Origin: Candidatus Aenigmatarchaeota archaeon
GTDB taxonomy: Archaea; Aenigmatarchaeota; Aenigmatarchaeia; CG10238-14; SCSR01
Length of the DNA: 64,000 nucleotides
Assembly: GCA_038998625.1 (NCBI GenBank)
Contig: JAWADS010000001.1
Location: 9,222 to 73,221 of the forward strand
Direction of reading: 5' to 3'
Shown: in pieces, positions 1-64,000 of the stretch
Layout of the letters: every line of letters begins with the position of its first letter
Numbering within the stretch: the first letter of the stretch is position 1
Translations under genes and position numbers: made by a program
The notes under the pieces: model-generated
Seen by the model: only the letters and a program-made list of their open reading frames with translations
Database searches by the model: none
What the model was told of the DNA's origin: nothing

Positions 1-2
1 TT

Positions 3-1025
3 TTGTTAAAGAATAAAGTGTCTTTAGAAGAAATTGTTGCTGAAATTGAGTTAAAATCGAATTTGTCTAAAGAAGAAATTTTAGATAAAATTAATAAAAA
101 ATACGAGGAACTTTCTGGATTAATTACAAAAGAAGGTGCTGCTTATATAGTTGCTAGGGAGCTTAATGTTGATTTAGCTGTTGAGAAAAAAAGGAGATTG
201 CAAGCGAAAAACATTTTTCCAGGGATGAAAAACATAAATTTTGTCGGTAGAGTTTTCAAGATTTCTCCTATAAATGAATTTTTAAGACAAGGTGGAAGTA
301 AAGGTAAAGTATGCAATCTTTTTATTGGGGACGAAACCGGATTTGTCAAGCTACCATTATGGAATGATCAAGTAAAAATTTTAGAGGATAGGCTAATTCA
401 AGTAGGGGATTTGATTCAAATAACCAATGGAATAGCTAGGGAAAATGTTTATGGTGATTTAGAAATTGTTCTAGGAAGATTTGGTCATATACATGCTATA
501 GAAAATTCCGAAGAATTTCCTTCAGCTGAAGAGCTTAATAACAAGTTTTTTTCCATTCCAAATAAAAGAATTTTTATAAAAGATGTTAAAGAGGGCTATA
601 ATTTAATTATCGGAACTATTGTTCATCTATTCAAAAGCAAGTTTATTTTTGAGGTTTGTTCGATATGTGGTTCGCCTTTATCTAAAAAGAGATGCTCAGT
701 TCATGGCGGTGCGGAGGCAAATCAAGCTTTAATGATTTCAGGAATAATAGACGATGGCACAGAAAACTTAAGATTTGTTTTGTTCAGGGAATTGGCTGAG
801 AAATTGCTGGGATCGAAGGTAACAGAATTTTTGGAAATAGAAGAGGGCAAGCGATATGAATTTGTAAAAGGTAAAATATTAGGAAAGGAAGTAGAATTTC
901 TTGGTAGGGTTAAAAAATCCAATATAACGAATGATTGGGAAATGATAGTTAGCGAGGTAAAAGATTTAAATGCTCTGGAAGAGAGTAAGAAATTAGTTGA
1001 AGAGTTAGAATTAATATTAAGGTGA
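3..1025 (+). CDS. RPA-like single-stranded DNA-binding protein (OB fold plus C4 zinc ribbon); N-terminus may be cut by window edge
   Basis: ORF starts at window edge; OB-fold-like region followed by [18 protein letters not shown] zinc-ribbon motif typical of archaeal RPA; sits just upstream of radA. Confidence 0.55.
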
Positions 1026-1029
1026 CAAT

Positions 1030-1977
1030 TTGGTCAAAAAAGAGATAAAATTGGAAGATATTCCCGGGGTAGGAAGTAAAATTGCTGAGAAATTAAGAAG
1101 TGTTGGCTTTTCTGATCCTATGACTATAGCAGTATCTTCCCCTGCGGACTTGGCTGTTATTGCCGAAATAGGTGAAGGTCAGGCCGCTAAAATAATTGCT
1201 AGTGTTAGGGAAATGTTAGAGATAGGTTTTGAAACCGCTGATAAGGTAATGGAAAGGAGGCAAAAAATAGCGAAAATAACTACGGGTAGTAAAAATTTAG
1301 ATAATCTTTTAGGGGGAGGAGTTGAAACCCAAAGTATAACAGAGGCATATGGTCCTTTTGGTTCAGGAAAAACACAACTAGGTTTCCAACTTTCAGTTAA
1401 TGTTCAACTTCCTCCAGAAAAAGGTGGTTTAGATGGAGCATGTGCTTTTATAGATACAGAAAATACTTTTAGGCCTGAGAGAATAATCCAAATAGCGAAA
1501 AAATTAAAACTAGATCCAGAAAAAGTTTTAAAGAATATTTTTGTCACAAGGGCCTACAATTCTGAGCACCAAATGTTAATAGTCGAAAAACTACATGATT
1601 TGATAAAAGAAAAAAATGTTAGATTAATTGTTATCGACTCCTTAACTTCTCATTTTCGAGCTGACTTTGTGGGAAGAGGTGAGCTAGCTGAAAGGCAACA
1701 AAAACTCAATAAACATTTACATACTCTTCAAAGATTAGCTGATGCATATAATTTAGCAGTATATGTAACAAATCAAGTATTGGCAGACCCTTCAGTTCTT
1801 TTTGGAGATCCCATAAGGGCTGTAGGAGGACATGTTTTGGCCCACATGTCTGGAGTAAGGATTTACCTGAGAAGAGGTAGAGATGGATTAAGAGTTGCTA
1901 GAATGATTGACGCTCCCCATTTAGTAGAAGGAGAATGTGTTTTCAAGATTACTGATGCAGGAATAACTGATGCTTAA
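1030..1977 (+). CDS. radA: DNA repair and recombination protein RadA
   Basis: N-terminal HhH region; Walker [10 protein letters not shown]; Walker B-like [13 protein letters not shown]; full-length similarity to archaeal RadA/Rad51. Confidence 0.9.
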
Positions 1978-2004
1978 ATTATTTTTTACCAATAAAATTC
2001 AGTT

Positions 2005-2640
2005 ATGGAGATAATTTATAGGGGAGCAGAGAGTATAATTTATCTTGATGATTTTGAGGGACAAAGAGTAGTTGTAAAGGAGAGAATAAAGAAGAGTTAT
2101 AGAATAAAACAAATTGATGAAAAGTTAAGAAAGTTAAGAACACGGAAGGAAGCTAAACTTTTAACTGAAGCTAGAAAATGTAATGTTGCTACGCCAAAAA
2201 TTCTTGATGTAGATGAAAAAAATCATAAAATTATTATGGAGTTTATCGATGGAATGAGAATTAAAGAATTTCTAGAAAATTATTCGGAAAAAGATATAAA
2301 AGATATAAAAACAATTTTCGTTGAGATTGGCAAAAGTATAGGTAAACTACATTCAAATAAAATAATTCATGGAGATATCACAACTTCAAACATGATATTA
2401 AGAGATTCAAAAATTTATTTCATTGATTTTGGGTTGGGGGAATTTTCTAATCGAATTGAGGACATGGCTGTTGATTTAAACTTGCTTTATGAAGCCCTAC
2501 GCGCAACTCATTATAAAATTTTAGATTTTGCTTGGCAATTTATAATAAAAGGATATAAGGAAGAATATAAAGATGCAGAAAAGGTTTTGAAACAAATGGA
2601 AGAAATAGAAAAAAGAGCAAGATATATGGAAAGAAGTTAA
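2005..2640 (+). CDS. Bud32/Kae1-associated serine/threonine kinase (KEOPS subunit)
   Basis: About 210 aa; N-terminal RGAESIIY...VVKERIKKSYR and HGDITTSNMI catalytic-loop motif typical of archaeal Bud32. Confidence 0.65.
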   Translation: MEIIYRGAESIIYLDDFEGQRVVVKERIKKSYRIKQIDEKLRKLRTRKEAKLLTEARKCNVATPKILDVDEKNHKIIMEFIDGMRIKEFLENYSEKDIKDIKTIFVEIGKSIGKLHSNKIIHGDITTSNMILRDSKIYFIDFGLGEFSNRIEDMAVDLNLLYEALRATHYKILDFAWQFIIKGYKEEYKDAEKVLKQMEEIEKRARYMERS

Positions 2641-2679
2641 AATTTAAATTAGTTCAATTTCATTTCAATTTGTGGTATT

Positions 2680-2916
2680 ATGAAGGGGATAAAACTTCCA
2701 AGTCTGAAAGGAAAAGATAAATATGAAACATGGGAAAATTACACAATTCTATTTATTCTTGTAGGGGCAGTTATATTATCTTCAGGTATTGGCCTTACCG
2801 CTATTTCTCAAAAAGGAGTACCAGCTATATTGGCAATATTTGGCTCTTTCATAACCTTTATTTCTACTATTGTTTTAATCCTAATATGGTTGGTAAAAAG
2901 TTTTAAGGGTGAGTAG
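2680..2916 (+). CDS. small membrane protein (2 TM), hypothetical
   Basis: 78-aa ORF with two hydrophobic helices; stop directly abuts the rps15 start. Confidence 0.3.
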   Translation: MKGIKLPSLKGKDKYETWENYTILFILVGAVILSSGIGLTAISQKGVPAILAIFGSFITFISTIVLILIWLVKSFKGE

Positions 2917-3378
2917 ATGGCCCGCATGTATTCTAGAAAGCATGGTAGGCATGGTAGTAAGAGACCTCCAATAAAAATTGTGCCAAAGTGGCTTAAAATT
3001 TCAAAAAAAGAAGTGGAGGATTTAGTTGTAAAGCTTGCTAAGGAAAAATATAGCTCTGCAGTTATAGGTCAAATTTTAAGGGATAGATATGGAATACCTG
3101 ATGTGAAAACTATAACAGGCAAATCCATAACACAAATAATGAGGGAAAATAATCTTTATCCAGAATTTCCAGAAGATTTAATGAATTTATTTAAAAAGGC
3201 AGTGAGACTTAAGGAACACTTATCTAGGCATAAAAAAGACAAAACCTCTAAAAAAGGTTTTGAAAATTTGGAGTCTAAGATTCGTAGATTAATTAAATAC
3301 TACACTAGGGAAGGAAAGCTGCCAAAGAATTTTGTCTATGATATAGAGAAAATAAAATTAATGCTTCAAAAGGGATGA
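2917..3378 (+). CDS. rps15: 30S ribosomal protein uS15 (S15P/S13e)
   Basis: MARMYSRKHGRHGSKRPP N-terminus and overall match to archaeal S15P/S13e. Confidence 0.85.
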   Translation: MARMYSRKHGRHGSKRPPIKIVPKWLKISKKEVEDLVVKLAKEKYSSAVIGQILRDRYGIPDVKTITGKSITQIMRENNLYPEFPEDLMNLFKKAVRLKEHLSRHKKDKTSKKGFENLESKIRRLIKYYTREGKLPKNFVYDIEKIKLMLQKG

Positions 3379-3381
3379 ATT

Positions 3382-4758
3382 TTGTTTTTGGATGAGATAT
3401 CAAGATTAGCTAAGATTACAAAATCCATTGTTAGAGAAAAAACTGTTAAGATTTTTTCCCATTATGATGCTGATGGCATAATAAGTGCATCTATTCTTTC
3501 AAAAATGTTTATTAGGGAAGGAATAAATTTTCAATTAAGAATTTTAAAACAATTAACAAAAGAATTTGTTGATGAAATTGTTGTCAATAAAAATGATTTT
3601 TTAATTTTTACTGATTTTGGAAGCGGTCAAATAAATCTATTGAAGAAATTTTTTGATATAACACAAGTTTTAATTATCGACCATCATCAGCCTATTAATT
3701 TTCATCATATAAATTTGTTTCATTTAAACCCTATTTTATTCAATGATGAAGAAGTTCCATCATCAATAATAAGTTATTTATTTGCTAAGTTTTTCGATAA
3801 GAGAAATATAGATTTGGTAGATTTAGCTGTAGTTGGTGCTATAGCTGATGAACATGAAAATGATTTGGAAATGAAAAGTTTTACAAAAAAAGTTTTTGAT
3901 GAGGCTGAAGCTATTGGTAAGCTTTCTATAACAAAGGGTTTAAGATTTTATGGAAGAAATAGACCTATACACAAATCTTTAGCCTTATCTTTCGATCCCT
4001 TTATTCCAGACATTTCTGGTTCTGAATCGCAAGCAGTGCAATTTTTATCAGAGATTAACATTCCCATTTTGAATGGAAGCGAAGTCAGAACTTTGAAAGA
4101 TCTAACACTAGAAGAGCAACAAAGGCTTGCGAGTGCCATAATTTCTGAAAGGATGAAGTTGGAGGAAAACGTGGAAGATATTTTTGGTAATATATATACT
4201 TTGATTGGTAAGCCTGAAGAAATACAAGATGCAAGAGAATTTGGAACTCTAATTAATGCTTGTGGTAGAACAGGAAATTTTTTAGTAGCTTTTAAATTGT
4301 GTTTGGGAGAGTATTCATCTTTAGAAGAGTGTTTTGAGATTCTTGATAAATATAGAAAAATGATTAGTGATGCTTTGAATCTCTTAAAGGAAGAAAAGGA
4401 GATTGTAATAGAAACTGATTATGCTAAGTTTATATTCGGAGAAACAAAAATCCCCGATACTATTATAGGAACTATTACATCCATTATTATCAATTCAAAT
4501 TTATTTGGATTAGAAAAACCTATTTTTGGTTTTGCTGATACAACAAATAATATGGTTAAAGTTTCAGCCAGAGCGCCAAAAATAATGGAAAATTTGAATT
4601 TGGGGAATATTTTAAGAAAAGCTGCACAATATGTTAATGGTGAAGCTGGGGGCCATATAAAAGCAGCAGGGGCCTTAATACCAAAAGAAAATCAAGAAAA
4701 ATTTATTCATATCATTAATACTTTGCTGGGTGAAGCATTTGGTGATAAAAAAGGCTAA
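3382..4758 (+). CDS. DHH-family phosphoesterase, RecJ-like/GAN (Cdc45-like) nuclease
   Basis: HYDADGIISA (DHH motif I), IIDHHQP (DHH motif), C-terminal DHHA1-like GGHIKAAGA. Confidence 0.7.
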   Translation: MFLDEISRLAKITKSIVREKTVKIFSHYDADGIISASILSKMFIREGINFQLRILKQLTKEFVDEIVVNKNDFLIFTDFGSGQINLLKKFFDITQVLIIDHHQPINFHHINLFHLNPILFNDEEVPSSIISYLFAKFFDKRNIDLVDLAVVGAIADEHENDLEMKSFTKKVFDEAEAIGKLSITKGLRFYGRNRPIHKSLALSFDPFIPDISGSESQAVQFLSEINIPILNGSEVRTLKDLTLEEQQRLASAIISERMKLEENVEDIFGNIYTLIGKPEEIQDAREFGTLINACGRTGNFLVAFKLCLGEYSSLEECFEILDKYRKMISDALNLLKEEKEIVIETDYAKFIFGETKIPDTIIGTITSIIINSNLFGLEKPIFGFADTTNNMVKVSARAPKIMENLNLGNILRKAAQYVNGEAGGHIKAAGALIPKENQEKFIHIINTLLGEAFGDKKG

Positions 4759-5296
4759 AGCCAAAGAATGGTTCACAATTATTTCTCCAGATTTTTTTGG
4801 AAGGAAAGAAATAGGCAAAACTCTAAGTTCTGATCCGCAGTTGTTAATAGGGAGGAGGATTAGTGTAAGTGCTGTGGAGCTAACTAATGATATAAACAAG
4901 TATTACATAAAATTAATTTTTAAAATTACTCAAGTAGATGGTAAAACTGCTTTAACAGAATTTGATGGGTCAGAGTGCTTACGAGACTATATTTCTAGAA
5001 TGGTGGTGAGAAGAGTTAGAAGAGTTGATACAATCCAAGACTTAATCACAAAAGATGGAAAAAAAATAAGGGTGAAAGGCATTGCTATTATACCCAGAAG
5101 GGTAAAGAGTAGCATTCAAAGAGCTATAGCTAATAAAATAAAGGAAATGATTTCAAATCTTGTTTCCAACACAACTTTACAAGATTTTGTTTTAAAAATG
5201 TTAAGCGATGAATTTAAAAATAGAGTAATACAAGAAGCAAGGAAAATTTATCCTGTTAGGCATTTCGAATTTAGGAAAATTGAAAGGCTTGGTTAA
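4730..5296 (+). CDS. rps3ae: 30S ribosomal protein eS1 (S3Ae)
   Basis: GTG start; KEWFTIISPDFFG...LIGRR motif characteristic of S3Ae; overlaps previous gene end. Confidence 0.85.
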   Translation: MKHLVIKKAKAKEWFTIISPDFFGRKEIGKTLSSDPQLLIGRRISVSAVELTNDINKYYIKLIFKITQVDGKTALTEFDGSECLRDYISRMVVRRVRRVDTIQDLITKDGKKIRVKGIAIIPRRVKSSIQRAIANKIKEMISNLVSNTTLQDFVLKMLSDEFKNRVIQEARKIYPVRHFEFRKIERLG

Positions 5297-6474
5297 AAAA
5301 TTTTAATGATATAAGGACCAACAATGGAGAATATTAAAAGGCCAACAACTAAAACAGAAACTAAAGAAACTATTAAGTTCTGATGTTTTTTACTAATTTT
5401 CTCAATTATTGATTTAAAAACATGCCCACCATCCAAAGGATAAATGGGTAAAATGTTTATAGTAGCTACAGCAAAACTTAATATCCACATCCAAGTCAAT
5501 AATGGAATTAAAAATTCAAAGAAAAATTTTTCATCCATCTTCACCACAGGCTTCAAAGTAACACCAACATAAGGTCTGGTTATATTGTTATGGCTAATCT
5601 CAATTGGTATTACGCTATAATTTTTTTCATTGACTGTTAGTACGATTTCTTCACCTGCTTTTATTTTTTCCAAATATTTTAAGAGGTAAGTTCCGCTTAG
5701 ATAATCATTATAAGTGACTTTTATTTTCTCCCCATTTATATGGGTTAAAGTTGAGTTGGCTGGAATACCTGCTTTATATGCCGGAGCCGTTTCATTTAAG
5801 CTGGTTATATAAAGTCCATCAGAAACGAAAAAAGGCCAAATAAAATTGGGTATTAGTCCAGTATTAAGAAAGGGTGTAAACAGCAACAAAGAAACTAAGA
5901 AATTGGCAAAACTTCCAGCAACAAAAATTCTTAATTTTTTAATGATTCTTAATTTTTTGACTTGGTTTTCATTTGGTTCCACAAAAGCACCAGGGAATAT
6001 AGCAAGCAAAAAAACTCCAAAAGATTTAATTTTAACTTTTTCAACCCTTGCCATTATTCCATGGAAAATTTCATGGGGTAGCATTATAACTGGAAGAATA
6101 ATTATCCAAATCCAAAATGGCAAGCCTATGAATCCTGGTCCTAAAATTGTAGTTTTAGTTGGTGATGGTAAAACTATTCCGCCCACTGGCCCTACAATTT
6201 CACCAAGAATTATTTTCCTAGAAAATTCAATTAAACTAATTAATCCAATGCTCATTAAAAATATTGCAACAAAAATTCCTAATGTCCCTACAATCTTCCA
6301 AAATTTAGGATATTTAGCTAATTCATCCAAAATTTTTATTCCTTTTTTTGTTTTGCGCATTATTAATAGGTATTTTATTTCTAGGTTTTTCCTGTCTATA
6401 TAAATAATTGCCGCTAAAATTAAAACAAAAATTATCACAGACCATGAATAGATATCAACGCTTTCGAAAGCCAT
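5293..6474 (-). CDS. site-2 protease (M50 zinc metalloprotease, RseP-like) with PDZ-like insert
   Basis: Polytopic membrane protein with HEIFHG (HExxH) in a TM segment and LDGG motif near C-terminus. Confidence 0.7.
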   Translation of the reverse strand: MAFESVDIYSWSVIIFVLILAAIIYIDRKNLEIKYLLIMRKTKKGIKILDELAKYPKFWKIVGTLGIFVAIFLMSIGLISLIEFSRKIILGEIVGPVGGIVLPSPTKTTILGPGFIGLPFWIWIIILPVIMLPHEIFHGIMARVEKVKIKSFGVFLLAIFPGAFVEPNENQVKKLRIIKKLRIFVAGSFANFLVSLLLFTPFLNTGLIPNFIWPFFVSDGLYITSLNETAPAYKAGIPANSTLTHINGEKIKVTYNDYLSGTYLLKYLEKIKAGEEIVLTVNEKNYSVIPIEISHNNITRPYVGVTLKPVVKMDEKFFFEFLIPLLTWMWILSFAVATINILPIYPLDGGHVFKSIIEKISKKHQNLIVSLVSVLVVGLLIFSIVGPYIIKIF

Positions 6475-6578
6475 ACATTAAAATTATTTTTATTTTTTAA
6501 AAATCATGCTCTTTTAATAATTCTAGAATATTGTTAAAAACTATAGTCAGATTCACATAATTTAATGCAACTTGAACT

Positions 6579-7343
6579 TCATTTTTCTACTTCAAAATCT
6601 ATACAAACCTTAAATTTTCTTGGAGCATATGGTAAAACAATATTTTTTTTAATAATTTTAAAATTTTTAATTTTTTTACTAATTTTTTTGATTGTTTCGT
6701 TAAAATCTTCTGAATCAATGGAATAAAAATGAATTATTCCTTTTTCTTTCAAACAATTTAAAGCCGAATCCAAAAATTTTTCGGCTTCTAATGGTAACGG
6801 CATTATTACTCTATCACAAATTTTAAAGAAATCCTTTGCCTTTTCCTTCACATCTCCAAGGACAGGTAAAACTAAATGGGAAATTTTATTTATCCTTATG
6901 TTTTCCTCCATATAATAAAAAGCATCTGGATTTATTTCAATTCCAATAATCTTTTTAACCTTAGGTTGTTTTTTTGCTATTGCTACAGCTTGTGCTCCAA
7001 TTCCTGCAAAAAATAACATAACAATTTCATTTTCTTTGACTTGAGAAGCAATTCTTTGTCTTTCTGTCGCTTCCCTAGGTGAAAAATAAACTTTTTTAGG
7101 ATCTAATCTAAGGAAATAACCATATTCTTTATGAACAACTTCAGTATTTTTTTCACCAGCAATTAATTTCAATTCCCAAAGTCTGTATTCCCCCTTTCTC
7201 TTTGACATTTTTTTCAAAACACTTTTAACATTTTTGTTTTTTGTCATAATTTCTTTAGCTATTTCTTTTTCGTCAACCCCTTCTGGAATTTCAACTATAG
7301 CTACAGCCTTTTCTTTCGAGCCAATTATATCAAAACCAGGCAT
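6579..7343 (-). CDS. class I SAM-dependent tRNA methyltransferase, Trm5/Taw2-like
   Basis: MLFFAGIGAQAV SAM-binding motif and IGIEINPDA; size and layout like archaeal Trm5/Taw2. Confidence 0.55.
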   Translation of the reverse strand: MPGFDIIGSKEKAVAIVEIPEGVDEKEIAKEIMTKNKNVKSVLKKMSKRKGEYRLWELKLIAGEKNTEVVHKEYGYFLRLDPKKVYFSPREATERQRIASQVKENEIVMLFFAGIGAQAVAIAKKQPKVKKIIGIEINPDAFYYMEENIRINKISHLVLPVLGDVKEKAKDFFKICDRVIMPLPLEAEKFLDSALNCLKEKGIIHFYSIDSEDFNETIKKISKKIKNFKIIKKNIVLPYAPRKFKVCIDFEVEK

Positions 7344-7405
7344 GGCATCACCTTACAAGAATTGCAATAATTGTTTTGTCATCATTGTATGATTGAGGTT
7401 TTTCG

Positions 7406-7777
7406 TTAATGAGATACTGTTAATTTTTTTATTTTATTTTCTTCTATTAAAAAGAGGGAGCTATCGCCAATATGCGCCATTTCTAAATTATTATTTTTAA
7501 TATTTACTGCAGTCAAAGTTGTATAACCAATTTTTGGGTTTTTCTTTTTTTCTTCTATAATTTTTATATTGGTTTTTTTAATTGCTTCATGCAAGTTGTT
7601 TTTAAAAAATTTATTAAGATAATTTAAAGATTTGATGGCCGCTTCTCTTCCTCCAGGGGGATTTGATACTCCGTCTGCTACAGCAAACAAATTTTTTCTT
7701 TTATTTATTAAGAAAGCATCTTCATTTTCTTTATGGTCTTTTCCTTTAACTGATTTACCGTAAATTTGAAGTTTCAA
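7406..7777 (-). CDS. PP2C-family protein phosphatase-like, short or truncated
   Basis: AFLINKRKNLFAVADGVSNPPGG matches PP2C motif 1-2 (xxD...FxVxDG); only 123 aa against about 240 aa expected. Confidence 0.4.
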   Translation of the reverse strand: MKLQIYGKSVKGKDHKENEDAFLINKRKNLFAVADGVSNPPGGREAAIKSLNYLNKFFKNNLHEAIKKTNIKIIEEKKKNPKIGYTTLTAVNIKNNNLEMAHIGDSSLFLIEENKIKKLTVSH

Positions 7778-7842
7778 AACAATCCCGGAAATATTTTGTT
7801 AATATTTATTTTTATTTTAAGATTAGGATATCTTAGATAGAT

Positions 7843-8598
7843 ATGTTAACCTTTATTGGTCTTGGCCTTTTCGATGAAAAAGATATTAGTTTGAGGTCTA
7901 TAGAGGAAGCAAAGAAAGCAGATAAAATTTACATCGAGCTTTATACTAGCAAATGGTTTGGTAGTTTAGAAAATTTGGAAAAAATTGTTGGCAAAAAAAT
8001 AATTGTTGCTAAGAGAAGTGATTTGGAAGAAAATTCTGAAAAAATTTTAGAAGAGGCAAAAAAATCAAAAATTATAATATTTGTTTTGGGCGATCCTTTA
8101 GTAGCCACTACCCACTCTTCTTTAATTTTAGAAGCAAGGAAAAGGGGTATAAAAACCAAAATAATTCATAATGCATCAATTATTTCAGCCATAGGTGAAA
8201 CTGGTTTACATTTACAAAAATTTGGTCCTTATGTTACTATTCCTTTTCCTGAAAGGACAAAAGGTAAATTGCCAGAGTCAATCTATGATGTAATTAAAAT
8301 GAATAAAATTAGAGGCTTGCATACCCTTTGTCTTTTAGATATAAATGAAAATAAAGTTATGAACCCAAAGGAAGCTATTAAAATTTTGTTGGATTTAGAA
8401 AATTTGAAAAAAGAAAATTTGATTACCAAAGATTCAAAAATTATAGTTTTATCTAAGGCAGGAAGCGATGACTCAAAAATTGTTTTTAACACAATAAAAA
8501 ACCTTCAAAGAATGGAAATAAATACCCCAGCAGTTTTAATTATTCCAGGAAAATTGCATTTTACTGAAGAAGAATTCCTCTCTTCGTTTAAAATATAA
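7843..8598 (+). CDS. dph5: diphthine synthase (Dph5)
   Basis: MLTFIGLGL N-terminus, tetrapyrrole-methylase fold motifs (VLGDPLVATTH), about 250 aa. Confidence 0.85.
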   Translation: MLTFIGLGLFDEKDISLRSIEEAKKADKIYIELYTSKWFGSLENLEKIVGKKIIVAKRSDLEENSEKILEEAKKSKIIIFVLGDPLVATTHSSLILEARKRGIKTKIIHNASIISAIGETGLHLQKFGPYVTIPFPERTKGKLPESIYDVIKMNKIRGLHTLCLLDINENKVMNPKEAIKILLDLENLKKENLITKDSKIIVLSKAGSDDSKIVFNTIKNLQRMEINTPAVLIIPGKLHFTEEEFLSSFKI

Positions 8599-8600
8599 AT

Positions 8601-9146
8601 TTATTCACTCCTCCTAATAACACTAGCAGCTATAATTATCAGTACAATAAAAATCAAAACGCCAGAAGCTATAACTATAACATCAGCTGGTGTACCTGCT
8701 GGTGTCCCTGGGGCAGGTGGTTTAGCAGGTGGTATAAAAACAGCAGTTAGCAAACCAGAAATAACAAAAAGTGTTATTCCTAAAGCTATCATGGCAAAAA
8801 GAACGCTCCTTGTGGTTAATCTTTCAATCAACAATTTCATTAATTCAGGATAGAATATGCTTGCAAGAATAAAACCCACAACAAAAATAATGACCCAAAT
8901 AGTTGCTTGAGTAAAGAAGGTTGATAGAGGAGTGGCTAAGCTTATACCAGAAATAACAGGAAATCCAAAAATCATAAAGGCTATGGATAGGGCCACTACA
9001 CCATTTACCACAGGCGACTCACCCAAAATTTTCGATTTTCGAAGCAGAGCGTACATTATGGTAGCTGTTATGATAAAAGGAAATAAGAAGTCATAAAATC
9101 CTAAAGAAATTAATTGTCTTACGACAATTTCAAAAGGCGAGGCCAT
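8601..9146 (-). CDS. polytopic membrane protein, paralog family member A (conserved LGFYDFLFPF N-terminal motif, Pro-rich linker)
   Basis: 4-5 TM; N-terminal motif shared with ORFs at 9194, 9732, 10311, 10796 and 12349. Confidence 0.5.
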   Translation of the reverse strand: MASPFEIVVRQLISLGFYDFLFPFIITATIMYALLRKSKILGESPVVNGVVALSIAFMIFGFPVISGISLATPLSTFFTQATIWVIIFVVGFILASIFYPELMKLLIERLTTRSVLFAMIALGITLFVISGLLTAVFIPPAKPPAPGTPAGTPADVIVIASGVLIFIVLIIIAASVIRRSE

Positions 9147-9193
9147 TTTTCTCTAAATTAAATTTGTTGTTCAAAAGATTTAATTAGTTTATA

Positions 9194-9724
9194 TTAAGTT
9201 TTTTCCTTAGGTTCTCTAACAGCATAAAAAATGATCCCGATAAAAAATAATATTACTAGTAAGCCAATAATTTGTTCCATATTTATCGACGGCCATCCTT
9301 CTGTTATACCAAATATAGCTAACCCACCGGATGTTATGAAAAGAATTAAAGCTGCGGCAACACCAAAAACTATCAGAATTGGTTGTAAATATTTAATTGT
9401 TATTTCTTCTTTTTGCTTTGTTGTTATAAGGGAAAGTGTTAAAATCGCGCCGAAAATTAGAATTGTTACTAATATTATGGCAGCCCCCCCGAAAAAGCTA
9501 GAAAAGAATCCAGCTAAAGTTATACCTACAGGGGAAAATATTAAGATGTAAAAAGCTGCAATGAAAGCTATGATGGCGTTAATTCTTTCTGCTTGTGCTG
9601 TTTCACCAAACAACTTTACTTTTTGAAGGATTCCGTAAAATAGGGCAAAGGTTAAGACAAAAGGTAAATACAAATCAAAAAAGCCAAAATTTCTCAAAGT
9701 CTCTATCACACTTTCAAGTACCAT
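9194..9724 (-). CDS. polytopic membrane protein, paralog family member B
   Basis: N-terminus VIETLRNFGFFDLYLPFVLTFALFYGILQKVKLFG parallels neighbours. Confidence 0.5.
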   Translation of the reverse strand: MVLESVIETLRNFGFFDLYLPFVLTFALFYGILQKVKLFGETAQAERINAIIAFIAAFYILIFSPVGITLAGFFSSFFGGAAIILVTILIFGAILTLSLITTKQKEEITIKYLQPILIVFGVAAALILFITSGGLAIFGITEGWPSINMEQIIGLLVILFFIGIIFYAVREPKEKT

Positions 9725-9731
9725 TCAACCA

Positions 9732-10280
9732 CTATTTCTTACCAGGAATTACTATGGCAGCAACTAAAACAACTAACAAAGCTATAGATATTATACCAAT
9801 AATAACATCTTGAGGCAGCTCTAATGATATGCCTTGTGGGAAGAAAGCCGAAGATAAGCCACTGGAGAAAAGAATACCAATTCCACCAAAAACAACAGCT
9901 ACAATTACAACACCAAACAATTTACCTCCTAGTTTTTCGCTAAAGAATTTTCCTACATTTTCAGGCAGAAAAGCTCCAGCTATAATTATGCTAACCGCAA
10001 CTGTTAGAACGGCCACTAAACTTTGGAACATAAAGGCAGCTAATTGCTTTTCTATGCTAACCCCAGCTAAGATAGGATAGCTAAAAACCATAAAAGCAGC
10101 TATCAGGGCTACTATTGCATTTACAGCAACGTTTTGTTCTGGTGGCCCAAAAATTTGAGATTTTCTTAACAAGCCGTAGAAAACAGCTGATGTGAGCATA
10201 AAGGGTAGCAAAAATTGGAAAGCTCCCAAATCTCTTAGTCTAAGTATAACTGTTTCAAGTGGCGATACAAATAATATCAT
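9732..10280 (-). CDS. polytopic membrane protein, paralog family member C
   Basis: N-terminus LRDLGAFQFLLPFMLTSAVFYGLLRKSQIFG parallels neighbours. Confidence 0.5.
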   Translation of the reverse strand: MILFVSPLETVILRLRDLGAFQFLLPFMLTSAVFYGLLRKSQIFGPPEQNVAVNAIVALIAAFMVFSYPILAGVSIEKQLAAFMFQSLVAVLTVAVSIIIAGAFLPENVGKFFSEKLGGKLFGVVIVAVVFGGIGILFSSGLSSAFFPQGISLELPQDVIIGIISIALLVVLVAAIVIPGKK

Positions 10281-10310
10281 AATTAGAATTTGGTAAAAAA
10301 ACGATATAAA

Positions 10311-10772
10311 CTATTTCTCCATTATGGTTTCTAATACTTTTATTTTTTCTTCAAGCTCTTTTTTCTCTTTTAGCAAATTTTCAACTTTTATCTTTTCCTC
10401 TTTTTTTACAGCTTCTTCTAACTCTTCTAATACTTTTGAATACCTTTCTCTCAGCATGTCTAATGTTGGTTTCTTTTCTATAATCTTACTTCTCTTATAC
10501 ACCTGAGCAGAAATACCAAGAATAAATAAGGACAGGAATGCAGTTATAGCAAAAAAAGCTCCTAGCTGAGTTATAAAACCGGCAAAAAATGTAAAAAGGG
10601 CTGTAGATGCAAAAAGTGTAGTAAAAGTTAATGCTAAAAATAGATTTATCCTTCTGTTAAAAATTTTCATTCTTTCAAAAATTCCATATGAAATGAGAAA
10701 AACTATGGCAAAAGGGATAAAAAAATTAAATAAAAAATCCCTGAATTCTAAGCCTAAAATTTCCAAAGCCAT
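10311..10772 (-). CDS. membrane protein, paralog family member D with C-terminal coiled coil
   Basis: N-terminus LGLEFRDFLFNFFIPFAIVFLISYGIFERMKIF; C-terminal EELEEAVKKEEKIK heptads. Confidence 0.45.
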   Translation of the reverse strand: MALEILGLEFRDFLFNFFIPFAIVFLISYGIFERMKIFNRRINLFLALTFTTLFASTALFTFFAGFITQLGAFFAITAFLSLFILGISAQVYKRSKIIEKKPTLDMLRERYSKVLEELEEAVKKEEKIKVENLLKEKKELEEKIKVLETIMEK

Positions 10773-10795
10773 TATTAAAATTTGTTTTTTTTTCT

Positions 10796-11611
10796 TTATT
10801 TTACTTCTTCTCTCAACTCTCCTCTTAACACATCTCTTCTTGCTCTTAGGGCTGCTAAAGTTTCTTGTATCTTAGGTATATCTTCAGGTTTAGCCTCTTT
10901 TAAAGCTCTTTCTAATTTGGCAATCTCACTATTTATCCTTCTCAATTCATCTGTTATCGTCCGCACAATCTCTACTCTACCATATGCAACACTAACACCT
11001 CTATAAGCTAGGAAAAATGCACTAAGAATAAACATTGCAACAAACAAAAGCACAGCATAGAATCCTAAAAAGACAGCAAACATCACATTAATGAATTTTG
11101 CAAATAAACCAAATGGAATTGTAAGAAATGTTACAAGAAAAGCTATTGTTCTAGCAAGGTTTGGAGATGCTGGAAACAAACGCAATTCTTTTAGAAAGGC
11201 ATAAACTAAAATAAAGATTACAGCAAATGGAATTAAAACTAAGTAAATAAATGCCGGCAACCACAACCAATCTCTAGATATGCCTAATATTTCAAAAATA
11301 GTCACCACTATTTCAGGTAATTCGAATCTTCTCCAGTCACTTGGAACATTAAAGGTTATACCTGAAAATGAGGGGAAAAGGAAAACTATAAGTAAAAACA
11401 GGGCAAATAATATCATTCCAATTGGCAATCCTATTTTCGGGCCTTTAATTCCTATAAATAAGAAAAGAATGATTAATACAAAAATTATTATAGTCAGAAG
11501 GGCTATACTTATTTCAAATCCTCCAATATTAATTTCTTGTGCTAAAGCTAATTGGGGCAGCAATAAAATAAAAGTAAAAACTGTTAATAGAAATTTTTTC
11601 ATATACCTCAT
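10796..11611 (-). CDS. signal-peptide membrane protein, paralog family member E with C-terminal coiled coil
   Basis: Signal peptide MKKFLLTVFTFILLLPQLALAQ; internal LGISRDWLWLPAFIYLVLIPF motif; C-terminal charged coiled coil. Confidence 0.45.
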   Translation of the reverse strand: MRYMKKFLLTVFTFILLLPQLALAQEINIGGFEISIALLTIIIFVLIILFLFIGIKGPKIGLPIGMILFALFLLIVFLFPSFSGITFNVPSDWRRFELPEIVVTIFEILGISRDWLWLPAFIYLVLIPFAVIFILVYAFLKELRLFPASPNLARTIAFLVTFLTIPFGLFAKFINVMFAVFLGFYAVLLFVAMFILSAFFLAYRGVSVAYGRVEIVRTITDELRRINSEIAKLERALKEAKPEDIPKIQETLAALRARRDVLRGELREEVK

Positions 11612-11855
11612 AATTTTATTAGTTTTTTAACTTTTTAAATAAATTAAAATTTTAGAAGCAATACCGATAAACTGAAGACTTTAGAGATTTATAGGTAAAA
11701 TAACTTTAAATCCTACATTATTTTTAAGATTAATGCATCAACATGGATATGAAGATAAAATAAAATTGAGCAACATATACTTAAAAGGTCAATGAGACGT
11801 TTTTTTAACGCTAAGCTTAGATTCAGATGAAAGATTAAGATATTGTGAAACCCGA

Positions 11856-12299
11856 ATGCACCCCAGAGACATTTTTAATATTTTATTAATCATTATTAGA
11901 AGAGTAGTAAGTGGAAATGCTATAATACCACCTGTTCGTTTTGGCATAGAAAAAGTGGTATCAAGCAAAACTTCGGAAGATTTAAAAAGTTTACCATCTA
12001 TAGGTAAAACTATGTTAGGGAGGCGTATTTATCCATTTTTCGCAGCATTTAATGCTTTTATAAGAGAGTTATTAAGAGAAGATGAGATTGAAAGGAGATA
12101 CTGGGCAGGATATCATATTTCACAAATCGAAAGATTTAAGGAGGAAGGGAAACAAATGATGAGAGATGCAATCAAAGAATATGAAAATCTGGGAAATTTT
12201 TCAAAGGCATGGTTTTTATATTATAACATGGGTGACTCAGAAAACGCCGATAGGGCTCTTAAACAATATTATCTTAAAAAATATGATATAGAACCTTAA
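11856..12299 (+). CDS. hypothetical protein
   Basis: 147-aa ORF, no recognisable motif. Confidence 0.3.
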   Translation: MHPRDIFNILLIIIRRVVSGNAIIPPVRFGIEKVVSSKTSEDLKSLPSIGKTMLGRRIYPFFAAFNAFIRELLREDEIERRYWAGYHISQIERFKEEGKQMMRDAIKEYENLGNFSKAWFLYYNMGDSENADRALKQYYLKKYDIEP

Positions 12300-12348
12300 A
12301 ACTTCTAGCTTTTAATATTTTAAAAAACAATTTAAAAATTAGAGAAAA

Positions 12349-13170
12349 ATGAATGTTGGGCAGTTTTTTATTTTGGCTCTATTTTTAACTTTTTTAGTTT
12401 TTATTTTACCTGTTATTTTAACCGAGTTCGGGGTTTTGTCGCCTAATATTGTTTCTCTTTTTGAACGAGTTAAAGATATTTTGATTGTTAAAATATTAGG
12501 TTATTCGCCAGAGGCTGCGAGGTTCCCAGATGTGATTTTTACTATAATTCTTCCATTTGGTATAGCTCTAGCTGTTATATTAATTTTCTTAGATTTCATG
12601 CAGAAAAACATCTTTCCTAATGTTTCTCCATCTCTCTTCTTTTTCCTAGGATGGTTTATTTCCTTAATTGCTACAAGATTTTTTGGCCCTATCATATCAG
12701 GTATTTATGCAGGCCTAGGGTTTTATGCAACAGTTGCATTTGGAGCTATATTGATAATAACAATAGCTATAGCATTTAAATTAACTGGTGCTGGCCTGAT
12801 GGGGCTTTTTGTTGCAGGTATAATTGGTGTAATTTTTTCTTTTGGTGGTTTATGGTTTATGGAATATTTAGGATTAACGAAAGTTGGTTTTGGGAATATA
12901 ATTTGGTTAAGTATATTTACAGGTGCTATGGCTGTTGGATTAACATATATGTATGCACGACAAGTGAGAGCTATAGCCCCACAGGTAATAACAGATATAG
13001 ATAGAAGGCTTACTGATTTACACAATGCGTATAATGAACTACTTGCGAAAATAAATCCAGAATTGCCAGCTGAGCAACAGGCGAAATTATATGCTGAACT
13101 GGCAAACTTAAGAACAGAAATAGCTGCATTAGAAGAACAAAAAAGAAAGCTTTTAATTGAAACAGCTTAA
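12349..13170 (+). CDS. membrane protein, paralog family member F with C-terminal coiled coil
   Basis: ILGYSPEAARFPDVIFTIILPFGIALAVILIFLDF motif; C-terminal AEQQAKLYAELANLRTEIAALEEQ. Confidence 0.45.
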   Translation: MNVGQFFILALFLTFLVFILPVILTEFGVLSPNIVSLFERVKDILIVKILGYSPEAARFPDVIFTIILPFGIALAVILIFLDFMQKNIFPNVSPSLFFFLGWFISLIATRFFGPIISGIYAGLGFYATVAFGAILIITIAIAFKLTGAGLMGLFVAGIIGVIFSFGGLWFMEYLGLTKVGFGNIIWLSIFTGAMAVGLTYMYARQVRAIAPQVITDIDRRLTDLHNAYNELLAKINPELPAEQQAKLYAELANLRTEIAALEEQKRKLLIETA

Positions 13171-13802
13171 CCTTCCTTTTTCACTTTTTGTACAACATCA
13201 ACTAAGTTTCTTACACTTTCTATTAAAGCTGGTAAAGTTTCTTTGAAAGCTTTTTCTAAACCCGAAACCCTAGAAGATATATCATTAAAGCCTTGTGTTA
13301 CATCTTCCAATTTTGCCACAACATCCTTTTGTTTAATTAAAGCTAGTCCACTCTGAGATAACTCATTTACTTTTTTAGACAAATTTTCAACTTTTTCTGT
13401 TAATTTAGTGAAGTTCTCATTTATTTTATCAATCTTTTCATTTACTTCATCTATTCTAAATTCAACAATATAATCAATATAGTCTTCTAAGGTGTACTCT
13501 GAGGCAGAAGAAGGTAAAGATGTTTCAGGTATTTCTAAAGGTTTGTTGGATTTTTCTATTTCTTCATAAGTTGGCAACTCTTTTTTTTCTTCCTTTTGTG
13601 GCGGGGATTGAACATTAACTTTTAAAGCTTCGCTCAAAGCTTTATCTATTTCATCTGCAGAAAAGCCTTCCTTTCTTAAGGCATCTATTATTTCAGTTTC
13701 AAAAAATCCCTTAGAAGCCATCTCTTTAACTCTATCAACAGGAACATAGCCTTTACCAATAATTACAGCTGGCTCTTTTTTCTTTAAGAAGGGTATTACC
13801 AT
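13167..13802 (-). CDS. coiled-coil protein, hypothetical (pilus-locus associated)
   Basis: 211 aa, C-terminal two thirds heptad-rich; directly upstream of pilus ATPase locus on the opposite strand. Confidence 0.4.
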   Translation of the reverse strand: MVIPFLKKKEPAVIIGKGYVPVDRVKEMASKGFFETEIIDALRKEGFSADEIDKALSEALKVNVQSPPQKEEKKELPTYEEIEKSNKPLEIPETSLPSSASEYTLEDYIDYIVEFRIDEVNEKIDKINENFTKLTEKVENLSKKVNELSQSGLALIKQKDVVAKLEDVTQGFNDISSRVSGLEKAFKETLPALIESVRNLVDVVQKVKKEG

Positions 13803-13830
13803 AGTTAATAATTTGTTTTTTAAATTTAAA

Positions 13831-14214
13831 TCAAGTCCCTTTTAATAGGATTTTTTCTTCAAGTTCTTTTAATTCCTCTTTAGTAACAAATTTTGATTTT
13901 ACTGGGTTAAACATTTCCACAAATGTTTCTATTACTTTTAACTCAGACTTTGTGGCTGCCTTATCCAAACTTTTCTTTAGTTTTATAACTTCATTTTCAA
14001 ATTGGTCTATCCTTTCCGAAATTTTTTTTATCTGTTCTAAAATTTCTGCTGTATTCTCTTTCATATTATCTCTTAATGCTTTTAAGTTATTGTTAAGAGA
14101 ATCTATGCTTATTTCTATTGTATCTATTCTTTGCTCTAAAGTTTTAATTCTCCTTGAGTCTTCATTCATTCTTCTAACTAGTTCATTTGCTAAAACTTTA
14201 ATATCTTCTACCAC
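13831..14214 (-). CDS. coiled-coil protein, hypothetical
   Basis: 127 aa almost entirely coiled coil. Confidence 0.4.
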   Translation of the reverse strand: MVEDIKVLANELVRRMNEDSRRIKTLEQRIDTIEISIDSLNNNLKALRDNMKENTAEILEQIKKISERIDQFENEVIKLKKSLDKAATKSELKVIETFVEMFNPVKSKFVTKEELKELEEKILLKGT

Positions 14215-14251
14215 AATTAAAGATTTAGTTTTCTATGAATAAATTTTATTT

Positions 14252-16486
14252 ATGCCAGTAGAATATGAAATTGTTGATAAGGTTTTAAAGATAAATGCTC
14301 GAAATTGGGCGATTTCTTCAAGTATTGAGGATTCAGAAGCTGCGATGGCTGTTGTTATTGATAGGCTTATGGAAGCTAAAGATATTGAAAAGATAATAAT
14401 TTCGGATGTTAGAGATAATGAATATGATTACACACAAGTTAAAATTTTAAAAGAAATAGCAGATGCCTATGAAAAGCTTTTAAGTGTTGAAAATATTTTG
14501 AATAAAAATTTTGGTTGTGAACAGCATGCTGCCCAAAGAGTTTCTCAAATAAAATTTTTAATTTTTGAAGTCTTAAGGAAAGACCCTATTCTTGCTTATG
14601 CAAGGGTAAATATGCTAATAACTTTATTATTAAAAAGGATTTTATATCAAAATGAAAAGGAGCAGAGTTGTAGTTATAATTATTTAAATAATGTTTTATA
14701 TCCTATAAAAGAGGCTTTAGAGGCCACAACTTTAATTCAAAGGGTCAGGCCTTATTTAAGATTTTATAGATTTGGTGATAGAACTCTTTACAGAGAGATA
14801 TTTTTCCCCATCGTCAGACCTAGCTTTATGCAAACAAGCTTTAAGATTAAAATTCCCTTTGGCTCAGAGCTTGTTGATAAATATTACATTCTTGACGATA
14901 CATTGGTGCAAGTATTTAAAGTTCCTGGAAACGTTAGATATTTGTATCTAATTATTCCACCAGAATTTAGGCTTTCGGAGGAAGATTATAAAGTTCTTGA
15001 TTTAGCTAGAAAATATTTAGTGGAGCACAAACCTTTAGAAGAAATTACTGAGCCAGAAAAAACTAGAGAAATTTTTATAGCCTATGGAAAAGATTTAATA
15101 AAAAACATAATTAGAGATTTGGGGTTGAAGGTAAGTGAAAAGATTGATACTTTAGCTTCGATATTGGCTAGATATACTGCTGGTTTTGGTGTATTAGAGT
15201 TATTGTTATCAGATGAAAAAGTTCAAGATGTGGTTATTAATTCACCTATAGGTTCTAATCCTATTTATATTTATCATTCAGATTTTGAAGAATGCGAAAC
15301 CAATTTAATCCCTAGTTTGCAAGATGCTGAAAGTTGGGCAACACGTTTTAGATTATATTCTGGTAGACCTTTAGATGAAGCAAATCCTGTTTTAGACACA
15401 GAACTCAATTTACCTTGGGGCAGAGCTAGGGTAGCAGCAATAACAAAGACATTGTCCCCTTATGGTCTAGCTTTTGCTTTTAGAAGGCATAGAGAAAGGC
15501 CATGGACCTTTCCTTTATTTATGAAAGTAAAATATTTTGACCCATTGTTTGCTGGCCTAATGAGCTTTATCATCGACGGCGGAAGGTCTTTATTAATTGC
15601 TGGTGGTCGTAGCTCGGGTAAAACTTCTCTGCTAAACGCTTGTATGCTAGAGATAATGAGAAAGTTCAGAATAATTGTACAAGAAGATACTTTAGAGTTA
15701 AATGTACCTCTAATGATACAACTTGGTTATAATGTACAAAGATTGAAATCTCGCTCTGTAATTACAAAGGTTGAAATAGAGCTACCTCCAGATGAAGCTT
15801 TAAGGACTGCCCTAAGGCTTGGAGATTCTGCTTTAATTGTGGGTGAAGTAAGGTCTTCGGAAAGCGTTGCTTTGTTTGAGGCTATGAGGATCGGTGCCTT
15901 AGCCCATACAGTTGCAGGAACAATACATGGTGAATCAGCTTATGGAGTTTATGATAGGGTTGTTAATGATTTAGGAGTTAAGCCCACAAGTTTTAAGGCA
16001 ATAGATTTAATTGTTTTATCTAATATGTTGCGCTCACCAGATGGATTGCATAGATTCAGAAGGGTTGTTGAGGTTACTGAATTAAGAAAGAAATGGAAAG
16101 AAGATCCTTTAGAAGAGGGAGCTTTTGTTAATTTAATGGAATATTCAGCTAAAGAAGATAGGCTTAAACCAACTGATATTTTAATTTATGGTGAATCAGA
16201 AATTCTAAATGAAATAGCTAAAAGAGTTAGAGAATGGAAAGGAGCTTGGGATTTGGTCTGGGAAAATATTTTACTAAGAGCCAAAATTAAACAGGCTATG
16301 GTTAATTTTGCAGAAAAATTAAATAGACCAGAAATTTTAGAGGCAGATTGGGTTGTAGATAGCAATGAAGTATTTCATTTAATTTCCGATCAAGTTTTAC
16401 AGGAAGTTGGAAGCTTAGATTCAAAGTTGATTTATGAAAGATGGTTAGCTTATTTCAAAGAAAAATTAAAAGCTAGAATTAAATAA
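14252..16486 (+). CDS. type II/IV secretion-system ATPase (FlaI/TadA/PilB family) with roughly 430-aa N-terminal extension
   Basis: Walker A LIAGGRSSGKTS; Asp box IIVQEDTLEL; Walker B/His box LGDSALIVGEVRSSE...LAHTVAGTIHGES. Confidence 0.8.
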   Translation: MPVEYEIVDKVLKINARNWAISSSIEDSEAAMAVVIDRLMEAKDIEKIIISDVRDNEYDYTQVKILKEIADAYEKLLSVENILNKNFGCEQHAAQRVSQIKFLIFEVLRKDPILAYARVNMLITLLLKRILYQNEKEQSCSYNYLNNVLYPIKEALEATTLIQRVRPYLRFYRFGDRTLYREIFFPIVRPSFMQTSFKIKIPFGSELVDKYYILDDTLVQVFKVPGNVRYLYLIIPPEFRLSEEDYKVLDLARKYLVEHKPLEEITEPEKTREIFIAYGKDLIKNIIRDLGLKVSEKIDTLASILARYTAGFGVLELLLSDEKVQDVVINSPIGSNPIYIYHSDFEECETNLIPSLQDAESWATRFRLYSGRPLDEANPVLDTELNLPWGRARVAAITKTLSPYGLAFAFRRHRERPWTFPLFMKVKYFDPLFAGLMSFIIDGGRSLLIAGGRSSGKTSLLNACMLEIMRKFRIIVQEDTLELNVPLMIQLGYNVQRLKSRSVITKVEIELPPDEALRTALRLGDSALIVGEVRSSESVALFEAMRIGALAHTVAGTIHGESAYGVYDRVVNDLGVKPTSFKAIDLIVLSNMLRSPDGLHRFRRVVEVTELRKKWKEDPLEEGAFVNLMEYSAKEDRLKPTDILIYGESEILNEIAKRVREWKGAWDLVWENILLRAKIKQAMVNFAEKLNRPEILEADWVVDSNEVFHLISDQVLQEVGSLDSKLIYERWLAYFKEKLKARIK

Positions 16487-16518
16487 AAATCATTTGATTC
16501 AAATCACAAAATATTTTT

Positions 16519-18468
16519 ATGTATGAGAAAGAAAAGAGTCATTTTAGAAAAGAGAAAAAGATATTAATCTACGAAAAATTGTGCAGTATTTTTAACAATT
16601 TCCCTTCCATTATTCCTAATTATTTTAAAAGGAAATATGATGAAGCAATAATTTTTTCACATATCGATGTTAATTCAAATAGTGCTTTTTGGTTAGGAAT
16701 AACAATACCTATTCTTATATTAGCTATACCTTCCTTGATATTAAGTCTTTTCAATTTATTATCTCCTTCGATTTTTTTGGCCTTTGTCTTTTCGGCAGCT
16801 TATTCTTCATATTATTTCTTAAGCTTTCCTTTGAACTATGCTACTGAATTTAGGTTAAAGGCCACTTCAGAAATGGTTTTATGTGTAAATTATATGGTAA
16901 TAAGTCTGAGAATTTCTCCGAATTTAGAAAATGCTATAAAATTTGCCTCTGAAAATTTAAAGAGTGCATTGGGCTACGATTTGAGAATGGTTTTGTGGAA
17001 TGTCTATACAGGAAAATATTATTCTACCCAAGAAGGTTTTGATCATTTTATTAACAAATGGAAAAGGGAAAACGAAGAATTTGCAGAAGCCTTAACTCTG
17101 TTAAAATCTGCAGTTTTTAAAACTGCTGAAGAAAGGGAAAGGTTTTTATCTAATGCATTAAGAGTGATAATTGACGGATCCAAAACAAGGATTAAAAAAT
17201 ACTCAAGAGAATTAAGGGCTCCAATTGGTGCAGTAAATGCTCTTGGCATATTGCTTCCAGCTTTAGGTCTCGTTTTGATTTCTGTTTTTGCTTTTTTCCT
17301 ACCTTTTAAAATTCCAGCCATTTCTTTTGTTTTAGTTTTTAATTTGATTATACCGGTTATAATTTATTCTTTGTTGAATAACATCCTTTCTAAAAGACCA
17401 TTTTCCTTTCCAGTACCAGATATAACAATTCATCCAAAGTTCAAAAAAGAAAAAACAATTTTGAAAGGAATAATTTCTCTATTACCTTTTATAGCTTTCT
17501 TATCTTATTCTATTCTATCTTTAAGCAGATTACAGAAAGGAGATTTTTTAGGAGAATTAATTTATTCTTTGTTAATAATACTCGGCTTAGCTTTTTCTAT
17601 CATCTTATATGTTTTGTTAATCCATTATCCAAAACTCAAATTAAGGAATGAAATTGAATCTATTGAGTCTGAATTTCCCGATGCTTTATATCAATTGAGC
17701 TTTCAATTAGAAAAAGGATTGCCTATGGAGAGCGCCATTGAATCAATTTTACCTAGAATTAAAACATTACATGTTAAAAATTTCCTTAAAAAAATTAGGG
17801 AAAATATATTAACTTTAGGGCTTACGTTTGAAAGTGCCATTTTCGATAAAAAGTTGGGCGCTATATACTATTTTCCTTCTAAACTTTTAGAAAGTATAAT
17901 GGGCATGGTAGCTAGCATTATGAAAAAAGGTCTAAAAGAAGTATCTAGTTCTATGAGAACTGTATCCAAATATTTATTGGACACTCAAGATGTAATGGAA
18001 AATTTTAGGGATATTTTGAGCGAGTCTGTGGCAGAAATGACCATTCAAAAATATTTACTTTTTCCCATCGTTTCTGCTGTAATAATTGCAATAATTGCGA
18101 TGATATTTCAAGTTTTCTTTATTTTAGGAAATCTGTCAGAAAAATTTATTAAGGGATTAGAAGTGCCTACCGATGTAGGGGAAATAATAAGTGAAGAAAT
18201 AATGTTCGGGTTTTTAAATCTGTCTAATGTTGTGCCTACTTATCAAATTCAGCTGATTGTCGGGTTTTATTTGATTGAGATGATTTTTATTTTATCTTCG
18301 ACTCAAATTATAATTAGCAGAGGAGATGATGTAATATTAAAAAGCGTAGACTTAATGAAGAGTTTAATTGTTGCCATGAGCATTTATTCTTTAGCTTCAA
18401 TCCTATTTTACATAGCTTTTTCTGGTTTAGCTTCTTCTGTCGTCACCAATCTGGGGCAAGTAGGATAG
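16519..18468 (+). CDS. type IV pilus/archaellum assembly platform membrane protein (FlaJ/TadC/PilC-like)
   Basis: 649-aa polytopic membrane protein immediately downstream of secretion ATPase; two TM-bundle regions separated by cytoplasmic domains as in FlaJ. Confidence 0.65.
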   Translation: MYEKEKSHFRKEKKILIYEKLCSIFNNFPSIIPNYFKRKYDEAIIFSHIDVNSNSAFWLGITIPILILAIPSLILSLFNLLSPSIFLAFVFSAAYSSYYFLSFPLNYATEFRLKATSEMVLCVNYMVISLRISPNLENAIKFASENLKSALGYDLRMVLWNVYTGKYYSTQEGFDHFINKWKRENEEFAEALTLLKSAVFKTAEERERFLSNALRVIIDGSKTRIKKYSRELRAPIGAVNALGILLPALGLVLISVFAFFLPFKIPAISFVLVFNLIIPVIIYSLLNNILSKRPFSFPVPDITIHPKFKKEKTILKGIISLLPFIAFLSYSILSLSRLQKGDFLGELIYSLLIILGLAFSIILYVLLIHYPKLKLRNEIESIESEFPDALYQLSFQLEKGLPMESAIESILPRIKTLHVKNFLKKIRENILTLGLTFESAIFDKKLGAIYYFPSKLLESIMGMVASIMKKGLKEVSSSMRTVSKYLLDTQDVMENFRDILSESVAEMTIQKYLLFPIVSAVIIAIIAMIFQVFFILGNLSEKFIKGLEVPTDVGEIISEEIMFGFLNLSNVVPTYQIQLIVGFYLIEMIFILSSTQIIISRGDDVILKSVDLMKSLIVAMSIYSLASILFYIAFSGLASSVVTNLGQVG

Positions 18469-18574
18469 TATGGGCAGCAATTTTATTTCTTATATTAATG
18501 ATTGCATTGTTAGTTCTTTTATACTCCTCTAGCTTAGGAATTATTATGGGTTACTTTAAGCAGAGGTTATTTGG

Positions 18575-18769
18575 ATGACTTTAGCTACTGAACAAATTTT
18601 TTTAGCCATAATTTTCATTTTGGCAATAATTCTTGCAATTATTTTTATTGTTTTAATGAACCCAACTATAAGAATGATGATTTTAGGTTTACCTAAGACC
18701 ATTTGTGAAAAGATAATACCAAGTTTTATTTTAAATGCTCTGAGATTTCTTCATTTAGCTCCATGTTGA
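18575..18769 (+). CDS. small hydrophobic protein, possible minor pilin
   Basis: 64 aa with N-terminal hydrophobic helix; lacks a clear K/R-G class III motif. Confidence 0.25.
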   Translation: MTLATEQIFLAIIFILAIILAIIFIVLMNPTIRMMILGLPKTICEKIIPSFILNALRFLHLAPC

Positions 18770-18806
18770 TTTTACCTTTTTTTATTTCAAAATCAATTAA
18801 TTTAAT

Positions 18807-19472
18807 ATGGCTACAGGTTTATCTTGGTCTGTTTCGCTTATCTTTGCAATTATCATTGGAATATTGATTGTTTTATTAATTTTTGGCGTGGGGAGTGCAC
18901 TAATTCCGGCTATTGCCGATAGAGCTATGAGCTTTGTGTGTAATTTTCCCATCATGGATGTTACTATTTGTAAAGCTTATGCTGAGAAAAGAACTGTGGA
19001 AGTTTGTTTTGAAAAAGAAGGGTGGGGCCAATTACAAGAAGGAATAAGGGAAGAGAGAAAAATAACTTTAACTTTTATTGCTAGACCATTTGAGCTAATT
19101 CCAATTTATAAATGCTCGGAAAGTCATCAAGCCGTTATTAAAGGAGACCCACCAATACTTTCTTGTAATGTATTAATCTCAAATTCTATAAAAAAGCAAT
19201 TTCGTATAGATGTAAAAGTTCCTGTTGAAGTGGTACGCCCCCCACAGACCGATATTCTAATTATTAAACCAAAAGATGACCCAACAATAACAATTTGGAA
19301 AGCTAATGTGAAATATTCAATCGGGGATAGCTCTTGTGGTGTAACTATAGGAGATTCATCCTCACCCGAAAAGCTGACAAAAGGCGAGAGCATTACTTAT
19401 GATGGTTTAAGAGTAACCCTTAAAGATTACGGAATAGGGGGTTTCATTTTTGAATTGTTTTATTCTAAATAA
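18807..19472 (+). CDS. pilin-like protein with class III (type IV prepilin-like) signal peptide
   Basis: MATGLSWSVSLIFAIIIGILIVLLIF N-terminus; Cys-containing extracellular domain. Confidence 0.5.
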   Translation: MATGLSWSVSLIFAIIIGILIVLLIFGVGSALIPAIADRAMSFVCNFPIMDVTICKAYAEKRTVEVCFEKEGWGQLQEGIREERKITLTFIARPFELIPIYKCSESHQAVIKGDPPILSCNVLISNSIKKQFRIDVKVPVEVVRPPQTDILIIKPKDDPTITIWKANVKYSIGDSSCGVTIGDSSSPEKLTKGESITYDGLRVTLKDYGIGGFIFELFYSK

Positions 19473-19509
19473 ATACTTTTAAATAAATGTAAAATCAAAT
19501 TATTATAAA

Positions 19510-19911
19510 ATGGTTTTAAATAAAAAAGGTTTATCAACTTTAACTATTGTAGTAATAGCTCTTATAATTGCAATCATATTAGGTTTTTTAATATTTTCAG
19601 GTTCTGCTTTTCAACTAGGGCGTGGAACGAGTATAGGTGCGGGAATAGGTTGTTCTCAAGTTCTTAGAGCTATGTGTGCAGATTATAAGGAGCAAACTAA
19701 TGGATTATATGATCCCGGAAGATACCCAACAATACTTCAAGCGCATCTAAAGAATATAGAGGATAATTGTAAAAGGGAAGAGGTATATTGTGATCCAAGT
19801 AAGCCAGGTTGTAGAATTAATTTAAATGATGTAGGAAATGTAATAGTATATTGTTGTGGTTCTGTTGGTGGCGACATATCTGTATGTCGGCCTCAAGCGC
19901 CTCCACAATAA
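19510..19911 (+). CDS. archaeal type IV pilin-like protein, Cys-rich
   Basis: MVLNKKGLSTLTIVVIALIIAIILGF matches the class III signal-peptide consensus ([KR]G then hydrophobic); 8 Cys in a 100-aa globular part. Confidence 0.65.
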   Translation: MVLNKKGLSTLTIVVIALIIAIILGFLIFSGSAFQLGRGTSIGAGIGCSQVLRAMCADYKEQTNGLYDPGRYPTILQAHLKNIEDNCKREEVYCDPSKPGCRINLNDVGNVIVYCCGSVGGDISVCRPQAPPQ

Positions 19912-20056
19912 TGAACATGCTATAAGTATAACAGTTCTTCAAGATATTCTGAGATAGATAAAGTATATAGCATATTAGAACTTGTTATTGTAGACCAGAA
20001 TAGCGATCCTTTTTTTAAATTAAAAGCTAAAAATTTGAATAAAATTCTCTATTTTT

Positions 20057-20521
20057 TCACTTTTTTAAAGTTATATTTTCTGTTCTTTCCAATGTTAATA
20101 TATAACCTTTAGCTAAAATTTCTAACTTACAATCCTCTTTTCCAACAAATCTTTTTGTCGAGACATTTAATTCAAAACAATCCCCGGCTATCAAATTCAG
20201 TTTTTCTTTTACTAGGTTTTCATCTATTTTCATTTCTCCTAATTGTTCTATTTTGCATATAAAAGGCATATTACAAGATAACTTTTTTATGGGTCTTATT
20301 CCTGATAGCCAAAAACTAAAGTTACGATAGAAATTCATATCTGAAAGAAAGGCCAACAAACTGTCGTGGGCATCGGTGAATTGCATTTCATTTCTTGTTA
20401 AACCAACAATATGGAATTTCAAAAAGAAAAAATTTAAAATTCCAGATAGTAGTATAGCAATGGAAAAAAGTACTAAGGCAACGGCTAAAGAGATTAAAGA
20501 CAGGCCTTTTTTCACCATCAA
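20057..20521 (-). CDS. archaeal type IV pilin-like protein
   Basis: MMVKKGLSLISLAVALVLFSIAILL class III signal peptide. Confidence 0.6.
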   Translation of the reverse strand: MMVKKGLSLISLAVALVLFSIAILLSGILNFFFLKFHIVGLTRNEMQFTDAHDSLLAFLSDMNFYRNFSFWLSGIRPIKKLSCNMPFICKIEQLGEMKIDENLVKEKLNLIAGDCFELNVSTKRFVGKEDCKLEILAKGYILTLERTENITLKK

Positions 20522-21309
20522 CTCACCTCAAAACTTTGCAAAACTAATCTACCTATTTTGTATCCATCAACTGTAAAATCATAAAGAATTACAGGAAAAG
20601 CATCCATTGAGTAAGTTGATGAGGAGAAAGATTTAGATAGTTCTTTTTCAAAACAAGTTTTTGTTGTGGCCAAGTCAAACACATCTAAGCTTACTCTTTT
20701 TCCTTCTCCCACTTCAATAACAATTCCGATGGGTAGGAATCTGAAGAGAGCTTGAAATAAAACATCTGTAATTCTTATATTTTGGATAGCACATCTAAAA
20801 AAGTTCATAATAGCCCCTTCTGCCAATAAAGCTTCGCCATGACCTCTATAAACCCATTTTTTTCCATCTTCCAAATTTAGTATTGTAAGTAGATGGGCAG
20901 TGTTGGGATATGAATAACTTGCGAATAAGTTATTTTCAGATATTTCATCTAGTTTGGTTATGTTAAAAACCAAATACTCAGAATACTTTTTTGTAATATC
21001 TACATTTGGTTGAATCAAAGAATATTTATTTAATGTCTTAGTGGTATTCTTCACTAAAAACTCCTTTGCTCCGATTAAGGCTTTACCTAAATTTATATTA
21101 TGCCTTCTCGCTTCGTTTTCGGTAATGATGGCATGCAAATTCAAATAACGTGCTATATAAAAGTAATAAATCATAACTGCTAGAAGAATCATTATTAAAA
21201 TTACAATAACATCAAAAAGTTCAGTAGTAGCTTTTTTATTAATCAAAAAATTTTTAACTTTCAAAATTTTATCCCTCTCTAATATCAAATTTTTCTCCGG
21301 CTTTTTCAA
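20518..21309 (-). CDS. membrane-anchored hypothetical protein (pilus locus)
   Basis: N-terminal TM; start overlaps previous gene stop (ATGA). Confidence 0.35.
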   Translation of the reverse strand: MKKPEKNLILERDKILKVKNFLINKKATTELFDVIVILIMILLAVMIYYFYIARYLNLHAIITENEARRHNINLGKALIGAKEFLVKNTTKTLNKYSLIQPNVDITKKYSEYLVFNITKLDEISENNLFASYSYPNTAHLLTILNLEDGKKWVYRGHGEALLAEGAIMNFFRCAIQNIRITDVLFQALFRFLPIGIVIEVGEGKRVSLDVFDLATTKTCFEKELSKSFSSSTYSMDAFPVILYDFTVDGYKIGRLVLQSFEVS

Positions 21310-21676
21310 TTAGGAATGTGCTAACTTTATCTAATTTTTTATCGATTCCGTTAATACCAGCTTTAGCTTTACCAAATTTTACTGTAGCGCGCAAATCTAA
21401 TGGGCCCTCCCTTGTTACAATTTCCACTTTATATATTCTGTCTTTTACTTCAAGATTGTAAACTGCAGGAGTTCCATAAACAATATATACATTACCAGGA
21501 AAAGCGGCGCTAACTGTAACTAATCCAGATAAATCCCTTGCCACGTTTTCTGCAGTATAATGCAAAATAGATAATAAAAAATCGGTAAAAAATTTAGGAA
21601 TAGTTATGATTATTATTGCTCCTAATAAACCCATTAAAGCCATAGTCAAAAGGGTTATCGCAGTTAAACCTTTCAT
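21269..21676 (-). CDS. archaeal type IV pilin-like protein
   Basis: MKGLTAITLLTMALMGLLGAIIIITI class III signal peptide. Confidence 0.55.
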   Translation of the reverse strand: MKGLTAITLLTMALMGLLGAIIIITIPKFFTDFLLSILHYTAENVARDLSGLVTVSAAFPGNVYIVYGTPAVYNLEVKDRIYKVEIVTREGPLDLRATVKFGKAKAGINGIDKKLDKVSTFLIEKAGEKFDIREG

Positions 21677-21704
21677 ATTAATAATTTCATTTTTAGGAAA
21701 TAAA

Positions 21705-21998
21705 TCATCTGACCTTTGCTAAGACTTCACAACTTTCTTTGTTGGGTTCCAAAATTTGTACTTTTTCACATTTTTCTTTCACATTTATCCACCAATTTGG
21801 CTTATTTGCTTCATCAAATAAAAATTTACTCCATTCCTCACAAAAAGTGAAGACATGATTAATACAATCCATTTTGTCTTTTTTCTTTGCTTCTTCTTCA
21901 GCCCAACCTGAAAATGTTATTAAGAGGACTAAAATTAGAATTAAAGTTATTAAAGCGAAAAAAATTATCTTCCAAACTAAACCTTTTTTTGTATTCAT
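21705..21998 (-). CDS. archaeal type IV pilin-like protein, 4 Cys
   Basis: MNTKKGLVWKIIFFALITLILILVLL class III signal peptide. Confidence 0.55.
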   Translation of the reverse strand: MNTKKGLVWKIIFFALITLILILVLLITFSGWAEEEAKKKDKMDCINHVFTFCEEWSKFLFDEANKPNWWINVKEKCEKVQILEPNKESCEVLAKVR

Positions 21999-22009
21999 AT
22001 TTTATATTT

Positions 22010-22372
22010 TCATTTTAAAGAAAAAAACCCTGCTATTTCGTTATAGTTACAATATATGGTTGATGCGCCTTCTATAAGTGTCATTATAAAAACCAGGAAG
22101 ACAATAATGCCATATAAATTGCTCAAAAATAATCCCCCTACTAATGATACCATTGGTCCAAATCTGGAAAATATTAAGATGTCTAGAATAAACAAAGCTA
22201 TTAAAACAATTGTTGGCTGCAAAGCTAAAAAAATTATTTTGATGCCTAACGGTAAAGTCCAACCAAAAAGCCTCAATAAAAAGAAAAATGGACCTTCGCT
22301 GATAAAACATGCTAAAGGCTGTAAATTGTTTAAAAAATAATTAAACTGTGCTAAGACAGACAAATCAACCAT
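22010..22372 (-). CDS. small polytopic membrane protein, hypothetical
   Basis: 120 aa, 3 predicted TM. Confidence 0.3.
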   Translation of the reverse strand: MVDLSVLAQFNYFLNNLQPLACFISEGPFFFLLRLFGWTLPLGIKIIFLALQPTIVLIALFILDILIFSRFGPMVSLVGGLFLSNLYGIIVFLVFIMTLIEGASTIYCNYNEIAGFFSLK

Positions 22373-22970
22373 AGGTTACACTTTCCCATTTTTTTTCAGA
22401 AAATATGTCTAACATTTCTTTTACTTGTTCAGATTGAATTTTATTTTTTAACTCATCGAGCTTTTCATCCAAGTATGGAACAAAAAAAGGTGAAAAATGA
22501 AAAAGAAACATTAAGAAAAGTATCGTAATTAGACTCATGGCTAATCCTTTGCCTATACCCTTTTTCATTCTGTTATTGGTTTCGGAATAAGATGAAATAA
22601 AAATTAAAACAAACATACCAGTTATAAACAAAGGGGCTATTAAAACTAAAAAGTTTGAGACATTAAAAATAAATGCAACAAAATTTTCAGAAAAGCCACC
22701 AACAGTTACCAATAGAGATTTCAATATTATTTCTAAATAGATGCTTATATTAAGGGTAGCGTAATAGGATAAAATAACACTTACTGTTATGTTAATCATT
22801 TTCATCATCTCGAAATTTTTTATATTGAATCCCTGCTTTTCTTCTTCTAATTTTTTTACCTCTACACTTTTTTCTAAAGACTTTTCTAAAAGTTTAGAGA
22901 CTTTTTCTAATTGTTTAGCAATTTTTTCACTGATTGCAGATTTGGCCTTATTTAAAATTGCTTTTACCAC
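22365..22970 (-). CDS. membrane protein with N-terminal coiled coil, hypothetical
   Basis: 201 aa; charged helical N-terminus then 4 TM. Confidence 0.35.
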   Translation of the reverse strand: MVKAILNKAKSAISEKIAKQLEKVSKLLEKSLEKSVEVKKLEEEKQGFNIKNFEMMKMINITVSVILSYYATLNISIYLEIILKSLLVTVGGFSENFVAFIFNVSNFLVLIAPLFITGMFVLIFISSYSETNNRMKKGIGKGLAMSLITILFLMFLFHFSPFFVPYLDEKLDELKNKIQSEQVKEMLDIFSEKKWESVTYG

Positions 22971-23005
22971 AATTCTATTTTATTTTCTAAAAATAAATCT
23001 AATGT

Positions 23006-24865
23006 ATGAAAGGGATTTCTACTTTACTAGTTTTGGCCGCAATTTTTTTATTTGTAAGCTTGCTTATAAATTTTATTTTCTTTCTTAATGTTTTGTCAAG
23101 AGAAGAAAATTTTGTTAGAACAGTAAGGGAAATGTATATCTATCAAGGGATAAATTACATCGAGCAATTTAAGAGGGCTTTTCCTTTTTTAATCGAATAC
23201 TCAATTTATAAGACTCTATCTCATAATGGAGGAGAACTATGTTCTTTCGGCCAAAGCACTTTTATAACTCCTTTAGCAGCCCAAGATTTCTTAAGCAGAA
23301 ATCGCTTACTTACTATTAATAATGTTCCCGCAGGTAGTATTCATACATCCCTCTATTGGGTTTTACTATATTTTGACAATTATCATAATTATTTAAATAA
23401 AATTGCCGAATTAACTTCGATCTTTTCTAGGATTCAACGCATCGTCTTCGATTATACCCCCGGGGTTAAAGTTGATGGTTATGCTGTGGATGATAAAATA
23501 TTAGTAACTTCTGAAAATACAATATCAAAACTTTTGCCAAACAATTTAGGAATTTTAAATGAAACCTTAAATGCTTCTGTCGAATTAATCATGAATTTTA
23601 TTCAACTCCTCGATAGAGCAGACGAAGAATGGTTAAATCAACCAAAATGTAGTGAGAGGGATTCTCTAGTAAAAAGTACAGCTGAGGCCTTTGAATGTAG
23701 CGAGGAAGGATCTTTTACCTACTCTTCATTAGAAGAATGTGAAAATGCTTGCGTATATATGGAACCATCAAGATGCGTTTATATTTTACAGCAAGAAATT
23801 GCTGGTGCTATAGGTGTACCATTAGGTTCAGATGTTAAAAACATTGATAAAGTTAAGGGAAGGTCAGTTGCTATAAGAGAATATACTAATCTAGGTGTCG
23901 AAACAAATTATCTTTTAGGATATTGCGTTGATAGTGGTTGCGATTGTTCTAAAAAAGAGTGTGAAGAGAAGGATGATGAAGGAAATTGTATTGAAGAAAA
24001 GTGTGTAGAATGGACTAAGAAAGTTAAGTGTGAATACAAAAATTGGAGGGCAAGAGCAGGTTTATCTATCACAGAAAAGGATGAAAGGAATTTTTACCCT
24101 GCTTCGAATGATTGGGTGCAATCACAATTTAGTTTTAGTATGGTTTTAGGGCATTTGGATTTAGGAACCAGAACTACATTAGACACTTGTGCTACTAGAA
24201 AAATAATTGAAGCCCAGTTGGAGGAAGAGTGTAAAAAGTCTGGCGGAACTTGGAATCCAGATAAAAAGCAATGTGAAAATTGTCCAGATAGGAAAGTTTT
24301 CTACAAAGGTAAATGTGTAGAAAAATCTATTGTATGTAAAGAGACAGGTGGGACTTACAATCAAGATACAGACACATGTTCATGTCCTGATGATAAATTA
24401 CTTGTTCTAGAAGCTTATTGTATAAATAAAAAAGAAATTTGTGAAAGCGAAGATGAGAATTTGGGTATAGTCAAAGGTAATTACAACCCACAGACAAATG
24501 ATTGCGAATGCCCTCAAGATACTATTGATATGGGTCCTTATTGTTTATCAAAAAAAGCAGCTTGTACTCAAAGCGGTGGAACTTATAATCCAAATAATCC
24601 GAAAAAACCTTGCGAATGCGATGCAAATAAGGGTTTAATTTCTTGGGGGGATGTTTGTGTAAGTAAGAAGGAGGCTTGTGGTTTTAGTGCTCCAGATAAG
24701 GGAATAAAAGCCGGTACATATGATGAAGTTAATAGAGTTTGTGATTGCCCTAATGGAACTAAATACAATGAAGAATTTGGAATTTGTGTAGAAGCAAAAC
24801 TAGTATGTAGTTGTGCAAAAAATGTTGTGACTAACGAAGTAATCTGTAGTTGTTCAGAAGCTTAA
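23006..24865 (+). CDS. secreted cysteine-rich repeat protein (5 repeats of about 42 aa with 4 Cys each)
   Basis: N-terminal TM/signal; C-terminal repeats of pattern C-x12-13-C-x-CP-x10-12-C-x6 (for example CKKSGGTWNPDKKQCENCPD..., CKETGGTYNQDTDTCSCPDD..., CTQSGGTYNPNNPKKPCECDAN...). Confidence 0.6.
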   Translation: MKGISTLLVLAAIFLFVSLLINFIFFLNVLSREENFVRTVREMYIYQGINYIEQFKRAFPFLIEYSIYKTLSHNGGELCSFGQSTFITPLAAQDFLSRNRLLTINNVPAGSIHTSLYWVLLYFDNYHNYLNKIAELTSIFSRIQRIVFDYTPGVKVDGYAVDDKILVTSENTISKLLPNNLGILNETLNASVELIMNFIQLLDRADEEWLNQPKCSERDSLVKSTAEAFECSEEGSFTYSSLEECENACVYMEPSRCVYILQQEIAGAIGVPLGSDVKNIDKVKGRSVAIREYTNLGVETNYLLGYCVDSGCDCSKKECEEKDDEGNCIEEKCVEWTKKVKCEYKNWRARAGLSITEKDERNFYPASNDWVQSQFSFSMVLGHLDLGTRTTLDTCATRKIIEAQLEEECKKSGGTWNPDKKQCENCPDRKVFYKGKCVEKSIVCKETGGTYNQDTDTCSCPDDKLLVLEAYCINKKEICESEDENLGIVKGNYNPQTNDCECPQDTIDMGPYCLSKKAACTQSGGTYNPNNPKKPCECDANKGLISWGDVCVSKKEACGFSAPDKGIKAGTYDEVNRVCDCPNGTKYNEEFGICVEAKLVCSCAKNVVTNEVICSCSEA

Positions 24866-24898
24866 TACGTATATTTTTAAAAAACCAAATTTTAAATA

Positions 24899-25276
24899 AT
24901 GAATTGGGAGGAATTATATAAAAAATATTCAAAGCCAAAAAAGAAAAAAATATTTCCTATTTTATTAGTTATAGTCTTTTCGACTCTATTTTTTCTCTTC
25001 ATATTATATTATTTTTCTTTACCAGAATTTATAGAGCCACAGGCTGAAATTGTAAGTGATGTAATAACTCTACCTTCTATAAAGGGCGAGCATTGCACAA
25101 TATATATAACTGGTCCAAATAATATAATAAAATTATTTTCGGAATATGATTGTAGCGAATATCAAATTTTTAGGTTTGAGATTTTAGATCTTTTTTCGGA
25201 TATTAAAGGTAGGTATAAGTTAGTTGTTGTTTCTGATTCAGGAAATAATTTGACGAAAAACTTTTTGGTGGTATAA
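24899..25276 (+). CDS. single-pass membrane protein, hypothetical
   Basis: 125 aa, N-terminal TM; stop overlaps start of giant gene (TAATG). Confidence 0.35.
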   Translation: MNWEELYKKYSKPKKKKIFPILLVIVFSTLFFLFILYYFSLPEFIEPQAEIVSDVITLPSIKGEHCTIYITGPNNIIKLFSEYDCSEYQIFRFEILDLFSDIKGRYKLVVVSDSGNNLTKNFLVV

Positions 25277-28200
25277 TGAAAAAAAGTATTTCAATTTTTT
25301 TAATTATAACTTATTTGCTCTCCATTATTAAAGTACCAATAGCTGTCACGCAGAGTACAGATAATTTTAGTGATGAAGATGTAAAGAAAATTTTAAGCAA
25401 AGGAGCAATATTTTGTGTAAAAGATGCTGTAGAGGTATCTAAAGATGTTTATAAAGTTGTATGTTTAATCTCTCCTAAAAATTTAACCAAAGTAAAATTT
25501 GAATTTGGGCCCGCATTTAGTTTTGGAAGAATGGAGTTTCTAGGTTATGAAGCCACAGATAAGATTGAGTTTGTGAGCAAATTTAAGAACTTTCTGGAGT
25601 TTGAAGTATTTCCCACTTCTAGAGTAGGATTTACTATAAATATAAAAGCAAATTTCAGGCCCAATTTCAAAGTAACTTCCACTCTACCTGCTTATTACTT
25701 TAATGATTTGAAAGAACTTTTTGATGCTATAGATTCTATTCATTCTATAGAAGCATTGGAAGTTTTAAAATCTAGTTGTGAGGTGGCGTTTGAGAAAGAA
25801 TGTGTTTTAGAACATTTTATTACTAATTCCAGTGCTCCGGCGAAATATATAAATTTAACTAGTGATGAGTTAAGCAAATTGGTAGCTTTAGGAGAATTTT
25901 CCAAAAAGATAGATGGTGCTGATGTAAAATTTGTGCTTAGTTTTGAAAATAATGAAGTAAAAGTTTATGATAAGGAAAATTATGTCGGAAACTTTTATTT
26001 GCATTCAGCTTTTGTTCCCGTTAAAGCGCCAAGCCTCCCTGAAACGAATTTAACATCTTTAGAAACGATTAAAGAAGTTACCTTATTTTTCTTGAATTAT
26101 GAATTGAAAATAAATGGAACTGACGTTTATATAACAGAGTACGAAGATTTAGATTTGTTGGCAGATGAAATATTTTCTGGCAAACTATTTCCAATTACAG
26201 GTTCTTTTATTGCCACAGAAATTTTTAATAAGATAAAAGAAGAGTTGCTAATTAAACAAAGTAAACAAAGAGATTTAGCAGAAAAAATACATACTTTTGA
26301 AAAATTCGCTACCGACTATAATGTAAATATATTTAAACGCATAATGATTGCTATCTTAAACGAGATAAATAATAATATAGAATTAGGTGAAATAGAGGAA
26401 GCTAGTCAGCGTATAACAAAATTGAAAAATGCAGTTGGGGAATTTTCAAAAAATGCAGTTGGGGAATTTAAAGATTATTTCCAAGATTTAGAGAAAGAAC
26501 TAACTAAAATAGAAGAAACCATTAAAACAGATTTTAAAAGTGCACTAGATTATGTAAGAAATTTAAAAGAAAAAATAACTTCTGAAACAATTAATGATTT
26601 CCTTCAAGTTGCAAAGTCGAAAGGAGTAGATATATCTAAAAAATTTACAGAGAAAGATGGTAGGAGAGCACCAAAAGTTGTAAATGTTGTAAGAACAAGC
26701 GTAACAGAATTACCACCATCTATAAAAGATAAAATCACGTCACCTATATTCGTTCCTAAAGGACAACCTGATTTAAAAGATATGAAAAAATTCTTTAAAG
26801 AGCTCGCTTTTAGGGATTATATTGACCAAGGCATTTATTTGTTCTGGGGTGATTACTCAAAGGTCCCTAGAGAATATTTACAAGTATATGTTTCTGTAGC
26901 TAAGGAAGATTATCAAAAGGCTTTGAAGTTTATACAATTTGAACTGAAAAGAAATAATATACCTCATTTAATGGTTAAGCCAGAGCTTTATGATGAAGTT
27001 AAGAATGGAAAATATGTGATAATTCTTTTACGTAATAATGACGATTTGAGAGTGGTAAGGACCATAGAAGATATCTTATATAATCTAAATATTAGACCTG
27101 GGCCCAAGCCTTTAATAAAGGGAATATCTTTAGATAAGTATATAATAAGTAAATATACTTTTGGCGCGTGGGAAAACAATTTTGGTGGAGAAAAAAAGAT
27201 TAAACCAATTCTTGCATATAATTCTGATACTGGGAAGTTGGAAACTATATCTCCAGAGACACCTTTGCTTCCAAAAGTTGTTACACAATCTGATTTATTG
27301 AATAAAAATTTCAAAGAGGGAGATGTGATTGCTTATTTTGCTCCTCATGGTGATGCTAGAATATATTTAATGGGGGAAATAAAATCCTTTGACGCAAGTA
27401 AAAAAAGAGTTCTCGTTTCAAATATTTTTGGTTCAGAATTTGAGATCCCAATAAATTGGGTATCAAATACACCAAACATTCATATCTTTTACGATAAACA
27501 TAAGCAAATCGAAATACGACAATTATCAGAAAAACTATGGAGGAATTCTCTATCAAAAAATCTCGCCTCTAAATTAAGCATATCGGATGTTGAGCTTTTG
27601 TTAAAGAATGGATTTTACCTTAAAGGTGATTTAGTTTATTACCTTTCTGAAGATAAAAGAATTTATAGCTTACCTCTCGATGATTTTCTAAAATCTCCCT
27701 CAATTGAAGATATTTTTTGGGATACATATAAGAATCATTTAATAGTTATTCCTAATTCCCTAAGCGAAAAATATCCTGCGAGACTTAAAGGTCTTGCTAT
27801 AACTAAATCTGTTTATAATGATATAACTTCTTGGATTAATAACATCCAGCCCGGTCAACAGAAAGGTTTAGTTGCTTTCCTTACAATGAATGAAAAAGGA
27901 GTGATAGACAAAGTTTGGTTAAAGGGCATAACTGATCCTGTTTATGAAGGAGTGACTCTTGGTTCTATCCAAGATTTCCATAAGTATATATTAGCAAAAT
28001 ATTTGAACCCATTAGAGTTTGGTCTACATGGAAAACTATTGGCATATTTCGTACCAGAAGGCTTCTTACCAGATTTAACCTTAGGGCAACTTTTAGCGTC
28101 TTTTGAGTATGATAAAAAGGATGTTTTTCATTTATTGCTTATTTCAAGAGAATTAGGTGAAGTAAAATTTAATTTTTACAGAATTGATTTTTCCAAGTTA

Positions 28201-31200
28201 TCGAAGGATGATATTCAATGGCTAAAATACATAGCGAATGAATATCGAAGGAGAACTGGAACAGAATTAGCTTTATCTACAATAAGTGAGCAATTGGAGG
28301 CGCACCCAGATTTAAAAGCATATTTTGAAAAACATTCTAATTTCCACAAGATTGGTACACAAAATATTGAAATGGTTCATAAAATTGATGAAACAAAAGC
28401 TTTCAAAATTGCACTACTTAATGGTGAACAAGCCATAGGTGGTTTGGAGAGATCTCTAAAAAATCTTAAAAAAATGATATTTTTTGGCAATGAGTTAGAT
28501 CTTCAAACTGGTTTTACATATAGATATTCTTTTAGATACGCTTCTAATATATATACAGAAATACGCAGAAGAGTGGATCTATGGGACAGTATTTTAGATA
28601 ATCTGTTAAAAAGCGGTGAGATATCCCAAGAAATTTACAATTCTTATAAAAACATAATAAATAAAGTTTACGAAATAGGATTAACCATTGAGCCAGGGAA
28701 GCCTATAAAGGATACTTTGAAAAAAATTGATGAAGCTTTAAAGTCAATAAAGAATGAAAAGAAGACATTATTTAAATTATTATCCTATCAATCTAAAAAA
28801 TTATCCATAGAGCCCAACACTGGGTTTAGTGAGGTCGCTAAAAATATAGAACCTACTAAATTACCTGAAAATATTGAAGAGTCCATAGAGAATTCTGCAA
28901 TCGCTAAAGTAGCAAAAGAAGAAGCTGAAAAGGGCATAAAAGAAATTCCAAGTCAAGAAGAAATTCTACAAAAAATTGAAAGGGAACAAGAAAGATTAAT
29001 ATCAGAAACACCAAGAACGAGTTTTGAGCCTACTGCTCAAAAAATTGGTAAAGTAGATGAATTAACTTCCAAGATTGATAATTATATCCTATCTAGTAAA
29101 ATAGCAGATTCGTTAACAACAGAAAATATTAGAAAATTGTTGGATGGAAAAGTAGTTTTTGTTGATGATAATTATTTGCTTGTATTATCTCCAAAAGGTC
29201 AATTAACTTTAGTTCATTTTCCTGATAAAACGTTTTTATATTCTTCCGATGGAACTAAGGCTGTTATAAAAATGAGATCCACACCCTACCTAACACCAGA
29301 CGATTTAGATGAATTAATAAAAAAGAACATACCTATGGTTTATCCGAAATATAAGCTTCCCGATGAAGTTCTTGTAATAGGAATTGTGGATGGAAGGCCT
29401 GTTGAAAAACTTTATGATTTGAGAGAATTCAAAAAGTTTGTTGAAAATGAGGGAACGCCTTCAGCAAAAATATCAAGAGAATTTAGAGAAAAATTTAACT
29501 CTTATTTAGATTCTATTCGTGGAACAGAAGAAGAAGTTGTAAAAGCGTTAGATAAATTTTTCAATATGAAAGGGTTGCCGGAAAAATCTGATTTAACTAT
29601 TGCGGCAGGCCCGGCAGTAAAAGTAAAACCCAAATTACTCAACATCGATGAAGATTATCTTCAATTCAGGTTAGGAATTTCTATTATTAATGCCGAGACG
29701 GCACAAAACGTACTTTCACCAATATATGCTATAAGGGACGATTTAGAAACTAATTTTAAGTTAATGGGAATAAAGACCCCTGATGACATAGCAGATGGTA
29801 TGACAATAAAAATAAAAGGAAGAGATTATGTTTTACGTAAATTACCTAATAACCAAATTTCTATCGAGCTTGCAGTTTTTCGTGAGGGTGATCCATCCCT
29901 TTTAGAATTCCAAAAAGTGGGCACATTTTATCTTGTTGATGGTGAAGTTAAAGATGCGTATTCATGGAATAGAGCGGTGGCTTCTACGTTCAAAGATGTA
30001 AAGGCTTCTCAAGACCTCAGGGATGGCAGATATATTCTGAATACAAATAATTACAAAATTGAAAAAATGGATTATGGCTCAGTAGTGTTTGAAAATAATA
30101 GGCCAGCTATTTTTAGTATTGTAGGGGCAAATAGGGAAACCATGTATGTACCTATTTCTATTGATAGATCGCAATTTTTGCAAAAAACTTTCTCAGAAAT
30201 CGGAACTGCTGGGATAGGAAAAGAATATGCATTCGGTTCAGACAATGGAGATGTCTATAGATTTACCAAAAGACATTGGGAACCCGATTTAAAATGGGAA
30301 ATGGAAGTTAATGGAAAACCGGCTGGATTTTTGACGGATGAAGGATTAAAAACAAAAATAAGAGAATTAGTGGGTTCTGGTTATAATCCATTAATTCCCG
30401 CTTATAGGTTTAGTCCAATCGATGTTGAAAAAGAAATAAGAGGACTTTCAGAGCCTTATTATTCTAAAACTTTCTCAAATGGTCAAGAAGCTTTCAGACT
30501 TAGAAATGTTGATGGTCGCATTATATTAGAGACAGGGGGGATGCAACCAAGAACAATAACTGTTGAAGAGGCTCGGTCACTTCTAGCAACATCTAAAAGA
30601 GTAGAGATATTAAGCACAGATGGTGCTAATTTAATATCCCAAACATCTTTTTGGAAACAAATATCAAGGCCAGTAGGAATATTAACAAAAGATTTTTATC
30701 CTTTAGTTGGTCCGGCTGATTTTATTGCTTTTGGCGCTATAGCAGCATTTTCTCTTTATAGTATAACTGAAAATAGGGAAGAAATGAATAGGAGAATTGT
30801 TTATAATACGGTTGAAAATTTTGCGGTCGAGCCTCTATTAGTTACAACAATTGCAAGGGGTTTAGGTCTGAGAGCAGCTTTCAGTGGCGCAAGGGCTGCT
30901 GTTGCGGGCGTAGGTGGCGCAATTACTCTAGGAATTTTAACGGCTGTAGTTGCTGCAGAAATGGTTGCAGAAGATACAATAGAAGAATATCTAAGAGGTA
31001 ATAGGTTAAATGATATGGGTATACCTATACCTAATGATTTGGGGTCAGCTTTAGGTAGAGTTTTTGGAGGATATTGGGACTTTTTAATAAATTCAAATAG
31101 TGAGCAAACTCTAGAGAGTAGCAGTATGTTTAATACAGTAGCTACATCCATTTATAAAGACTTATCTAATCAAGCATTAAAAAACTTTCAAAATTATATA

Positions 31201-32682
31201 GATTCAAAGATTGGTAATAAAAATAATGAAATCCTTAAGGGAATACAAAAAATCATAGAACTTCACGGCACAGGTCCTAAAGGAAACTATGTAGACATAA
31301 TCGATGGTACGGAATATGTGTGGTTTATGGAAGAAGGTAAGTTTGAAGTTAAGTATACAAATGAAGCCGGGAATAAAGTTACAATAACCTATAGAATAAC
31401 TGATGCGGGTATTGTACCTACTGAATATAAGGAAGAAGGTAAAGTGGGCTTTGATGCTCTCGGTTGCTTAACACGTCCCTTAGGTTTAGGTGGGAATTGT
31501 TGTTTAAATCTAGCTGGGTGTGATGTAGGAATAATAGAAGAAAGGAAGATTAGTTTCTCTGATTTACAACATGAGGCTTTCAATAGGGCCGATGATTTAA
31601 TTGTTGATAGAGTAGAAGGAGATTTAAATAGATTGACTGCCTTTACAAAACCCGATGAAATTCTTAATGAAGCTCAAAGAATAGCCGATAAACTAAATTC
31701 AGATCCAAATTTTGTTCAATATTATGGTAGGCCCATCACAGCTTCAGAAGTTATTGAACTTGCAAAACCAAAAATTAAAAAAGATGCTGAAACAGAATGC
31801 CTACAAGCATTTGCTGGAGATATTTATGGTTTCTCTTCACAAGAAGCTTATGATAAATGCGTTGAAGATACATATAAGAAAAAAGTTCAGGCATTCGAAG
31901 AAAGTCATAATCAGATAGGATTTAAAGATTGTTCACAAGCTGGTGGAACATGTATGCCACCTATACATGCTGTGGAACGTGGTTGCGAGAGGTTTTACTT
32001 TTATTGCGATAGTTCACGAATGTGTTGCAAATCCCAAGTAAGTACACCGCAAGAGCCTAAAGGTCAAGAGACAATCAATACTTACGAGGCATGTGAAGGC
32101 TTACGTAACCAGGGACTAGATTCAGGTTGCTATCTTGGCAAATGCGGTCAAGGTTACATTTCAGCAGGCTATTGCGATAAGGCAAATGACGTTTATTGTT
32201 GTGTTAAGGCAGAAGGGACTGGCCAAATCAACACTTACGAGGCATGTGAAGGCTTACGTAATCAAGGACTAGATTCAGGTTGCCATCTTGAAAAATGTAT
32301 TCAAGGTTACACTTCAGTAGGTTATTGTGATCAGGCAAATAGCGTTCATTGTTGTGTTAAAACAGAAGATTGTACTTCAAAGGAATTGAAAAAAGAATGT
32401 ATTAGTGATAAAAAACTAAGGATTACTGGTTATGTTTGTCCTTCTGGCTATGGTAGTGATATAAATTGTCTGAAATGTGTGGAGGGTTCTGCGGAGATAG
32501 AATGTAAAATGGGATGCAGCACCAAAACTAACAACTGTGTTGAAGAAAATTTTGTACCCATAGGAAATTATATTTGCCCAAAAGACGCTTGCAGTAAAAG
32601 CGGTGAATTTTGGACTTGTGATTTGGGTAGATGTGAGGCTCTACAAGGCAGCAGTGCACCTACTGCACCTACAAGTGAATAA
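25276..32682 (+). CDS. giant secreted/surface protein (2468 aa) with C-proximal hydrophobic segments and C-terminal Cys-rich modules
   Basis: Uninterrupted 7.4-kb ORF; signal peptide MKKSISIFLIITYLLSIIKVPIAV; hydrophobic stretches at residues about 1805-1900; C-terminal 400 aa with more than 40 Cys including a duplicated 51-aa 6-Cys module. Confidence 0.8.
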   Translation: MKKSISIFLIITYLLSIIKVPIAVTQSTDNFSDEDVKKILSKGAIFCVKDAVEVSKDVYKVVCLISPKNLTKVKFEFGPAFSFGRMEFLGYEATDKIEFVSKFKNFLEFEVFPTSRVGFTINIKANFRPNFKVTSTLPAYYFNDLKELFDAIDSIHSIEALEVLKSSCEVAFEKECVLEHFITNSSAPAKYINLTSDELSKLVALGEFSKKIDGADVKFVLSFENNEVKVYDKENYVGNFYLHSAFVPVKAPSLPETNLTSLETIKEVTLFFLNYELKINGTDVYITEYEDLDLLADEIFSGKLFPITGSFIATEIFNKIKEELLIKQSKQRDLAEKIHTFEKFATDYNVNIFKRIMIAILNEINNNIELGEIEEASQRITKLKNAVGEFSKNAVGEFKDYFQDLEKELTKIEETIKTDFKSALDYVRNLKEKITSETINDFLQVAKSKGVDISKKFTEKDGRRAPKVVNVVRTSVTELPPSIKDKITSPIFVPKGQPDLKDMKKFFKELAFRDYIDQGIYLFWGDYSKVPREYLQVYVSVAKEDYQKALKFIQFELKRNNIPHLMVKPELYDEVKNGKYVIILLRNNDDLRVVRTIEDILYNLNIRPGPKPLIKGISLDKYIISKYTFGAWENNFGGEKKIKPILAYNSDTGKLETISPETPLLPKVVTQSDLLNKNFKEGDVIAYFAPHGDARIYLMGEIKSFDASKKRVLVSNIFGSEFEIPINWVSNTPNIHIFYDKHKQIEIRQLSEKLWRNSLSKNLASKLSISDVELLLKNGFYLKGDLVYYLSEDKRIYSLPLDDFLKSPSIEDIFWDTYKNHLIVIPNSLSEKYPARLKGLAITKSVYNDITSWINNIQPGQQKGLVAFLTMNEKGVIDKVWLKGITDPVYEGVTLGSIQDFHKYILAKYLNPLEFGLHGKLLAYFVPEGFLPDLTLGQLLASFEYDKKDVFHLLLISRELGEVKFNFYRIDFSKLSKDDIQWLKYIANEYRRRTGTELALSTISEQLEAHPDLKAYFEKHSNFHKIGTQNIEMVHKIDETKAFKIALLNGEQAIGGLERSLKNLKKMIFFGNELDLQTGFTYRYSFRYASNIYTEIRRRVDLWDSILDNLLKSGEISQEIYNSYKNIINKVYEIGLTIEPGKPIKDTLKKIDEALKSIKNEKKTLFKLLSYQSKKLSIEPNTGFSEVAKNIEPTKLPENIEESIENSAIAKVAKEEAEKGIKEIPSQEEILQKIEREQERLISETPRTSFEPTAQKIGKVDELTSKIDNYILSSKIADSLTTENIRKLLDGKVVFVDDNYLLVLSPKGQLTLVHFPDKTFLYSSDGTKAVIKMRSTPYLTPDDLDELIKKNIPMVYPKYKLPDEVLVIGIVDGRPVEKLYDLREFKKFVENEGTPSAKISREFREKFNSYLDSIRGTEEEVVKALDKFFNMKGLPEKSDLTIAAGPAVKVKPKLLNIDEDYLQFRLGISIINAETAQNVLSPIYAIRDDLETNFKLMGIKTPDDIADGMTIKIKGRDYVLRKLPNNQISIELAVFREGDPSLLEFQKVGTFYLVDGEVKDAYSWNRAVASTFKDVKASQDLRDGRYILNTNNYKIEKMDYGSVVFENNRPAIFSIVGANRETMYVPISIDRSQFLQKTFSEIGTAGIGKEYAFGSDNGDVYRFTKRHWEPDLKWEMEVNGKPAGFLTDEGLKTKIRELVGSGYNPLIPAYRFSPIDVEKEIRGLSEPYYSKTFSNGQEAFRLRNVDGRIILETGGMQPRTITVEEARSLLATSKRVEILSTDGANLISQTSFWKQISRPVGILTKDFYPLVGPADFIAFGAIAAFSLYSITENREEMNRRIVYNTVENFAVEPLLVTTIARGLGLRAAFSGARAAVAGVGGAITLGILTAVVAAEMVAEDTIEEYLRGNRLNDMGIPIPNDLGSALGRVFGGYWDFLINSNSEQTLESSSMFNTVATSIYKDLSNQALKNFQNYIDSKIGNKNNEILKGIQKIIELHGTGPKGNYVDIIDGTEYVWFMEEGKFEVKYTNEAGNKVTITYRITDAGIVPTEYKEEGKVGFDALGCLTRPLGLGGNCCLNLAGCDVGIIEERKISFSDLQHEAFNRADDLIVDRVEGDLNRLTAFTKPDEILNEAQRIADKLNSDPNFVQYYGRPITASEVIELAKPKIKKDAETECLQAFAGDIYGFSSQEAYDKCVEDTYKKKVQAFEESHNQIGFKDCSQAGGTCMPPIHAVERGCERFYFYCDSSRMCCKSQVSTPQEPKGQETINTYEACEGLRNQGLDSGCYLGKCGQGYISAGYCDKANDVYCCVKAEGTGQINTYEACEGLRNQGLDSGCHLEKCIQGYTSVGYCDQANSVHCCVKTEDCTSKELKKECISDKKLRITGYVCPSGYGSDINCLKCVEGSAEIECKMGCSTKTNNCVEENFVPIGNYICPKDACSKSGEFWTCDLGRCEALQGSSAPTAPTSE
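26425..26472 (+). repeat. 24-nt tandem duplication (encodes KNAVGEFS twice) inside giant gene
   Basis: aaaaatgcagttggggaattt occurs twice with 24-nt period. Confidence 0.7.
32074..32379 (+). repeat. 153-nt tandem duplication (about 90 percent identity) encoding a 51-aa 6-Cys module
   Basis: atcaaTacttacgaggcatgtgaaggcttacgtaaCcagggactagattcaggttgcTatcttg... repeated starting 32074 and 32227. Confidence 0.85.
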
Positions 32683-32714
32683 AGCTGTTAAATCTTTAAT
32701 TACTAATATTATTT

Positions 32715-33569
32715 ATGGAAAAAGGTCAAGCAGGTTTAATAATTATTGCCGTAGTTGTTGTATTGGCCATAATAATTTTTATGTTTTCTTCATCTGGCCC
32801 TACCACAACCTTTCCTACTGGTGGTATAGGTGGTAAAGGAAGTGCTTTGAATATAGAGCAATTAAGGTTTAAACCTGAAGTCTTTTCAGGAGAAAGTATT
32901 GTTATCGAAGTAAAAATAAAGAATAGGGGTATATATGATGCTAAAAATGTTGTATTAAATCTTTTAGGCCTAACCGATGAATGGAAAATAGATGGCGAAC
33001 CATTAACATCAAATCATCCTAAAAGAACAGTGAGTTTTCCAACGCTTCTAGGAGATCCAAAGCTAAATGGTGAAGAACAAATAGCTATTTGGCAATTAAC
33101 AGTTCCAAATAAAGTAACTACCCTTACATATCCATTCACCATAAAACTTAATTATGATTATAAAAGTAGATACGAGGCATTGGTTAGAACAGTTTCCCCA
33201 ACTTTTAGAGAAAAGGGAAGGCTTCTAGATCAAAAGATTACTCCTGGACCCATAGTGGTTAGTCTCAAATCAGATGAGTGGCGCGTCATCGGAACTTTTA
33301 CAAGTGTTGAATTAACTATTACTAATTCTGGAGGCGGAGAGGTAGTGGACAGAGTTATTACTTTAAAAAACCTTAAAAATATAGAATGTCCGCAAACTAC
33401 ATTAACTTTTAGCACAAAAGATTCACAAATAGAAAAAGAAATAACAACAACATGTAAAATTCTTACAGGTTCGGTCCAAGAATTTAATGATATTGAAGTA
33501 AGTTTTGATTTAGAATATAGATATTCAATAAAACAAGATAAAAGCATAAAAGTTAAACCTTTAGCTTAA
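32715..33569 (+). CDS. secreted pilin-like protein with class III signal peptide
   Basis: MEKGQAGLIIIAVVVVLAIIIF matches archaeal prepilin motif (KG then Q/A); 260-aa beta-rich extracellular part with 2 Cys near C-terminus. Confidence 0.5.
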   Translation: MEKGQAGLIIIAVVVVLAIIIFMFSSSGPTTTFPTGGIGGKGSALNIEQLRFKPEVFSGESIVIEVKIKNRGIYDAKNVVLNLLGLTDEWKIDGEPLTSNHPKRTVSFPTLLGDPKLNGEEQIAIWQLTVPNKVTTLTYPFTIKLNYDYKSRYEALVRTVSPTFREKGRLLDQKITPGPIVVSLKSDEWRVIGTFTSVELTITNSGGGEVVDRVITLKNLKNIECPQTTLTFSTKDSQIEKEITTTCKILTGSVQEFNDIEVSFDLEYRYSIKQDKSIKVKPLA

Positions 33570-33660
33570 GATACAAATCTTTTTAAATCTTACTAAACTA
33601 TTTTACAATAATTCATCTATTCATCTTAAGCTACATCTATTCAAAACAATAAAAATAAGC

Positions 33661-33668
33661 AGGAGGTG
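33661..33668 (+). promoter_or_regulatory. Shine-Dalgarno-like site for albA
   Basis: AGGAGGTG located 9 nt upstream of the ATG at 33677. Confidence 0.5.
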
Positions 33669-33676
33669 TAACAAAA

Positions 33677-33958
33677 ATGGCAGAAATGCAACAAGACAAT
33701 GTTATTCTAATCGGTAGAAAAAGCCCCATGAGTTATGTACTAGCTGTAATAACTCAATTCACTAATGGTGCTTCTGAAGTTTTAATAAAAGCTAGAGGGC
33801 GAGCCATATCAAGGGCTGTTGATGTAGCTGAGATTGTAAGAAGAAGATTCTTACAAGATGTAAAAGTTAGTGACATAAAAATTGATACAGAAGAAAGGGA
33901 AGTTCCTGATAGGGGGAAGCTAAACGTATCAACAATTACAATAAAGTTAAGTAAGTGA
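33677..33958 (+). CDS. albA: DNA/RNA-binding protein Alba
   Basis: [28 protein letters not shown]...[22 protein letters not shown] matches Alba family across full length. Confidence 0.85.
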
Positions 33959-33994
33959 TATTTTCTTCTTCCCCCTTTCTTTATTTTATTAGAG

Positions 33995-35539
33995 TTATCT
34001 ATCTAAAATGAAAGTTTTTTTGTGGAGAGGCTCTTCTCTAACCACGTGAATTAATATTTCCCTTCTTTCCCCCACACCAAAGCAGTGCTCTTCCTCTAAA
34101 ATTTTTCTTACTCTTTCCAATTTTCTACTTTTCTCTGAAAATACAGTAAAAATTATATCACCCTTTTTCACAAAATCACCAACTTTTTTTCTTAATAAAA
34201 TTCCAGATCCTTTATCTTTTGGTGCTCCTGCAGCTCTAGCAACTTCAACTAAAGCATTGTTATCTAACCAAAGGACAAAACCATTTCTATCTGTTCTCAT
34301 ATCAAGCCCATAGCTACCTATTTCAATATCCTCAGGCCTTATGTGACTATCGCCACCTTGCCAAGAAATAATTTCCCTCAGCTTTTTTTCAGCCTCACCT
34401 GATTTTAAAATTTCTAGGGCAGTTCTTCTATCTCCTTTGTTAGTCATTTTTAACAAAATTCCAGCCAAATCAACAGCTTTATCAATTACATCAGGAACAT
34501 TTTTTCTTCTCATTAAAATTTCCAATGCTTCTCTCGCTTCTAAAGCTGGCCCTATGGCATAGCCCAAAGGTTCTTCTCCATATGTTACAGCACATTCTGT
34601 TTTTATTCCAAGTCTTTTCCCCAATTCAATAAAATCTTTAGCTAAAAGATTAGCATCTCCAATAGTTTTAACTTTCGATCCCCTTCCAGTAGGTATATCT
34701 ATAACTAAAAAATTTGATCCCACAGCCTTTTTTTTACTCATGATGGAAGGAAGCAAAAGTGGATCTATAGATAAAGGATGTTCAATTTGAATGAAAATAT
34801 CATCAGCAGGCGCCAAATGTAATGCGCCACCCCATACTATACAACCATTGCATTTATTAACAACATTTCTCATTTCTTCTATCTCCAATTCTACATTCAT
34901 TAAAACACTAGCTCTATCTGCAGTTCCAGCCGCACTTGTTATGGCTCGAGAAGAAGTTTTTGGTATGGTTAAGCCAGCAGCAGCTATTATGGGAACAAGT
35001 AATAAGGTTGTCTTATCTCCTGGTAATCCTCCCACAGAATGTTTATCAACTATAGAATTTTTTGTTTCAAGTTCAAGTTTTTTTCCAGTTTCTATCATTG
35101 CCAAGGTTAAGTTAATGGTTTCGTCTAAACTCAAACCAAAATCATTCAAAGCAGTAACGAAGGATGCAATCTCTAACTCGCTTAAATTACCCTCCACAAC
35201 ATCTCTAACAATTTGAAATATTTCCTCTCGAGATAATGTTCTTCCTTTAAGTTTATTTTTTATGTATTGCAAAGATTTAGGGAATTTTGCTGGTTCAACT
35301 TCTACTTCTTCATTTTCTCTTACTTCTAGAACACTTTGAACTTCTTCATAAATTCCAATAAAATTTTTTGGAACAACTCTTTTAGCAATATTTACTATTG
35401 CCGTAATGGTTTTTTTCTTAGTTTGTATTTTTATTCTACTCCCACTTCTTATTCCTAATTCTTCTGCATCTTCAAAGTTAATGATTGCGATAGGTTTGCC
35501 CCCAGACTCTAAGCCGAGAATTTTTATTTTTAGCTTCAT
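33995..35539 (-). CDS. AMP phosphorylase (thymidine phosphorylase family, DeoA-like with N-terminal extension)
   Basis: DKHSVGGLPGDKTTLLLVPIIAAAGLTIPKTSSRAITSAAGTADR matches pyrimidine-nucleoside phosphorylase core; about 514 aa with extra N-terminal domain as in archaeal AMPpase. Confidence 0.7.
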   Translation of the reverse strand: MKLKIKILGLESGGKPIAIINFEDAEELGIRSGSRIKIQTKKKTITAIVNIAKRVVPKNFIGIYEEVQSVLEVRENEEVEVEPAKFPKSLQYIKNKLKGRTLSREEIFQIVRDVVEGNLSELEIASFVTALNDFGLSLDETINLTLAMIETGKKLELETKNSIVDKHSVGGLPGDKTTLLLVPIIAAAGLTIPKTSSRAITSAAGTADRASVLMNVELEIEEMRNVVNKCNGCIVWGGALHLAPADDIFIQIEHPLSIDPLLLPSIMSKKKAVGSNFLVIDIPTGRGSKVKTIGDANLLAKDFIELGKRLGIKTECAVTYGEEPLGYAIGPALEAREALEILMRRKNVPDVIDKAVDLAGILLKMTNKGDRRTALEILKSGEAEKKLREIISWQGGDSHIRPEDIEIGSYGLDMRTDRNGFVLWLDNNALVEVARAAGAPKDKGSGILLRKKVGDFVKKGDIIFTVFSEKSRKLERVRKILEEEHCFGVGERREILIHVVREEPLHKKTFILDR

Positions 35540-35542
35540 CCT

Positions 35543-35818
35543 TCATCTCACCACACAAGATTTCTTTATATCATCATAACTACACTGCATATTCGGTTTT
35601 GGAGATAAAACTTGAGGACAAACAACAAAAACTTTATCGCAATCCATTTTTTGCGAATAATTTCTTAAATCAACACACTCCCAATAAGCTCCTGCCGTTT
35701 CTGGGCAACAGTTTGTTATAACCCATTCACATCTTGGCATTTCTTTAAGACCTTTCAAATACATATTTATTAAAATTCCTATAACAGCTAAAATAAAAAT
35801 TATTGTTATAAACTTCAT
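35543..35818 (-). CDS. small secreted Cys-rich protein (10 Cys in 91 aa)
   Basis: Signal peptide MKFITIIFILAVIGILINMYL; CEWVITNCCPETAGAYWECVD...; start/stop overlap the flanking genes. Confidence 0.4.
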   Translation of the reverse strand: MKFITIIFILAVIGILINMYLKGLKEMPRCEWVITNCCPETAGAYWECVDLRNYSQKMDCDKVFVVCPQVLSPKPNMQCSYDDIKKSCVVR

Positions 35819-36666
35819 CCCTCTCCCTTAATCATTTTAATAATTTGTTCTGGTGTTTTAATTCCTTCGTCTGTTATTATTCTTGTTACAAACTTCCAAG
35901 GCACAATATCAAAAGCAGGATTTCTAATTTTAACTCCAGTTAATTTTCCAGGATGCAAAAGTCTATGATAAACTTCTTCTGGTGGCCTTTCTTCTATTAC
36001 TAGTTTTTCCCTTCTGTCAAGCTTTAATTTATTTCCCACCACATAAAATTTTTTTCCAAAATTTTTAGCAGCTAGAGCTAAATTTAGCGTCCCAATCTTA
36101 TTCACAAAACCTTCTTTCCTCATAGCATCTGTGCCCACAATAACCATGTCAACTTCTTTCATGAAAAAACCTACTGCATTATCTGTTATCAAAGTTATAG
36201 GAATTTTTTCCCTTGCCATTTCTTTTACTGTTTTAATACCTTGTTGTAAAGGTTCTGTTTCTGTTGCTATGACTGAAATTTTTTTCCCTATTTTGTTGGC
36301 GTATTTTATTACCGCTAAAGCTTCCCCCGAATGGCAATGGGTCATGATTTTTGCTTCCCTTGGAATTACTTTTTGACCAATTTTTTCAATTTTTTTTGTT
36401 GAATTTTCCAGTTGTTTTATTAGTTTGTCTATTGTTGACATTTTTTTATTTTTTTTAATAATTTCCAGGCAGTTGTGCAAAACTACAGCCGTTGGGCGGG
36501 CCCTTTCTAAAATCATAGCTGCAACTTCAAACTTTAATCCAAATCCATTTTTCTTACAGAAATCTTTCAAAAATTTTAATGAATATAAAGCAATTTCCCT
36601 AGCCCCTTGAATTTTTAATTTTTTCAAATTTTTCTCTACTGTTTCTAAATTTTTCATATATTCCAA
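35815..36666 (-). CDS. ribose-1,5-bisphosphate isomerase (e2b2/eIF-2B-like family)
   Basis: IMTHCHSGEAL and GTDAMRKEGFVNKIGT motifs of the eIF-2B alpha/beta/delta-like isomerase family; adjacent to AMP phosphorylase. Confidence 0.55.
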   Translation of the reverse strand: MEYMKNLETVEKNLKKLKIQGAREIALYSLKFLKDFCKKNGFGLKFEVAAMILERARPTAVVLHNCLEIIKKNKKMSTIDKLIKQLENSTKKIEKIGQKVIPREAKIMTHCHSGEALAVIKYANKIGKKISVIATETEPLQQGIKTVKEMAREKIPITLITDNAVGFFMKEVDMVIVGTDAMRKEGFVNKIGTLNLALAAKNFGKKFYVVGNKLKLDRREKLVIEERPPEEVYHRLLHPGKLTGVKIRNPAFDIVPWKFVTRIITDEGIKTPEQIIKMIKGEG

Positions 36667-36696
36667 TTATTTTTACAGAAAATTAAACATAAGCCA

Positions 36697-37329
36697 TTAT
36701 TTCAAATATTTCAAGAACCAATCCTTTGCTAACTTTGCTACTTCTTCCAAGGCTCCAGGCTCTTCAAATAAATGAGTGGCTTTTGGTACTATAACTAATT
36801 TCTTTTCAGCTTTAATTTTATCATAAGCTTCTTTATTGAGTTCTATAACCGCCTCATCATATTCACCCACAATTAAAAGGACGGGCGCTTTAACCTTTGG
36901 TAAATAGTTTTTTGCAAGATCTGGTCTACCACCACGCGAAACTATTGCAAAAACAGAAGGAATTTTTGTAGAAGCTTGTAATGCAGCAGCCGCCCCAGTA
37001 CTAGCGCCAAAATAACCAATTCTTAAGTTTTTAGTTTCTGGATTTGTTAGAACCCATTTAGTAGCAGCAATAAGACGCTCAGCTAATAAATCTATATTAA
37101 ATCTATTTTCGTATAAAGCATCTTCCTCTTTCGTTAGCAAATCAAAAAGAAGAGTTCCAATATCGGCTTCTTGTAAAACTCTTGCTACAAAAGTGTTTCT
37201 TGGGCTGAACCTATCACTTCCACTTCCATGGGCAAATAGCACTATACTTTTTGCTTTTGCTGGTAAATTTAATATACCTTCCAGCTTAATATCGTCAGTG
37301 AAAATTTTTATTGTTTTATCAATTCCCAT
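36697..37329 (-). CDS. dienelactone hydrolase-family alpha/beta hydrolase
   Basis: HGSGSDRFSPRN and GASTGAAAAL nucleophile elbow; about 210 aa. Confidence 0.6.
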   Translation of the reverse strand: MGIDKTIKIFTDDIKLEGILNLPAKAKSIVLFAHGSGSDRFSPRNTFVARVLQEADIGTLLFDLLTKEEDALYENRFNIDLLAERLIAATKWVLTNPETKNLRIGYFGASTGAAAALQASTKIPSVFAIVSRGGRPDLAKNYLPKVKAPVLLIVGEYDEAVIELNKEAYDKIKAEKKLVIVPKATHLFEEPGALEEVAKLAKDWFLKYLK

Positions 37330-37954
37330 AATATTTTTTAAGTATATTAATTACTTCTTCATCTTCAACCTGTCTGAAATCGACATAAAACTCTCCTATA
37401 GCCCCCATAAAGATTGGTTTTTCAACAACAATAACTTCATCAACAATTTTTTCTAATTCGTTAACTGTATCTCTGGGAGCTACAGGAACTGCAACAATTA
37501 TCTTTTTTGGATTTTGTTTTTTTAGAAATTGGATTGCTGCTTTCATTGTAGCTCCTGTTGCAATACCATCATCAACTAATATCAAAGTTTTATTTTTAAA
37601 AGAAGGATATTTTTTTCTTTTTCTATATTTTTTTAATCTCCTTTCAATTTCTTGCAATTCTTTTTTCATTTCTTTTTTTATGTAATTTTCGCTTACTCCT
37701 AAATCTTTAACTAAATTCTCATCTATATACAAACTACCATCCTGAGCAACAGCTCCTATAGCCAGTTCAGGGTTACCAGGAGCACCAATTTTCCTTGGAA
37801 CTATTATATCTAAATTTGCATTAAGATTTTTAGCAATTTCATCAGCAACAACAACTCCTCCTCTAGGAATAGCTAATATAATTGGGTTTTCATTCTTGAA
37901 TTTTGTTAAGATTTCTGCTAGCCTTTTACCAGCTTCTGTTCTATCTCTAAACAT
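37319..37954 (-). CDS. phosphoribosyltransferase (type I PRTase fold)
   Basis: ILVDDGIATGATMKAA PRPP-binding motif; often paired with a DLH-family hydrolase. Confidence 0.65.
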   Translation of the reverse strand: MFRDRTEAGKRLAEILTKFKNENPIILAIPRGGVVVADEIAKNLNANLDIIVPRKIGAPGNPELAIGAVAQDGSLYIDENLVKDLGVSENYIKKEMKKELQEIERRLKKYRKRKKYPSFKNKTLILVDDGIATGATMKAAIQFLKKQNPKKIIVAVPVAPRDTVNELEKIVDEVIVVEKPIFMGAIGEFYVDFRQVEDEEVINILKKYYGN

Positions 37955-38014
37955 TCTAATTAGAAGTTAAAATTAACTATTTAAATCAAAATCTTTTCTG
38001 AAATTTCAAATTAA

Positions 38015-38134
38015 TGGGGTCGGAGGGATTCGAACCCTCGTTAACCGGTTGCTTCTTACTTCTCATAGCTCCATATACTGGAGCCGGTTTTCTAATCATG
38101 GAAGATGTCTTAGACCTAGCTAGACCACGACCCC
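38015..38134 (-). tRNA. tRNA-Trp(CCA) with two predicted introns (about 17 nt after position 26; about 28 nt in anticodon loop)
   Basis: Minus-strand read: GGGGTCG-TG-GTCT-AGCTAGGTCTA-AGAC-A-[tcttccatgattagaaa]-ACCGG-CTCCA[gtatatggagctatgagaagtaagaagc]AA-CCGGT-TAAC-GAGGG-TTCGAAT-CCCTC-CGACCCC-A; perfect acceptor and T arms. Confidence 0.6.
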
Positions 38135-38235
38135 AGCCACCAGTGGGATTCGAACCCACAACCCCCTGATAACTTTCTGTCATTTTTCCAGTTATCAGGT
38201 ACAAGTCAGGTGCTCTACCGTTGAGCTATGGTGGC
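38135..38235 (-). tRNA. tRNA-Thr(UGU) with about 29-nt canonical-position (37/38) intron
   Basis: GCCACCA-TA-GCTC-AACGGTA-GAGC-A-CCTGA-CTTGTA[cctgataactggaaaaatgacagaaagtt]A-TCAGG-GGGTT-GTGGG-TTCGAAT-CCCAC-TGGTGGC-T; directly abuts tRNA-Trp. Confidence 0.7.
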
Positions 38236-38317
38236 ATAAAATAAATATATTTTTTCAAATATAGAAAATTTATAAAATAAAAGTTTTTTGTTTTATGAAT
38301 TTTTTAGGTAAAATAAT

Positions 38318-39259
38318 TTAGTCTAGGAAATCTTCTTCTTCAATCTTTTTTGGTAGGTATTTTTCTGTCATATATTTCAATCCTTTACCAGAGAGGGATT
38401 CCAATTCTGCTTTTATTTTTCTCTGAATCAAAAGTTTTAACTCTTTTTGCCATTCTGGACTTTTAAACCATTCATAATTTAGCATCTCTTGCGCCCTTTT
38501 AATATCAACTTCTTCAGCTTTAATGGTCCACTCCTTTAAGTCGAATTTATCTATATCTGAAATTGTTAATCCTAGGAATTTTGCCTTGGGCGTTCCCAAT
38601 TTTTCTGAAATATGGCTAAGGGATATGGAGCCGTGCTTAACAACAGAATAGATATACCATCCCCAACTATCGGCATCAGTAAATACATAAACAGGGAGGT
38701 TAAATTCTTGAGATAATCTTTGAATTAATCTTCTTGCTCCTCTTGATGCCTGACCTTGCAGTCCAAGCAAAATGCATTTATGTTTTCTCCAAAATTTATC
38801 TTCATTTAATCTTTCCCAAGCCGCTACTTTTTCCACAACCAACAAATAATCTGCATTCATTTTTTTGAATTTTATGTCTTCTACATTCGAGGGAATGCTC
38901 CATCCTCCAGAGCCTAATTTAGACCAATCAATTATGTCACCCATATCTTCAATAACAACATTACCCACAACTCTTCCTCTAACATCAGCATTAAGATGTA
39001 ATTGTTCCCTTAGAATGTCTAAGGAAACTTCCAAATCTACAACAATGGGATCACTTTCATTTTGTTCATTAAAGGTATTTTCATTGGAGTTGGGTAGTGT
39101 TTTCTTTAATGCATAGAACATGTCCCTTAGGCTTGTGTGTAAGTTTTGTTCTATAAGTTCTTTTGTAAAGGCGGCTACCAATAAAGTTTGCATAAATTTT
39201 TTGGCATGCGCTATGTTGAAGAAATATCTTTTTGCAGTTTTATTTCCTAAAGTTAACAT
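38318..39259 (-). CDS. top6A: DNA topoisomerase VI subunit A (Spo11-like)
   Basis: Catalytic-Tyr motif SLRDMFYAL; Toprim LLVVEKVAAWERL...LLGLQGQASRGARRLIQRL...PVYVFTDADSWGWYIY. Confidence 0.8.
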   Translation of the reverse strand: MLTLGNKTAKRYFFNIAHAKKFMQTLLVAAFTKELIEQNLHTSLRDMFYALKKTLPNSNENTFNEQNESDPIVVDLEVSLDILREQLHLNADVRGRVVGNVVIEDMGDIIDWSKLGSGGWSIPSNVEDIKFKKMNADYLLVVEKVAAWERLNEDKFWRKHKCILLGLQGQASRGARRLIQRLSQEFNLPVYVFTDADSWGWYIYSVVKHGSISLSHISEKLGTPKAKFLGLTISDIDKFDLKEWTIKAEEVDIKRAQEMLNYEWFKSPEWQKELKLLIQRKIKAELESLSGKGLKYMTEKYLPKKIEEEDFLD

Positions 39260-39365
39260 CCCAGTTTTTGCATCGTATATTATATTAGATAAAGTCCTTA
39301 GGGGTATGTCTAAATTTGGATTATCTCCTTTTTCTATATCTTGTAAAATTTTTTCTCCTAATTTT

Positions 39366-40937
39366 CTAAGTTTTTCCTTCGCCTCCTTCAGATTCTCCCA
39401 CCTCAGTTTTCTTTTTGATATATTCTTCTAACTTTTTCTTTATTAACTCTTTATCCCCCTTCGTTAGTTTTGATAAACTTTCCGCAACTTCTGGTATGTA
39501 TCGAGCGAATAGTTCTCGTCTTAATTGTCTTTCCCTTAACTTAACTTTATGCCTTATATATGTGGCCAATTTTCGTCCCGCTTCTTGCAACGCTAGTTTC
39601 ATTTCTTTTAAAATTTCAGGATAGCTTGCGATGGCTTGTTTTCCTTCTGATGTATAAGGTACCCAAACAGATGCAAAGTGGATTAAAATAACAAGCGGAC
39701 CAATAGGTAATTGTCCAGAGGGCTGGCTAAAACCATAACGCCTCCAATCCACTTCAGTTACAGCTTCTGTAGCTACACAATCTTTAGCATGATAAAGAAG
39801 AGGAACTTTATTAGCATATCTTATTATTTTTACCGGTTCTTCTGGAGATAAGTTGCCTCCATACGCTAAACCAACTTCCACAATGAATGGAAATCCGCTG
39901 TAAACGCTGGGAGGTCTGCTAACCGCAACAAAATGCTCAGCCTCAACCTCTTTTTTTAGTCCTTCGATTATCAAATCTTCGCCTAAAGGTGATAATACAT
40001 CGGTGGGCGGAGCAACTAATTTTACCATTTGCATTGCTTTATGCAACCTTTCTAATTCGTCTAAACTTAATTCTTGTGGTTTTCTGCTATATGGAACCCT
40101 TGCTAATTTACAAATTTGTTGTGCAGATTTTTTTCCAACTCTTGAAAAATCTTTTGTTAAAAAGCTAATCAAATTTCTTGCTTTAGTAGAGTATGCCATT
40201 CTTCGTAAAACTCCCAATTGAACTCCATAAGGATGTGGTTTAATTTCTTTTGGTCTAGTTGGAATTTCATTGGTAACTCTCTCAAATGTTATTTTTCCAG
40301 TAGGTCCATGATAAATGATTCTTGCATAGGGATTAGCTATTGCAGTTTGTTTTAAATATTCTAGAATAGATTGCTTTCCTTCTACATATCTTCCTTCCAC
40401 TTCTAATTCTATCTTTATTCCGTGCCATTTTTCCGGATTCCTTTCAATTTTATGTGCTAGAATGTGAGGAGAGTTTTTTGTTACATCAATCATTAAATCA
40501 AAGATATGAATATCTTTCCCTGTAGACGAAATAATTTTAACAGGCTTTCCAGTTGTTAGTTGCGAATATAAGACTGCTCCAGATATTCCAATTCCTTGGG
40601 TCCCTCTACTTTGTCTCAATTTATGAAATTTCGTTCCATATAACAATTTTCCAAAAGCCAAAGGAATTTTTTCCGGCACTATCCCTGGGCCATTATCTTC
40701 CACAACTACTTTAAATCTATCTATACCAGTTTCTTTTATACTTACTTTAATTTCAGGCAACATGTTTACTTCATTGGCCGCGTCTAAAGAATTATCCACC
40801 GCCTCCTTTACTACAGTAATTAAAGCCTTAGTGGGATTTTCATATCCTAAAAGATGTCTATTCTTTTCAAAAAATTCTGCCACGCTAATTTCTCTAAATT
40901 CTTCTGCTAATTGTTCTGCTGTTACTTTTTCATCCAT
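39366..40937 (-). CDS. top6B: DNA topoisomerase VI subunit B (GHKL ATPase)
   Basis: Bergerat fold motifs VKEAVDNSLDA, EDNGPGI, GTQGIGISGA; about 523 aa; upstream of top6A in same orientation. Confidence 0.85.
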   Translation of the reverse strand: MDEKVTAEQLAEEFREISVAEFFEKNRHLLGYENPTKALITVVKEAVDNSLDAANEVNMLPEIKVSIKETGIDRFKVVVEDNGPGIVPEKIPLAFGKLLYGTKFHKLRQSRGTQGIGISGAVLYSQLTTGKPVKIISSTGKDIHIFDLMIDVTKNSPHILAHKIERNPEKWHGIKIELEVEGRYVEGKQSILEYLKQTAIANPYARIIYHGPTGKITFERVTNEIPTRPKEIKPHPYGVQLGVLRRMAYSTKARNLISFLTKDFSRVGKKSAQQICKLARVPYSRKPQELSLDELERLHKAMQMVKLVAPPTDVLSPLGEDLIIEGLKKEVEAEHFVAVSRPPSVYSGFPFIVEVGLAYGGNLSPEEPVKIIRYANKVPLLYHAKDCVATEAVTEVDWRRYGFSQPSGQLPIGPLVILIHFASVWVPYTSEGKQAIASYPEILKEMKLALQEAGRKLATYIRHKVKLRERQLRRELFARYIPEVAESLSKLTKGDKELIKKKLEEYIKKKTEVGESEGGEGKT

Positions 40938-41444
40938 TTAACTCCCCCTTTGTCTTTCCAAAAAATTATAAACAGTTCCGTGCTTCTTGCCTTCTAAAAG
41001 CATTTCTACAGCTTTCTTTGCTTTTTCTAAATCATTCCATTTTCCAATAATACTTATTGTTTTTCCATAAATTACTATCTTTACATTACAAATCCTTTCT
41101 ATCATTTTTTTAATCTTCCCTTCCCTTCCTATAACTCTACCCTTCAAAACAATTTGCCTTTTCCTTGATTTACCCGCATATTCCTTTACTTCTATTGTTT
41201 CAAAGAAATAATCTTCATCTAGAAGGGTTAAAGCATCTTCAAAACTGAAACCTCTTCCAAAAGCCTTTAATACATTTTTAACTCTTAAAAGCATTAATGG
41301 ATCTTCGCATTTTATACCAATTTCTTCGTTTAAATTTAATTCTGCATTACAAAATTTTTTCAATCTTTCTACCCAACTTTTATTTTTCTTCAGAAGTTTA
41401 ATCCTTTCTTCCGGTATTGCTAAATATTCTATCATTTCAACCAT
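40938..41444 (-). CDS. KH-domain RNA-binding protein (archaeal Dim2/Pno1-like)
   Basis: About 168 aa with two KH-like segments (GKSRKRQIVLKGRVIGREGKIKKMIE). Confidence 0.5.
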   Translation of the reverse strand: MVEMIEYLAIPEERIKLLKKNKSWVERLKKFCNAELNLNEEIGIKCEDPLMLLRVKNVLKAFGRGFSFEDALTLLDEDYFFETIEVKEYAGKSRKRQIVLKGRVIGREGKIKKMIERICNVKIVIYGKTISIIGKWNDLEKAKKAVEMLLEGKKHGTVYNFLERQRGS

Positions 41445-42181
41445 TTTTTAAACCAGAGGGCTGATATTTCAAAAGCATAATTTTTATGTTCAGGATTGGA
41501 AAGGCTGTGATCTGCATCACTAATAACTTCTAATTTTTTTGGTTTATTGGCTTCTTGGTGGGCTTTTTCTGATTGTTTAGGATTAACTATCGCATCTTTA
41601 GAACTCACTATGAATAAAATCGGACAATTTATTTTTTTTATAGCGCTAATTACATCAATATTAATTATTTCCTCAAAAAATTTTTCACTAATTGGAATTC
41701 TTCTGTTGTCTTTAGTTAAATAATTCACATAACCTTTCCTTTCCATTTCTCTTAGTTTTTCATGGTCAAAAAATTTTAAAAAAACTTCTTTCGGAAAAAT
41801 TAAAGGATTGATTACTGTAATACAATTAATTTTTTCATTAAAACTTAAAATGGCTATTGTTCCCCCTAAGCTGATTCCAAACAATCCTATTTTTTCATAA
41901 CCTTCAGTTTTAACTACTTCTATTGCTCTTTTCATATCTTCAACTTCTTGTGATATAGTAATATCTAAACTGCTGCCTTCGCTTTCACCATGGCCAACAA
42001 AATCAAACCTAAAAGTTGCAATATCATGAAAAGAAAAAATCTCAGCACCTTTTTTAAAATAATCTTTGTTTCCCAAAAATCCATGGGCAAATATTACACA
42101 TGATTTATTTTTATTAGCTCTGTTTAAAATTCCAACTCTTTTGTTTTTACCTGAGTAAAAAATGATTTTTTCTTCAGGCAT
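41432..42181 (-). CDS. alpha/beta-fold hydrolase
   Basis: HGFLGNKDYF and GISLGG nucleophile elbow, C-terminal His (DHSL). Confidence 0.55.
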   Translation of the reverse strand: MPEEKIIFYSGKNKRVGILNRANKNKSCVIFAHGFLGNKDYFKKGAEIFSFHDIATFRFDFVGHGESEGSSLDITISQEVEDMKRAIEVVKTEGYEKIGLFGISLGGTIAILSFNEKINCITVINPLIFPKEVFLKFFDHEKLREMERKGYVNYLTKDNRRIPISEKFFEEIINIDVISAIKKINCPILFIVSSKDAIVNPKQSEKAHQEANKPKKLEVISDADHSLSNPEHKNYAFEISALWFKKWLK

Positions 42182-42223
42182 TTTTCACCTCTAATTTTAT
42201 TTCTAATTTTATTTTTTAGAAAT

Positions 42224-42547
42224 TTATTCAATGGAGATACTTTTTATGTAATTTTTTCTTTTTAACCAATTTGCTTGGGTAGGAGTATATTTAAAAATCA
42301 CATCCCCCCTTTCCTTACTTTGAACCTTCCATGGCTCTACTAAAACTAAATCCCCAACTTTAATCCAAATTTTTTTCCTCAATTTTCCAGGAATTCTTAC
42401 AATTCTAGTATTACCATCATCACAAATTACTTTCAATTTGTCCCCTCCTAGCATTTGCTCTACTACCCCCAAAACTTCATTTTGTTTGGGAATTCTAATT
42501 CTGGCTATTTCCAATTCTTCTTGGGTCAATTCTTGCTTTTTCGCCAT
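42224..42547 (-). CDS. translation initiation factor aIF-1A
   Basis: EVLGVVEQMLGGDKLKVICDDGNTRIVRIPGKLRKKIWIKVGDLVLVEPW matches the eIF-1A S1-like OB domain. Confidence 0.85.
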   Translation of the reverse strand: MAKKQELTQEELEIARIRIPKQNEVLGVVEQMLGGDKLKVICDDGNTRIVRIPGKLRKKIWIKVGDLVLVEPWKVQSKERGDVIFKYTPTQANWLKRKNYIKSISIE

Positions 42548-42623
42548 CCCATCACTTTATTTAGTATTTTACACCATTAATTAAATTTTAAATACATATC
42601 TTTCTGTTTTTAATGAAGATAAT

Positions 42624-43310
42624 ATGCGTTATGTAGCTTTAGTCCCAGCTTTTAATGAAGAAGAGAATATAGAGAAAGTGATTAAACTTCTAAAAAATTT
42701 GTTCTATATGGATGTTGTTGTAGTGGATGATGGCTCTAAGGATAGAACAGCCGAAATAGCAAGGAAAAGTGGTGCAATTGTTTTAAAACATAAAATAAAT
42801 AAAGGTAAGGGCGAAGCCTTGAGGACTGGTTTAAATTATATTTTAAAGAAACATAATGCCAATTATGTTGTTTTAATTGATGCTGATATGCAATATCATC
42901 CTAAAGAATCTGTAAAGTTGTTGAAATTATTGGAAAAAAACGATGCAGACATTGTTATGGGATATCGAAATTGGAAGAGCATACCTTACTTTAGACATAG
43001 GCTGGGCAATTTCTTCTGGCGATCACTTTTTAATTTATTATTTGGGACAAAGTTTAAAGATACAAATTGCGGCTTTATGGCTATGAATAGGATAGCTATA
43101 AAAAAGATTAAAAACAATATTCATGGGGGCTATATCATAGAAAATTCTATTTTAGCATCTGCTCTAAAAAATAAATTAAAAGTAATGCAAGTTCCAGTAA
43201 GTGTGAAGTATAAAAAGAAAAGTGGTATAAGAAGAGGAATTAGGATATTTCTAGGGGTTTCAACTTTTATATTGTGGGAAGGTTTAAAATATAGATTAGG
43301 CATTAATTGA
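42624..43310 (+). CDS. family 2 glycosyltransferase (dolichol-phosphate sugar transferase-like)
   Basis: VPAFNEEENI, VVVDDGSKDRT, LIDADMQY (DxD) motifs. Confidence 0.7.
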   Translation: MRYVALVPAFNEEENIEKVIKLLKNLFYMDVVVVDDGSKDRTAEIARKSGAIVLKHKINKGKGEALRTGLNYILKKHNANYVVLIDADMQYHPKESVKLLKLLEKNDADIVMGYRNWKSIPYFRHRLGNFFWRSLFNLLFGTKFKDTNCGFMAMNRIAIKKIKNNIHGGYIIENSILASALKNKLKVMQVPVSVKYKKKSGIRRGIRIFLGVSTFILWEGLKYRLGIN

Positions 43311-43377
43311 ACAAAAACTAATTTTTTAAATGGATTGATTAATTTAATAAATTTCAAAGTAGATTTAGAATAATTTA

Positions 43378-43481
43378 GGGACGGTAGCTCAACCCGGGAG
43401 AGCAACTAAAGCTCTAAACCGCCTGAAGAGCGGTGCGTTGTGGGTTCAAAAGGCTCTTGCCTGAAATTCCCACCCGTCCCA
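43378..43481 (+). tRNA. tRNA-Phe(GAA) with two predicted non-canonical introns (13 nt after position 26; 17 nt in T-loop)
   Basis: GGGACGG-TA-GCTC-AACCCGGGA-GAGC-A-[actaaagctctaa]-ACCGC-CTGAAGA-GCGGT-GCGTT-GTGGG-TTCAAA[aggctcttgcctgaaat]T-CCCAC-CCGTCCC-A. Confidence 0.6.
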
Positions 43482-43500
43482 TATAATTAGAGAGATAAAC

Positions 43501-44067
43501 ATGGTAGAAAAAGTTTGGGAAGGAGAATTAATTGAAAATAGAGTAATAATTTGGGATAGTCAAGCTGTTAATCTTTATGATGATTCTGGTTATGGTAAGC
43601 CCTTACCAGAGGACAAACCTGATAGAGTCGAATTAGATTTGGTGGAAGCCGCTTACTTATTAGAAAAAGGTAAGTTAAAAGTTTTTTTAAAGGAGGATAA
43701 GAAGAAAAGATATCTTAACTTTAATGAATTAATGGAAATAGGAGCAAAAAATATAAATCAGTTTCACCCTCAATTTATAGTTTTTCGCGACTTAAGAGAA
43801 AGAGGATATCTTGTTAAAACTGGTTATAAATTCGGTGCGCATTTTCGTGTTTATGATAGAGGAGTTAAATTGAAAAGAGGTCCAAAAGCTCCTCATGAAC
43901 ATACTAAATGGGTAGTGCATGCAGTACCAGAAGAGGCTGCCTTTTCATTACCTGAAATGTCTAGAGCAGTTAGATTAGCACACAATATAAGAGCGACATT
44001 TTTATGGGCAGTTGTGGATAAAGAGTCAGATGTCACTTATTATCAAATAACTCGTGTCACACCTTAA
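43501..44067 (+). CDS. endA: tRNA-splicing endonuclease EndA
   Basis: LVEAAYLLEKGKLKV; catalytic region GYKFGAHFRVYDRG...HEHTKWVVHAV...RLAHNIRATFLWAVVD closely parallels archaeal EndA (Tyr/His/Lys triad). Confidence 0.8.
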   Translation: MVEKVWEGELIENRVIIWDSQAVNLYDDSGYGKPLPEDKPDRVELDLVEAAYLLEKGKLKVFLKEDKKKRYLNFNELMEIGAKNINQFHPQFIVFRDLRERGYLVKTGYKFGAHFRVYDRGVKLKRGPKAPHEHTKWVVHAVPEEAAFSLPEMSRAVRLAHNIRATFLWAVVDKESDVTYYQITRVTP

Positions 44068-44123
44068 TCTCAATAGCCATTGATTAAGCATATAATTTAA
44101 TTTTAAGGAAAGATGGTGATGAA

Positions 44124-44324
44124 ATGGGAAGAATAAAAACTTCTTTTATTAAAAATTTGGGGGAAGAACTATACCAAAAGTATTCTGATAAGTTTTCTGA
44201 AGATTTTGAAAAAAATAAGGTAATTCTCAAAGAACTTATTGACATGAAATCAAAGAAATTGAGGAATATTTTAGCTGGTTATATAACTAATCTTAAGAAA
44301 AGAGAAAAATTACAACCATCCTAA
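44124..44324 (+). CDS. rps17e: 30S ribosomal protein eS17 (S17e)
   Basis: MGRIKTSFIKNLGEELYQKYSDKFSEDFEKNK matches S17e N-terminus; 66 aa. Confidence 0.8.
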   Translation: MGRIKTSFIKNLGEELYQKYSDKFSEDFEKNKVILKELIDMKSKKLRNILAGYITNLKKREKLQPS

Positions 44325-44365
44325 AGGTTTAATGTTTTAAAACATAAGTAAATTTTAAGAGGAAG

Positions 44366-45493
44366 ATGCTAAAAAAAGCTCAAGCAAGAATAGATGAATT
44401 TGCTTTTGTTCTTCTTGCAGGTGTTATATTAATTGTTATTTTAATGGTTGCTTGGACGACTCCAACTTCTGCTATTCCTTTAGTCGAGCCCAATTCCATC
44501 TCTTTAACTATAGGCTTAGGTACAACTAAAAGTGCTGTGTTAAATATAACTGGAATGCCTTCTACAAATGTTACATTATCAGCTTTTGGTAACATTGCGA
44601 AATTCACAAGATTCAGTAAAAATAATTTTGATGTCTTTGGCTCCGAGTTAGTTACGGTAATTTTCTCTATACCACCCAATGTTGCTACAGGCCTTTATAC
44701 AGGAAAGATAATCGTGAATTCTTCAGCTGGCTCAGCAAATATTCCTGTAGAAATAAATGTAGTTAATATAACAGCTCAACCCCTTTCAGTAAAGGCTATT
44801 CCTCTAGGGGATTTCTCTATAGTTGGGCCTAGCAAAACATTAGATTACAAAGAGAATCTCTATGTGGAGAGAAGCTATTTCTCAGAGCGCATATCGATAA
44901 TTTCTGGTGGCTTCTTAGCTGAAGAAGAGCTTGCGGCTTTAACAGGCGCAACTCTACAACTTTTCATATCTGAAACTAATGGATTAAGTAATTTAATTGT
45001 GGAAGTAAATGGAAAGGAAGTTTTCAAAGCAAAAGTTGACATGGGCTTAATAAACATACCCATAGATCCAAGTATTATTGGTGAGAAAAATGTCATTAAA
45101 ATAAGGGCAGATCTTCCAGGATGGCTATTTTGGACTTCTGCATATTACAGAATTGAGTCAGCTAAATTCTATGTAACTTTAAAAGGAATATTTTCCAAAG
45201 AATTTATTTTTTCCCTTTCTCCAATGGAGGCGACAAATTTTGATAGATTGCAAATCCAATTTATAGTTTTGAAATATTCTTCCCCTCTACCAGAATTATT
45301 TATAGAGGTGAACAATCAGCCTATATATGCTCAATCACCACCTTTGGCTTTATTTAATGCAACCTTCACAAAAGATTTATATGGCAATGGCTTGATGATG
45401 TTGCCTGGCAATAACACATTAAGATTTTTCTTCAGAAGGCCAGGAATTTATGATGTTGGCAATGCTTTGCTATTGTTCTTTTATAGAGGATAA
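44366..45493 (+). CDS. secreted/membrane-anchored hypothetical protein (beta-rich)
   Basis: N-terminal TM/signal FAFVLLAGVILIVILMVAWT; 375 aa, no recognisable enzymatic motif. Confidence 0.4.
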   Translation: MLKKAQARIDEFAFVLLAGVILIVILMVAWTTPTSAIPLVEPNSISLTIGLGTTKSAVLNITGMPSTNVTLSAFGNIAKFTRFSKNNFDVFGSELVTVIFSIPPNVATGLYTGKIIVNSSAGSANIPVEINVVNITAQPLSVKAIPLGDFSIVGPSKTLDYKENLYVERSYFSERISIISGGFLAEEELAALTGATLQLFISETNGLSNLIVEVNGKEVFKAKVDMGLINIPIDPSIIGEKNVIKIRADLPGWLFWTSAYYRIESAKFYVTLKGIFSKEFIFSLSPMEATNFDRLQIQFIVLKYSSPLPELFIEVNNQPIYAQSPPLALFNATFTKDLYGNGLMMLPGNNTLRFFFRRPGIYDVGNALLLFFYRG

Positions 45494-45498
45494 GCAAA

Positions 45499-45581
45499 TG
45501 GGCCTGTCCGGAATCGAACCGGAGTTTCGACCGTGTGAGGGTTTAACGCTTCGTCGCGTCCTACCACTAGACTACAGGCCC
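45499..45581 (-). tRNA. tRNA-Val(CAC) with predicted 12-nt intron inside the anticodon stem
   Basis: GGGCCTG-TA-GTCT-AGTGGTA-GGAC-G-CGAC[gaagcgttaaac]C-CTCACAC-GGTCG-AAAC-TCCGG-TTCGATT-CCGGA-CAGGCCC-A; removing 12 nt gives a perfect 5-bp anticodon stem. Confidence 0.65.
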
Positions 45582-45920
45582 TTAACTAATTATTGAGCCT
45601 TGGAAATCATATTTTTTAGTGAAAATTTGATTGAATTCTTCCCCAAGTTTTTGATCTAAATTTTCTAAAATTTTTTGGATCATTTCAAAGAAATCATATC
45701 TACAAAGGAACAAGTCCTCTGATTTCACTTTCGCTTTGATTATTCCAAATATTTCGATTTGATTTTTCTTCTTAAGCCAAGTAGCTAAGGAGGAAAAGAA
45801 TTTTTGTACTTCTTCTTTTTTAATAATTCGATTAATGGGCCAACCACAAATAGCACAATATTTACCATAATAAGAATCAGATTCATCTTCAGAATCTCTG
45901 CATTCCAAACAAACTTCCAA
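45582..45920 (-). CDS. small zinc-ribbon protein, hypothetical
   Basis: TTG start; CLEC...CAIC CxxC pairs; the in-frame upstream region with another CDVC pair has no canonical start. Confidence 0.35.
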   Translation of the reverse strand: MEVCLECRDSEDESDSYYGKYCAICGWPINRIIKKEEVQKFFSSLATWLKKKNQIEIFGIIKAKVKSEDLFLCRYDFFEMIQKILENLDQKLGEEFNQIFTKKYDFQGSIIS

Positions 45921-46181
45921 ACCATTAAAATTTTTAGAATCCTCTACAACATCTCCACATACGTCACAAATTTCTAATGTAGAAGTATTGTTTTCTTTGA
46001 AAATATTTTCAGAGTATTTCCATATGACATCAAGGATTTGGGGTTAGTTTTCCCCTCCAGATGCCGATAAATTTGTGTAAGAGAAATTAATGTTCTTGAA
46101 CTTATCGCACCTGGAGGTTCTCATGATAATAATTTTAAAACTGTTAATTTTTAAAAGCTTTTCTATACTTCTTTATCTAAT

Positions 46182-47465
46182 TTAAAAATCTTTAAGAGAT
46201 TTCTGAGTTCGTAATTTTTTTTCTTTCAGTATGATATTTTCATTAAAAACTGGCTTACCATACAACCCATCTGATCCAGCGATGTATTTAACTTTCCCTT
46301 CTCTAACTTTTATAATTGCGTCTGCAATTTTTTCATTCGTAACTTTTAACAATTCTTCCTTAGCAACATTTAATAAAACATTGAATTCATTACCAAATTT
46401 TTCAATGATTTTATTATACTCATGTAAAACTTTTTTTGAATAAAATTCTTCACCCAAGATAAAGGAAATTATTTCATATAAAGGCAACAATGTTTTGTAA
46501 GGAATGGCATCTTTAGGTATAAAACCTTCTGGCCTATCTGCTAATTCTTCAACCCTTTGCAATACTCCTACAGTAAGTTTTCTCTTACATTTTGGGCAAG
46601 TGTTATTAAACTTTTGTGCTTCTCTAGGATGTAAACTTATTCCGCAACTTCTATGGCCAGTGAAATGATATTTTCCATAATTTGGGTCTGTTTCAATAGT
46701 ATACAAAAATTTTTTTCTATCTTTATTTTTTATCGCATTATAAATTTCCTTGTAGCTTAATTCTTCTAGCTCTAAAACATTCGCCTCCCTTCCCAATCGC
46801 CAAGGATTAGCTGAATGAGAATCAGAATTGGACATTAAAGTTACTTTATCTAAACTACTTAATCTCCAATTCATAGCTGGATCACTGGACAAACCAGTTT
46901 CTAATGCAAAAATATTTTTTATTTGATCTTGATAGCATTCTTCTAAAGAATCGAATCCTGATTTTGAGCCGAAAACAGAAAACCATGGAGTCCATGCATG
47001 GCTCGGCAAAATTATAATATCTCTAGAAATGCTCATTAAAATCTCCACTAACTCAGGAGAAGTTAATCCATTAAAGGTAGGTCTGCCATCTAACTCTAAA
47101 TTGCTTTTTTTTGATAAAACGTCAATGATTTGCTCTGCCGTTTCGATATTTGGTACATAAAATAAATGATGAACTTTTCTGATTTTTTTATCTTGCTCAT
47201 AAACAGTATTTACCTCACCAGTTATCATCCAAAAAATTTTGTATTTATAAATTCCGCTATCGCCTATAGGTTTCAATTTTTCTTTTAACTCCTTTAACCA
47301 TTTTGGATGTGTGCAATCGCCACTACCCAATAAATTTAGACCTTTAACTATAGCGCCATTAGCTAGAGTATCTATGGAAATATTTTTACTCGTGGCACGT
47401 GAATATTTTGAATGGATTTGTAGATCTGCAATTATTTTCATCACAACCAACTTTTGAATTTCCAA
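46182..47465 (-). CDS. endonuclease Q (EndoQ; PHP-like domain plus zinc finger)
   Basis: DLQIHSKYSRATS, LNLLGSGDCTHPKWLKELKE, VHHLFYVP, SNSDSHSANPWRLGRE, CPKCKRK closely parallel Thermococcales EndoQ. Confidence 0.8.
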   Translation of the reverse strand: MEIQKLVVMKIIADLQIHSKYSRATSKNISIDTLANGAIVKGLNLLGSGDCTHPKWLKELKEKLKPIGDSGIYKYKIFWMITGEVNTVYEQDKKIRKVHHLFYVPNIETAEQIIDVLSKKSNLELDGRPTFNGLTSPELVEILMSISRDIIILPSHAWTPWFSVFGSKSGFDSLEECYQDQIKNIFALETGLSSDPAMNWRLSSLDKVTLMSNSDSHSANPWRLGREANVLELEELSYKEIYNAIKNKDRKKFLYTIETDPNYGKYHFTGHRSCGISLHPREAQKFNNTCPKCKRKLTVGVLQRVEELADRPEGFIPKDAIPYKTLLPLYEIISFILGEEFYSKKVLHEYNKIIEKFGNEFNVLLNVAKEELLKVTNEKIADAIIKVREGKVKYIAGSDGLYGKPVFNENIILKEKKLRTQKSLKDF

Positions 47466-47863
47466 TGGGAGTGCATTTTTATTATCATCAAATCAGATAA
47501 AAAATCTAAAATAAGATGGGCCAGCATAGACAAAAGAAAAATTGCTATAAAAGTATTGATAAGATTTGCGATGGGCAATGATATTAAAATTATCAGAATT
47601 GTTAAAAAATTGTGGAAAGGCAAAAAAGTTTTTCTATATCTATCTGCTTTCATAACTTCTTTTATGAATTTCCAAAAACCGAGATTCTTATACAATTTTC
47701 TCATGGTGAAATGATCGATATCCGGGAATAGACATCCAGCAACAACAACTAAAATCAAAGTTTGAAAATCTATTTTTGGTAAATAGTAATGAATTAAGCG
47801 AATCATTAAAATTGGCAATACGATATGGGAAATATTGTGAAGCATTATTTTTATGTTTACCAT
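47441..47863 (-). CDS. membrane-bound metal-dependent hydrolase-like protein (DUF457/YdjM-like)
   Basis: 140 aa, 3-4 TM, FPDIDHF motif. Confidence 0.4.
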   Translation of the reverse strand: MVNIKIMLHNISHIVLPILMIRLIHYYLPKIDFQTLILVVVAGCLFPDIDHFTMRKLYKNLGFWKFIKEVMKADRYRKTFLPFHNFLTILIILISLPIANLINTFIAIFLLSMLAHLILDFLSDLMIIKMHSHWKFKSWL

Positions 47864-47879
47864 ATTTTTTCATTTCATT

Positions 47880-48461
47880 TTATAAAAAATAAGGTAGCAA
47901 CAATAAAAATGCAATCAAAATCATTAAAAACCATAACCATGGTTTCCATGCCACAATCTTACTTCCATCCAAGGGCGGAACAGGTAGCAGATTAAAAAAA
48001 GCTAACCAAGAGTTTATTAAACTCAAAAAATCAGCATAAGTTAAGGGTATTAATGTGAAAAGCAATGCAAAAGCAATGTTAACAGCTGGACCTGCAGCAG
48101 AAATTATTCCGGATTCTTTTAAAGTTAATCTTACTGCTCTATAGCCCCATCTTCCGAATCTGAAAGGAAAAATTACAACAGCACCTGGGGCAGCAAATTT
48201 AAATCTACCAAAAGTTATGATGGCCGTTAATAAACCTAAAACTAAGCCAAAAGGCCATACTTTAAATTGAGCATGGCATCCAAATTTTTTTGCTGTAAAT
48301 TTATGGGCCAATTCATGAAAAAGAAAACCTATTATTACAGCTATAAGATAAAGCAAAATTAAATCTACCCTTGAAAAAGCATGAGGATAAGAAAAAATAA
48401 TAGTTAGAGCAATAAGGGCAACGATAATATCTCTTATTTCATTTTTTTCAAAAATTTTCAT
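47880..48461 (-). CDS. M50-family intramembrane zinc metalloprotease
   Basis: FLFHELAHKF HExxH in TM helix; LDGSKI second motif. Confidence 0.6.
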   Translation of the reverse strand: MKIFEKNEIRDIIVALIALTIIFSYPHAFSRVDLILLYLIAVIIGFLFHELAHKFTAKKFGCHAQFKVWPFGLVLGLLTAIITFGRFKFAAPGAVVIFPFRFGRWGYRAVRLTLKESGIISAAGPAVNIAFALLFTLIPLTYADFLSLINSWLAFFNLLPVPPLDGSKIVAWKPWLWFLMILIAFLLLLPYFL

Positions 48462-48470
48462 ATTATTCCT

Positions 48471-49232
48471 TTATGTCAAAAAATATTTTAATGCTTCTTC
48501 AATATTTCCAACTTCTCTGATTTCTATTCCAGAAACTTCAGAAACCACCACTCTTTCTGGAACATATTCTATTCTGCAGTATGTAAATCTACCAATTCTT
48601 TTACAATCTTCTACAGGCTTATAATTGGTTTGCATTCCTTGTCCAGAAGGTACTAAAAATAGTTTTGCACCTATTTGTTTAGCAGCATTGGACTTTGCAA
48701 TTATTCCACCCACTGGTCCTATAGTGCCATCAAGATTAATAGTTCCTGTTATCATAACACTTTGATTAACACTTTTGTTCTGAATGGCAGCAATGGTTGC
48801 TATAGTCAATGCAGCTCCTGCTGAAGGTCCTTCTATAATGGTGGCTTCTGTTTCCACTGAATATATTAAATCAATTTTAGAAAGATCTGCTTTCGTAAGA
48901 TTTTGAGCCACATCTTTAGCTATTCTTATAGATTGTTGTGTATCTATCCAGAATAAAATTTGATTAATGTCTACAAGAACCCTTCCTTCCCCAGGCAAAA
49001 CTTCTACACTTAACTTAACTGGCACTCCATTTCCTTGATTATCTATTGCCGGTACAAAAAGACTTACTTTATTTTTTGTTATGTTAGTTATTTCAAAAGT
49101 TTTGTTAGCACTAATGAGCTGAGTGCCGATATTTTGATTGGATAAAATATTTACTAATTCTAGTCTAACGATGGATAAAATTATTAAGGAAATTAAAATT
49201 AGTGAAAAAGAAATAACGTTAATTTTTTTCAT
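48471..49232 (-). CDS. membrane-anchored Lon-like S16 peptidase-domain protein
   Basis: N-terminal TM; IEGPSAGAALTIATIAAI...ITGTINLDGTIGPVGGIIAK matches Lon proteolytic domain (Ser-Lys dyad). Confidence 0.6.
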   Translation of the reverse strand: MKKINVISFSLILISLIILSIVRLELVNILSNQNIGTQLISANKTFEITNITKNKVSLFVPAIDNQGNGVPVKLSVEVLPGEGRVLVDINQILFWIDTQQSIRIAKDVAQNLTKADLSKIDLIYSVETEATIIEGPSAGAALTIATIAAIQNKSVNQSVMITGTINLDGTIGPVGGIIAKSNAAKQIGAKLFLVPSGQGMQTNYKPVEDCKRIGRFTYCRIEYVPERVVVSEVSGIEIREVGNIEEALKYFLT

Positions 49233-49280
49233 ACGTATTTTAATCCTTTCTTCTCTATTTAAATTTTTTCATTAATTTTT

Positions 49281-49566
49281 TTAATAAAGAGAGCGGGAGT
49301 GCGCCCTTGGTTGTTACATATCTATAAACTATTTAACCCAAATCCCCTTCTCAGCTCAGTGACTTTCAAGCACCACACTAACTAGCTTATGGCTGCTTGG
49401 TTCCCCACCTGACCAGGTTCGCTAGTTAGTTGGCCCTGAAAGGCTGAGCCTCTTAGTTAGAGATTTGGAATAGCCTATAGATATGTACCGCCCAAAGGCT
49501 TCGACTCGGCCATCAGGACCATTTGCCGATGTAGGCGAGGCCCAGCCGCCCAGGTCTAACTCCCGC
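49281..49566 (-). ncRNA. signal recognition particle RNA (7S/SRP RNA)
   Basis: Minus strand contains CCTGGTCAGGTGGGGAACCAAGCAGCCATAAGC, matching the universally conserved SRP helix-8 motif (compare E. coli 4.5S CCAGGUCAGGUCCGGAAGGAAGCAGCC); 5' GCGGGAG pairs with 3' CTCCCGC; about 286 nt and GC-rich relative to surroundings. Confidence 0.7.
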
Positions 49567-49599
49567 AAAAGAAAATATACTTTCAACCAACTTAAATGT

Positions 49600-50754
49600 T
49601 TAACTTTTAAGAACTTTTTCAATTCTATTCATAGCTTCTTCAATCTTTTCATAGGCAGTAGCATAGCTTAACCTAACAAAACCCTCCCCATATTTTCCAA
49701 ATTCTGTCCCTGCCACAATGATAACCTTTGCTTTTTCAAAAATGAAATCTACAAATTTTTTCGACCTCATATTAAATGCTTCAATATTTGGAAAAACATA
49801 AAATGCGCCCTTCGGCATATTGAAGCGCACCCCTGGAATTTCTGATAATCTTTTACAAATCATTTTTCTTCTTCTATCATACTCCTTCCTCATTTTTTCT
49901 ACATAATTTCTGCATTTTTTTAAAGCTTCAACTGCAGCTAATTGATAAGCTGTGGGGGCAGATATAGTTGTTGCTAGTTTAAATTCCTTCATCTCCTTTA
50001 TAATTTCCTTTTTTGCTACAGCATAGCCCACTCTAAATCCACACATGGCATAAGATTTAGAGAAAGTTTGTGTGGTAATGGCATAATCAAACATTCCATT
50101 CAAACTAGCTAAGCTAATATGTTTTGTATTTTCATAAGTCAGTTTTTCATATGCTTCATCAACTAAAACAAAAATATCCTTATCCACCACAATATCAGCA
50201 ATTTCTTCCAAAGTTTTCTTGTTAAGCACATTACCAGTAGGATTAGAGGGAGTATTTATTATTAAAAGTTTTGTTTTTTTAGAAATCAGTTTTTTTAGCT
50301 CTTCACAATTAACTTCAAAACCATCTTCTTCCCTCAACTTTAAATCAACGGGAATTCCGCCTAGCATTTCCACTACTGGCCTATATGCTAAATAACCTGG
50401 ATTAGGAATTATTACTTCTTCTTTTGGATTTACTAAAGTTAAAACAGAAAGTAAAATAGCTTCTTTTGATCCCGTTGTTATAATAATTTCGTCAGGTGTA
50501 GCATCAATTTTATTTTCTTTTTTTAATTTTTCAGAGATGGCTTCCCGCAATTCTTTTTTGCCTTGTAGTGGAGCATAATGGGTAAATCCTTTTTTCAAAA
50601 ATTTATTAGCAGCATCCACAACAACTTTTGGGGCTGGAAAATCTGGCTCTCCAGCTCCTAGAGAAATTATATCCTTTCTTTGTTCCATTATTCTCAAGCT
50701 TTCTTCAATTTTACTAGGGCCCACAACTTTTGTTCTAAAAGCTAGTTCAGGCAT
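49600..50754 (-). CDS. PLP-dependent aminotransferase class I/II (aspartate aminotransferase-like)
   Basis: SFSKSYAMCGFRVGY (PLP Lys motif), NPSNPTG, about 384 aa. Confidence 0.75.
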   Translation of the reverse strand: MPELAFRTKVVGPSKIEESLRIMEQRKDIISLGAGEPDFPAPKVVVDAANKFLKKGFTHYAPLQGKKELREAISEKLKKENKIDATPDEIIITTGSKEAILLSVLTLVNPKEEVIIPNPGYLAYRPVVEMLGGIPVDLKLREEDGFEVNCEELKKLISKKTKLLIINTPSNPTGNVLNKKTLEEIADIVVDKDIFVLVDEAYEKLTYENTKHISLASLNGMFDYAITTQTFSKSYAMCGFRVGYAVAKKEIIKEMKEFKLATTISAPTAYQLAAVEALKKCRNYVEKMRKEYDRRRKMICKRLSEIPGVRFNMPKGAFYVFPNIEAFNMRSKKFVDFIFEKAKVIIVAGTEFGKYGEGFVRLSYATAYEKIEEAMNRIEKVLKS

Positions 50755-50789
50755 AATTATTATTTTTTCTTTTCTTTCAATAATAGATT

Positions 50790-52160
50790 ATGAGCTTAGA
50801 ATATTTTTTTAATCCGCAAACAGTGGCAATAATAGGAGCTAGCCATAAGCCAGGAAAAATTGGTTATACAATTCTCGATAATTTTGTAAATGGTGGTTTT
50901 CAAGGCAAAGTTTATCCTGTAAATCCCAACACAGAGCCAATATTAAATTTAAAAGTTTACCCTTCCATTAAAAAGGTTCCCGATTATATTGATTTGGCGG
51001 TAATTGCTGTAAAAGCTGAAATTGTTCCGAAAGTTTTGAAAGAATGCGTGGAGAAAAAAGTAAAGGCTGTAGTAATAATTTCCAGCGGATTTTCTGAGAT
51101 TGGCGAAAAGGGAAAGAAATTGGAAGAAAAATTAAGAAAAATTATAAAAAATAAATCGATTAGGGTAATTGGTCCAAATGTTATTGGTGTTTATGATTCT
51201 TCCACAAAAACAGACACCTTATTTTTATCAAGGGAAAAATTGAAAAGGCCAAAGGAAGGAGGTCTTTCTTTTATATCACAATCAGGAGCAGTAGGATCTA
51301 CAATTTTAGACATCCTTGCAAAAGAAAATATGGGTATAGCTAAGTTTATTTCTTATGGCAATGCTATTGATGTAAACGAAGCTGATTTAATTGAATATCT
51401 TGCTAAAGATGAAAAAACAAAAGTTATCGCAGTTTATTTAGAAGGAATAAAAGCAGATGGTAAAAAATTTATGGAGGTTGTAAGGAAGGCTAACAAAGTA
51501 AAACCAATAATCTTTTTGAAATCTGGAAAAAGTTTTCGAGGAATTAAGGCTGCAGCTAGCCATACTGGTGTCTTGGCAGGAAGTGCAAGAATTTTTTCTG
51601 CAGCCCTAAGGCAAGTTAGAGCTTTGGAAGCAAAGGAGTGGGAAGAATTTTTTGATGCTTGCAAGGTTTTGAATTCTCAACCATTACCTAAAGGCAAGGA
51701 AGTGATTATCATAACAAATGGTGGAGGTTTCGGGGTTTTAGCTACGGATGAGGCAGAAAAATTAGGTTTAGAATTGAAAGATCTATCTAAAAATTTAAAG
51801 GAAAAATTGAAAAAAAATTTTCCTGAATATGTAAGTTTTAGCAACCCATTAGATTTAACAGGTGATACCACAACAGAAAGATATAAAATTGCCTTAGAAA
51901 ACTGCCTGAAGGAATTTGATGGAGCTATTGTAATAATTTTATTTCAAGTTCCAACTTTGGATGAAAGCATTGTTGATGTTGTGGCTGAAATGCAAAAATT
52001 CAAAAAACCAATAGTTTGCTGTACTGCTGGTGGCAAATACACTGAAAAAATGATGGAAAGATTAGAAGAGAAAGGTCTGCCAGTTTTTAGTTCTCCAGAA
52101 AGAGCAGTAAGAAGTTATAATTTTTTAGTAAGGAGATTTTTACAAACCAAAAAACGATAA
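50790..52160 (+). CDS. acetyl-CoA synthetase (ADP-forming) alpha subunit / CoA-binding domain protein
   Basis: N-terminal CoA-binding VAIIGAS...GYTI; AASHTGVLAGS phosphohistidine loop; about 456 aa. Confidence 0.7.
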   Translation: MSLEYFFNPQTVAIIGASHKPGKIGYTILDNFVNGGFQGKVYPVNPNTEPILNLKVYPSIKKVPDYIDLAVIAVKAEIVPKVLKECVEKKVKAVVIISSGFSEIGEKGKKLEEKLRKIIKNKSIRVIGPNVIGVYDSSTKTDTLFLSREKLKRPKEGGLSFISQSGAVGSTILDILAKENMGIAKFISYGNAIDVNEADLIEYLAKDEKTKVIAVYLEGIKADGKKFMEVVRKANKVKPIIFLKSGKSFRGIKAAASHTGVLAGSARIFSAALRQVRALEAKEWEEFFDACKVLNSQPLPKGKEVIIITNGGGFGVLATDEAEKLGLELKDLSKNLKEKLKKNFPEYVSFSNPLDLTGDTTTERYKIALENCLKEFDGAIVIILFQVPTLDESIVDVVAEMQKFKKPIVCCTAGGKYTEKMMERLEEKGLPVFSSPERAVRSYNFLVRRFLQTKKR

Positions 52161-52212
52161 GCTTTATATACTTTTATTTTTCATTAGTATAGAAATATAG
52201 GTGAACGATAAA

Positions 52213-52320
52213 ATGGCAAGACAATACGAAGATGAGGAAGAGTCGGAAGAGTCTGAAGAATCTGAGGAGGAAGAGTGGGAAGAAGAAACTTCTGAAAGTT
52301 TCGACGAAGATTGGGAATAA
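52213..52320 (+). CDS. putative 35-aa highly acidic micro-protein
   Basis: ATG preceded by aGGTGAacgataaa; encodes MARQYEDEEESEESEESEEEEWEEETSESFDEDWE; not in ORF track (under 60 aa). Confidence 0.25.
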   Translation: MARQYEDEEESEESEESEEEEWEEETSESFDEDWE

Positions 52321-52515
52321 ATTTTTTGTATTTTTTTCTTTTTTAATTTTTCGGTAATTTTCTTTTTTGCGATAGATTATTTTTTACACAACAATAATTC
52401 TTGATGGCTTTTTTAGTACTTATATATGTAGTCATTATTTGATGGCGACATTTATAAGGAATACCATAATGGTTTTAAAACCTTACATCTAACTTTATTT
52501 TAGGTGATATAGAAA

Positions 52516-52803
52516 ATGGCAGTATTTGGAGGTTTAGTTGACCTCGGTGTTGCCATTCTATTGGTTGCAGCTTTAGCAGAATACTTTAAGTTTAGAGGTA
52601 AGGCAGACAAAGGATTTTCTTGGTTGGCTGTATCAGGAGTTTTCTTCGTCTTTGCAGGAACCTTCGGAACAGCAACCACATTAGGTTCATATATAGGATC
52701 TGCTGCTTGGGGAGGACTAGGGCAACTCTTTGAGGTCTTGGGTTGGTTGTTCGCACTAGTAGGAACAATATTTGTTGCCTATCAAACCCTAGTGGAGAGA
52801 TAG
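52516..52803 (+). CDS. small membrane protein (3 TM), hypothetical
   Basis: 95 aa; Gly/Ala-rich TM helices. Confidence 0.35.
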   Translation: MAVFGGLVDLGVAILLVAALAEYFKFRGKADKGFSWLAVSGVFFVFAGTFGTATTLGSYIGSAAWGGLGQLFEVLGWLFALVGTIFVAYQTLVER

Positions 52804-52919
52804 GCCAAATTTGATTTTTCCCTTTTTCCCCCTTTTTCTTTATTCTGGTTTCTATACAACACAATAATTTCATTGAAAGCTGAATTGTTTAAATTGTCAA
52901 AAAACAAATTAATAATCAA

Positions 52920-53855
52920 ATGAATAATCGAATGCCTTTGATTATTGGAGTCCTTTCAGGTAAGGGTGGAGTGGGGAAAACTACTTTGGTATCAAATTTA
53001 GGCGCATCCTTGGCAAAAGATTTTAACAAAAAAATTATTGTTGTTGACGGAAATATTTCCGCTTCACATCTAGGTTTGCATTTAAATCTTTATGAAGATT
53101 TTAAATTTACTTTAAAAGATGTTTTAGATGGAAAAGCTCCTGTTCAACATGCAATTTATATTCATCCAAATACAGGCTTAAGGGTTTTGACGGCCCCTCT
53201 AAAAGGAGAAAATGTTAAATTAGAAAAAATTGGTAGAGTTTTGAATCAGTTGAAGAATGATTATAATCTTATTCTTGTGGATACTGCTCCTGGATTGGGT
53301 AGAGAAGTTTTAACAGTGGCAAGACATTTGGATGGCGGCATTATAGTGACAACTCCAGATTTTCCAGCAGTAAGTGATGCTTTAAGAACTATAAAAATTT
53401 TAAAGAAAATTGGTGTAGATATTCTTGGAATAATTTTAAACAGAGTTAATGAAGAGAAATATGAATTAACAGAAAGCGAAGTGGAATCAACTTGTGAATA
53501 TCCTTGCGCATTGGTTATTCCCGAAGATAAAAATGTACCTGCATCTATAGCAAAAGGAATACCATTAGTCATAGAAAAACCTAATTCTAATGCTTCTATA
53601 GCAATAAAAAAATTGGCAGCAGCCCTAATGGGAGTGGAATATCAACCAAAGAATTTTTTATACAGAGTGAAGAGATTTTTTGGTTTAGTTGACATGCAAA
53701 TACCAAAGATTGTATTACCTGCCCCAAAGAAAGTTAAGTACAAAGCAATAGGGAAAAAAGAAAAAATGAGAGAGGAATTAAGAAAAGATATAAAGGAAGA
53801 ATTGAAAAAAGAATTAATTAGAAGATTGAGAGAAAAAATGGCAGAGAAGGAATGA
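52920..53855 (+). CDS. MinD/ParA-family P-loop ATPase with Lys/Glu-rich C-terminal tail
   Basis: Deviant Walker A GVLSGKGGVGKTT; LILVDTAPGL Walker B; 311 aa. Confidence 0.75.
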   Translation: MNNRMPLIIGVLSGKGGVGKTTLVSNLGASLAKDFNKKIIVVDGNISASHLGLHLNLYEDFKFTLKDVLDGKAPVQHAIYIHPNTGLRVLTAPLKGENVKLEKIGRVLNQLKNDYNLILVDTAPGLGREVLTVARHLDGGIIVTTPDFPAVSDALRTIKILKKIGVDILGIILNRVNEEKYELTESEVESTCEYPCALVIPEDKNVPASIAKGIPLVIEKPNSNASIAIKKLAAALMGVEYQPKNFLYRVKRFFGLVDMQIPKIVLPAPKKVKYKAIGKKEKMREELRKDIKEELKKELIRRLREKMAEKE

Positions 53856-54226
53856 AGATGATGCCAAAAACTGAAAATCTTTTGGATAAGCTAGCGGATG
53901 AGATAGCAGAATTAGCTACTAATTCTGAAAAAATAGAAAGAGTTATGAAGATTTTAGAAGAGCAAGATGCCATAGAAAAGAGAAATTCAAATGATATAAT
54001 TAATTTAAAAGAAAAAATTTCAATTCTTGAAGGCAAGCTTAACAAATTCCTAGAGGATTTTAAGATTTCTGTTGTGGAAGCTGAAAGAGAAATTACAGAA
54101 AGACATGAAAAAATCTTAAATGATATGGATAAGCAAATTGTTCGATTGCAGAGTCAGATAGAAGATTTGCGCACAGCAATTATAAGAATTAGCAATGAAG
54201 TAAAAAATCTGAAAGAAAGATTATAG
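53852..54226 (+). CDS. coiled-coil protein, hypothetical (overlaps the MinD-like gene stop)
   Basis: 124 aa, continuous heptads. Confidence 0.35.
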   Translation: MKMMPKTENLLDKLADEIAELATNSEKIERVMKILEEQDAIEKRNSNDIINLKEKISILEGKLNKFLEDFKISVVEAEREITERHEKILNDMDKQIVRLQSQIEDLRTAIIRISNEVKNLKERL

Positions 54227-54241
54227 ATTTATTTTGATTAT

Positions 54242-55009
54242 TCAAGAAATATATCTTAAAATCTTCAAGTAATTTTTTGTTAACCTATCTTTTAGGGCAC
54301 CTAACTTCTTTTTAATTATTTTATCTTTTGAATAACGAATTCCGTAGTTGAAAATTTTTATCCATTGTCTAGGATTTCGTACTAATTTACTTTTCAAAAG
54401 TCCTCCACCTCTTGGTAAAATTGGTATCGAAATTTCTCCTACTTTTAAGCCATGCTCAAGCGCCTTAAGGTTCATTTCTGTTTCTATGAGAAAGTCATTC
54501 GACTTTAGTTTCAACATCCTAAAACTATTTTTTCTTATTGCTCTAAAACCTGCGAGTGGATCTCCTTTTACATTAAAGCCAAGAATTTTAAAGAAACCTT
54601 TCATAAAAGGCATATATATAGAAAATATAAACTTGTACTTCCTATCCGAGTGTTTATTTTTCAAGTTTCTGGAAGCTAAAACTAAGTCATATTTTTCAAG
54701 CTTATCAATAAGTTTAGGAATATACTCAGGAGGATCCGTTCCATCACCATCCAAGAATATTAATTTATCACCTCTTGCAAATTTTGCACCTATTTTCATA
54801 GCATACCCTTTCCCTCTTTTCTTGATTTTTATGACCCTCGCTCCTAATCTTTTGGCAATAATAGGCGTCATATCTTTGGAAGAATCTACAACTATTATTT
54901 CGGAATTCTTTTTAATCTTATTCGGAATAGAACAAAGAACTTTTGCTATAGATTCCTCTTCGTTACATGTTGGAATAATTATAGATATAGGAATTTTTAC
55001 TCTATTCAT
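54242..55009 (-). CDS. family 2 glycosyltransferase
   Basis: IIIPTCNEEESI, VVDSSKD, FLDGDGTD (DxD) motifs. Confidence 0.7.
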   Translation of the reverse strand: MNRVKIPISIIIPTCNEEESIAKVLCSIPNKIKKNSEIIVVDSSKDMTPIIAKRLGARVIKIKKRGKGYAMKIGAKFARGDKLIFLDGDGTDPPEYIPKLIDKLEKYDLVLASRNLKNKHSDRKYKFIFSIYMPFMKGFFKILGFNVKGDPLAGFRAIRKNSFRMLKLKSNDFLIETEMNLKALEHGLKVGEISIPILPRGGGLLKSKLVRNPRQWIKIFNYGIRYSKDKIIKKKLGALKDRLTKNYLKILRYIS

Positions 55010-55122
55010 GATTTTTATTTAAATTGAGATAATAAAAAATTTGAAGGAAACTCTTTATCTTTTTACATATTTTTCATTTTGATACAAATTTCCATACTAT
55101 ATTGTTTAAAAATTTACATCAA

Positions 55123-55266
55123 TGCAGGGGGTGGGATTTGAACCCACGAAGGCACTAAGCCACGAGGTTTCTTATCTTCATCCTATCAGAGCTCAAGTAA
55201 ACCTCTATCTTGAGCTTCGCGCAACTTTAAAATCTCGCGCCATTGACCAGGCTAGGCGACCCCTGC
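55123..55266 (-). tRNA. tRNA-Leu(CAA) with about 58 nt of intron sequence (probably two introns flanking the anticodon loop)
   Basis: GCAGGGG-TC-GCC-TAGCCTGGTCAAT-GGC (Leu-type D arm)...CTCAAGA anticodon loop...TGGCTTAGTGCCTTC long variable arm-GTGGG-TTCAAAT-CCCAC-CCCCTGC-A; 144 nt against about 86 expected. Confidence 0.55.
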
Positions 55267-55314
55267 ATGCAATAGTAGAACACTTTAATAAATATTTTTT
55301 TCATTTAAAAAGTC

Positions 55315-55932
55315 TTATTCCTCAACAACTCCCAGGCCAGATCTAAGTTGTTCTATCTGACTTTTGAGGTCTGCTAGTGTGGCTTCTATGCTGGCTACTT
55401 CTTCCATATGGGGAAGTAATTCTTCTCTAAAGCCGCTAGGTCTTAGCAACTCAGAATCCAAATCCAAAATTTTTTGCTCAATTTTCTCTAAAGATTCTTG
55501 CACTAACTTTGAATTTTCTTCTCTAAGTTTATCTAATTCATTTAAAACAGCTAGGCTGTTTTTTAAAAGAACAATAGAAGTTTTCAATTGGGCCAAATGG
55601 TTTAAAATCTGTTTATATCTATCCAATTTAACAAAAAGAGGTGCAGTTAAAACTTTTTCATGTTTCTCTTTTTCTATTTTTTCTCTATGTACTAGAGGCT
55701 GAGTTTTTGTTTCTACTTTTGTTTCTACTTTTAGTGGAACTTTAACTTCTATTGAGGGTTCTTCCCCAGAAACTTCTTGTTGCTTGACCTCTAATTGTTT
55801 TTGCGGTTCTGATTTTATAGGCTCTGTTTTTTGCTCATTTTGTAATTTCATTATTTCTTCAATGGTAGGCAGCTTAATGTTTTCTTCTACCGGAGGAGCC
55901 GAAGTCTCTTTTTTCTTCCTTCCAAATATCAT
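55315..55932 (-). CDS. coiled-coil protein, hypothetical
   Basis: 205 aa; N-terminal low-complexity KE-rich region then heptads. Confidence 0.35.
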   Translation of the reverse strand: MIFGRKKKETSAPPVEENIKLPTIEEIMKLQNEQKTEPIKSEPQKQLEVKQQEVSGEEPSIEVKVPLKVETKVETKTQPLVHREKIEKEKHEKVLTAPLFVKLDRYKQILNHLAQLKTSIVLLKNSLAVLNELDKLREENSKLVQESLEKIEQKILDLDSELLRPSGFREELLPHMEEVASIEATLADLKSQIEQLRSGLGVVEE

Positions 55933-56008
55933 TGGTATCCTTAATTTCTTATTTCATTTTTTTAGATATAAGTTTTTGTTTTTACTTTCAACGATAAAAA
56001 TTTTGAAA

Positions 56009-56094
56009 TGCGCCAGCCGGGATTTGAACCCGGGCCCTAAGCTTGGCAAGCTTCCACAACTTTTTATGTCCTAACCAGGCTAGACTACTGGCGC
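56009..56094 (-). tRNA. tRNA-Gly(GCC) with predicted 12-nt intron in the 5' half of the anticodon stem
   Basis: GCGCCAG-TA-GTCT-AGCCTGGTTA-GGAC-A-TA[aaaagttgtgga]AGC-TTGCCAA-GCTTA-GGGC-CCGGG-TTCAAAT-CCCGG-CTGGCGC-A. Confidence 0.6.
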
Positions 56095-56105
56095 TCACCA
56101 AATTA

Positions 56106-56399
56106 TCAACCAAATATATTACCAAATCCAATATTAGCTTTATTCTCTTCTTCTTTAATTTTTCTTATTACTTTATTCTCTTCTTCTTTATTTAGAGGTT
56201 TAGATAAATCTTTAGTCGAATCTATAGCTCTTTTACACTGCTCTTCTGTCCCAGAAATATAACAGTAATGACCTTCTTTGTTTAGCAGAGTTTTAGCATC
56301 TTTAAAAATTATGCTTGCCCTTGATACAATATCATCTTTAAGTAAGATTTCCCTAACTTTTTGCAGATTTTTATTATCAATTAAAAGTACTATTTCCAT
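56106..56399 (-). CDS. hypothetical protein
   Basis: 97-aa ORF. Confidence 0.3.
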   Translation of the reverse strand: MEIVLLIDNKNLQKVREILLKDDIVSRASIIFKDAKTLLNKEGHYCYISGTEEQCKRAIDSTKDLSKPLNKEEENKVIRKIKEEENKANIGFGNIFG

Positions 56400-56813
56400 A
56401 AAATTTTCTCCTTAATTACTATTTATCACTATTTTGTTATAAAAAGCTTTAAGTTTTCGTAAGATTTAAAAGGCTTATTTTTCAAATAAGAATTTAAGAC
56501 CAAACATGTTAACAAAAATAATAGGGTTGTATTTAATATTTGATGGGATAGTAAGCTGGCTGATATATAAAAGGCAGAAAATACTAATATTGGGCAAAAA
56601 GATTGTATCACTTTATCCCTTTAGCAAACATCATAAGATAAGAAACAAGGGAATAGTTAAAACAGTAAAACAAGATTTAAACGAGCACCTACCTAGATTC
56701 TTTAGAGTAATACTAGGCTTTACTTTGGTAGTTACACCTCTACCAATATAATATCCTGAATTCTTGTTTCCAGTGAGAGGTTTGCCTTTTTCTTCTATTT
56801 TTTAATTTTCAAA

Positions 56814-56899
56814 AGCCCCGAGTGGGATTTGAACCCACGACCCAGTGCTTACGAGGCACTTAAGCTTAAATTTGCTCTACCAGACTGAGCTATCGGGGC
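56814..56899 (-). tRNA. tRNA-Thr(CGU) with predicted 12-nt intron between D arm and anticodon stem
   Basis: GCCCCGA-TA-GCTC-AGTCTGGTA-GAGC-A-[aatttaagctta]-AGTGC-CTCGTAA-GCACT-GGGTC-GTGGG-TTCAAAT-CCCAC-TCGGGGC-T. Confidence 0.6.
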
Positions 56900-56972
56900 G
56901 AAGAGTTGTGCACATGAAATTATAATATCTTTCGAAGCGATATTTATTTATAGCCATATTTTTGGTGATCTT

Positions 56973-58007
56973 TTGAAGAAAAGCAGAAAGAGGGAATTAC
57001 AAGAAGGAATGTTTTGGGAAAAGGAAAAAAATGGAATAAGATGTTACATTTGTGCGAGAAAGTGCTTTATCGCCAAAGATAAGAGAGGATATTGTTTAGT
57101 AAGGAAAAACATTAATAATAAATTATTTGTTTTGAATTATGGCAAAATTGTTTATTCAGCTCCAGAGCCCATGGAAAAGCTGCCACAATTTCATTTTTAT
57201 CCAGGAAAGCTCACTTTTTCTATAGCATCGCCTGGAAGTAATTTTGCCTATCAGCCCAACGAAATTCTTCAAATTTTCAAGGATAAAGATCAGGAAGAAG
57301 TGAAGGGTGAAGATTGGACCCCAGAAAAAGTTGTGAAAAAAGCTGAGACGAGCAAATGCGTAGCCATAAGCTATACGGCCACAGAGCCTGCAATGTATTA
57401 TGAATTTATGTTTAAAGTAGCTAGGGCAGCTTATAGAAGCAATATAAAAAACATTATTGTTACCAATGGTTTTATGACCCTGGAGGCGATTAAAAAAATT
57501 GTTAAATTCTTAAATGCCGCTACAGTTAACATTTACGCTTCGGCTGATGAGCAGTTTTATTCAAACTACATGCAAGTAAAAAAACTCGACCCAATTTTTG
57601 ATGTTTTAAAGCAAATGAAAAAACATAGGGTGCACATAGAAATTGCCAATTGGATATTTCCTCAAATAGGAGATAGCATAGAAAATTGTAGAAAATTAGC
57701 TCAATGGATATCTTCTGAACTAGATTCTGATGTGCCCATGCATATTATGAGATTTTATCCTGATCATAAATTCTCAGAATTGCCTGCCACGCCAGCAGCT
57801 ACTTTAGAAAAATGCATAGAAGAAGCGAGAAAGACTGGATTAAGGCATGTATATATAGGCAATGTTCCTGGACATATGGATGAAAATACCTACTGCTATA
57901 ATTGCAGAAATCTTTTAATAGAAAGAAAAGGGTTTCAAGTAAAAAAGATTAATCTCGCTAAAGAGAGATGTCCATATTGTGGAGTAAGAATTAACATTGA
58001 GGTTTAA
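56973..58007 (+). CDS. AmmeMemoRadiSam-type radical SAM homolog with degenerate (Cys-less) cluster motif
   Basis: N-terminal IRCYICARKCFIAKDKRGYCLVRKN and C-terminal CYNCRNLL...CPYCG match AMMECR1-associated radical SAM enzymes, but the expected CxxxCxxC site reads SPGSNFAYQPN. Confidence 0.5.
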   Translation: MKKSRKRELQEGMFWEKEKNGIRCYICARKCFIAKDKRGYCLVRKNINNKLFVLNYGKIVYSAPEPMEKLPQFHFYPGKLTFSIASPGSNFAYQPNEILQIFKDKDQEEVKGEDWTPEKVVKKAETSKCVAISYTATEPAMYYEFMFKVARAAYRSNIKNIIVTNGFMTLEAIKKIVKFLNAATVNIYASADEQFYSNYMQVKKLDPIFDVLKQMKKHRVHIEIANWIFPQIGDSIENCRKLAQWISSELDSDVPMHIMRFYPDHKFSELPATPAATLEKCIEEARKTGLRHVYIGNVPGHMDENTYCYNCRNLLIERKGFQVKKINLAKERCPYCGVRINIEV

Positions 58008-58032
58008 AAAACTTTAAGAACAATGTGAAGAT

Positions 58033-58464
58033 ATGCTGACCAAAGAGGAAATAGAAGAAAAGTTGGAAAAGGGTTGGATAAAATCTAGGCTATGGTTTGA
58101 AGTTATGTCTACTGATAAAACTCTTACAGAAAAAACTTTGAAAGAGCATATAGAGAAACTGAAAAAGGAAAAATTTACTATTGTGATAAATGAAAGGTAT
58201 GAAAAGGTAGAAGAGGTTGAAAAGCCTAGGCAAAATTTGGAAAAGGCTTATTCTCAAGCTGTAGAAGTAGAAATTTTAACAAAAGATATTGAAACATTAC
58301 TTTTTGATGTTATATTTTTTGCTCCTAGTGCAGTGGAAATTTTAGAACCAAAAGAGTTAAAAGTCGGAATAGATACATTGCAAACAATAATGAACTCTGT
58401 AGCAGACATTTTACATAGATTTGCTTCTGTGGGTGGTGGTATAATAATTTCAACAAAAAAGTAA
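58033..58464 (+). CDS. hypothetical protein
   Basis: 143-aa ORF, charged helical N-terminus. Confidence 0.3.
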   Translation: MLTKEEIEEKLEKGWIKSRLWFEVMSTDKTLTEKTLKEHIEKLKKEKFTIVINERYEKVEEVEKPRQNLEKAYSQAVEVEILTKDIETLLFDVIFFAPSAVEILEPKELKVGIDTLQTIMNSVADILHRFASVGGGIIISTKK

Positions 58465-58502
58465 AGATTTAATTAAAATTTTCCTGTCTTTTCAAAATTT
58501 AC

Positions 58503-58671
58503 TACCACTTTTAGGAGTTCTAAATCTATATAAATTTTTCTATTTTTTCCTAGTTTTATTTATAAAGATTTTGTACCACTTTTAGGAGTTCCAACTCCTA
58601 AGAGTTGTATTTCCAATGCTTTTTAAAGCCTTTATATAGATTGCGAACCACCAATGGTGGTTCTAAATCTA
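58503..58671. promoter_or_regulatory. cluster of repeated and palindromic motifs (candidate operator sites)
   Basis: taccacttttaggagttc at 58503 and 58574; palindromes ggagttccaactcc (58585-58598) and gaaccaccaatggtggttc (58645-58663); ttctaaatcta repeated at 58518 and 58661. Confidence 0.45.
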
Positions 58672-58709
58672 GATAAAGGGGAAAATTTTTCAAAAAAGTT
58701 TACAAAGAA

Positions 58710-58760
58710 GGACCTCGCGCCTATATTCTTTGTTTTATATCTCGCGCGAGGTGGACCGCC
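58710..58760. other. GC-rich inverted repeat/hairpin in AT-rich intergenic DNA
   Basis: ggacCTCGCGCctatattctttgttttatatctcGCGCGAGgtggacc: 8-9-bp GC stem with about 24-nt AT-rich loop. Confidence 0.4.
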
Positions 58761-58814
58761 CAGTGGAGCGAACCAATAAAAAAATTAAAAACCTTAAAAA
58801 ATTAATTAGAAAAT

Positions 58815-59720
58815 GTGAAACAATTTACAACCTTTTCAGTATTATTACTCTTTATTTTTCTTTTGTTTAGCCCTTTAACTTTGGCCCAAATTCAATTTTA
58901 TAGTGCAGATAATGCTTTAAGCAAAGAAGGAAAAACTTTTGTGAAAAAAATAATAACTTTTTACTTCCCTGAAAAAACCTTTGAATTTTCTATTTTTGGA
59001 AAAATTGAAAATTTTCAAGCAAGTAGCAATGCTGGCCCAGTGAGTTGTGAAGTGAAATCAGAAGCTGTAAGTATAGTTAAATGTTTTATGAATTTAACAC
59101 CAGAAAAAAGGACTTTAGAGCTGAGCTATGAAACTTTTGATTTTGTTAAAAAAATAGATAAAAAATTTTATTTTAATGGGGATTTTAGTATTTATAAAAA
59201 TATAACTTCAGCATATTTTGCTGTTAGGCTTCCTGAAGGTGCGGCCATAAGCTCAGATCTTGCAATTAGCTCAATACTCCCAGAAAATTATCAAACAGTT
59301 AGTGATGGTAGAAGAATAATTGTTCAATGGAATATGAATAACATTTCGAGTGCTCAATCATTGAAGTTACAAGTAATATATGAAGAAGTAACCTCAACTA
59401 TTGTTGGTTTAACTCTTCAGCAATTACTTTTAGCGAGTGTATTAGCAGCGGCAGGCACAGGTTTATTTTTGTATAAAAGAATAAAAAAACCTAAGGAAGT
59501 AATCCTTTCAGTTTTAGATGAAAATGAAAGAAAAGTTATTGAGATATTAAGCGCTGCTGGTGGTGAATTAAACCAAAAAAGGATAGTTCAAGAAACAAAT
59601 CTTTCTAAAGCAAAAGTTAGCAGGCTAATAAAAAGCCTTTCTCAGAGGGGTTTAATAGAGGTTCAAAGGACGGGCAGAACAAATAAGATAAAATTGGTAA
59701 AAACTAAATTTATGGAATGA
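58815..59720 (+). CDS. membrane-tethered transcriptional regulator (extracellular domain, one TM, C-terminal winged HTH)
   Basis: Signal peptide; TM LLLASVLAAAGTGLFLY; C-terminal ERKVIEILSAAGGELNQKRIVQETNLSKAKVSRLIKSLSQRGLIEVQRTGR wHTH (MarR/TrmB-like). Confidence 0.55.
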   Translation: MKQFTTFSVLLLFIFLLFSPLTLAQIQFYSADNALSKEGKTFVKKIITFYFPEKTFEFSIFGKIENFQASSNAGPVSCEVKSEAVSIVKCFMNLTPEKRTLELSYETFDFVKKIDKKFYFNGDFSIYKNITSAYFAVRLPEGAAISSDLAISSILPENYQTVSDGRRIIVQWNMNNISSAQSLKLQVIYEEVTSTIVGLTLQQLLLASVLAAAGTGLFLYKRIKKPKEVILSVLDENERKVIEILSAAGGELNQKRIVQETNLSKAKVSRLIKSLSQRGLIEVQRTGRTNKIKLVKTKFME

Positions 59721-59975
59721 AAAAGAAAAAATAAGTCTTTTTTTAAAAAAATTGACTTAAAATTTCCGTAGAAACAATTATCTCGTTAATTTTATATATT
59801 AGAAACAATTAAAAGAATTATTTTATAATCTGTTTTTAACTAAGAAATTGTTTCAAGAAATTTTTATATACATTATAAATCAAAATTAACTTTAAGAAAT
59901 CCCAAGCGCTGTAGACTATAGAATCGAGATGATATAGTTTACAGTGAAGAAAAAATTAGAAGGTGAAATGGAAAA

Positions 59976-62237
59976 ATGCAAATTAAGAAATGGGTTGCCA
60001 CGGGTTTATCAGCCTTAATGGCTGGAGCAACCTTGGCAGGAGCTGTTTTAGCCGCACCACTAAGTAACTACCCTGCTTTCTTTGGTGGGGAAGTTCCTTA
60101 TGTGGTGATTGGCGCCACTGCAGCTTCTAGTGATGTAGTAGGAGCAGTAGACATAATGGCTAGCTTGGCAGGTGTTTCTGTTGTAGAGAAAACCGTGCCA
60201 GGCGTGCCCACTACTCAAGTTTTGGGAATCGAAAGAAAGGTAGTGATCCCAACTACTAACGCAGGTTCAGTTATAGCATCAACTACTCCAAATGCAAATC
60301 AATTTCCAATTCCACTAAAGACATATCACTTTAGTGGATTGTTACAAGGACAATTTAGCTATAAAGGGACAAGCTATAACTATCATGAAGAAGTTAATTT
60401 TGGTACAACAAATCCAATCCTAACTCATAGCTTAACAACCTACGTAAATGGAACACTAAAAATGAAAGTAGATACTAATGCAGTAGAATACCGTTATGTA
60501 TTTGATAACACAATACCGGCATCTGATTTCAACTTCCAAACAGCCAATACAACAAGCTATCAAAATCCAGTGTCAGTTAAGGTAGCTGGTAAAGATTTCT
60601 TAATAGTAGCAGTACCATCCTCAAGCTCCTTTGTTGCTCTAACAGGAACTGTAGGATGGGTAACTGCTGGTTCAACAACAGGCTTAACAGTCGGTGATTT
60701 GACAGCATTAGTAGATGCTGTATATCAGAACACTCAAGCATCAATAAGAATAGTTGACAAAGACGGCAATCTAGTTGCTAATTTGGGTGTAGTGGGAACA
60801 GATGCAAGAAGTTTTACATTTGGAGGCAAGACTTACAAAATTAAAGTATTAAATACCGCACTATCTACTAAAGAATCAGTTGCTGATAGTGCGCAATTAG
60901 TATTCGGGGAAGGAGATGTAGAAAAAACTTACGACGGAAGTGATACAGCAGTAATAGCAGATTGGGGTCCTCAGTGGAAGATTTCTGGAAATTTCCCTAC
61001 AGCAGGTCAAATTCAAGCTGGCAATTACATAAAAGTAGTTTATAGTCCAGCAACTCTAGATGAGGCCCAAAAGTATTATGAGGCTGGATCTAAGTTCTTG
61101 GGTCCAGGCGGTTACTTTGAGTTAAGCTATGCTGGCCTTACTCCAGATAAATTTGCTAAAGTTACTATAGCTCCGGTGTCAGGCAAAACAGTATACAATT
61201 CAACAGCAGCTTCAGGATATTCAACTTGGAGCGGCTTAAATGGACTAGAGTTTTCAACAGATGTTGGTGGCACTATAGTATATGGCGGAGTAGGATATGA
61301 TAAAACATATCTTCTCTTTAATGCATCAGATTCAGCAAGTCTCTTTAATGGTACTTTCTATTGGTTAGGTTACTTCGATAAAAACACTAATAGAATAGTA
61401 AATTTAACAGCGCCAGAAAAAATAAATGACACCACCTATAGAACATTCAAATTTGATTTGTCATATGGTGGGAGCGCAGCAGTAACATACAGTGTATGGG
61501 GTGAATTTGATGGATCAACTTTGTTAAACAATTTGACAATAAATACAACAGGAGCACCAGAGGAAGTTGTTCTTGCATATAGAAATAGAACAGCTTCTTC
61601 AACCACAGCATCTCCAGAGTTAGTGTTGGGACCTACAGCAGCCAAGTCAGAATCTAATGATGTCAGAGCAACGGTAGAAGGTAGTCTTAGTGATATATCT
61701 CTTCAAGAAAAGGATGTATTAACTGACAATGGAGTAATAGTATACACAGTAAAAGGAAATGCAGATGCAGATAAGGCCGTAGTAGGAATACCTCCAGAAA
61801 CAGTTTATGGTTTAGTACAGTTTGGTAAAGTAGTTGCAACAACAGGTGCCGGTCAGACTTACAAGGAATTTGTCCCAGTTACTGCCGCTGTGGCTAAGCT
61901 AGATAGCGAGCTTACAACTGCTGCTGATAGAGGAGCAAAGCATCTAATCCTGGTTGGAGGTCCTTGTGTAAATACCCTAGTTGCTGATTTGGCAACTGCG
62001 GGTAAGTTCCCATACACATGTGCCACCTGGCCAGGAAGAGACTTTGGTATGATTAAAGTAATAGACGATGCCTTTGCAACTGGTAAGATAGCGGTAGTTG
62101 TGGCTGGAACAAGGGCAGCTGATACAAGATTGGCAGCTTCTGTGTTACAGCAATATGCAACAAGACTAGCTGGTGTGGCAGCCAGTACAGTAGAAGTAAC
62201 TGGTACAACTGCAGCTCCTGTAGTAACTCCAGTATAA
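59976..62237 (+). CDS. secreted surface protein, S-layer candidate
   Basis: Signal peptide MQIKKWVATGLSALMAGATLAGAVLA; 753 aa rich in T/S/G/A/V with many N-x-T/S sequons; SD-like AGGTGA 9 nt upstream; codon usage more GC-rich than neighbours. Confidence 0.5.
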   Translation: MQIKKWVATGLSALMAGATLAGAVLAAPLSNYPAFFGGEVPYVVIGATAASSDVVGAVDIMASLAGVSVVEKTVPGVPTTQVLGIERKVVIPTTNAGSVIASTTPNANQFPIPLKTYHFSGLLQGQFSYKGTSYNYHEEVNFGTTNPILTHSLTTYVNGTLKMKVDTNAVEYRYVFDNTIPASDFNFQTANTTSYQNPVSVKVAGKDFLIVAVPSSSSFVALTGTVGWVTAGSTTGLTVGDLTALVDAVYQNTQASIRIVDKDGNLVANLGVVGTDARSFTFGGKTYKIKVLNTALSTKESVADSAQLVFGEGDVEKTYDGSDTAVIADWGPQWKISGNFPTAGQIQAGNYIKVVYSPATLDEAQKYYEAGSKFLGPGGYFELSYAGLTPDKFAKVTIAPVSGKTVYNSTAASGYSTWSGLNGLEFSTDVGGTIVYGGVGYDKTYLLFNASDSASLFNGTFYWLGYFDKNTNRIVNLTAPEKINDTTYRTFKFDLSYGGSAAVTYSVWGEFDGSTLLNNLTINTTGAPEEVVLAYRNRTASSTTASPELVLGPTAAKSESNDVRATVEGSLSDISLQEKDVLTDNGVIVYTVKGNADADKAVVGIPPETVYGLVQFGKVVATTGAGQTYKEFVPVTAAVAKLDSELTTAADRGAKHLILVGGPCVNTLVADLATAGKFPYTCATWPGRDFGMIKVIDDAFATGKIAVVVAGTRAADTRLAASVLQQYATRLAGVAASTVEVTGTTAAPVVTPV

Positions 62238-62338
62238 AATTAGCTCCAGTCTATATAGGCTGAATTTGCCGACTTTTTTATTTTCTTTGTTTTTTGAATT
62301 AATTGTTTCTTGAGTAGAATTTTTAGGAAAGTCTAAAT

Positions 62339-62890
62339 ATGGTTTTGAGAATAAAAATTACAAGGGAGCAAATAATTGGATTTACTTCTTTACTACTTTT
62401 GTTTTTAGTGGGAATTTATCTTTATCTAAACTTTTATCCTGTAAGAACGGTAGTGATTGATGGTACACCCATAACTTTTAGGCAAAATATTAAGGAAGCA
62501 AAAAATGTTTTAGTTTTCCCCAATGAAGATGAAATATTCAATAAACTTTTCAATACAGCAGTAATTAACATAACCTTTGTTTTTAAAGATGCTGGGGAAA
62601 GGGAAAATCCTTATTATATTTTACAAGAAGTAGAGATAATAAATAAACTGACTTTTGCATACGCTAGACTTAATAGAAAAGTTAATTTTAACGCTATGCC
62701 CATCGAAACCTATGAAAATCTTAGAGGCACAATTTACAATCCCATTATAGCTTTAATTCATCCTATTTATGCCAATGAAACTTTTGTTATGGTAAAGGAT
62801 AATGTGATTTTTATTTCTGGTAAAAACTATAAAGATTTTGATTTAGCGACAATAAGATTCTTATCTATTGCTTTAAATATAAAAATTTGA
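62339..62890 (+). CDS. single-pass membrane protein, hypothetical
   Basis: 183-aa ORF with N-terminal TM. Confidence 0.3.
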   Translation: MVLRIKITREQIIGFTSLLLLFLVGIYLYLNFYPVRTVVIDGTPITFRQNIKEAKNVLVFPNEDEIFNKLFNTAVINITFVFKDAGERENPYYILQEVEIINKLTFAYARLNRKVNFNAMPIETYENLRGTIYNPIIALIHPIYANETFVMVKDNVIFISGKNYKDFDLATIRFLSIALNIKI

Positions 62891-62915
62891 TATTTGAAAA
62901 ATAAAGTAGGGTTTT

Positions 62916-64000
62916 ATGTATTGGATTGATGCAATATTGCTCGCAGCATTGTTTCTAATTTGTTATACCATGACATTTCATTTAATTCTTTGGTTTGAAA
63001 ATCGAAACCATTTGTATAAAAGAGGTTATAAAAAACAAAAATTGCCTGACTTAAGTTTAATCATTCCTGCTTACAATGAATCTAATGGAATTTTGAATAC
63101 CTTAAAGAGATTGCTAAAGGTTAATTATCCAAGAAATAAGCTAGAGGTTTTAGTTATCGATGATGGAAGTGAAGATAATACTTATCAAATAGCAAAGGAT
63201 TTTTCTAAAAGACATAAATTCATTAAAGTTTTCAGGAAAAGGCATTCTGGTAAAGCAGCCAGCATAAATTTTGGAATTCTTAAAGCTAAGAATGAATTTG
63301 TTGGTGTTATGGATGCTGATAGCCATTTAACTCCTAATGCTTTGCTGAATTGTATGAAATATTTTAATTCTGATGATGTTGCTGCAGTCACAACTAGAAT
63401 TTTAGTAAAACAAAAGAAAACCCTTTTAGAAAAATGGCAAGATATAGAATTCAAAATAATTGCTTTGGCTAGAAAAATTAAGGAAAGTTTAAATCTTATT
63501 GATGTAACTCCAGGGCCTTTGAGTATTTACAGGAAAAAAGCTTTAATTAAGGTCGGAATGTTTGACGAAAAAAATCTCTTGGAAGATATGGAAATAGCAT
63601 GGCGCCTTTTAAAATATGGTTATAAAATAAATATGGCCTATGATGCTAAAGTCTACACTTTTTACCCTGGAAAATTTTTGGCATGGTTAAAACAAAGAAC
63701 AAGATGGCATATTGGGTGGCTTCAGATAATAACAAAATACCTTAATTCTATATTTAAAGATCATCCTGTCGGAACTTTTCTTTTACCTGTTGCATTGTTA
63801 AGCGTAGCTTTTCAGGCAATAGTAACGGGAATAATTATTTATTTGTTTTTAACTTGGTTAATAACCATGATTTATTATATTCATAACTCTTTAGTACTAA
63901 AAATAATGCCACAGATTTTCTATTTTGATTTTCAACCAAACATTTTTACTTTTTACGGAATTTTGTTCTCTATTTTGGGTATCTATTTTTCATTAGTTAT
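62916..64000 (+). CDS. family 2 glycosyltransferase with QxxRW motif (processive-type, cellulose/chitin-synthase-like), truncated by window end
   Basis: ATG at 62916; IIPAYNES, VIDDGSED, MDADS, QRTRWHIGW motifs followed by TM helices; ORF runs to window end and is absent from ORF track. Confidence 0.65.
   Translation, partial: MYWIDAILLAALFLICYTMTFHLILWFENRNHLYKRGYKKQKLPDLSLIIPAYNESNGILNTLKRLLKVNYPRNKLEVLVIDDGSEDNTYQIAKDFSKRHKFIKVFRKRHSGKAASINFGILKAKNEFVGVMDADSHLTPNALLNCMKYFNSDDVAAVTTRILVKQKKTLLEKWQDIEFKIIALARKIKESLNLIDVTPGPLSIYRKKALIKVGMFDEKNLLEDMEIAWRLLKYGYKINMAYDAKVYTFYPGKFLAWLKQRTRWHIGWLQIITKYLNSIFKDHPVGTFLLPVALLSVAFQAIVTGIIIYLFLTWLITMIYYIHNSLVLKIMPQIFYFDFQPNIFTFYGILFSILGIYFSLV

Follow-up and report, generated by a model that had tools for sequence, protein, structure and literature searches.

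Gene identity and extent

How is a tRNA gene to be read when extra sequence lies on both sides of its anticodon loop, and could that sequence do more than be removed? In the window, that is, the whole 64,000-nt stretch of Aenigmatarchaeota DNA analyzed here, the question is raised by positions 55123 to 55266, where a first-pass annotation had placed a tRNA-Leu(CAA) gene with about 58 nt of intervening sequence. Our results point to a tRNA-Leu(CAA) gene with two introns, at tRNA positions 30/31 and 37/38, a reading to which we assign a probability of roughly 0.85 on the strength of sequence comparisons. The Rfam tRNA family (RF00005) matches exactly 55123-55266 with 35.7 bits, where the gathering score is 29, leaving about 60 nt unaligned in the anticodon region, and no Rfam family besides tRNA was found at the locus at E ≤ 1. 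The strand, which the annotation had left unstated, is minus; the RNA reads from 55266 to 55123, and RNA positions are obtained by subtracting the window coordinate from 55267. The predicted parts of the gene are as follows.

55123..55266, minus strand: tRNA-Leu(CAA) gene, whole, 144 nt (Rfam match and in silico splicing to an 86-nt tRNA)
55234..55266, minus strand (RNA 1-33): exon 1, with the acceptor 5' strand, D arm, nt 26, and anticodon-stem nt 27-30 (CGAG) (alignment; parse of 38 family genes)
55216..55233, minus strand (RNA 34-51): predicted intron 1, 18 nt, AUUUUAAAGUUGCGCGAA, at tRNA position 30/31 (BHB scan; alignment gap; same-site introns in relatives)
55209..55215, minus strand: exon 2, 7 nt, GCUCAAG, tRNA nt 31-37, with the anticodon CAA at 55210-55212 (parse, in silico splicing, and alignment)
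55169..55208, minus strand (RNA 59-98): predicted intron 2, 40 nt, at the canonical position 37/38 (parse, splicing, module analysis, and alignment)
55123..55168, minus strand (RNA 99-144): exon 3, with A38, stem strand CCUCG, long variable arm, T arm, acceptor 3' strand, and A73 (alignment and in silico splicing)

Default ARAGORN missed this gene. When both inserts were cut out in silico, however, the 86-nt product was accepted by plain ARAGORN as tRNA-Leu(caa), and when either insert was left in place there was no call. The spliced product is a class II tRNA with an anticodon stem of five Watson-Crick pairs (CGAGG/CCUCG). The elements that the annotation had listed are all present, namely, the D arm GCC-TAGCCTGGTCAAT-GGC, the anticodon CAA in the loop CUCAAGA (CTCAAGA in the DNA), the long leucine-type variable arm GGC-UUAGU-GCC, the T arm, and an acceptor with A73; CCA is not encoded in exon 3. 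The intervening sequence likewise comes to 58 nt in total, as 18 + 40.

It is in the register of the anticodon stem that the annotation had to be revised. The 3' strand had been given as TCTCG, which is absent, and the sequence is CCTCG (RNA 100-104, window 55163-55167). The 18-nt length of the first gap stands, but a contiguous 5' strand CGAGA does not, as the strand is made of CGAG (RNA 30-33) and G52, with the insert shifted by 1 nt. The earlier register, with a cut after A34 and a stem CGAGA/CCUCG, yields the same anticodon but an A.C mismatch, and we prefer to join G33 to G52. Accordingly, the count of two introns was right, while their positions move from 31/32 and 39/40 to 30/31 and 37/38; since the second is the canonical site, only the first intron is non-canonical. 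The overlapping 74-aa open reading frame that had been called spurious (55122-55346, plus strand) does exist, and no Pfam family matched it.

As for the setting, the window is archaeal, with 32% G+C and an archaeal SRP RNA, and insertions are found in all six of its tRNA genes. A TATA-like A/T-rich box, ATATTTATTAAAG, lies about 21-33 nt upstream of the leucine gene, and an oligo-T tract lies downstream. An upstream box of a similar kind is present in a relative (L154).

Relatives and alignments

A search with the 3' exon, one genome per species, returned at least 120 loci, which are archaeal tRNA-Leu genes. Among the loci listed, the closest exons belong to Aenigmatarchaeota MAGs and are nearly identical to those of the window gene. 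The D arm and variable arm of L001 are identical to those of the window gene, and L073, a Leu(UAG) gene without introns, has a CGAGG/CCUCG stem as well. In addition, a metagenome scan with the intron 2 motif recovered 47 loci, of which 43 are tRNA-Leu(CAA) or tRNA-Leu(UAA) genes; the window sequence is not among them. Parsing of the family genes gave 38 distinct genes.

By blastn, a region with a neighboring tRNA and a 97-aa open reading frame is common to L153, L071, L154, L167, L132, L156, L136, and L161, so the Leu(CAA) genes of these eight loci are same-locus orthologues. Six of them carry a 13-nt intron where the window gene has intron 1, and in the remaining two (L153 and L071) that intron is missing. 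In MAFFT alignments, L153, L071, L073, and L144 show a gap of 18 columns that coincides exactly with RNA 34-51, and the intronless L073 also shows a 40-nt gap at RNA 59-98. Together with the in silico splicing, the gaps against syntenic orthologues uphold the earlier claim of a tRNA-Leu(CAA) gene with two introns around the anticodon loop. Furthermore, the anticodon stem, read across the intron, is 100% paired in a 28-gene alignment, with double-sided changes at all five pairs, and no CAA gene of the family departs from the loop sequence CUCAAG.

The first intron

The BHB motif consists of two 3-nt bulges on opposite strands, a 4-bp helix between them, and helices outside, and it is cut after the second bulge nucleotide. 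When the 144-nt precursor was scanned under relaxed and strict definitions of the motif, dozens of chance matches appeared, and with BHB-like motifs this frequent, a BHB alone carries no weight. A restored cloverleaf, orthologues, and covariation taken together, in contrast, go beyond chance. Only one solution of the scan, RNA 34-51, restores the tRNA and has orthologue support. Its predicted central helix is formed by two strands.

55236..55239, minus strand (RNA 28-31): 5' strand CGCG, followed by the bulge AG↓A with the 5' splice site (BHB scan)
55218..55221, minus strand (RNA 46-49): 3' strand CGCG, followed by the bulge AA↓G with the 3' splice site (BHB scan)

In hBHB notation, H is CGCG/CGCG, h is 2 bp, and h' is 1 bp, with G27-C53 and G26.U54 as outer pairs. 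Excision joins CGAG to G52 and produces a continuous anticodon stem.

Twelve other genes are interrupted at this site, by introns of 11-14 nt. With the window gene included (introns of 11-18 nt), all four central pairs form in 13/13 distinct genes, through six combinations of strands: CGGC/GCCG, CGGC/GCUG, CGCG/CGCG, CGAC/GUCG, CAGC/GCUG, and CGCC/GGCG. The 5' strand of the helix is exon sequence (tRNA nt 25-28), and the intron side covaries with the exon side. Bulges of the 30/31 introns follow the patterns AG↓N and A(A/U)↓G next to an outer helix of 2 bp. When the 3' strand was slid by 1-3 nt as a control, the mean for these introns fell to 0.2-2.5 pairs. On these patterns of pairing, intron 1 is predicted to be a regular hBHB intron at 30/31.

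The second intron and its splice site

Related Leu(CAA) and Leu(UAA) genes have a single intron of 25-35 nt, and intron 2 is its homologue. One further element bears on its removal.

55171..55174, minus strand (RNA 93-96): UAAG, presumed 3' strand of a relaxed central BHB helix, followed by the bulge AA↓A38 (3/4 pairs with C32-A35)

The candidate helix consists of C32-G96, U33-A95, C34.A94, and A35-U93, and its 3' bulge adjoins the 5-bp anticodon stem. Across the family, the corresponding helix reaches 2/4 pairs in most CAA genes, 3/4 in UAA genes, and 4/4 only in L089 and L095, and these counts do not exceed those of a control in which the strand is shifted by one position; the BHB is therefore a relaxed one. 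Placement of the intron at 38/39, which the identity of A59 and A99 would allow, was rejected, as it leaves only 2/4 central pairs and breaks the G31-C39 pair. Thus the search for BHB motifs at both junctions, proposed with the annotation, gave unequal results: a regular motif for intron 1 and, for intron 2, what appears from the sequence to be a relaxed motif at best, with three of four central pairs. DPANN endonucleases with a specific insertion loop have been associated with many disrupted tRNA genes (PMC5829648).

A guide-like module in the second intron

Intron 2 also contains a compact module that resembles the D'/C' half of a box C/D guide. Three candidate elements make it up.

55190..55197, minus strand (RNA 70-77): antisense ("guide") element CUUGAGCU, 8 nt (pairs with RNA 51-58, A-GCUCAAG, which includes tRNA nt 31-37)
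55186..55189, minus strand (RNA 78-81): box D'-like CUGA (the partner of C34 is the fifth nucleotide upstream)
55175..55181, minus strand (RNA 86-92): box C'-like AUGAAGA (6/7 positions of RUGAUGA; 4 nt after D'; K-loop with D')

The order is antisense element, CUGA directly after it, a UAGG spacer, and AUGAAGA. In archaeal box C/D RNAs, a D' box, a spacer of 3-9 nt, and a C' box form a K-loop, and the methylated nucleotide pairs with the fifth nucleotide upstream of the box (N+5) (PMC4836650). In the window gene, the nucleotide in that position is G73, and its partner is C55, the wobble base C34. The D'- and C'-like boxes each contain the GA of a K-loop with tandem sheared G.A pairs. Moreover, the 8-bp guide:target helix is present in both the MFE and the centroid structure of the precursor, and nearest-neighbor energies make it 4-16 kcal/mol more stable than both BHB conformers.

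The layout of the module, N+5 included, is found in 39/39 distinct Leu(CAA) and Leu(UAA) genes, a count to be read with the knowledge that boxes, spacing, and N+5 of the metagenome set (43 genes) were imposed by the search pattern, so that those genes are not independent evidence for boxes or spacing. Eight genes are free of this bias, namely, the window gene and seven found through the 3' exon only (L021, L071, L090, L054, L034, L089, and L095), and 8/8 keep the geometry, with an antisense element, a D'-like box, a spacer of 3-7 nt, and AUGA(A/U)NN in fixed relation. Compensatory change is seen where the first nucleotide of D' pairs with the sixth of C', the pair being C-G in CUGA/AUGAAGA, U-A in L021 (UUGA/AUGAUAA), and A-U in L089 and L095 (AUGA/AUGAUUU). 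On the guide side, pairs 32-36 are formed in 100% of 28 sequences, pair 34 being CG in 18 and UA in 10. The match C34:G or U34:A holds in 43/43 tRNA hits, a result for which the search pattern had allowed all four combinations; this CAA/UAA covariation may stem from a single ancient split between paralogues. The module is confined to Leu(CAA) and Leu(UAA). No such intron is found in Leu(GAG) or Leu(UAG) genes of the same lineage (L001, L073, L081, L029, and L038), and the Leu(CAA) and Leu(UAA) introns of Thaumarchaeota, Nanoarchaeota, and Parvarchaeota have plain BHBs without it.

In a box C/D guide sRNA, a terminal box C (RUGAUGA) and box D (CUGA) form a K-turn closed by a terminal stem, and the guide duplex usually measures 10-12 bp. 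The duplex of the window gene has 8 bp, and those of the family range from 6 to 11 bp. By eye, the 144-nt precursor, intron 1 included, and its immediate flanks (leader and trailer) contain no terminal box C/D, that is, no second K motif. Two candidates for boxes were set aside: a CUGA that occurs in intron 1 of some orthologues belongs to the helix strand and bulge, and an alternative C' frame, (N)GAUGA, is not universal and would leave a spacer of 0-1 nt in some genes. The precursor thus has the internal D'/C' K-loop and N+5 of a box C/D sRNA. With neither a terminal C/D pair nor a bipartite architecture, the module is not classed as a box C/D sRNA. Signatures of fibrillarin and L7Ae were absent from the six-frame translation of the window under a crude regular expression, which is uninformative for the genome as a whole.

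From these sequence features, we put at about even odds the possibility that the intron 2 module is a cis-acting, single-motif guide for 2'-O-methylation of the wobble ribose (Cm34). Alternatively, in a gene of the same structure, the module could be structural only, either as a K-loop bound by L7Ae or as an anticodon-intron hairpin that serves folding, protection of the anticodon, or the order of splicing. We regard this second possibility as rather unlikely, but it has real arguments behind it. There is only one K motif in the precursor, and natural archaeal guides are described as invariably bipartite; a single-motif complex was active in vitro but lost site specificity (PMC1635284). In archaea, L7Ae binds many K-turns that are not guides (PMC5539422). 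The guide helix competes with both BHB conformers and could therefore be a timing device. Furthermore, the GAAG that may supply the 3' strand of the BHB overlaps the C'-like box in most genes of the family, and splicing may account for some of that box's conservation. Against this last point, the window gene and L144 keep AUGAAGA although a separate UAAG supplies the BHB strand. Moreover, a structural hairpin needs no exact N+5 relation to nt 34 in every lineage, including L089 and L095 with their differing boxes. A structural role also sits poorly with the confinement of the element to two leucine isoacceptors that are the predicted position-34 targets of Pyrococcus C/D sRNAs and whose wobble ribose is methylated by TrmL in bacteria.

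A tRNA-Trp gene in the same window

Additional evidence on the guide reading comes from 38015-38134, which ARAGORN -i calls "Leu(gag)" but which is actually a tRNA-Trp(CCA) gene with two insertions. In the second insertion, UGGAGCU is complementary to the anticodon loop and puts C34 at N+5; AUGA and then GAAG come after it. The first insertion contains CUUC-CAUGAUUA. The two insertions combine into a textbook K-turn, with a 4-bp CUUC/GAAG stem, a 3-nt CAU bulge, G.A and A.G pairs in tandem, a U.U pair, and U-A and A-U pairs. No relatives of this gene were found among the fetched loci. Because the tRNA-Trp gene shares the antisense, N+5, and box layout, and because intron-guided Cm34 in tRNA-Trp is an established precedent, the Leu module is, by analogy, very probably the same kind of device as the tRNA-Trp intron guide. 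A more general proposal, on which we stop a little short of even odds, is that, in Aenigmatarchaeota and some further DPANN lineages, the canonical introns of Leu(CAA) and Leu(UAA) act as natural single-K-loop "hemi" cis guides for Cm34 or Um34, as would the tRNA-Trp gene of the window, whose K-turn C and D boxes would lie in two different introns.

Alternative readings of the gene structure

Other readings of the locus dispute the gene structure itself. If this were a decaying tRNA pseudogene whose inserts are never removed, then the low Rfam score of 35.7 bits, the miss by default ARAGORN, and the weak BHB of intron 2 would be accounted for. But the low score is due to the inserts alone. All exon positions are intact, exon 3 is identical to that of L153 and L073 at 46/46 nt, and alignment shows the differences from relatives in the D stem to be compensatory. 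Both inserts also obey rules that hold throughout the family, and the TATA-like box and oligo-T tract flank the gene, such that we consider decay improbable.

There is similarly little to recommend removal of the 40-nt insert in two steps, as nested or tandem introns, for example with a first cut at a CUCA/UGAG BHB (bulges AG↓A and CU↓C). Drawn by hand, that helix has 4/4 pairs, compared with 3/4 for the canonical one, and intron 2 of the window is 12-15 nt longer than in most orthologues. However, the helices flanking CUCA/UGAG have only 0-1 bp, the intermediate would be left without a good second BHB, and the 25-27-nt introns of orthologues are too small to hold two introns; we think this reading barely credible.

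The least plausible reading is a single intron of 58-60 nt with another anticodon, either UUA in the loop UUUUAAA (an ochre suppressor) or a shifted UUU, for although ARAGORN -i, the intron-aware run that the annotation had proposed, finds the gene with one forced 60-nt intron as Lys(ttt), a 58-nt excision gives a class II "tRNA-Stop(tta)," and a 3/4 BHB-like helix UUUU/UAAG can be drawn by hand, the UUA version has an A31.C39 stem mismatch, lysine identity conflicts with the long variable arm, the BHB of intron 1 is perfect and covarying, and UUUUAAA sits in an insert that the syntenic orthologues L153 and L071 do not have, whereas CUCAAG is invariant in CAA genes. A single-intron fold of equal quality, which the annotation had named as the result that would overturn it, thus fails, with UUU or UUA as its anticodon and no orthologue support.

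A possible order of events

If the module is a guide, then the competition of the helices with one another suggests an order of steps, which we offer as speculation. The unspliced precursor would first adopt the fold with guide:target helix and K-loop. L7Ae, Nop5, and fibrillarin might then assemble on the K-loop and 2'-O-methylate C34 to Cm34. After methylation, the RNA would refold into a form competent for splicing, in which the BHB of intron 1 would be cut first, restoring the continuous anticodon stem, and the relaxed BHB of intron 2 would be cut afterwards. Both introns would presumably be removed by the archaeal splicing endonuclease and RtcB ligase, giving the 86-nt class II tRNA.

Relation to known systems

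Multiple-intron tRNAs are known from Thermoproteales, Methanopyrus kandleri, and DPANN archaea (PMC4090602, PMC4033280, PMC5829648). The window gene shares with them an intron at a non-canonical site (30/31) in addition to one at 37/38, BHBs or relaxed BHBs over the borders, and the tendency to be missed by standard finders. It differs in belonging to an Aenigmatarchaeota-type DPANN lineage, in having mini-introns of 11-18 nt at one fixed site with tRNA nt 25-28 as helix strand, and in the extra, functional-looking module carried by intron 2.

The closest parallel to the module is the box C/D guide in the tRNA-Trp intron of Euryarchaeota (Haloferax volcanii; Pyrococcus sR50), which directs Cm34 and Um39 (cited in PMC4090602, PMC11408192, PMC7994747) and which reviews describe as a unique intron-encoded guide (PMC4090602, PMC11408192). 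In both systems, a 37/38 intron is complementary to the anticodon loop of its own tRNA, C34 lies at N+5 of a D'-type box, and the folds for methylation and for splicing are mutually exclusive. Yet the tRNA-Trp intron, at about 100 nt, makes up a complete guide that has boxes C, D', C', and D and two guides, whereas the Leu module fits one K-loop and one guide into 25-40 nt and belongs to other tRNAs, Leu(CAA) and Leu(UAA), of another phylum. Another DPANN archaeon, Nanoarchaeum equitans, has a C/D-like RNA in the 66-nt intron of elongator tRNA-Met, which makes it the second case reported; that RNA belongs to another tRNA and is reported to be stable and abundant, with box C and box D (PMC3491384).

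The predicted target itself, position 34 of tRNA-Leu(CAA) and tRNA-Leu(UAA), is the same as that of C/D sRNAs acting in trans in Pyrococcus (PMC7994747; PMC7668247), which are free-standing and bipartite, unlike a guide embedded in its target's own intron. The expected product, Cm34 or Um34, is also that of TrmL in bacteria and Trm7-Trm734 in eukaryotes (PMC4615657, PMC3763551, PMC6847430), Trm7 being responsible for position 34 of tRNA-Leu in yeast. The two are unrelated, protein-only enzymes that use no RNA guide. Our literature search, whose coverage was incomplete, turned up no account of a tRNA-Leu intron that carries a guide, so novelty is unproven.

Implications

Taken alone, a two-intron gene is one more disrupted DPANN tRNA. 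Nevertheless, standard finders miss it or call it something else (Lys or Stop), and the genome would thereby seem to have no tRNA-Leu(CAA). The guide reading, if correct, would reach further, extending the textbook tRNA-Trp case to new tRNAs and a new phylum. If the broader view of these introns as hemi-guides is true, then leucine would be a third tRNA family with intron-borne guides, and the module would be the first natural guide without the bipartite C/D and C'/D' architecture that is thought to be universal and needed for specificity. The module could also serve as a minimal, natural, single-motif substrate for asking whether the box C/D enzyme needs two K motifs. For the organisms themselves, a guide in the intron would be a concrete selective reason to keep tRNA introns in very small genomes.

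A putative split box C/D motif in tRNA-Trp

The gene at 38015-38134 (-) was called Leu(gag) by ARAGORN -i, an assignment that we rejected in favor of tRNA-Trp(CCA) with two insertions, one of approximately 17 nt after nt 26 and another of 28 nt at 37/38. For the first of these, a strict bulge-helix-bulge (BHB) misses by one nucleotide. Each insertion carries a box-like element, and there is a guide, that is, a sequence antisense to the gene's own anticodon loop, which sets C34 at N+5, opposite the fifth nucleotide upstream of the D-type box:

38015-38134 (-), tRNA-Trp(CCA), two insertions
38093-38099 (-), C-box-like AUGAUUA, first insertion
38067-38073 (-), guide UGGAGCU
38063-38066 (-), D-box-like AUGA, second insertion
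38135-38235 (-), tRNA-Thr(UGU), intron of about 30 nt

AUGAUUA and AUGA can form a textbook K-turn with a CUUC/GAAG stem, and together these elements would be a box C/D motif divided between two introns. The adjoining tRNA-Thr(UGU) gene abuts tRNA-Trp without any spacer, which suggests a dicistronic precursor.

Possible alternative splicing and additional introns in tRNA-Leu genes

Two candidate anticodon loops were observed within one Leu gene in three Aenigmatarchaeota MAGs (L012, L084, and L024), each loop having a valid 30/31-type 3' splice site just before it (GCUGAA|G-CUCAGAA and GCCGA[A/G]|G-CUUAGGU). Judging from sequence, Leu(CAG) or Leu(UAG) could in principle be obtained by choosing between the two 3' sites, and the arrangement has been kept in all three MAGs. 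In Leu(UAA) genes (e.g., loci L160, L054, and L122), CUUAAG is palindromic, and as a result G-CUUAAG occurs a second time, within the guide. Either of two splice-site pairs is predicted to yield an identical mature tRNA, so that the exon-intron assignment of these genes is formally ambiguous.

Within this clade, interruptions reach three per gene. Among metagenome contigs with genes of the same Leu family, L137 has an additional intron in the T loop (GGGTTCAAATgcctttggctgaaAATCCCAC), and L148 and L150 have one in the D loop.

Mini-introns and other RNA genes

Four further RNA genes were annotated in the window:

45499-45581 (-), tRNA-Val(CAC), 12-nt mini-intron, anticodon-stem 5' strand
49293-49566 (-), archaeal SRP RNA (Rfam RF01857, 136.9 bits)
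56009-56094 (-), tRNA-Gly(GCC) candidate, 12-nt insertion near position 27/28
56814-56899 (-), tRNA-Thr(CGU), 12-nt mini-intron, anticodon-stem 5' strand

The SRP RNA is shorter than its model, with 40 contiguous model positions unmatched in the alignment. The candidate at 56009-56094, which ARAGORN called Phe(aaa), is more likely tRNA-Gly(GCC); Gly(gcc) genes are present in syntenic relatives (n = 15 across fetched loci). No clean BHB could be drawn by hand for its insertion.

For the mini-introns, the best hand-drawn BHBs lie at 28/29 in tRNA-Val(CAC) (GACG/CGUU) and at 27/28 in tRNA-Thr(CGU) (GAGC/GCUU). In both, the D-stem 3' strand plus nt 26-28 serves as a helix strand, as it does in the 18-nt first intron of tRNA-Leu(CAA). 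The mini-intron style shared by these three genes looks like a lineage-wide trait.

Follow-up and report, generated by a model that had tools for sequence, protein, structure and literature searches.

Probable 12-nt introns at non-canonical positions in tRNA genes of a Candidatus Aenigmatarchaeota archaeon and a nearby splicing endonuclease lacking the canonical catalytic lysine

tRNA genes and their interruptions

The window, that is, the whole 64-kb stretch of Candidatus Aenigmatarchaeota DNA that was analysed, is archaeal in character (it carries an Archaea_SRP RNA at 49293-49566) and has a GC content of 32%. It contains seven tRNA genes, each of them interrupted (7/7), and a gene for the tRNA splicing endonuclease EndA. 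The inserts, 10 in all and seven of them at non-canonical positions, are in all likelihood introns and are listed as such:

56009-56094, minus strand: tRNA-Gly(GCC), 86 nt; Rfam tRNA score 47.3 bits; cloverleaf after removal of 12 nt
56052-56063, minus strand: tRNA-Gly(GCC) intron AAAGUUGUGGAA, 12 nt, at 29/30 (sequence-equivalent placements 27/28 and 28/29)
56814-56899, minus strand: tRNA-Thr(CGU), 86 nt; Rfam tRNA score 47.9 bits; cloverleaf after removal of 12 nt
56860-56871, minus strand: tRNA-Thr(CGU) intron AUUUAAGCUUAA, 12 nt, at 27/28 (sequence-equivalent placements 25/26 and 26/27)
55123-55266, minus strand: tRNA-Leu(CAA), 144 nt; 18-nt intron at 30/31 (55216-55233) and 40-nt canonical intron (55169-55208); dissected manually
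45499-45581, minus strand: tRNA-Val(CAC), 83 nt; 12-nt intron ACGAAGCGUUAA at 28/29 (45543-45554)
43378-43481, plus strand: tRNA-Phe(GAA), 104 nt; 13-nt intron at 26/27 (43405-43417) and 17-nt T-loop intron at 59/60 (43451-43467)
38135-38235, minus strand: tRNA-Thr(UGU), 101 nt; 29-nt canonical intron at 37/38 (38171-38199)
38015-38134, minus strand: tRNA-Trp(CCA), 120 nt; 17-nt intron at 25/26-26/27 (38090-38106) and 28-nt canonical intron (38050-38077)
43501-44067, plus strand: EndA, tRNA splicing endonuclease, 188 aa, single alpha unit; PF02778 and PF01974

Of the two focal genes, tRNA-Gly(GCC) and tRNA-Thr(CGU), the former has the acceptor stem GCGCCAG/CUGGCGC with discriminator A73, the D arm GUCU-AGCCUGGUUA-GGAC and the anticodon loop UUGCCAA, does not encode CCA and is followed immediately by a T-run, and the latter has the acceptor stem GCCCCGA/UCGGGGC, discriminator U73 and the anticodon loop CUCGUAA. 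The anticodon-arm region is 12 nt longer than that of the Rfam model in each (23 vs 11 nt in Gly, 27 vs 15 nt in Thr(CGU)). When every deletion that lies between D stem and T stem is scanned explicitly and scored for stems and loops, removal of 12 nt alone gives Gly, Thr(CGU) and Val(CAC) a 5-bp Watson-Crick anticodon stem, U33, R37 and a 7-nt loop, and the same deletion leaves position 26 present and a variable loop of 4-5 nt. The spliced products read A26 UAAGC UUGCCAA GCUUA GGGC for Gly and A26 AGUGC CUCGUAA GCACU GGGUC for Thr(CGU). ARAGORN had been run on all deletion products as a junction test; it accepts nearly any of them, and was therefore judged non-discriminating and replaced by the explicit scoring. 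Since 2 nt are repeated at the borders of each insert, three junctions per gene are indistinguishable by sequence.

The original prediction for this locus was right, by both Rfam and the deletion scan, in the coordinates, 86-nt lengths, anticodons and 12-nt insert size of the two focal genes, and its central statement, that a cloverleaf forms only after excision of 12 nt, is confirmed, no other deletion size being adequate. It had placed the Gly insert inside the 5' strand of the anticodon stem and the Thr insert between position 26 and that stem, and both placements are permitted because the junctions are sequence-equivalent. The companion pattern that it had described for Val, Phe and Trp (inserts of 12-17 nt around positions 26-31) is likewise found, with 12 nt at 28/29, 13 nt at 26/27 and 17 nt at 25/26-26/27, respectively, and is extended by tRNA-Leu(CAA) with 18 nt at 30/31.

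Every exon set of the seven genes yields a flawless cloverleaf, and A/T-rich, TATA-like sequences upstream and T-runs downstream are present at these genes. All seven non-canonical introns begin with A and six of them end in AA. tRNA-Thr(UGU) directly abuts tRNA-Trp, with a spacer of 0 nt. A relaxed scan of the window disclosed no further tRNA genes: a candidate at 52399-52639 and most of the 'T-loop insert' candidates produced by the relaxed finder were discarded by eye as AT-rich noise.

Standard tools cope poorly with genes of this kind. The six tRNA genes that Rfam reports lie without exception on the minus strand and exceed the length of a normal tRNA, while ARAGORN sees Gly and Thr(CGU) only, miscalling the first as Phe(aaa) and truncating the second. 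tRNA-Phe, whose 3' end is separated from the EndA start codon by 19 nt, is absent from the output of both programs, from that of Rfam even at E<=1 on 43200-43600; it was spotted by eye in a 190-nt gap, prompted by the occurrence of tRNA-Phe just upstream of EndA in relatives, and was also recovered by a purpose-made tRNA finder. Automatic decomposition of the interrupted genes required R37, excluded A34 and ranked solutions by their score for the BHB splice motif; tRNA-Leu was dissected by hand because the finder takes the variable arm of type II tRNAs for an intron. As standard tools fail on this lineage, the tRNA complements and completeness estimates of Aenigmarchaeota MAGs will be wrong unless intron-aware methods are used.

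Geometry of the splice junctions

The target of the archaeal splicing endonuclease consists of two 3-nt bulges flanking a 4-bp helix and is cut after the second bulge nucleotide on both strands, and relaxed motifs without one closed bulge (hBH, HBh', BHL) are tolerated by some enzymes (PMC4090602, PMC3239211). When the BHB geometry is imposed on every equivalent junction, a single junction per gene fits it:

tRNA-Thr(CGU), 27/28, intron AUUUAAGCUUAA: helix H exon/intron GAGC/GCUU, 4 of 4 paired; helix h GGUA/UGCC, 4 bp; bulges AA^A and AA^G
tRNA-Gly(GCC), 29/30, intron AAAGUUGUGGAA: helix H exon/intron ACAU/GUGG, 3 of 4 paired; helix h UAGG/CUUG, 4 bp; bulges AA^A and AA^G
tRNA-Val(CAC), 28/29, intron ACGAAGCGUUAA: helix H exon/intron GACG/CGUU, 4 of 4 paired; helix h 1 bp; bulges CG^A and AA^A

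In all three, H combines the 3' strand of the D stem with intron nucleotides 7-10, h combines D-loop nucleotides with the 5' strand of the anticodon stem, and the 5' splice site falls inside an 8-nt loop closed by H. The H helix of Gly includes an A.G mismatch, and h is weak beyond Gly and Thr(CGU), with 1 bp in Val and none in the 17-nt intron of Trp. The other introns of the window follow similar lines: H is AGAG/CUCU (4/4) in the 13-nt intron of tRNA-Phe and CGCG/CGCG (4/4) in the first intron of tRNA-Leu, and the second Leu intron has an H of 3/4 and an h that reaches 7 bp after removal of the first. The T-loop intron of tRNA-Phe is a strict hBHBh' motif (h 5, H 4, h' 3). The H strand of each intron fits the exon of its own gene (GAGC/GCUU, GACG/CGUU, AGAG/CUCU, CGCG/CGCG, ACAU/GUGG).

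With a scoring that was applied after the folds had been seen, the BHB score is matched by shuffled inserts in 654/20000 cases for Gly (3.3%), 52/20000 for Thr(CGU) (0.26%) and 84/20000 for Val (0.42%). Pooled over the seven non-canonical introns, the score is 69 vs 32.1 +/- 5.6 in shuffled inserts, and 0/5000 shuffles reach 69. Precisely the elements H, 3-nt bulge and h occur in the unconstrained MFE fold of the Thr(CGU) precursor (z = -4.05), and the H hairpin also appears in the unconstrained MFE folds of the Gly, Val and Phe precursors. The original prediction had named, as an outcome that would speak against introns, the failure of any BHB-like structure to form around the junctions; such structures form, even where the fold is left unconstrained.

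The strict hBHBh' 3-4-3 motif with a closed 5' bulge is not formed by the 12-nt introns, in which h' amounts to 0-1 bp, and they are for that reason classed as relaxed hBH/BHL; at 27/28 and 29/30, the focal introns also lie outside the strict canonical 37/38 subclass. The 12-nt inserts are thus best regarded, with high probability, as true archaeal tRNA introns, protein-spliced and of the relaxed hBH/BHL type. From the anatomy of the genes, the comparative support described below and the presence of an enzyme gene, we infer the following order of folding, cleavage and ligation. The substrate for cleavage would be an alternative fold of the precursor and not the cloverleaf. In this fold the 3' strand of the D stem (approximately positions 22-27) would pair with intron nucleotides 7-10 as the 4-bp central helix H, and the outer helix h would arise between the D-loop nucleotides G18 G19 U A and the anticodon stem's 5' strand. 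The last two nucleotides of the intron (AA) and the first of the 3' exon would form a 3-nt bulge carrying the 3' splice site, and the 5' splice site would fall within the 8-nt loop that H closes, at the point where a symmetric bulge would put it (NN^A). The EndA encoded in the window would cut both sites, the exons would be joined by a ligase, which in archaea is RtcB, and the joined sequence would fold into the D arm and the 5-bp anticodon stem.

Orthologous genes in related Aenigmarchaeota

The radical-SAM protein encoded beside tRNA-Thr(CGU) has homologues named Candidatus Aenigmatarchaeota, and all loci with close relatives of the window EndA (27/27) come from Aenigmatarchaeota or other archaeal MAGs. 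Relatives preserve the order Leu(CAA)-Gly(GCC)-Thr(CGU)-radical SAM, and the tRNA genes of these loci can therefore be treated as orthologues.

tRNA-Thr(CGU) is an intronless gene of 73 nt in locus L004, has a 10-nt intron at 37/38 in L003, and in L001, L037, L038 and L039 has a 15-22-nt intron at 30/31, accompanied in L037 and L039 by a second, canonical intron; the 12-nt intron at 27/28 is found in the window alone among the loci compared. Within the 30/31 series, the H helix undergoes compensatory changes of exon and intron (CACC/GGUG, CGCC/GGCG, CGAC/GUCG). The window intron starts with AUUUAA, as do those of L037 and L039, and could derive from an ancestral intron by a slide of 3 nt. The 29/30 intron of tRNA-Gly(GCC) is shared with relatives, with 12 nt in the window, 11 nt in L003 and L037 and 16 nt in L038, and with H helices ACAU/GUGG, ACAC/GUGG and AUAC/GUAG; its loop part varies and the helix-forming 3' part is conserved. 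A canonical intron is present in the Gly genes of L003, L037, L004 and L001, D-arm introns are present in L038 and L039, and the gene in L011 has no intron.

Among the other genes, Val(CAC) is intronless in L006, L018 and L004 and carries a canonical 12-nt intron in L023, T-loop introns of tRNA-Phe recur in L015 and L025, and the first Leu intron has a homologue in L037. Introns of this kind are evolutionarily labile, with gains, losses and shifts of a few nucleotides among close relatives, and the comparison shows an intron to be dispensable in evolution while its helix-forming part co-varies with the exon. Among non-redundant relatives, 40/64 detectable tRNA genes (~63%) are interrupted and 19/46 scored introns are <=13 nt, both counts coming from the purpose-made finder, which misses some genes and mishandles type II tRNAs. 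Many of these short introns lie at 37/38, and many interrupted genes have introns of 10-13 nt.

These data bear directly on what else the inserts could be. If the mature tRNA retained the extra 12 nt, as an expansion peculiar to the lineage between the D arm and the anticodon stem, the genes would need no splicing, and even unspliced they do score above the Rfam threshold. Such an expansion is difficult to reconcile with orthologues in the same slot that have no insert or have one elsewhere, such as the ordinary 73-nt Thr(CGU) gene of L004 and the counterparts interrupted at 30/31 or 37/38, with the presence of the Gly intron at the same site in the closest relatives, or with a Gly insert that breaks an anticodon stem whose 5 bp are restored only by its removal; the inserts, moreover, have splice-motif geometry and co-vary with the exons. 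Retention of the 12 nt has a very slight probability in our estimation, and D-arm or variable-region expansion, which the original prediction had itself raised as the rival to introns, is rejected on the orthologue evidence. We consider it just as improbable that we are dealing with pseudogenes in decay or with artefacts of assembly, functional copies of the interrupted genes lying elsewhere in the genome. The view taken here does extend to 64 kb of a genome only, and DPANN MAGs are frequently fragmentary, but 7/7 genes in the window are interrupted and yet all their exon sets are flawless cloverleaves with TATA-like upstream sequences and downstream T-runs, and the Gly exons are nearly identical across independent assemblies (the window, L003 and L037) in which the intron loop varies. 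Because of the orthologue comparisons, both readings are set aside and the phenomenon is regarded as phylum-wide. The proliferation of micro-introns proposed originally is borne out in that 7/7 genes of the window and ~63% of those in relatives' loci are interrupted, and it is not confined to this genome.

A different question, compatible with spliced introns, is whether the micro-introns originated as copies of one mobile element hopping between tRNA genes. Many tRNA species have been struck at neighbouring sites (25/26 to 30/31), the A start (7/7) and AA end (6/7) are shared, and the introns of Thr(CGU), of Leu and of the relatives' Thr 30/31 series begin with AUUU(U)AA; a precedent exists in the intron transposition proposed for Thermoproteales (Fujishima 2010, as cited in PMC4090602). 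The loop segments, however, differ (AAGUU, UUUAA, CGAAG, CUAAAG) once the gene-specific H strand and the bulge nucleotides are left aside, and the pattern among orthologues rather resembles vertical descent accompanied by loss and sliding of 3 nt. AU-rich starts are unremarkable because the genome is 32% GC, and the window introns have nothing more than these starts, A1 and the terminal AA in common, 12 nt being too short for statistics. The earlier suggestion of a mobile micro-intron consequently finds no backing in the 12-mers, which share features demanded by structure and no common loop sequence, and a mobile origin is considered unlikely for the spliced introns envisaged here.

The tRNA splicing endonuclease of the window

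A local phmmer search of the window ORFs with M. jannaschii EndA (query sequence checked against 1a79) returns one match, with E = 1.4e-32. The same protein matches PDB 1a79 (4.7e-30), NEQ205 (3iey_A; 2.1e-23) and also the EndA of ARMAN-2. It comprises N-terminal and catalytic C-terminal domains that align with M. jannaschii EndA over the full length, and its gene lies 12 kb from the focal tRNA genes. A second EndA-like ORF was found neither in the 64-kb window nor in the fetched loci.

Between the catalytic Tyr and His, the window EndA has a basic insertion of 6 aa (FRVYDRGVKLKRGPKAPHEH vs FRLYERGANIDKEH in M. jannaschii), and the insertion loop VKLKRGPKAPHEH aligns without gaps to the NEQ205 loop VIPKKGKRSEREH. 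This is the location of the L3 loop (residues 90-98 of the NEQ protein and 240-247 of the ARMAN-2 protein; PMC3488258). The acidic L10-like loop (VVDKESDVTYY) is kept. Single-unit, alpha4-type EndAs have classically been reported to require strict BHB motifs (PMC3239211, PMC3488258), and L3-bearing alpha4-type EndAs of DPANN archaea are associated with more tRNA gene disruption (Kaneta et al. 2018, PMC5829648). Mutation of the L3 lysines of the ARMAN-2 enzyme is without effect (PMC3488258), so that the role of the loop is a correlative one. The endonuclease of relaxed specificity that was postulated from the tRNA genes gains support to that extent, the window EndA being potentially, by correlation with its NEQ205-like L3 loop, an enzyme of broad specificity.

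More unexpected is the state of the active site. At the column of the catalytic Lys (K156 of M. jannaschii, in 'VRK'), an alignment of 28 Aenigmarchaeota EndAs has Ala in 25 and Ser in 3, in the local context 'RLAHNIRATF'; the window EndA has Ala. The catalytic Tyr and His are invariant in all 28 and three outgroups retain Lys, so the full Tyr-His-Lys triad is absent from the aligned Aenigmarchaeota enzymes. An exhaustive HMMER search for EndA gave 943 matches, of which the best 150 representatives were inspected. Among these 150, the residues Y/H/K are present in 133 catalytic-type units, Ala or Ser at the Lys column is restricted to clusters in which the long 'RGV[KN]..G[PQE]K' loop is present too, and a small separate group has Thr at this column and short loops.

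Replacement of any triad residue by Ala kills cleavage in the enzymes of A. fulgidus and ARMAN-2 (PMC12397907). Because the canonical catalytic Lys is absent, and its substitution by Ala abolishes activity in the two enzymes studied, the window EndA is presumed rather than known to be competent. A Lys of the loop, or that at His+2 (HEHTK), may substitute for the one that was lost; alternatively, it is possible that another catalytic subunit is encoded elsewhere in the genome. A more elaborate and tentative proposal, which we regard as somewhat improbable, is that the EndA active site has been rebuilt phylum-wide: with the K156 equivalent changed to Ala or Ser, its role would have passed to a Lys of the near-invariant basic insertion by the His (VK-L-KR-GPKAP-HEH) or to the Lys at His+2, the relocated, flexible cation would allow loop-type (hBH) substrates to be accepted, and introns of 10-13 nt could then have spread through most tRNA genes, at canonical and non-canonical sites alike.

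The residue that has been lost is one that mutagenesis calls indispensable, in an essential enzyme needed for apparently every tRNA in view, and its loss is the part likely to surprise specialists. The endonuclease is for this reason the more consequential lead. If a loop residue does substitute, active-site architecture would be tied to substrate breadth, which is an open question in the literature on the co-evolution of EndA and tRNA.

Comparison with known systems

No description of tRNA introns in Aenigmarchaeota was found in the searchable literature. Introns that are non-canonical, of relaxed motif, multiple or located in the T loop are already established, as are their lability and the link to loop-bearing endonucleases. 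Non-canonical micro-introns and loop-bearing EndAs were known before from Crenarchaeota, ARMAN and other DPANN archaea, and the introns of Aenigmarchaeota are accordingly a further case of known biology.

The nearest parallel in tRNA gene structure is provided by the non-canonical hBH/HBh' introns of Thermoproteales and other Crenarchaeota (Marck & Grosjean 2003; Sugahara et al. 2008; as summarized in the reviews PMC4090602 and PMC4033280). Like these, the introns described here are short, occupy sites other than 37/38, among them 25/26 and the T loop, and may be several to a gene, with relaxed BHB motifs built from exon and intron in a non-cloverleaf fold, many genes interrupted, and rapid gain and loss. 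They differ in that the host belongs to a DPANN phylum, that the crenarchaeal N-terminal loop (CSL/L1) is missing from its EndA, a single alpha unit, and that intron sizes cluster at the lower limit (10-13 nt), the canonical site included.

Among DPANN archaea, ARMAN-2 (Micrarchaeota) has a 13-nt hBH ('BHL') intron at 59/60 of pre-tRNA-Cys that is cut in vitro by its epsilon2 EndA (PMC3239211). It resembles the present introns in its DPANN host, its size (~12-13 nt), the combination of one true bulge with a loop containing the other splice site, and its non-canonical position; the window has an intron at 59/60 as well, in tRNA-Phe. The focal introns, by contrast, lie at 27/28-29/30 and pair with a strand of the D stem, and the ARMAN-2 enzyme is a three-unit epsilon2 protein that needs the ASL (L2) lysine, whereas the window enzyme is a single unit of 188 aa with an L3-type loop only. 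As regards the enzyme, the basic insertion between Tyr and His, alignable without gaps, is shared with NEQ205 of Nanoarchaeum equitans (PMC2761253, PMC3488258, PMC5829648). In NEQ205 the N-terminal domain is missing, a beta subunit is required and the Tyr/His/Lys triad is intact; in the window EndA the N-terminal domain and the acidic L10-like loop are both present, and the Lys position is occupied by Ala.

The present case stands out for how densely the tRNA genes are interrupted and for introns of minimal size. A DPANN phylum is added to the lineages with massively interrupted tRNA genes, the introns of the window are at the minimal size permitted by a BHB-type motif, and a single orthologous gene that is intronless or interrupted at 27/28, 30/31 or 37/38 offers good material for the study of intron gain, loss and sliding.

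Catalytic centre of the splicing endonuclease

The tRNA splicing endonuclease EndA of the window is a single alpha unit of 188 aa (43501-44067, +). In this protein and its close relatives at 27 loci of related Aenigmarchaeota MAGs (L006-L032), 28 in all, the canonical catalytic Lys is replaced by Ala or Ser, whereas the outgroups and all solved EndAs keep the Lys. In these 28 EndAs, a near-invariant basic loop, VKLKRGPKAPHEH, precedes the catalytic His. An exhaustive HMMER search also recovered P0122, a two-unit, alpha'2-like relative of 360 aa (42% identical), in which the catalytic Lys column is Ser in both units and the second unit has the same GQK-type loop. Thus, the Lys-less active site occurs in a fused architecture too.

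Genomic context and tRNA genes

The tRNA genes considered here comprise the following.

Window 43378-43481, +: tRNA-Phe(GAA), the seventh tRNA gene of the window, with two non-canonical introns
Window 38015-38235, -: tRNA-Thr(UGU) and tRNA-Trp(CCA), zero spacer
L038 3284-3389, -: Gly(GCC) orthologue, 15-nt D-arm intron in the D loop
L039 3448-3540, -: Gly(GCC) orthologue, D-arm intron of about 18 nt at 21/22

The tRNA-Phe(GAA) gene, which was detected neither by ARAGORN nor by Rfam even at E ≤ 1, contains introns of 13 nt at 26/27 and of 17 nt at 59/60 in the T loop. EndA begins 19 nt downstream on the same strand (43378-44067 for the pair). The same order, with tRNA-Phe(GAA) directly 5' of EndA and on its strand, recurs at many Aenigmarchaeota loci (L006, L007, L009, L015, L018, L020, L022-L026, and L028-L032), among which the adjacent tRNA-Phe(GAA) has from none to two introns. 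A substrate gene is therefore paired with the gene of its own processing enzyme, and the two may be co-transcribed.

The D-arm introns of the two Gly(GCC) orthologues represent further insertion sites within the phylum. In the window, the discriminator U of tRNA-Thr(UGU) is followed at once by G1 of tRNA-Trp(CCA), whereas about 0.4-1.8 kb separates these genes at L009, L013, and L022.

Elsewhere in the window, a 35-codon ORF (52214-52320, +) in the intergenic gap following the CoA-ligase gene encodes an extremely acidic peptide, MARQYEDEEESEESEESEEEEWEEETSESFDEDWE, and a 2468-aa ORF (25276-32682, +) is the largest by a wide margin.

Motifs in long canonical introns

A recurring sequence pattern concerns Leu intron 2 of the window (55169-55208) and long canonical introns (at least 23 nt) in L001, L004, L009, L013, L037, and L038. 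Of 15 long canonical introns, 9 contain CUGA or UUGA with a GAUGA-like string no more than 10 nt further on, plus an AAGAA tail, a count reached by none of 2000 shuffles for a pattern defined post hoc, after the data had been seen. This pattern is absent from the micro-introns. It is reminiscent of box D'/C' (K-loop) elements, resembling those of the haloarchaeal pre-tRNA-Trp C/D guide.

Follow-up and report, generated by a model that had tools for sequence, protein, structure and literature searches.

A selectively maintained AmmeMemoRadiSam-family protein without cluster cysteines, a probable pseudoenzyme of Candidatus Aenigmatarchaeota

Can a member of a radical SAM family be kept by selection after the cysteines that hold its [4Fe-4S] cluster have gone, and, if so, for what? 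The question is raised by a gene of Candidatus Aenigmatarchaeota located at 56973..58007 (+) of the 64-kb stretch of DNA analysed here (the window), which has a TTG start and encodes a protein of 344 aa (NCBI MEM5801836.1) of the AmmeMemoRadiSam family (TIGR04337). To our knowledge, the widespread triad of AMMECR1, Memo and a radical SAM protein is still without an assigned biochemical function. AMMECR1 and MEMO1, the human homologs of two of its components, are disease-linked, and a comparative-genomics proposal on Memo-AMMECR1 systems was reportedly made by Burroughs et al. in JBC in 2019. A search of the literature on cluster-less radical SAM homologs and on radical SAM proteins of Aenigmatarchaeota found nothing relevant.

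Family assignment and loss of the cluster cysteines

The description of the product as AmmeMemoRadiSam-like in the initial annotation is confirmed by its TIGR04337 score of 245.8 bits (curated cutoff 220), which is obtained in one unbroken alignment of residues 14-340 with profile positions 3-329 of 349 and is about 50-65 bits below that of intact relatives. PF04055 is matched by residues 108-230 (profile positions 21-152 of 166; 41.6 bits, gathering threshold 29.5) in an alignment that begins at profile position 21, past the cluster motif, and the best HMM matches of the ORF outside the family are activases (YjjW, PFL-AE and others). The family motifs EKxPxFHFxP, VTNG, PQIGD, PxHxxxFxP and GLRYVY are present, as are the N-terminal CX2CX3C...C and the C-terminal CxxC...CxxC modules, while the defining CxxxCxxC and the D-x-K residues of the SAM site are missing. 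Formal alignment to both profiles upheld the family membership and placed no three cysteines at the cluster site. No second family copy was found in the window.

In a MAFFT alignment of the protein with 120 homologs, the decayed [4Fe-4S] loop (57234..57269, +) reads G88-S-N-F-A-Y-Q-P-N-E-I-L, as compared with G-C-N-F-R-C-x-F-C-x-N-W: the first ligand is replaced by Ser89, the second by Tyr93, and the third falls inside a three-residue deletion, in agreement with the reported loss of the cysteine triad. Cysteines occur at positions 24, 27, 31, 41, 129, 239, 281, 308, 311, 333 and 336 of the protein; since residues 42 to 128 contain none, no alignment could put three cysteines at the cluster site, and the misalignment that had been offered as an alternative is refuted. 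A frameshift was ruled out, both other reading frames across the motif carrying stops and no hidden Cys codons. A sequencing artefact was excluded because the identical protein is found on three NCBI contigs and because the window matches contig JAWACS010000004.1 along 11.7 kb at 99.87% identity. NCBI labels MEM5801836.1 as an active 'AmmeMemoRadiSam system radical SAM enzyme', and such names are given because most degenerate proteins still pass the HMM cutoff; as a consequence, radical-SAM capacity is over-counted in metabolic reconstructions of Aenigmatarchaeota.

SAM site, fold and terminal Cys4 modules

Loss of constraint in the degenerate forms is concentrated at the cluster loop, the GGE flanks, Y167, D186/K188 and K197. 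The equivalent of the GGE motif (57372..57389, +), which was located with a PFL-AE profile alignment and a constraint table, is Y134-T-A-T-E138-P139 where intact enzymes have Y-T-Y-T-E-P; the profile alignment sets Y136-T137-E138 opposite G77-G78-E79 of PFL-AE, and Glu138 is retained while constraint is gone at T135, Y136 and T140. At the position of the intact D-x-K, aligned with D129/K131 of PFL-AE, the protein has N186-I-Y188 (57528..57536, +), D186 being found in 95% of intact versus 2% of degenerate forms and K188 in 100% versus 49%. In PFL-AE, Asp129 coordinates a cation which is in contact with the carboxylate of SAM (PMC10267522). Retained across the degenerate clades are the eight terminal cysteines and about 60 other invariant positions, among which are the SAM-motif positions E138, T164-N165-G166 and H257. 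Gained constraints are few, among them K159 (98% of degenerate versus 29% of intact forms) and H221 (in three sub-clades), and hence no new catalytic motif is evident.

The AF2 model of the 344-aa protein has a pLDDT of 94.3, falling to 76-85 at the decayed cluster loop, and a pTM of 0.91, and according to this model the partial (beta/alpha)6 TIM-barrel fold, similar to that of PFL-AE, is preserved. When compared with the PDB using Foldseek, its top match is PFL-AE 3CB8 (E 8.6e-11; TM 0.74, normalised to PFL-AE), and the best 48 matches are radical SAM enzymes without exception. At the sequence level, a PDB search with the single protein gave no match and a profile search only weak matches to YydG and PFL-AE; no structure of any TIGR04337 family member was found in the PDB searches.

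The retained pocket bears on the possibility that the cluster-free barrel was repurposed, as a sensor or for other chemistry, to bind SAM, SAH, MTA, 5'-deoxyadenosine or another nucleoside-like ligand. Not only E138, T164-N165-G166 and H257 but also S190, E223 and P230-G233-D234 are invariant in all degenerate clades, and together with the new constraints at K159 and H221 and the wholly preserved fold (AF2, Foldseek) this would fit a ligand-binder or a non-radical enzyme. The invariance of E138, T164-N165-G166 and H257 also counts against a pure pseudoenzyme, as these residues could reflect a nucleoside-type ligand that is still bound rather than a purely structural site. The retained pocket residues may, however, be structural, and much of what would hold SAM has disappeared: the Asp aligned with Asp129 of PFL-AE and the adjacent Lys are gone, the GGE flanks are relaxed, and the unique iron of the cluster, normally the anchor of the methionine end of SAM, is gone as well. 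In addition, the loops of the sub-clades were rebuilt in unrelated ways, one carrying a 7-residue deletion, which speaks against a shared new active site. We consider repurposing of this kind unlikely.

The N-terminal Cys4 module, C24-x2-C27-x3-C31-x9-C41 (57042..57095, +), was delimited by conservation and by the AF2 strands of this region (15-18, 21-24, 32-34, 44-47 and 50-53), which form short beta-hairpins; conservation of its four cysteines is 94-100% in each of the groups, whether intact or degenerate. The C-terminal module, C308-x2-C311 ... C333-x2-C336 (57894..57980, +), is zinc-ribbon-like, with four cysteines that are 100% conserved in all groups, small zinc-finger proteins of the HVO_2753-like type as a weak profile match (E 0.009) and, in the AF2 model, a beta-hairpin (314-326) between the two CxxC knuckles. 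Both elements, already described as intact from the sequence, are therefore at least 94% conserved in intact and degenerate relatives alike. The N-terminal CX2CX3C...C motif could be an Fe-S cluster site, which is a point against the pseudoenzyme reading. As C24-x2-C27-x3-C31 mirrors CxxxCxxC, the protein might still be a radical SAM enzyme that carries a non-canonical cluster on other cysteines. Non-canonical cluster motifs are known in the superfamily (ThiC, Dph2 and HmdB), and the strict conservation of the N-terminal motif is compatible with such a site; however, this motif and its fourth cysteine are equally conserved in the intact enzymes and hence are not a replacement, four cysteine ligands would leave SAM no free iron, D186 and K188 are missing from the SAM site, and the cluster loop is wholly deleted in one sub-clade. 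An evolutionary rate that is about doubled and the presence of an intact paralog (both described below) also argue against continued radical chemistry, which we regard as very improbable.

Distribution, selection and chromosomal context

The complete CxxxCxxC is missing in 45 of the 120 nearest database relatives (Candidatus Aenigmatarchaeota), in which at least seven decay patterns can be distinguished, whereas in a metagenome scan the family members outside the Aenigmatarchaeota lineage were intact in 77 of 77 cases among the matches listed, most of which were distant relatives. None of the 17 Q-type relatives, whose identity goes as low as 48%, has the cluster cysteines. About two state changes are needed on the NJ tree of the rSAM proteins, with which a tree built without the motif columns agrees, and about six on the tree of a neighbouring gene; on the basis of these trees, cluster loss may have happened at least twice independently.

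Comparison with a 77%-identical ortholog gave a pN of 0.126 and a pS of 0.81, and with a 61%-identical ortholog a pN of 0.24 and a pS of 0.82, corresponding to a pN/pS of approximately 0.16-0.29 with saturated synonymous sites. Relative to the neighbouring DUF7343 gene, degenerate copies evolve at a rate of 0.86 versus 0.45 for intact copies, i.e. about 1.9-fold faster, and the Cys-less gene is still slower-evolving than this neighbour. Conservation of the Cys-less state in relatives, which the initial annotation had marked for checking, was thus borne out: the dead state is shared and is accompanied by strong purifying selection. The lost catalytic residues and the raised rate could also belong to a decaying pseudogene, a functionless remnant awaiting deletion, but this explanation is essentially refuted by the selection data. 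Every degenerate relative examined has an unbroken reading frame, even at a pairwise identity of approximately 48%, the roughly 60 positions that stay invariant include the 8 metal-site cysteines, and the confidence of the AF2 model is very high. Moreover, dead genes of 1 kb are rarely kept in small genomes of the DPANN type, and we find a pseudogene hardly credible.

The gene lies in a conserved chromosomal slot with the order 97-aa gene, rSAM, DUF7343, S-layer. Its upstream edge is a conserved divergent 97-aa gene (56106..56399, -), which in 48 loci is the neighbour of the rSAM gene in the slot, and its downstream markers are a DUF7343 winged-helix membrane protein (58815..59720, +; PF24034, E 2e-18), encoded downstream in both intact and degenerate loci, and an S-layer protein (S_layer_C; 59976..62237, +; PF05124, E 1.3e-18), which is supported by synteny. 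The identical slot in sister Aenigmatarchaeota is filled by an intact enzyme, of which the Cys-less gene is the positional ortholog; the shared slot indicates that the gene is a long-standing occupant of this position in which catalysis was lost, rather than a dead duplicate of recent origin. An MJ0538-family (PF27325) gene encoding 143 aa (58033..58464, +), so named because Pfam annotates its counterparts at L175, a near-identical NCBI locus, and at loci L001, L004 and L009, starts 25 nt downstream of the rSAM gene and is probably co-transcribed with it. This gene is an optional neighbour, following 7 of 26 degenerate and 3 of 23 intact slot genes, and its presence is not clearly linked to degeneration. 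The MJ0538-like protein of the window had no NCBIfam, PDB or local-Pfam match, and the pLDDT of its single-sequence AF2 model (36) is too low for use.

In the place that AMMECR1 takes in intact sister loci, synteny and tblastn identified a gene-free interval of 355 nt (52161..52515), flanked by a CoA-ligase gene (50790-52160) and a 95-aa gene (52516-52803); AMMECR1 is found between these two markers in loci L007, L008, L014-L017 and L076. Members of the TIGR04337 family are expected to occur in a genome together with an AMMECR1-type protein A (TIGR04335/PF01871) and a Memo-type protein B (TIGR04336/PF01875). Using Aenigmatarchaeota AMMECR1 and one Pfam-verified Memo as tblastn probes, neither gene was detected in the 64-kb window and an extra 8.9 kb of L175 (approximately 73 kb in total). 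AMMECR1 is located 2.5-5 kb upstream of the slot gene in 7 of 16 intact versus 0 of 18 degenerate loci (raw counts, not corrected for phylogeny). Decay of the slot copy thus goes together with a missing neighbouring AMMECR1 gene, which is also absent nearby in 9 of the 16 intact loci.

The same genome encodes an intact paralog, P0273 (contig JAWACS010000006.1, assembly GCA_038998975.1), a 'type-2' protein that keeps the CxxxCxxC in the motif GCNWRCLFCQNW. P0273 belongs to the same family (TIGR04337, 294 bits) and is 45% identical to the Cys-less protein over the full length, groups with family members of other phyla and not with the slot copies, and, unlike the Cys-less gene, is encoded among unrelated neighbours (nitroreductase, DUF72, UDG). 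Synteny had predicted a second copy beyond the genes for Nre, SNase and CBS; the walked sequence ends inside the CBS gene, and the paralog proved to lie on another contig. Type-2 copies in related genomes have a Memo gene about 7 kb away. A degenerate slot copy is combined with an intact type-2 copy in other genomes as well (L031 and L036, on one contig; L034 and L026; L045 and L028), and an intact second copy beside a degenerate one is present in at least 3 of 21 GTDB assemblies, plus GCA_038998975.1. With P0273 in the same genome, the Cys-less protein can fairly be called a catalytically dead paralog that has been kept.

Proposed role and comparison with known systems

With a probability of roughly six in ten, we interpret the protein as a pseudoenzyme, i.e. 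a full-length, folded descendant of the AmmeMemoRadiSam family that is kept by selection without canonical radical chemistry: homology to the family is combined with loss of the cofactor residues, and the dead state and purifying selection extend across species. From these sequence comparisons we infer a non-catalytic role, in binding or as a scaffold or regulator, and most likely the protein would act as a binding module stabilised by a metal site (Zn or auxiliary Fe-S), possibly with the active paralog, and not as an enzyme. According to the scenario we propose, the ancestral slot enzyme would, besides catalysis, have bound its protein or ligand target or a partner; catalysis would have become dispensable once the intact paralog covered it and/or the neighbouring AMMECR1 partner was lost, after which the cluster loop and SAM site would have decayed in several lineages independently of one another, with selection for binding or scaffolding preserving the remainder of the protein.

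A more daring and, in our estimate, doubtful proposal is that the slot protein serves as an obligate non-catalytic (prozyme-like) subunit or substrate-presenting adaptor for the intact paralog, or as a cluster-free nucleoside/SAM sensor wired to the DUF7343/S-layer module. Should either version be true, the rSAM proteins of AmmeMemoRadiSam systems would possess a binding function that is separable and does not depend on the cluster, and this function could serve to capture the target of the system. The large natural set of cluster-less, selected rSAM subunits suggests a second role that does not need the cluster, most plausibly in target or partner binding, and would provide oxygen-insensitive material for pull-downs and structures; it also illustrates clearly how a cofactor site, once freed from catalytic constraint, decays step by step and repeatedly.

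The nearest solved fold is that of PFL-AE (3CB8/3C8F) and the glycyl-radical activases, whose motifs are paired one to one by the profile alignment. Docking to a protein substrate is a feature of these activases, and our proposal of a retained binding role is founded on it. Unlike PFL-AE, to which it is only 13% identical, the Cys-less protein has extra N- and C-terminal Cys4 modules, lacks the cluster cysteines, and has no evident glycyl-radical enzyme partner. A second comparison is provided by the AdoMetDC 'prozyme' of trypanosomatids, a pseudoenzyme partner of an active paralog. What the two systems have in common, by analogy only, is a dead paralog that is kept by selection beside an active one.

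An AmmeMemoRadiSam family protein without cluster cysteines

The gene at 56973..58007 (+), exactly the interval initially annotated, has a TTG start and encodes a 344-aa protein in a window with a G+C content of about 31%. The protein is present at NCBI as MEM5801836.1, MEM5805293.1 and MEM5809454.1 under the name 'AmmeMemoRadiSam system radical SAM enzyme [Candidatus Aenigmatarchaeota archaeon]', and positions 52336-64000 are 99.87% identical to NCBI contig JAWACS010000004.1 (GCA_038998975.1). The gene is flanked by a tRNA-Thr (56813-56891, -) and by a gene of the MJ0538 family (PF27325; 58033-58464, +; 143 aa), which starts 25 nt on its 3' side and with which it is probably co-transcribed. 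An unusual tRNA-Phe of 86 nt with anticodon AAA (56009-56094, -; ARAGORN) could reflect a miscall or a tRNA that contains an intron. Elsewhere the window carries four tandem paralogous genes (8601-10772, -) whose products (150-180 aa) resemble one another in their hydrophobic N-termini, and a separate giant ORF (25276-32682, +; 2468 aa) with a signal-like N-terminus.

Assignment to the AmmeMemoRadiSam family was borne out by alignment with TIGR04337, which runs without interruption from residue 14 to residue 340 and scores 245.8 bits, against a curated cutoff of 220 bits; the runner-up NCBIfam matches, glycyl-radical activases, reach at most 35 bits. The PF04055 match begins at profile position 21, i.e. 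past the cluster motif. In a MAFFT alignment of the protein with its best 120 homologs, G88-S-N-F-A-Y-Q-P-(gap of 3)-N-E-I stands opposite the consensus G-C-N-F-R-C-x-F-C-x-N-W, so that the first and second cluster ligands (C1, C2) correspond to Ser89 and Tyr93 and the third (C3) is deleted. The initial annotation had noted this absence and allowed for misalignment as its cause; the latter is refuted, since no alignment could yield a triad from the cysteines present (24, 27, 31, 41, 129, 239, 281, 308, 311, 333 and 336), and translation of the motif region in the other frames meets stops and yields no cysteine. The terminal elements are intact as described (N-terminal C-x2-C-x3-C-x9-C, C-terminal CxxC...CxxC). 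The protein cannot bind the canonical SAM-activating cluster.

Repeated cysteine loss at a conserved chromosomal site

The best 120 database matches (47-100% identity, several named Candidatus Aenigmatarchaeota) comprise 75 with an intact GCNFxCxFC motif and 45 without. The Cys-less state is shared by relatives: 17 sequences, with pairwise identities down to 48%, have the same type, G-x-N-F-x-x-x-P..EI...FKD, with zero cysteines. Other degenerate states are GCNxFSxFC (C2 lost), GNNFRCSFC (C1 alone lost), GCDLNEHFC, GPxxxSQFS, GKNLRGQFF and a simple deletion of the loop (7 residues). Because C2 and C3 are retained in one lineage and C1 and C3 in another, their common ancestor would have had all three cysteines, and loss must have occurred independently at least twice. 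The neighbour-joining tree of the radical-SAM proteins implies about two changes between intact and degenerate states and that of the neighbouring DUF7343 protein about six (3-8 in bootstraps), for which reason the apparent single degenerate clade may partly reflect long-branch attraction. Among the metagenome-scan matches listed, the motif is intact in all 77 family genes of other archaea and bacteria, and the sole degenerate genes are three, all from the Aenigmatarchaeota site; the genome-scan loci listed from outside Aenigmatarchaeota are all intact.

This site has the same gene order throughout the phylum and in the window (49600-62237): an aminotransferase (-), an ADP-forming CoA ligase, a 95-aa gene, farther on a 97-aa gene (-), the radical-SAM gene, an optional MJ0538-family gene, and then genes for a wHTH protein with DUF7343, for an S-layer protein and for GT2. 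Its occupant is an intact enzyme in some genomes and a degenerate copy in others, and the protein studied here is therefore the positional ortholog of the intact enzymes. In seven loci of relatives with an intact copy (L007, L008, L014-L017 and L076), the CoA ligase and the 95-aa gene have AMMECR1 (PF01871) between them, 2.5-5.3 kb upstream of that copy; the same position in the window is an empty interval of 355 nt (52161-52515). Where at least 5.4 kb of sequence upstream of the gene was available, AMMECR1 accompanies 7/16 intact versus 0/18 degenerate copies (Fisher p = 0.002, phylogeny not corrected for).

Several further features of the site were observed. The MJ0538-family gene directly follows both degenerate and intact TIGR04337 genes, also in L090, L081, L032, L062 and L074, and the adjacency extends to Altiarchaeota and Methanobacteriota contigs, which hints at a wider linkage. 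The 97-aa protein (56106-56399, -) has no Pfam or NCBIfam match and carries in nearly all of 48 loci a near-invariant acidic C-terminal tail, KIKEEE.KA.EGFG.IFG, which we take to resemble the C-terminal tail with which aP1, a protein of the archaeal ribosomal stalk, binds GTPases. In L173, a distant Radical_SAM-like gene (6549-7658, +; 369 aa; 24% identical to our protein) follows the 95-aa gene, at the AMMECR1 spot of other loci; this genome also has two intact copies of the family. Intact copies of four Aenigmatarchaeota genomes (L037 4381-6048, L038 8354-10780, L039 417-2819, L044 1260-2906) contain inteins directly after the third cysteine (GCNFRCQFC/F...); PF14890 was found in one such protein, P0063.

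A second, distinct family lineage (type-2; LSYAC-x-GCNW-x-C-x-x-CCN) is located away from this site, is intact in every case and clusters with family members of other phyla; in L030, L036 and L043 a Pfam-verified Memo gene lies about 7 kb from it. Type-2 accompanies the degenerate copy in at least 3 of 21 GTDB assemblies that have the latter (JAWBWS01, where L031 and L036 share a single contig of 257,712 bp, CAZICS01 and CALIKW01) and in the genome studied here. Its type-2 protein, P0273 (contig JAWACS010000006.1; 294 bits against TIGR04337), is 45% identical to the Cys-less protein, in keeping with the earlier description of the latter as a paralog; since both belong to GCA_038998975.1, one genome appears to carry a dead copy, orthologous by position to putatively active enzymes, and a live paralog. 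The C-terminal ribbon of P0273 (L178 10001-11029) has only three cysteines (ER-PNC versus RCPYC), so metal-site decay would affect different modules in the two paralogs. In one genome, an intact type-2 gene (L171 11009-12124, -) convergently overlaps that for SAM synthetase (MetK), a fitting neighbour for a predicted active SAM-consuming enzyme.

Selection and residue-level decay

Comparison with orthologs of 77% and 61% identity gave pN values of 0.126 and 0.24 with saturated pS values of 0.81 and 0.82, so omega is well below 0.3; a decaying pseudogene is rejected by these data. Relative to the DUF7343 neighbour, degenerate copies evolve about 1.9 times as fast as intact ones (distance ratio 0.86 versus 0.45) but have not reached the rate of the DUF7343 gene itself.

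Where intact enzymes are at least 90% conserved, degenerate proteins have lost constraint in the cluster loop (C89, F91, C93, F95, C96, an N and S99), on the approach to it (D65, P66, K70, G78), at the GGE flanks (T135, Y136, T140, F142), at Y167 after the TNG motif, and at D186, K188, K197 and a few further positions. In a profile alignment, D186 and K188 stand opposite D129 and K131 of E. coli PFL-AE, Y136-T137-E138 opposite its GGE motif (G77-G78-E79) and T164-N165-G166 opposite T105-N106-G107. The side chain of Asp129 in PFL-AE helps to coordinate the monovalent cation of the active site, and this cation is in contact with the SAM carboxylate too (PMC10267522). D186, a SAM-site residue that our protein has lost, is conserved in 95% of intact versus 2% of degenerate family members, so decay appears to have reached the SAM site in addition to the cluster. 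That a non-canonical cluster still supports radical chemistry is unlikely, given this loss of SAM-site residues and the equal presence of the N-terminal Cys4 motif in intact enzymes.

Conservation of at least 85% persists at all eight terminal cysteines and at about 60 more positions, among them E68, H74, F75, P77, E138, E144, T164-N165-G166, S190, E223, P230-G233-D234, P255-H257-F261, T273 and G289-R291-Y294. Several pocket residues are still invariant, as would suit a different enzyme or a sensor that binds its ligand without a cluster, a reading we consider less likely. Conservation was gained at very few positions (K159; H221 in three sub-clades; F102 and D104 in the type studied here), a pattern of loss of one function without invention of a new active site.

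A proposed retained function and the predicted structure

We propose instead that the protein, which is conserved and under selection, still performs some ancestral task that needs no catalysis. Docking to a target or partner is the most plausible one, because among characterised proteins its closest relatives, the glycyl-radical activases, bind substrates that are proteins. The need for catalysis may have gone once the intact paralog supplied it and/or the adjacent AMMECR1 partner was lost. Pseudoenzymes as a category and non-canonical radical-SAM motifs are already known; no description of cluster-less AmmeMemoRadiSam proteins was found in the searchable literature, and public annotation labels them as active enzymes. 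The case is a clean one, in which the cofactor site that defines the family was lost repeatedly and the loss has been maintained by selection.

The AlphaFold2 model (54-sequence alignment) predicts a folded protein with a pLDDT of 94.3 and a pTM of 0.91, confidence falling only over the rebuilt loop (residues 91-110). A PDB search found no solved structure of the AmmeMemoRadiSam radical-SAM family. The C-terminal CxxC...CxxC segment weakly matches small archaeal zinc-finger proteins (E 0.009). For the whole model, the best Foldseek match in the PDB is PFL-AE (3CB8/3C8F/8FO0; E about 1e-10, TM 0.74 normalised to PFL-AE), and the remaining matches are exclusively other radical-SAM enzymes.
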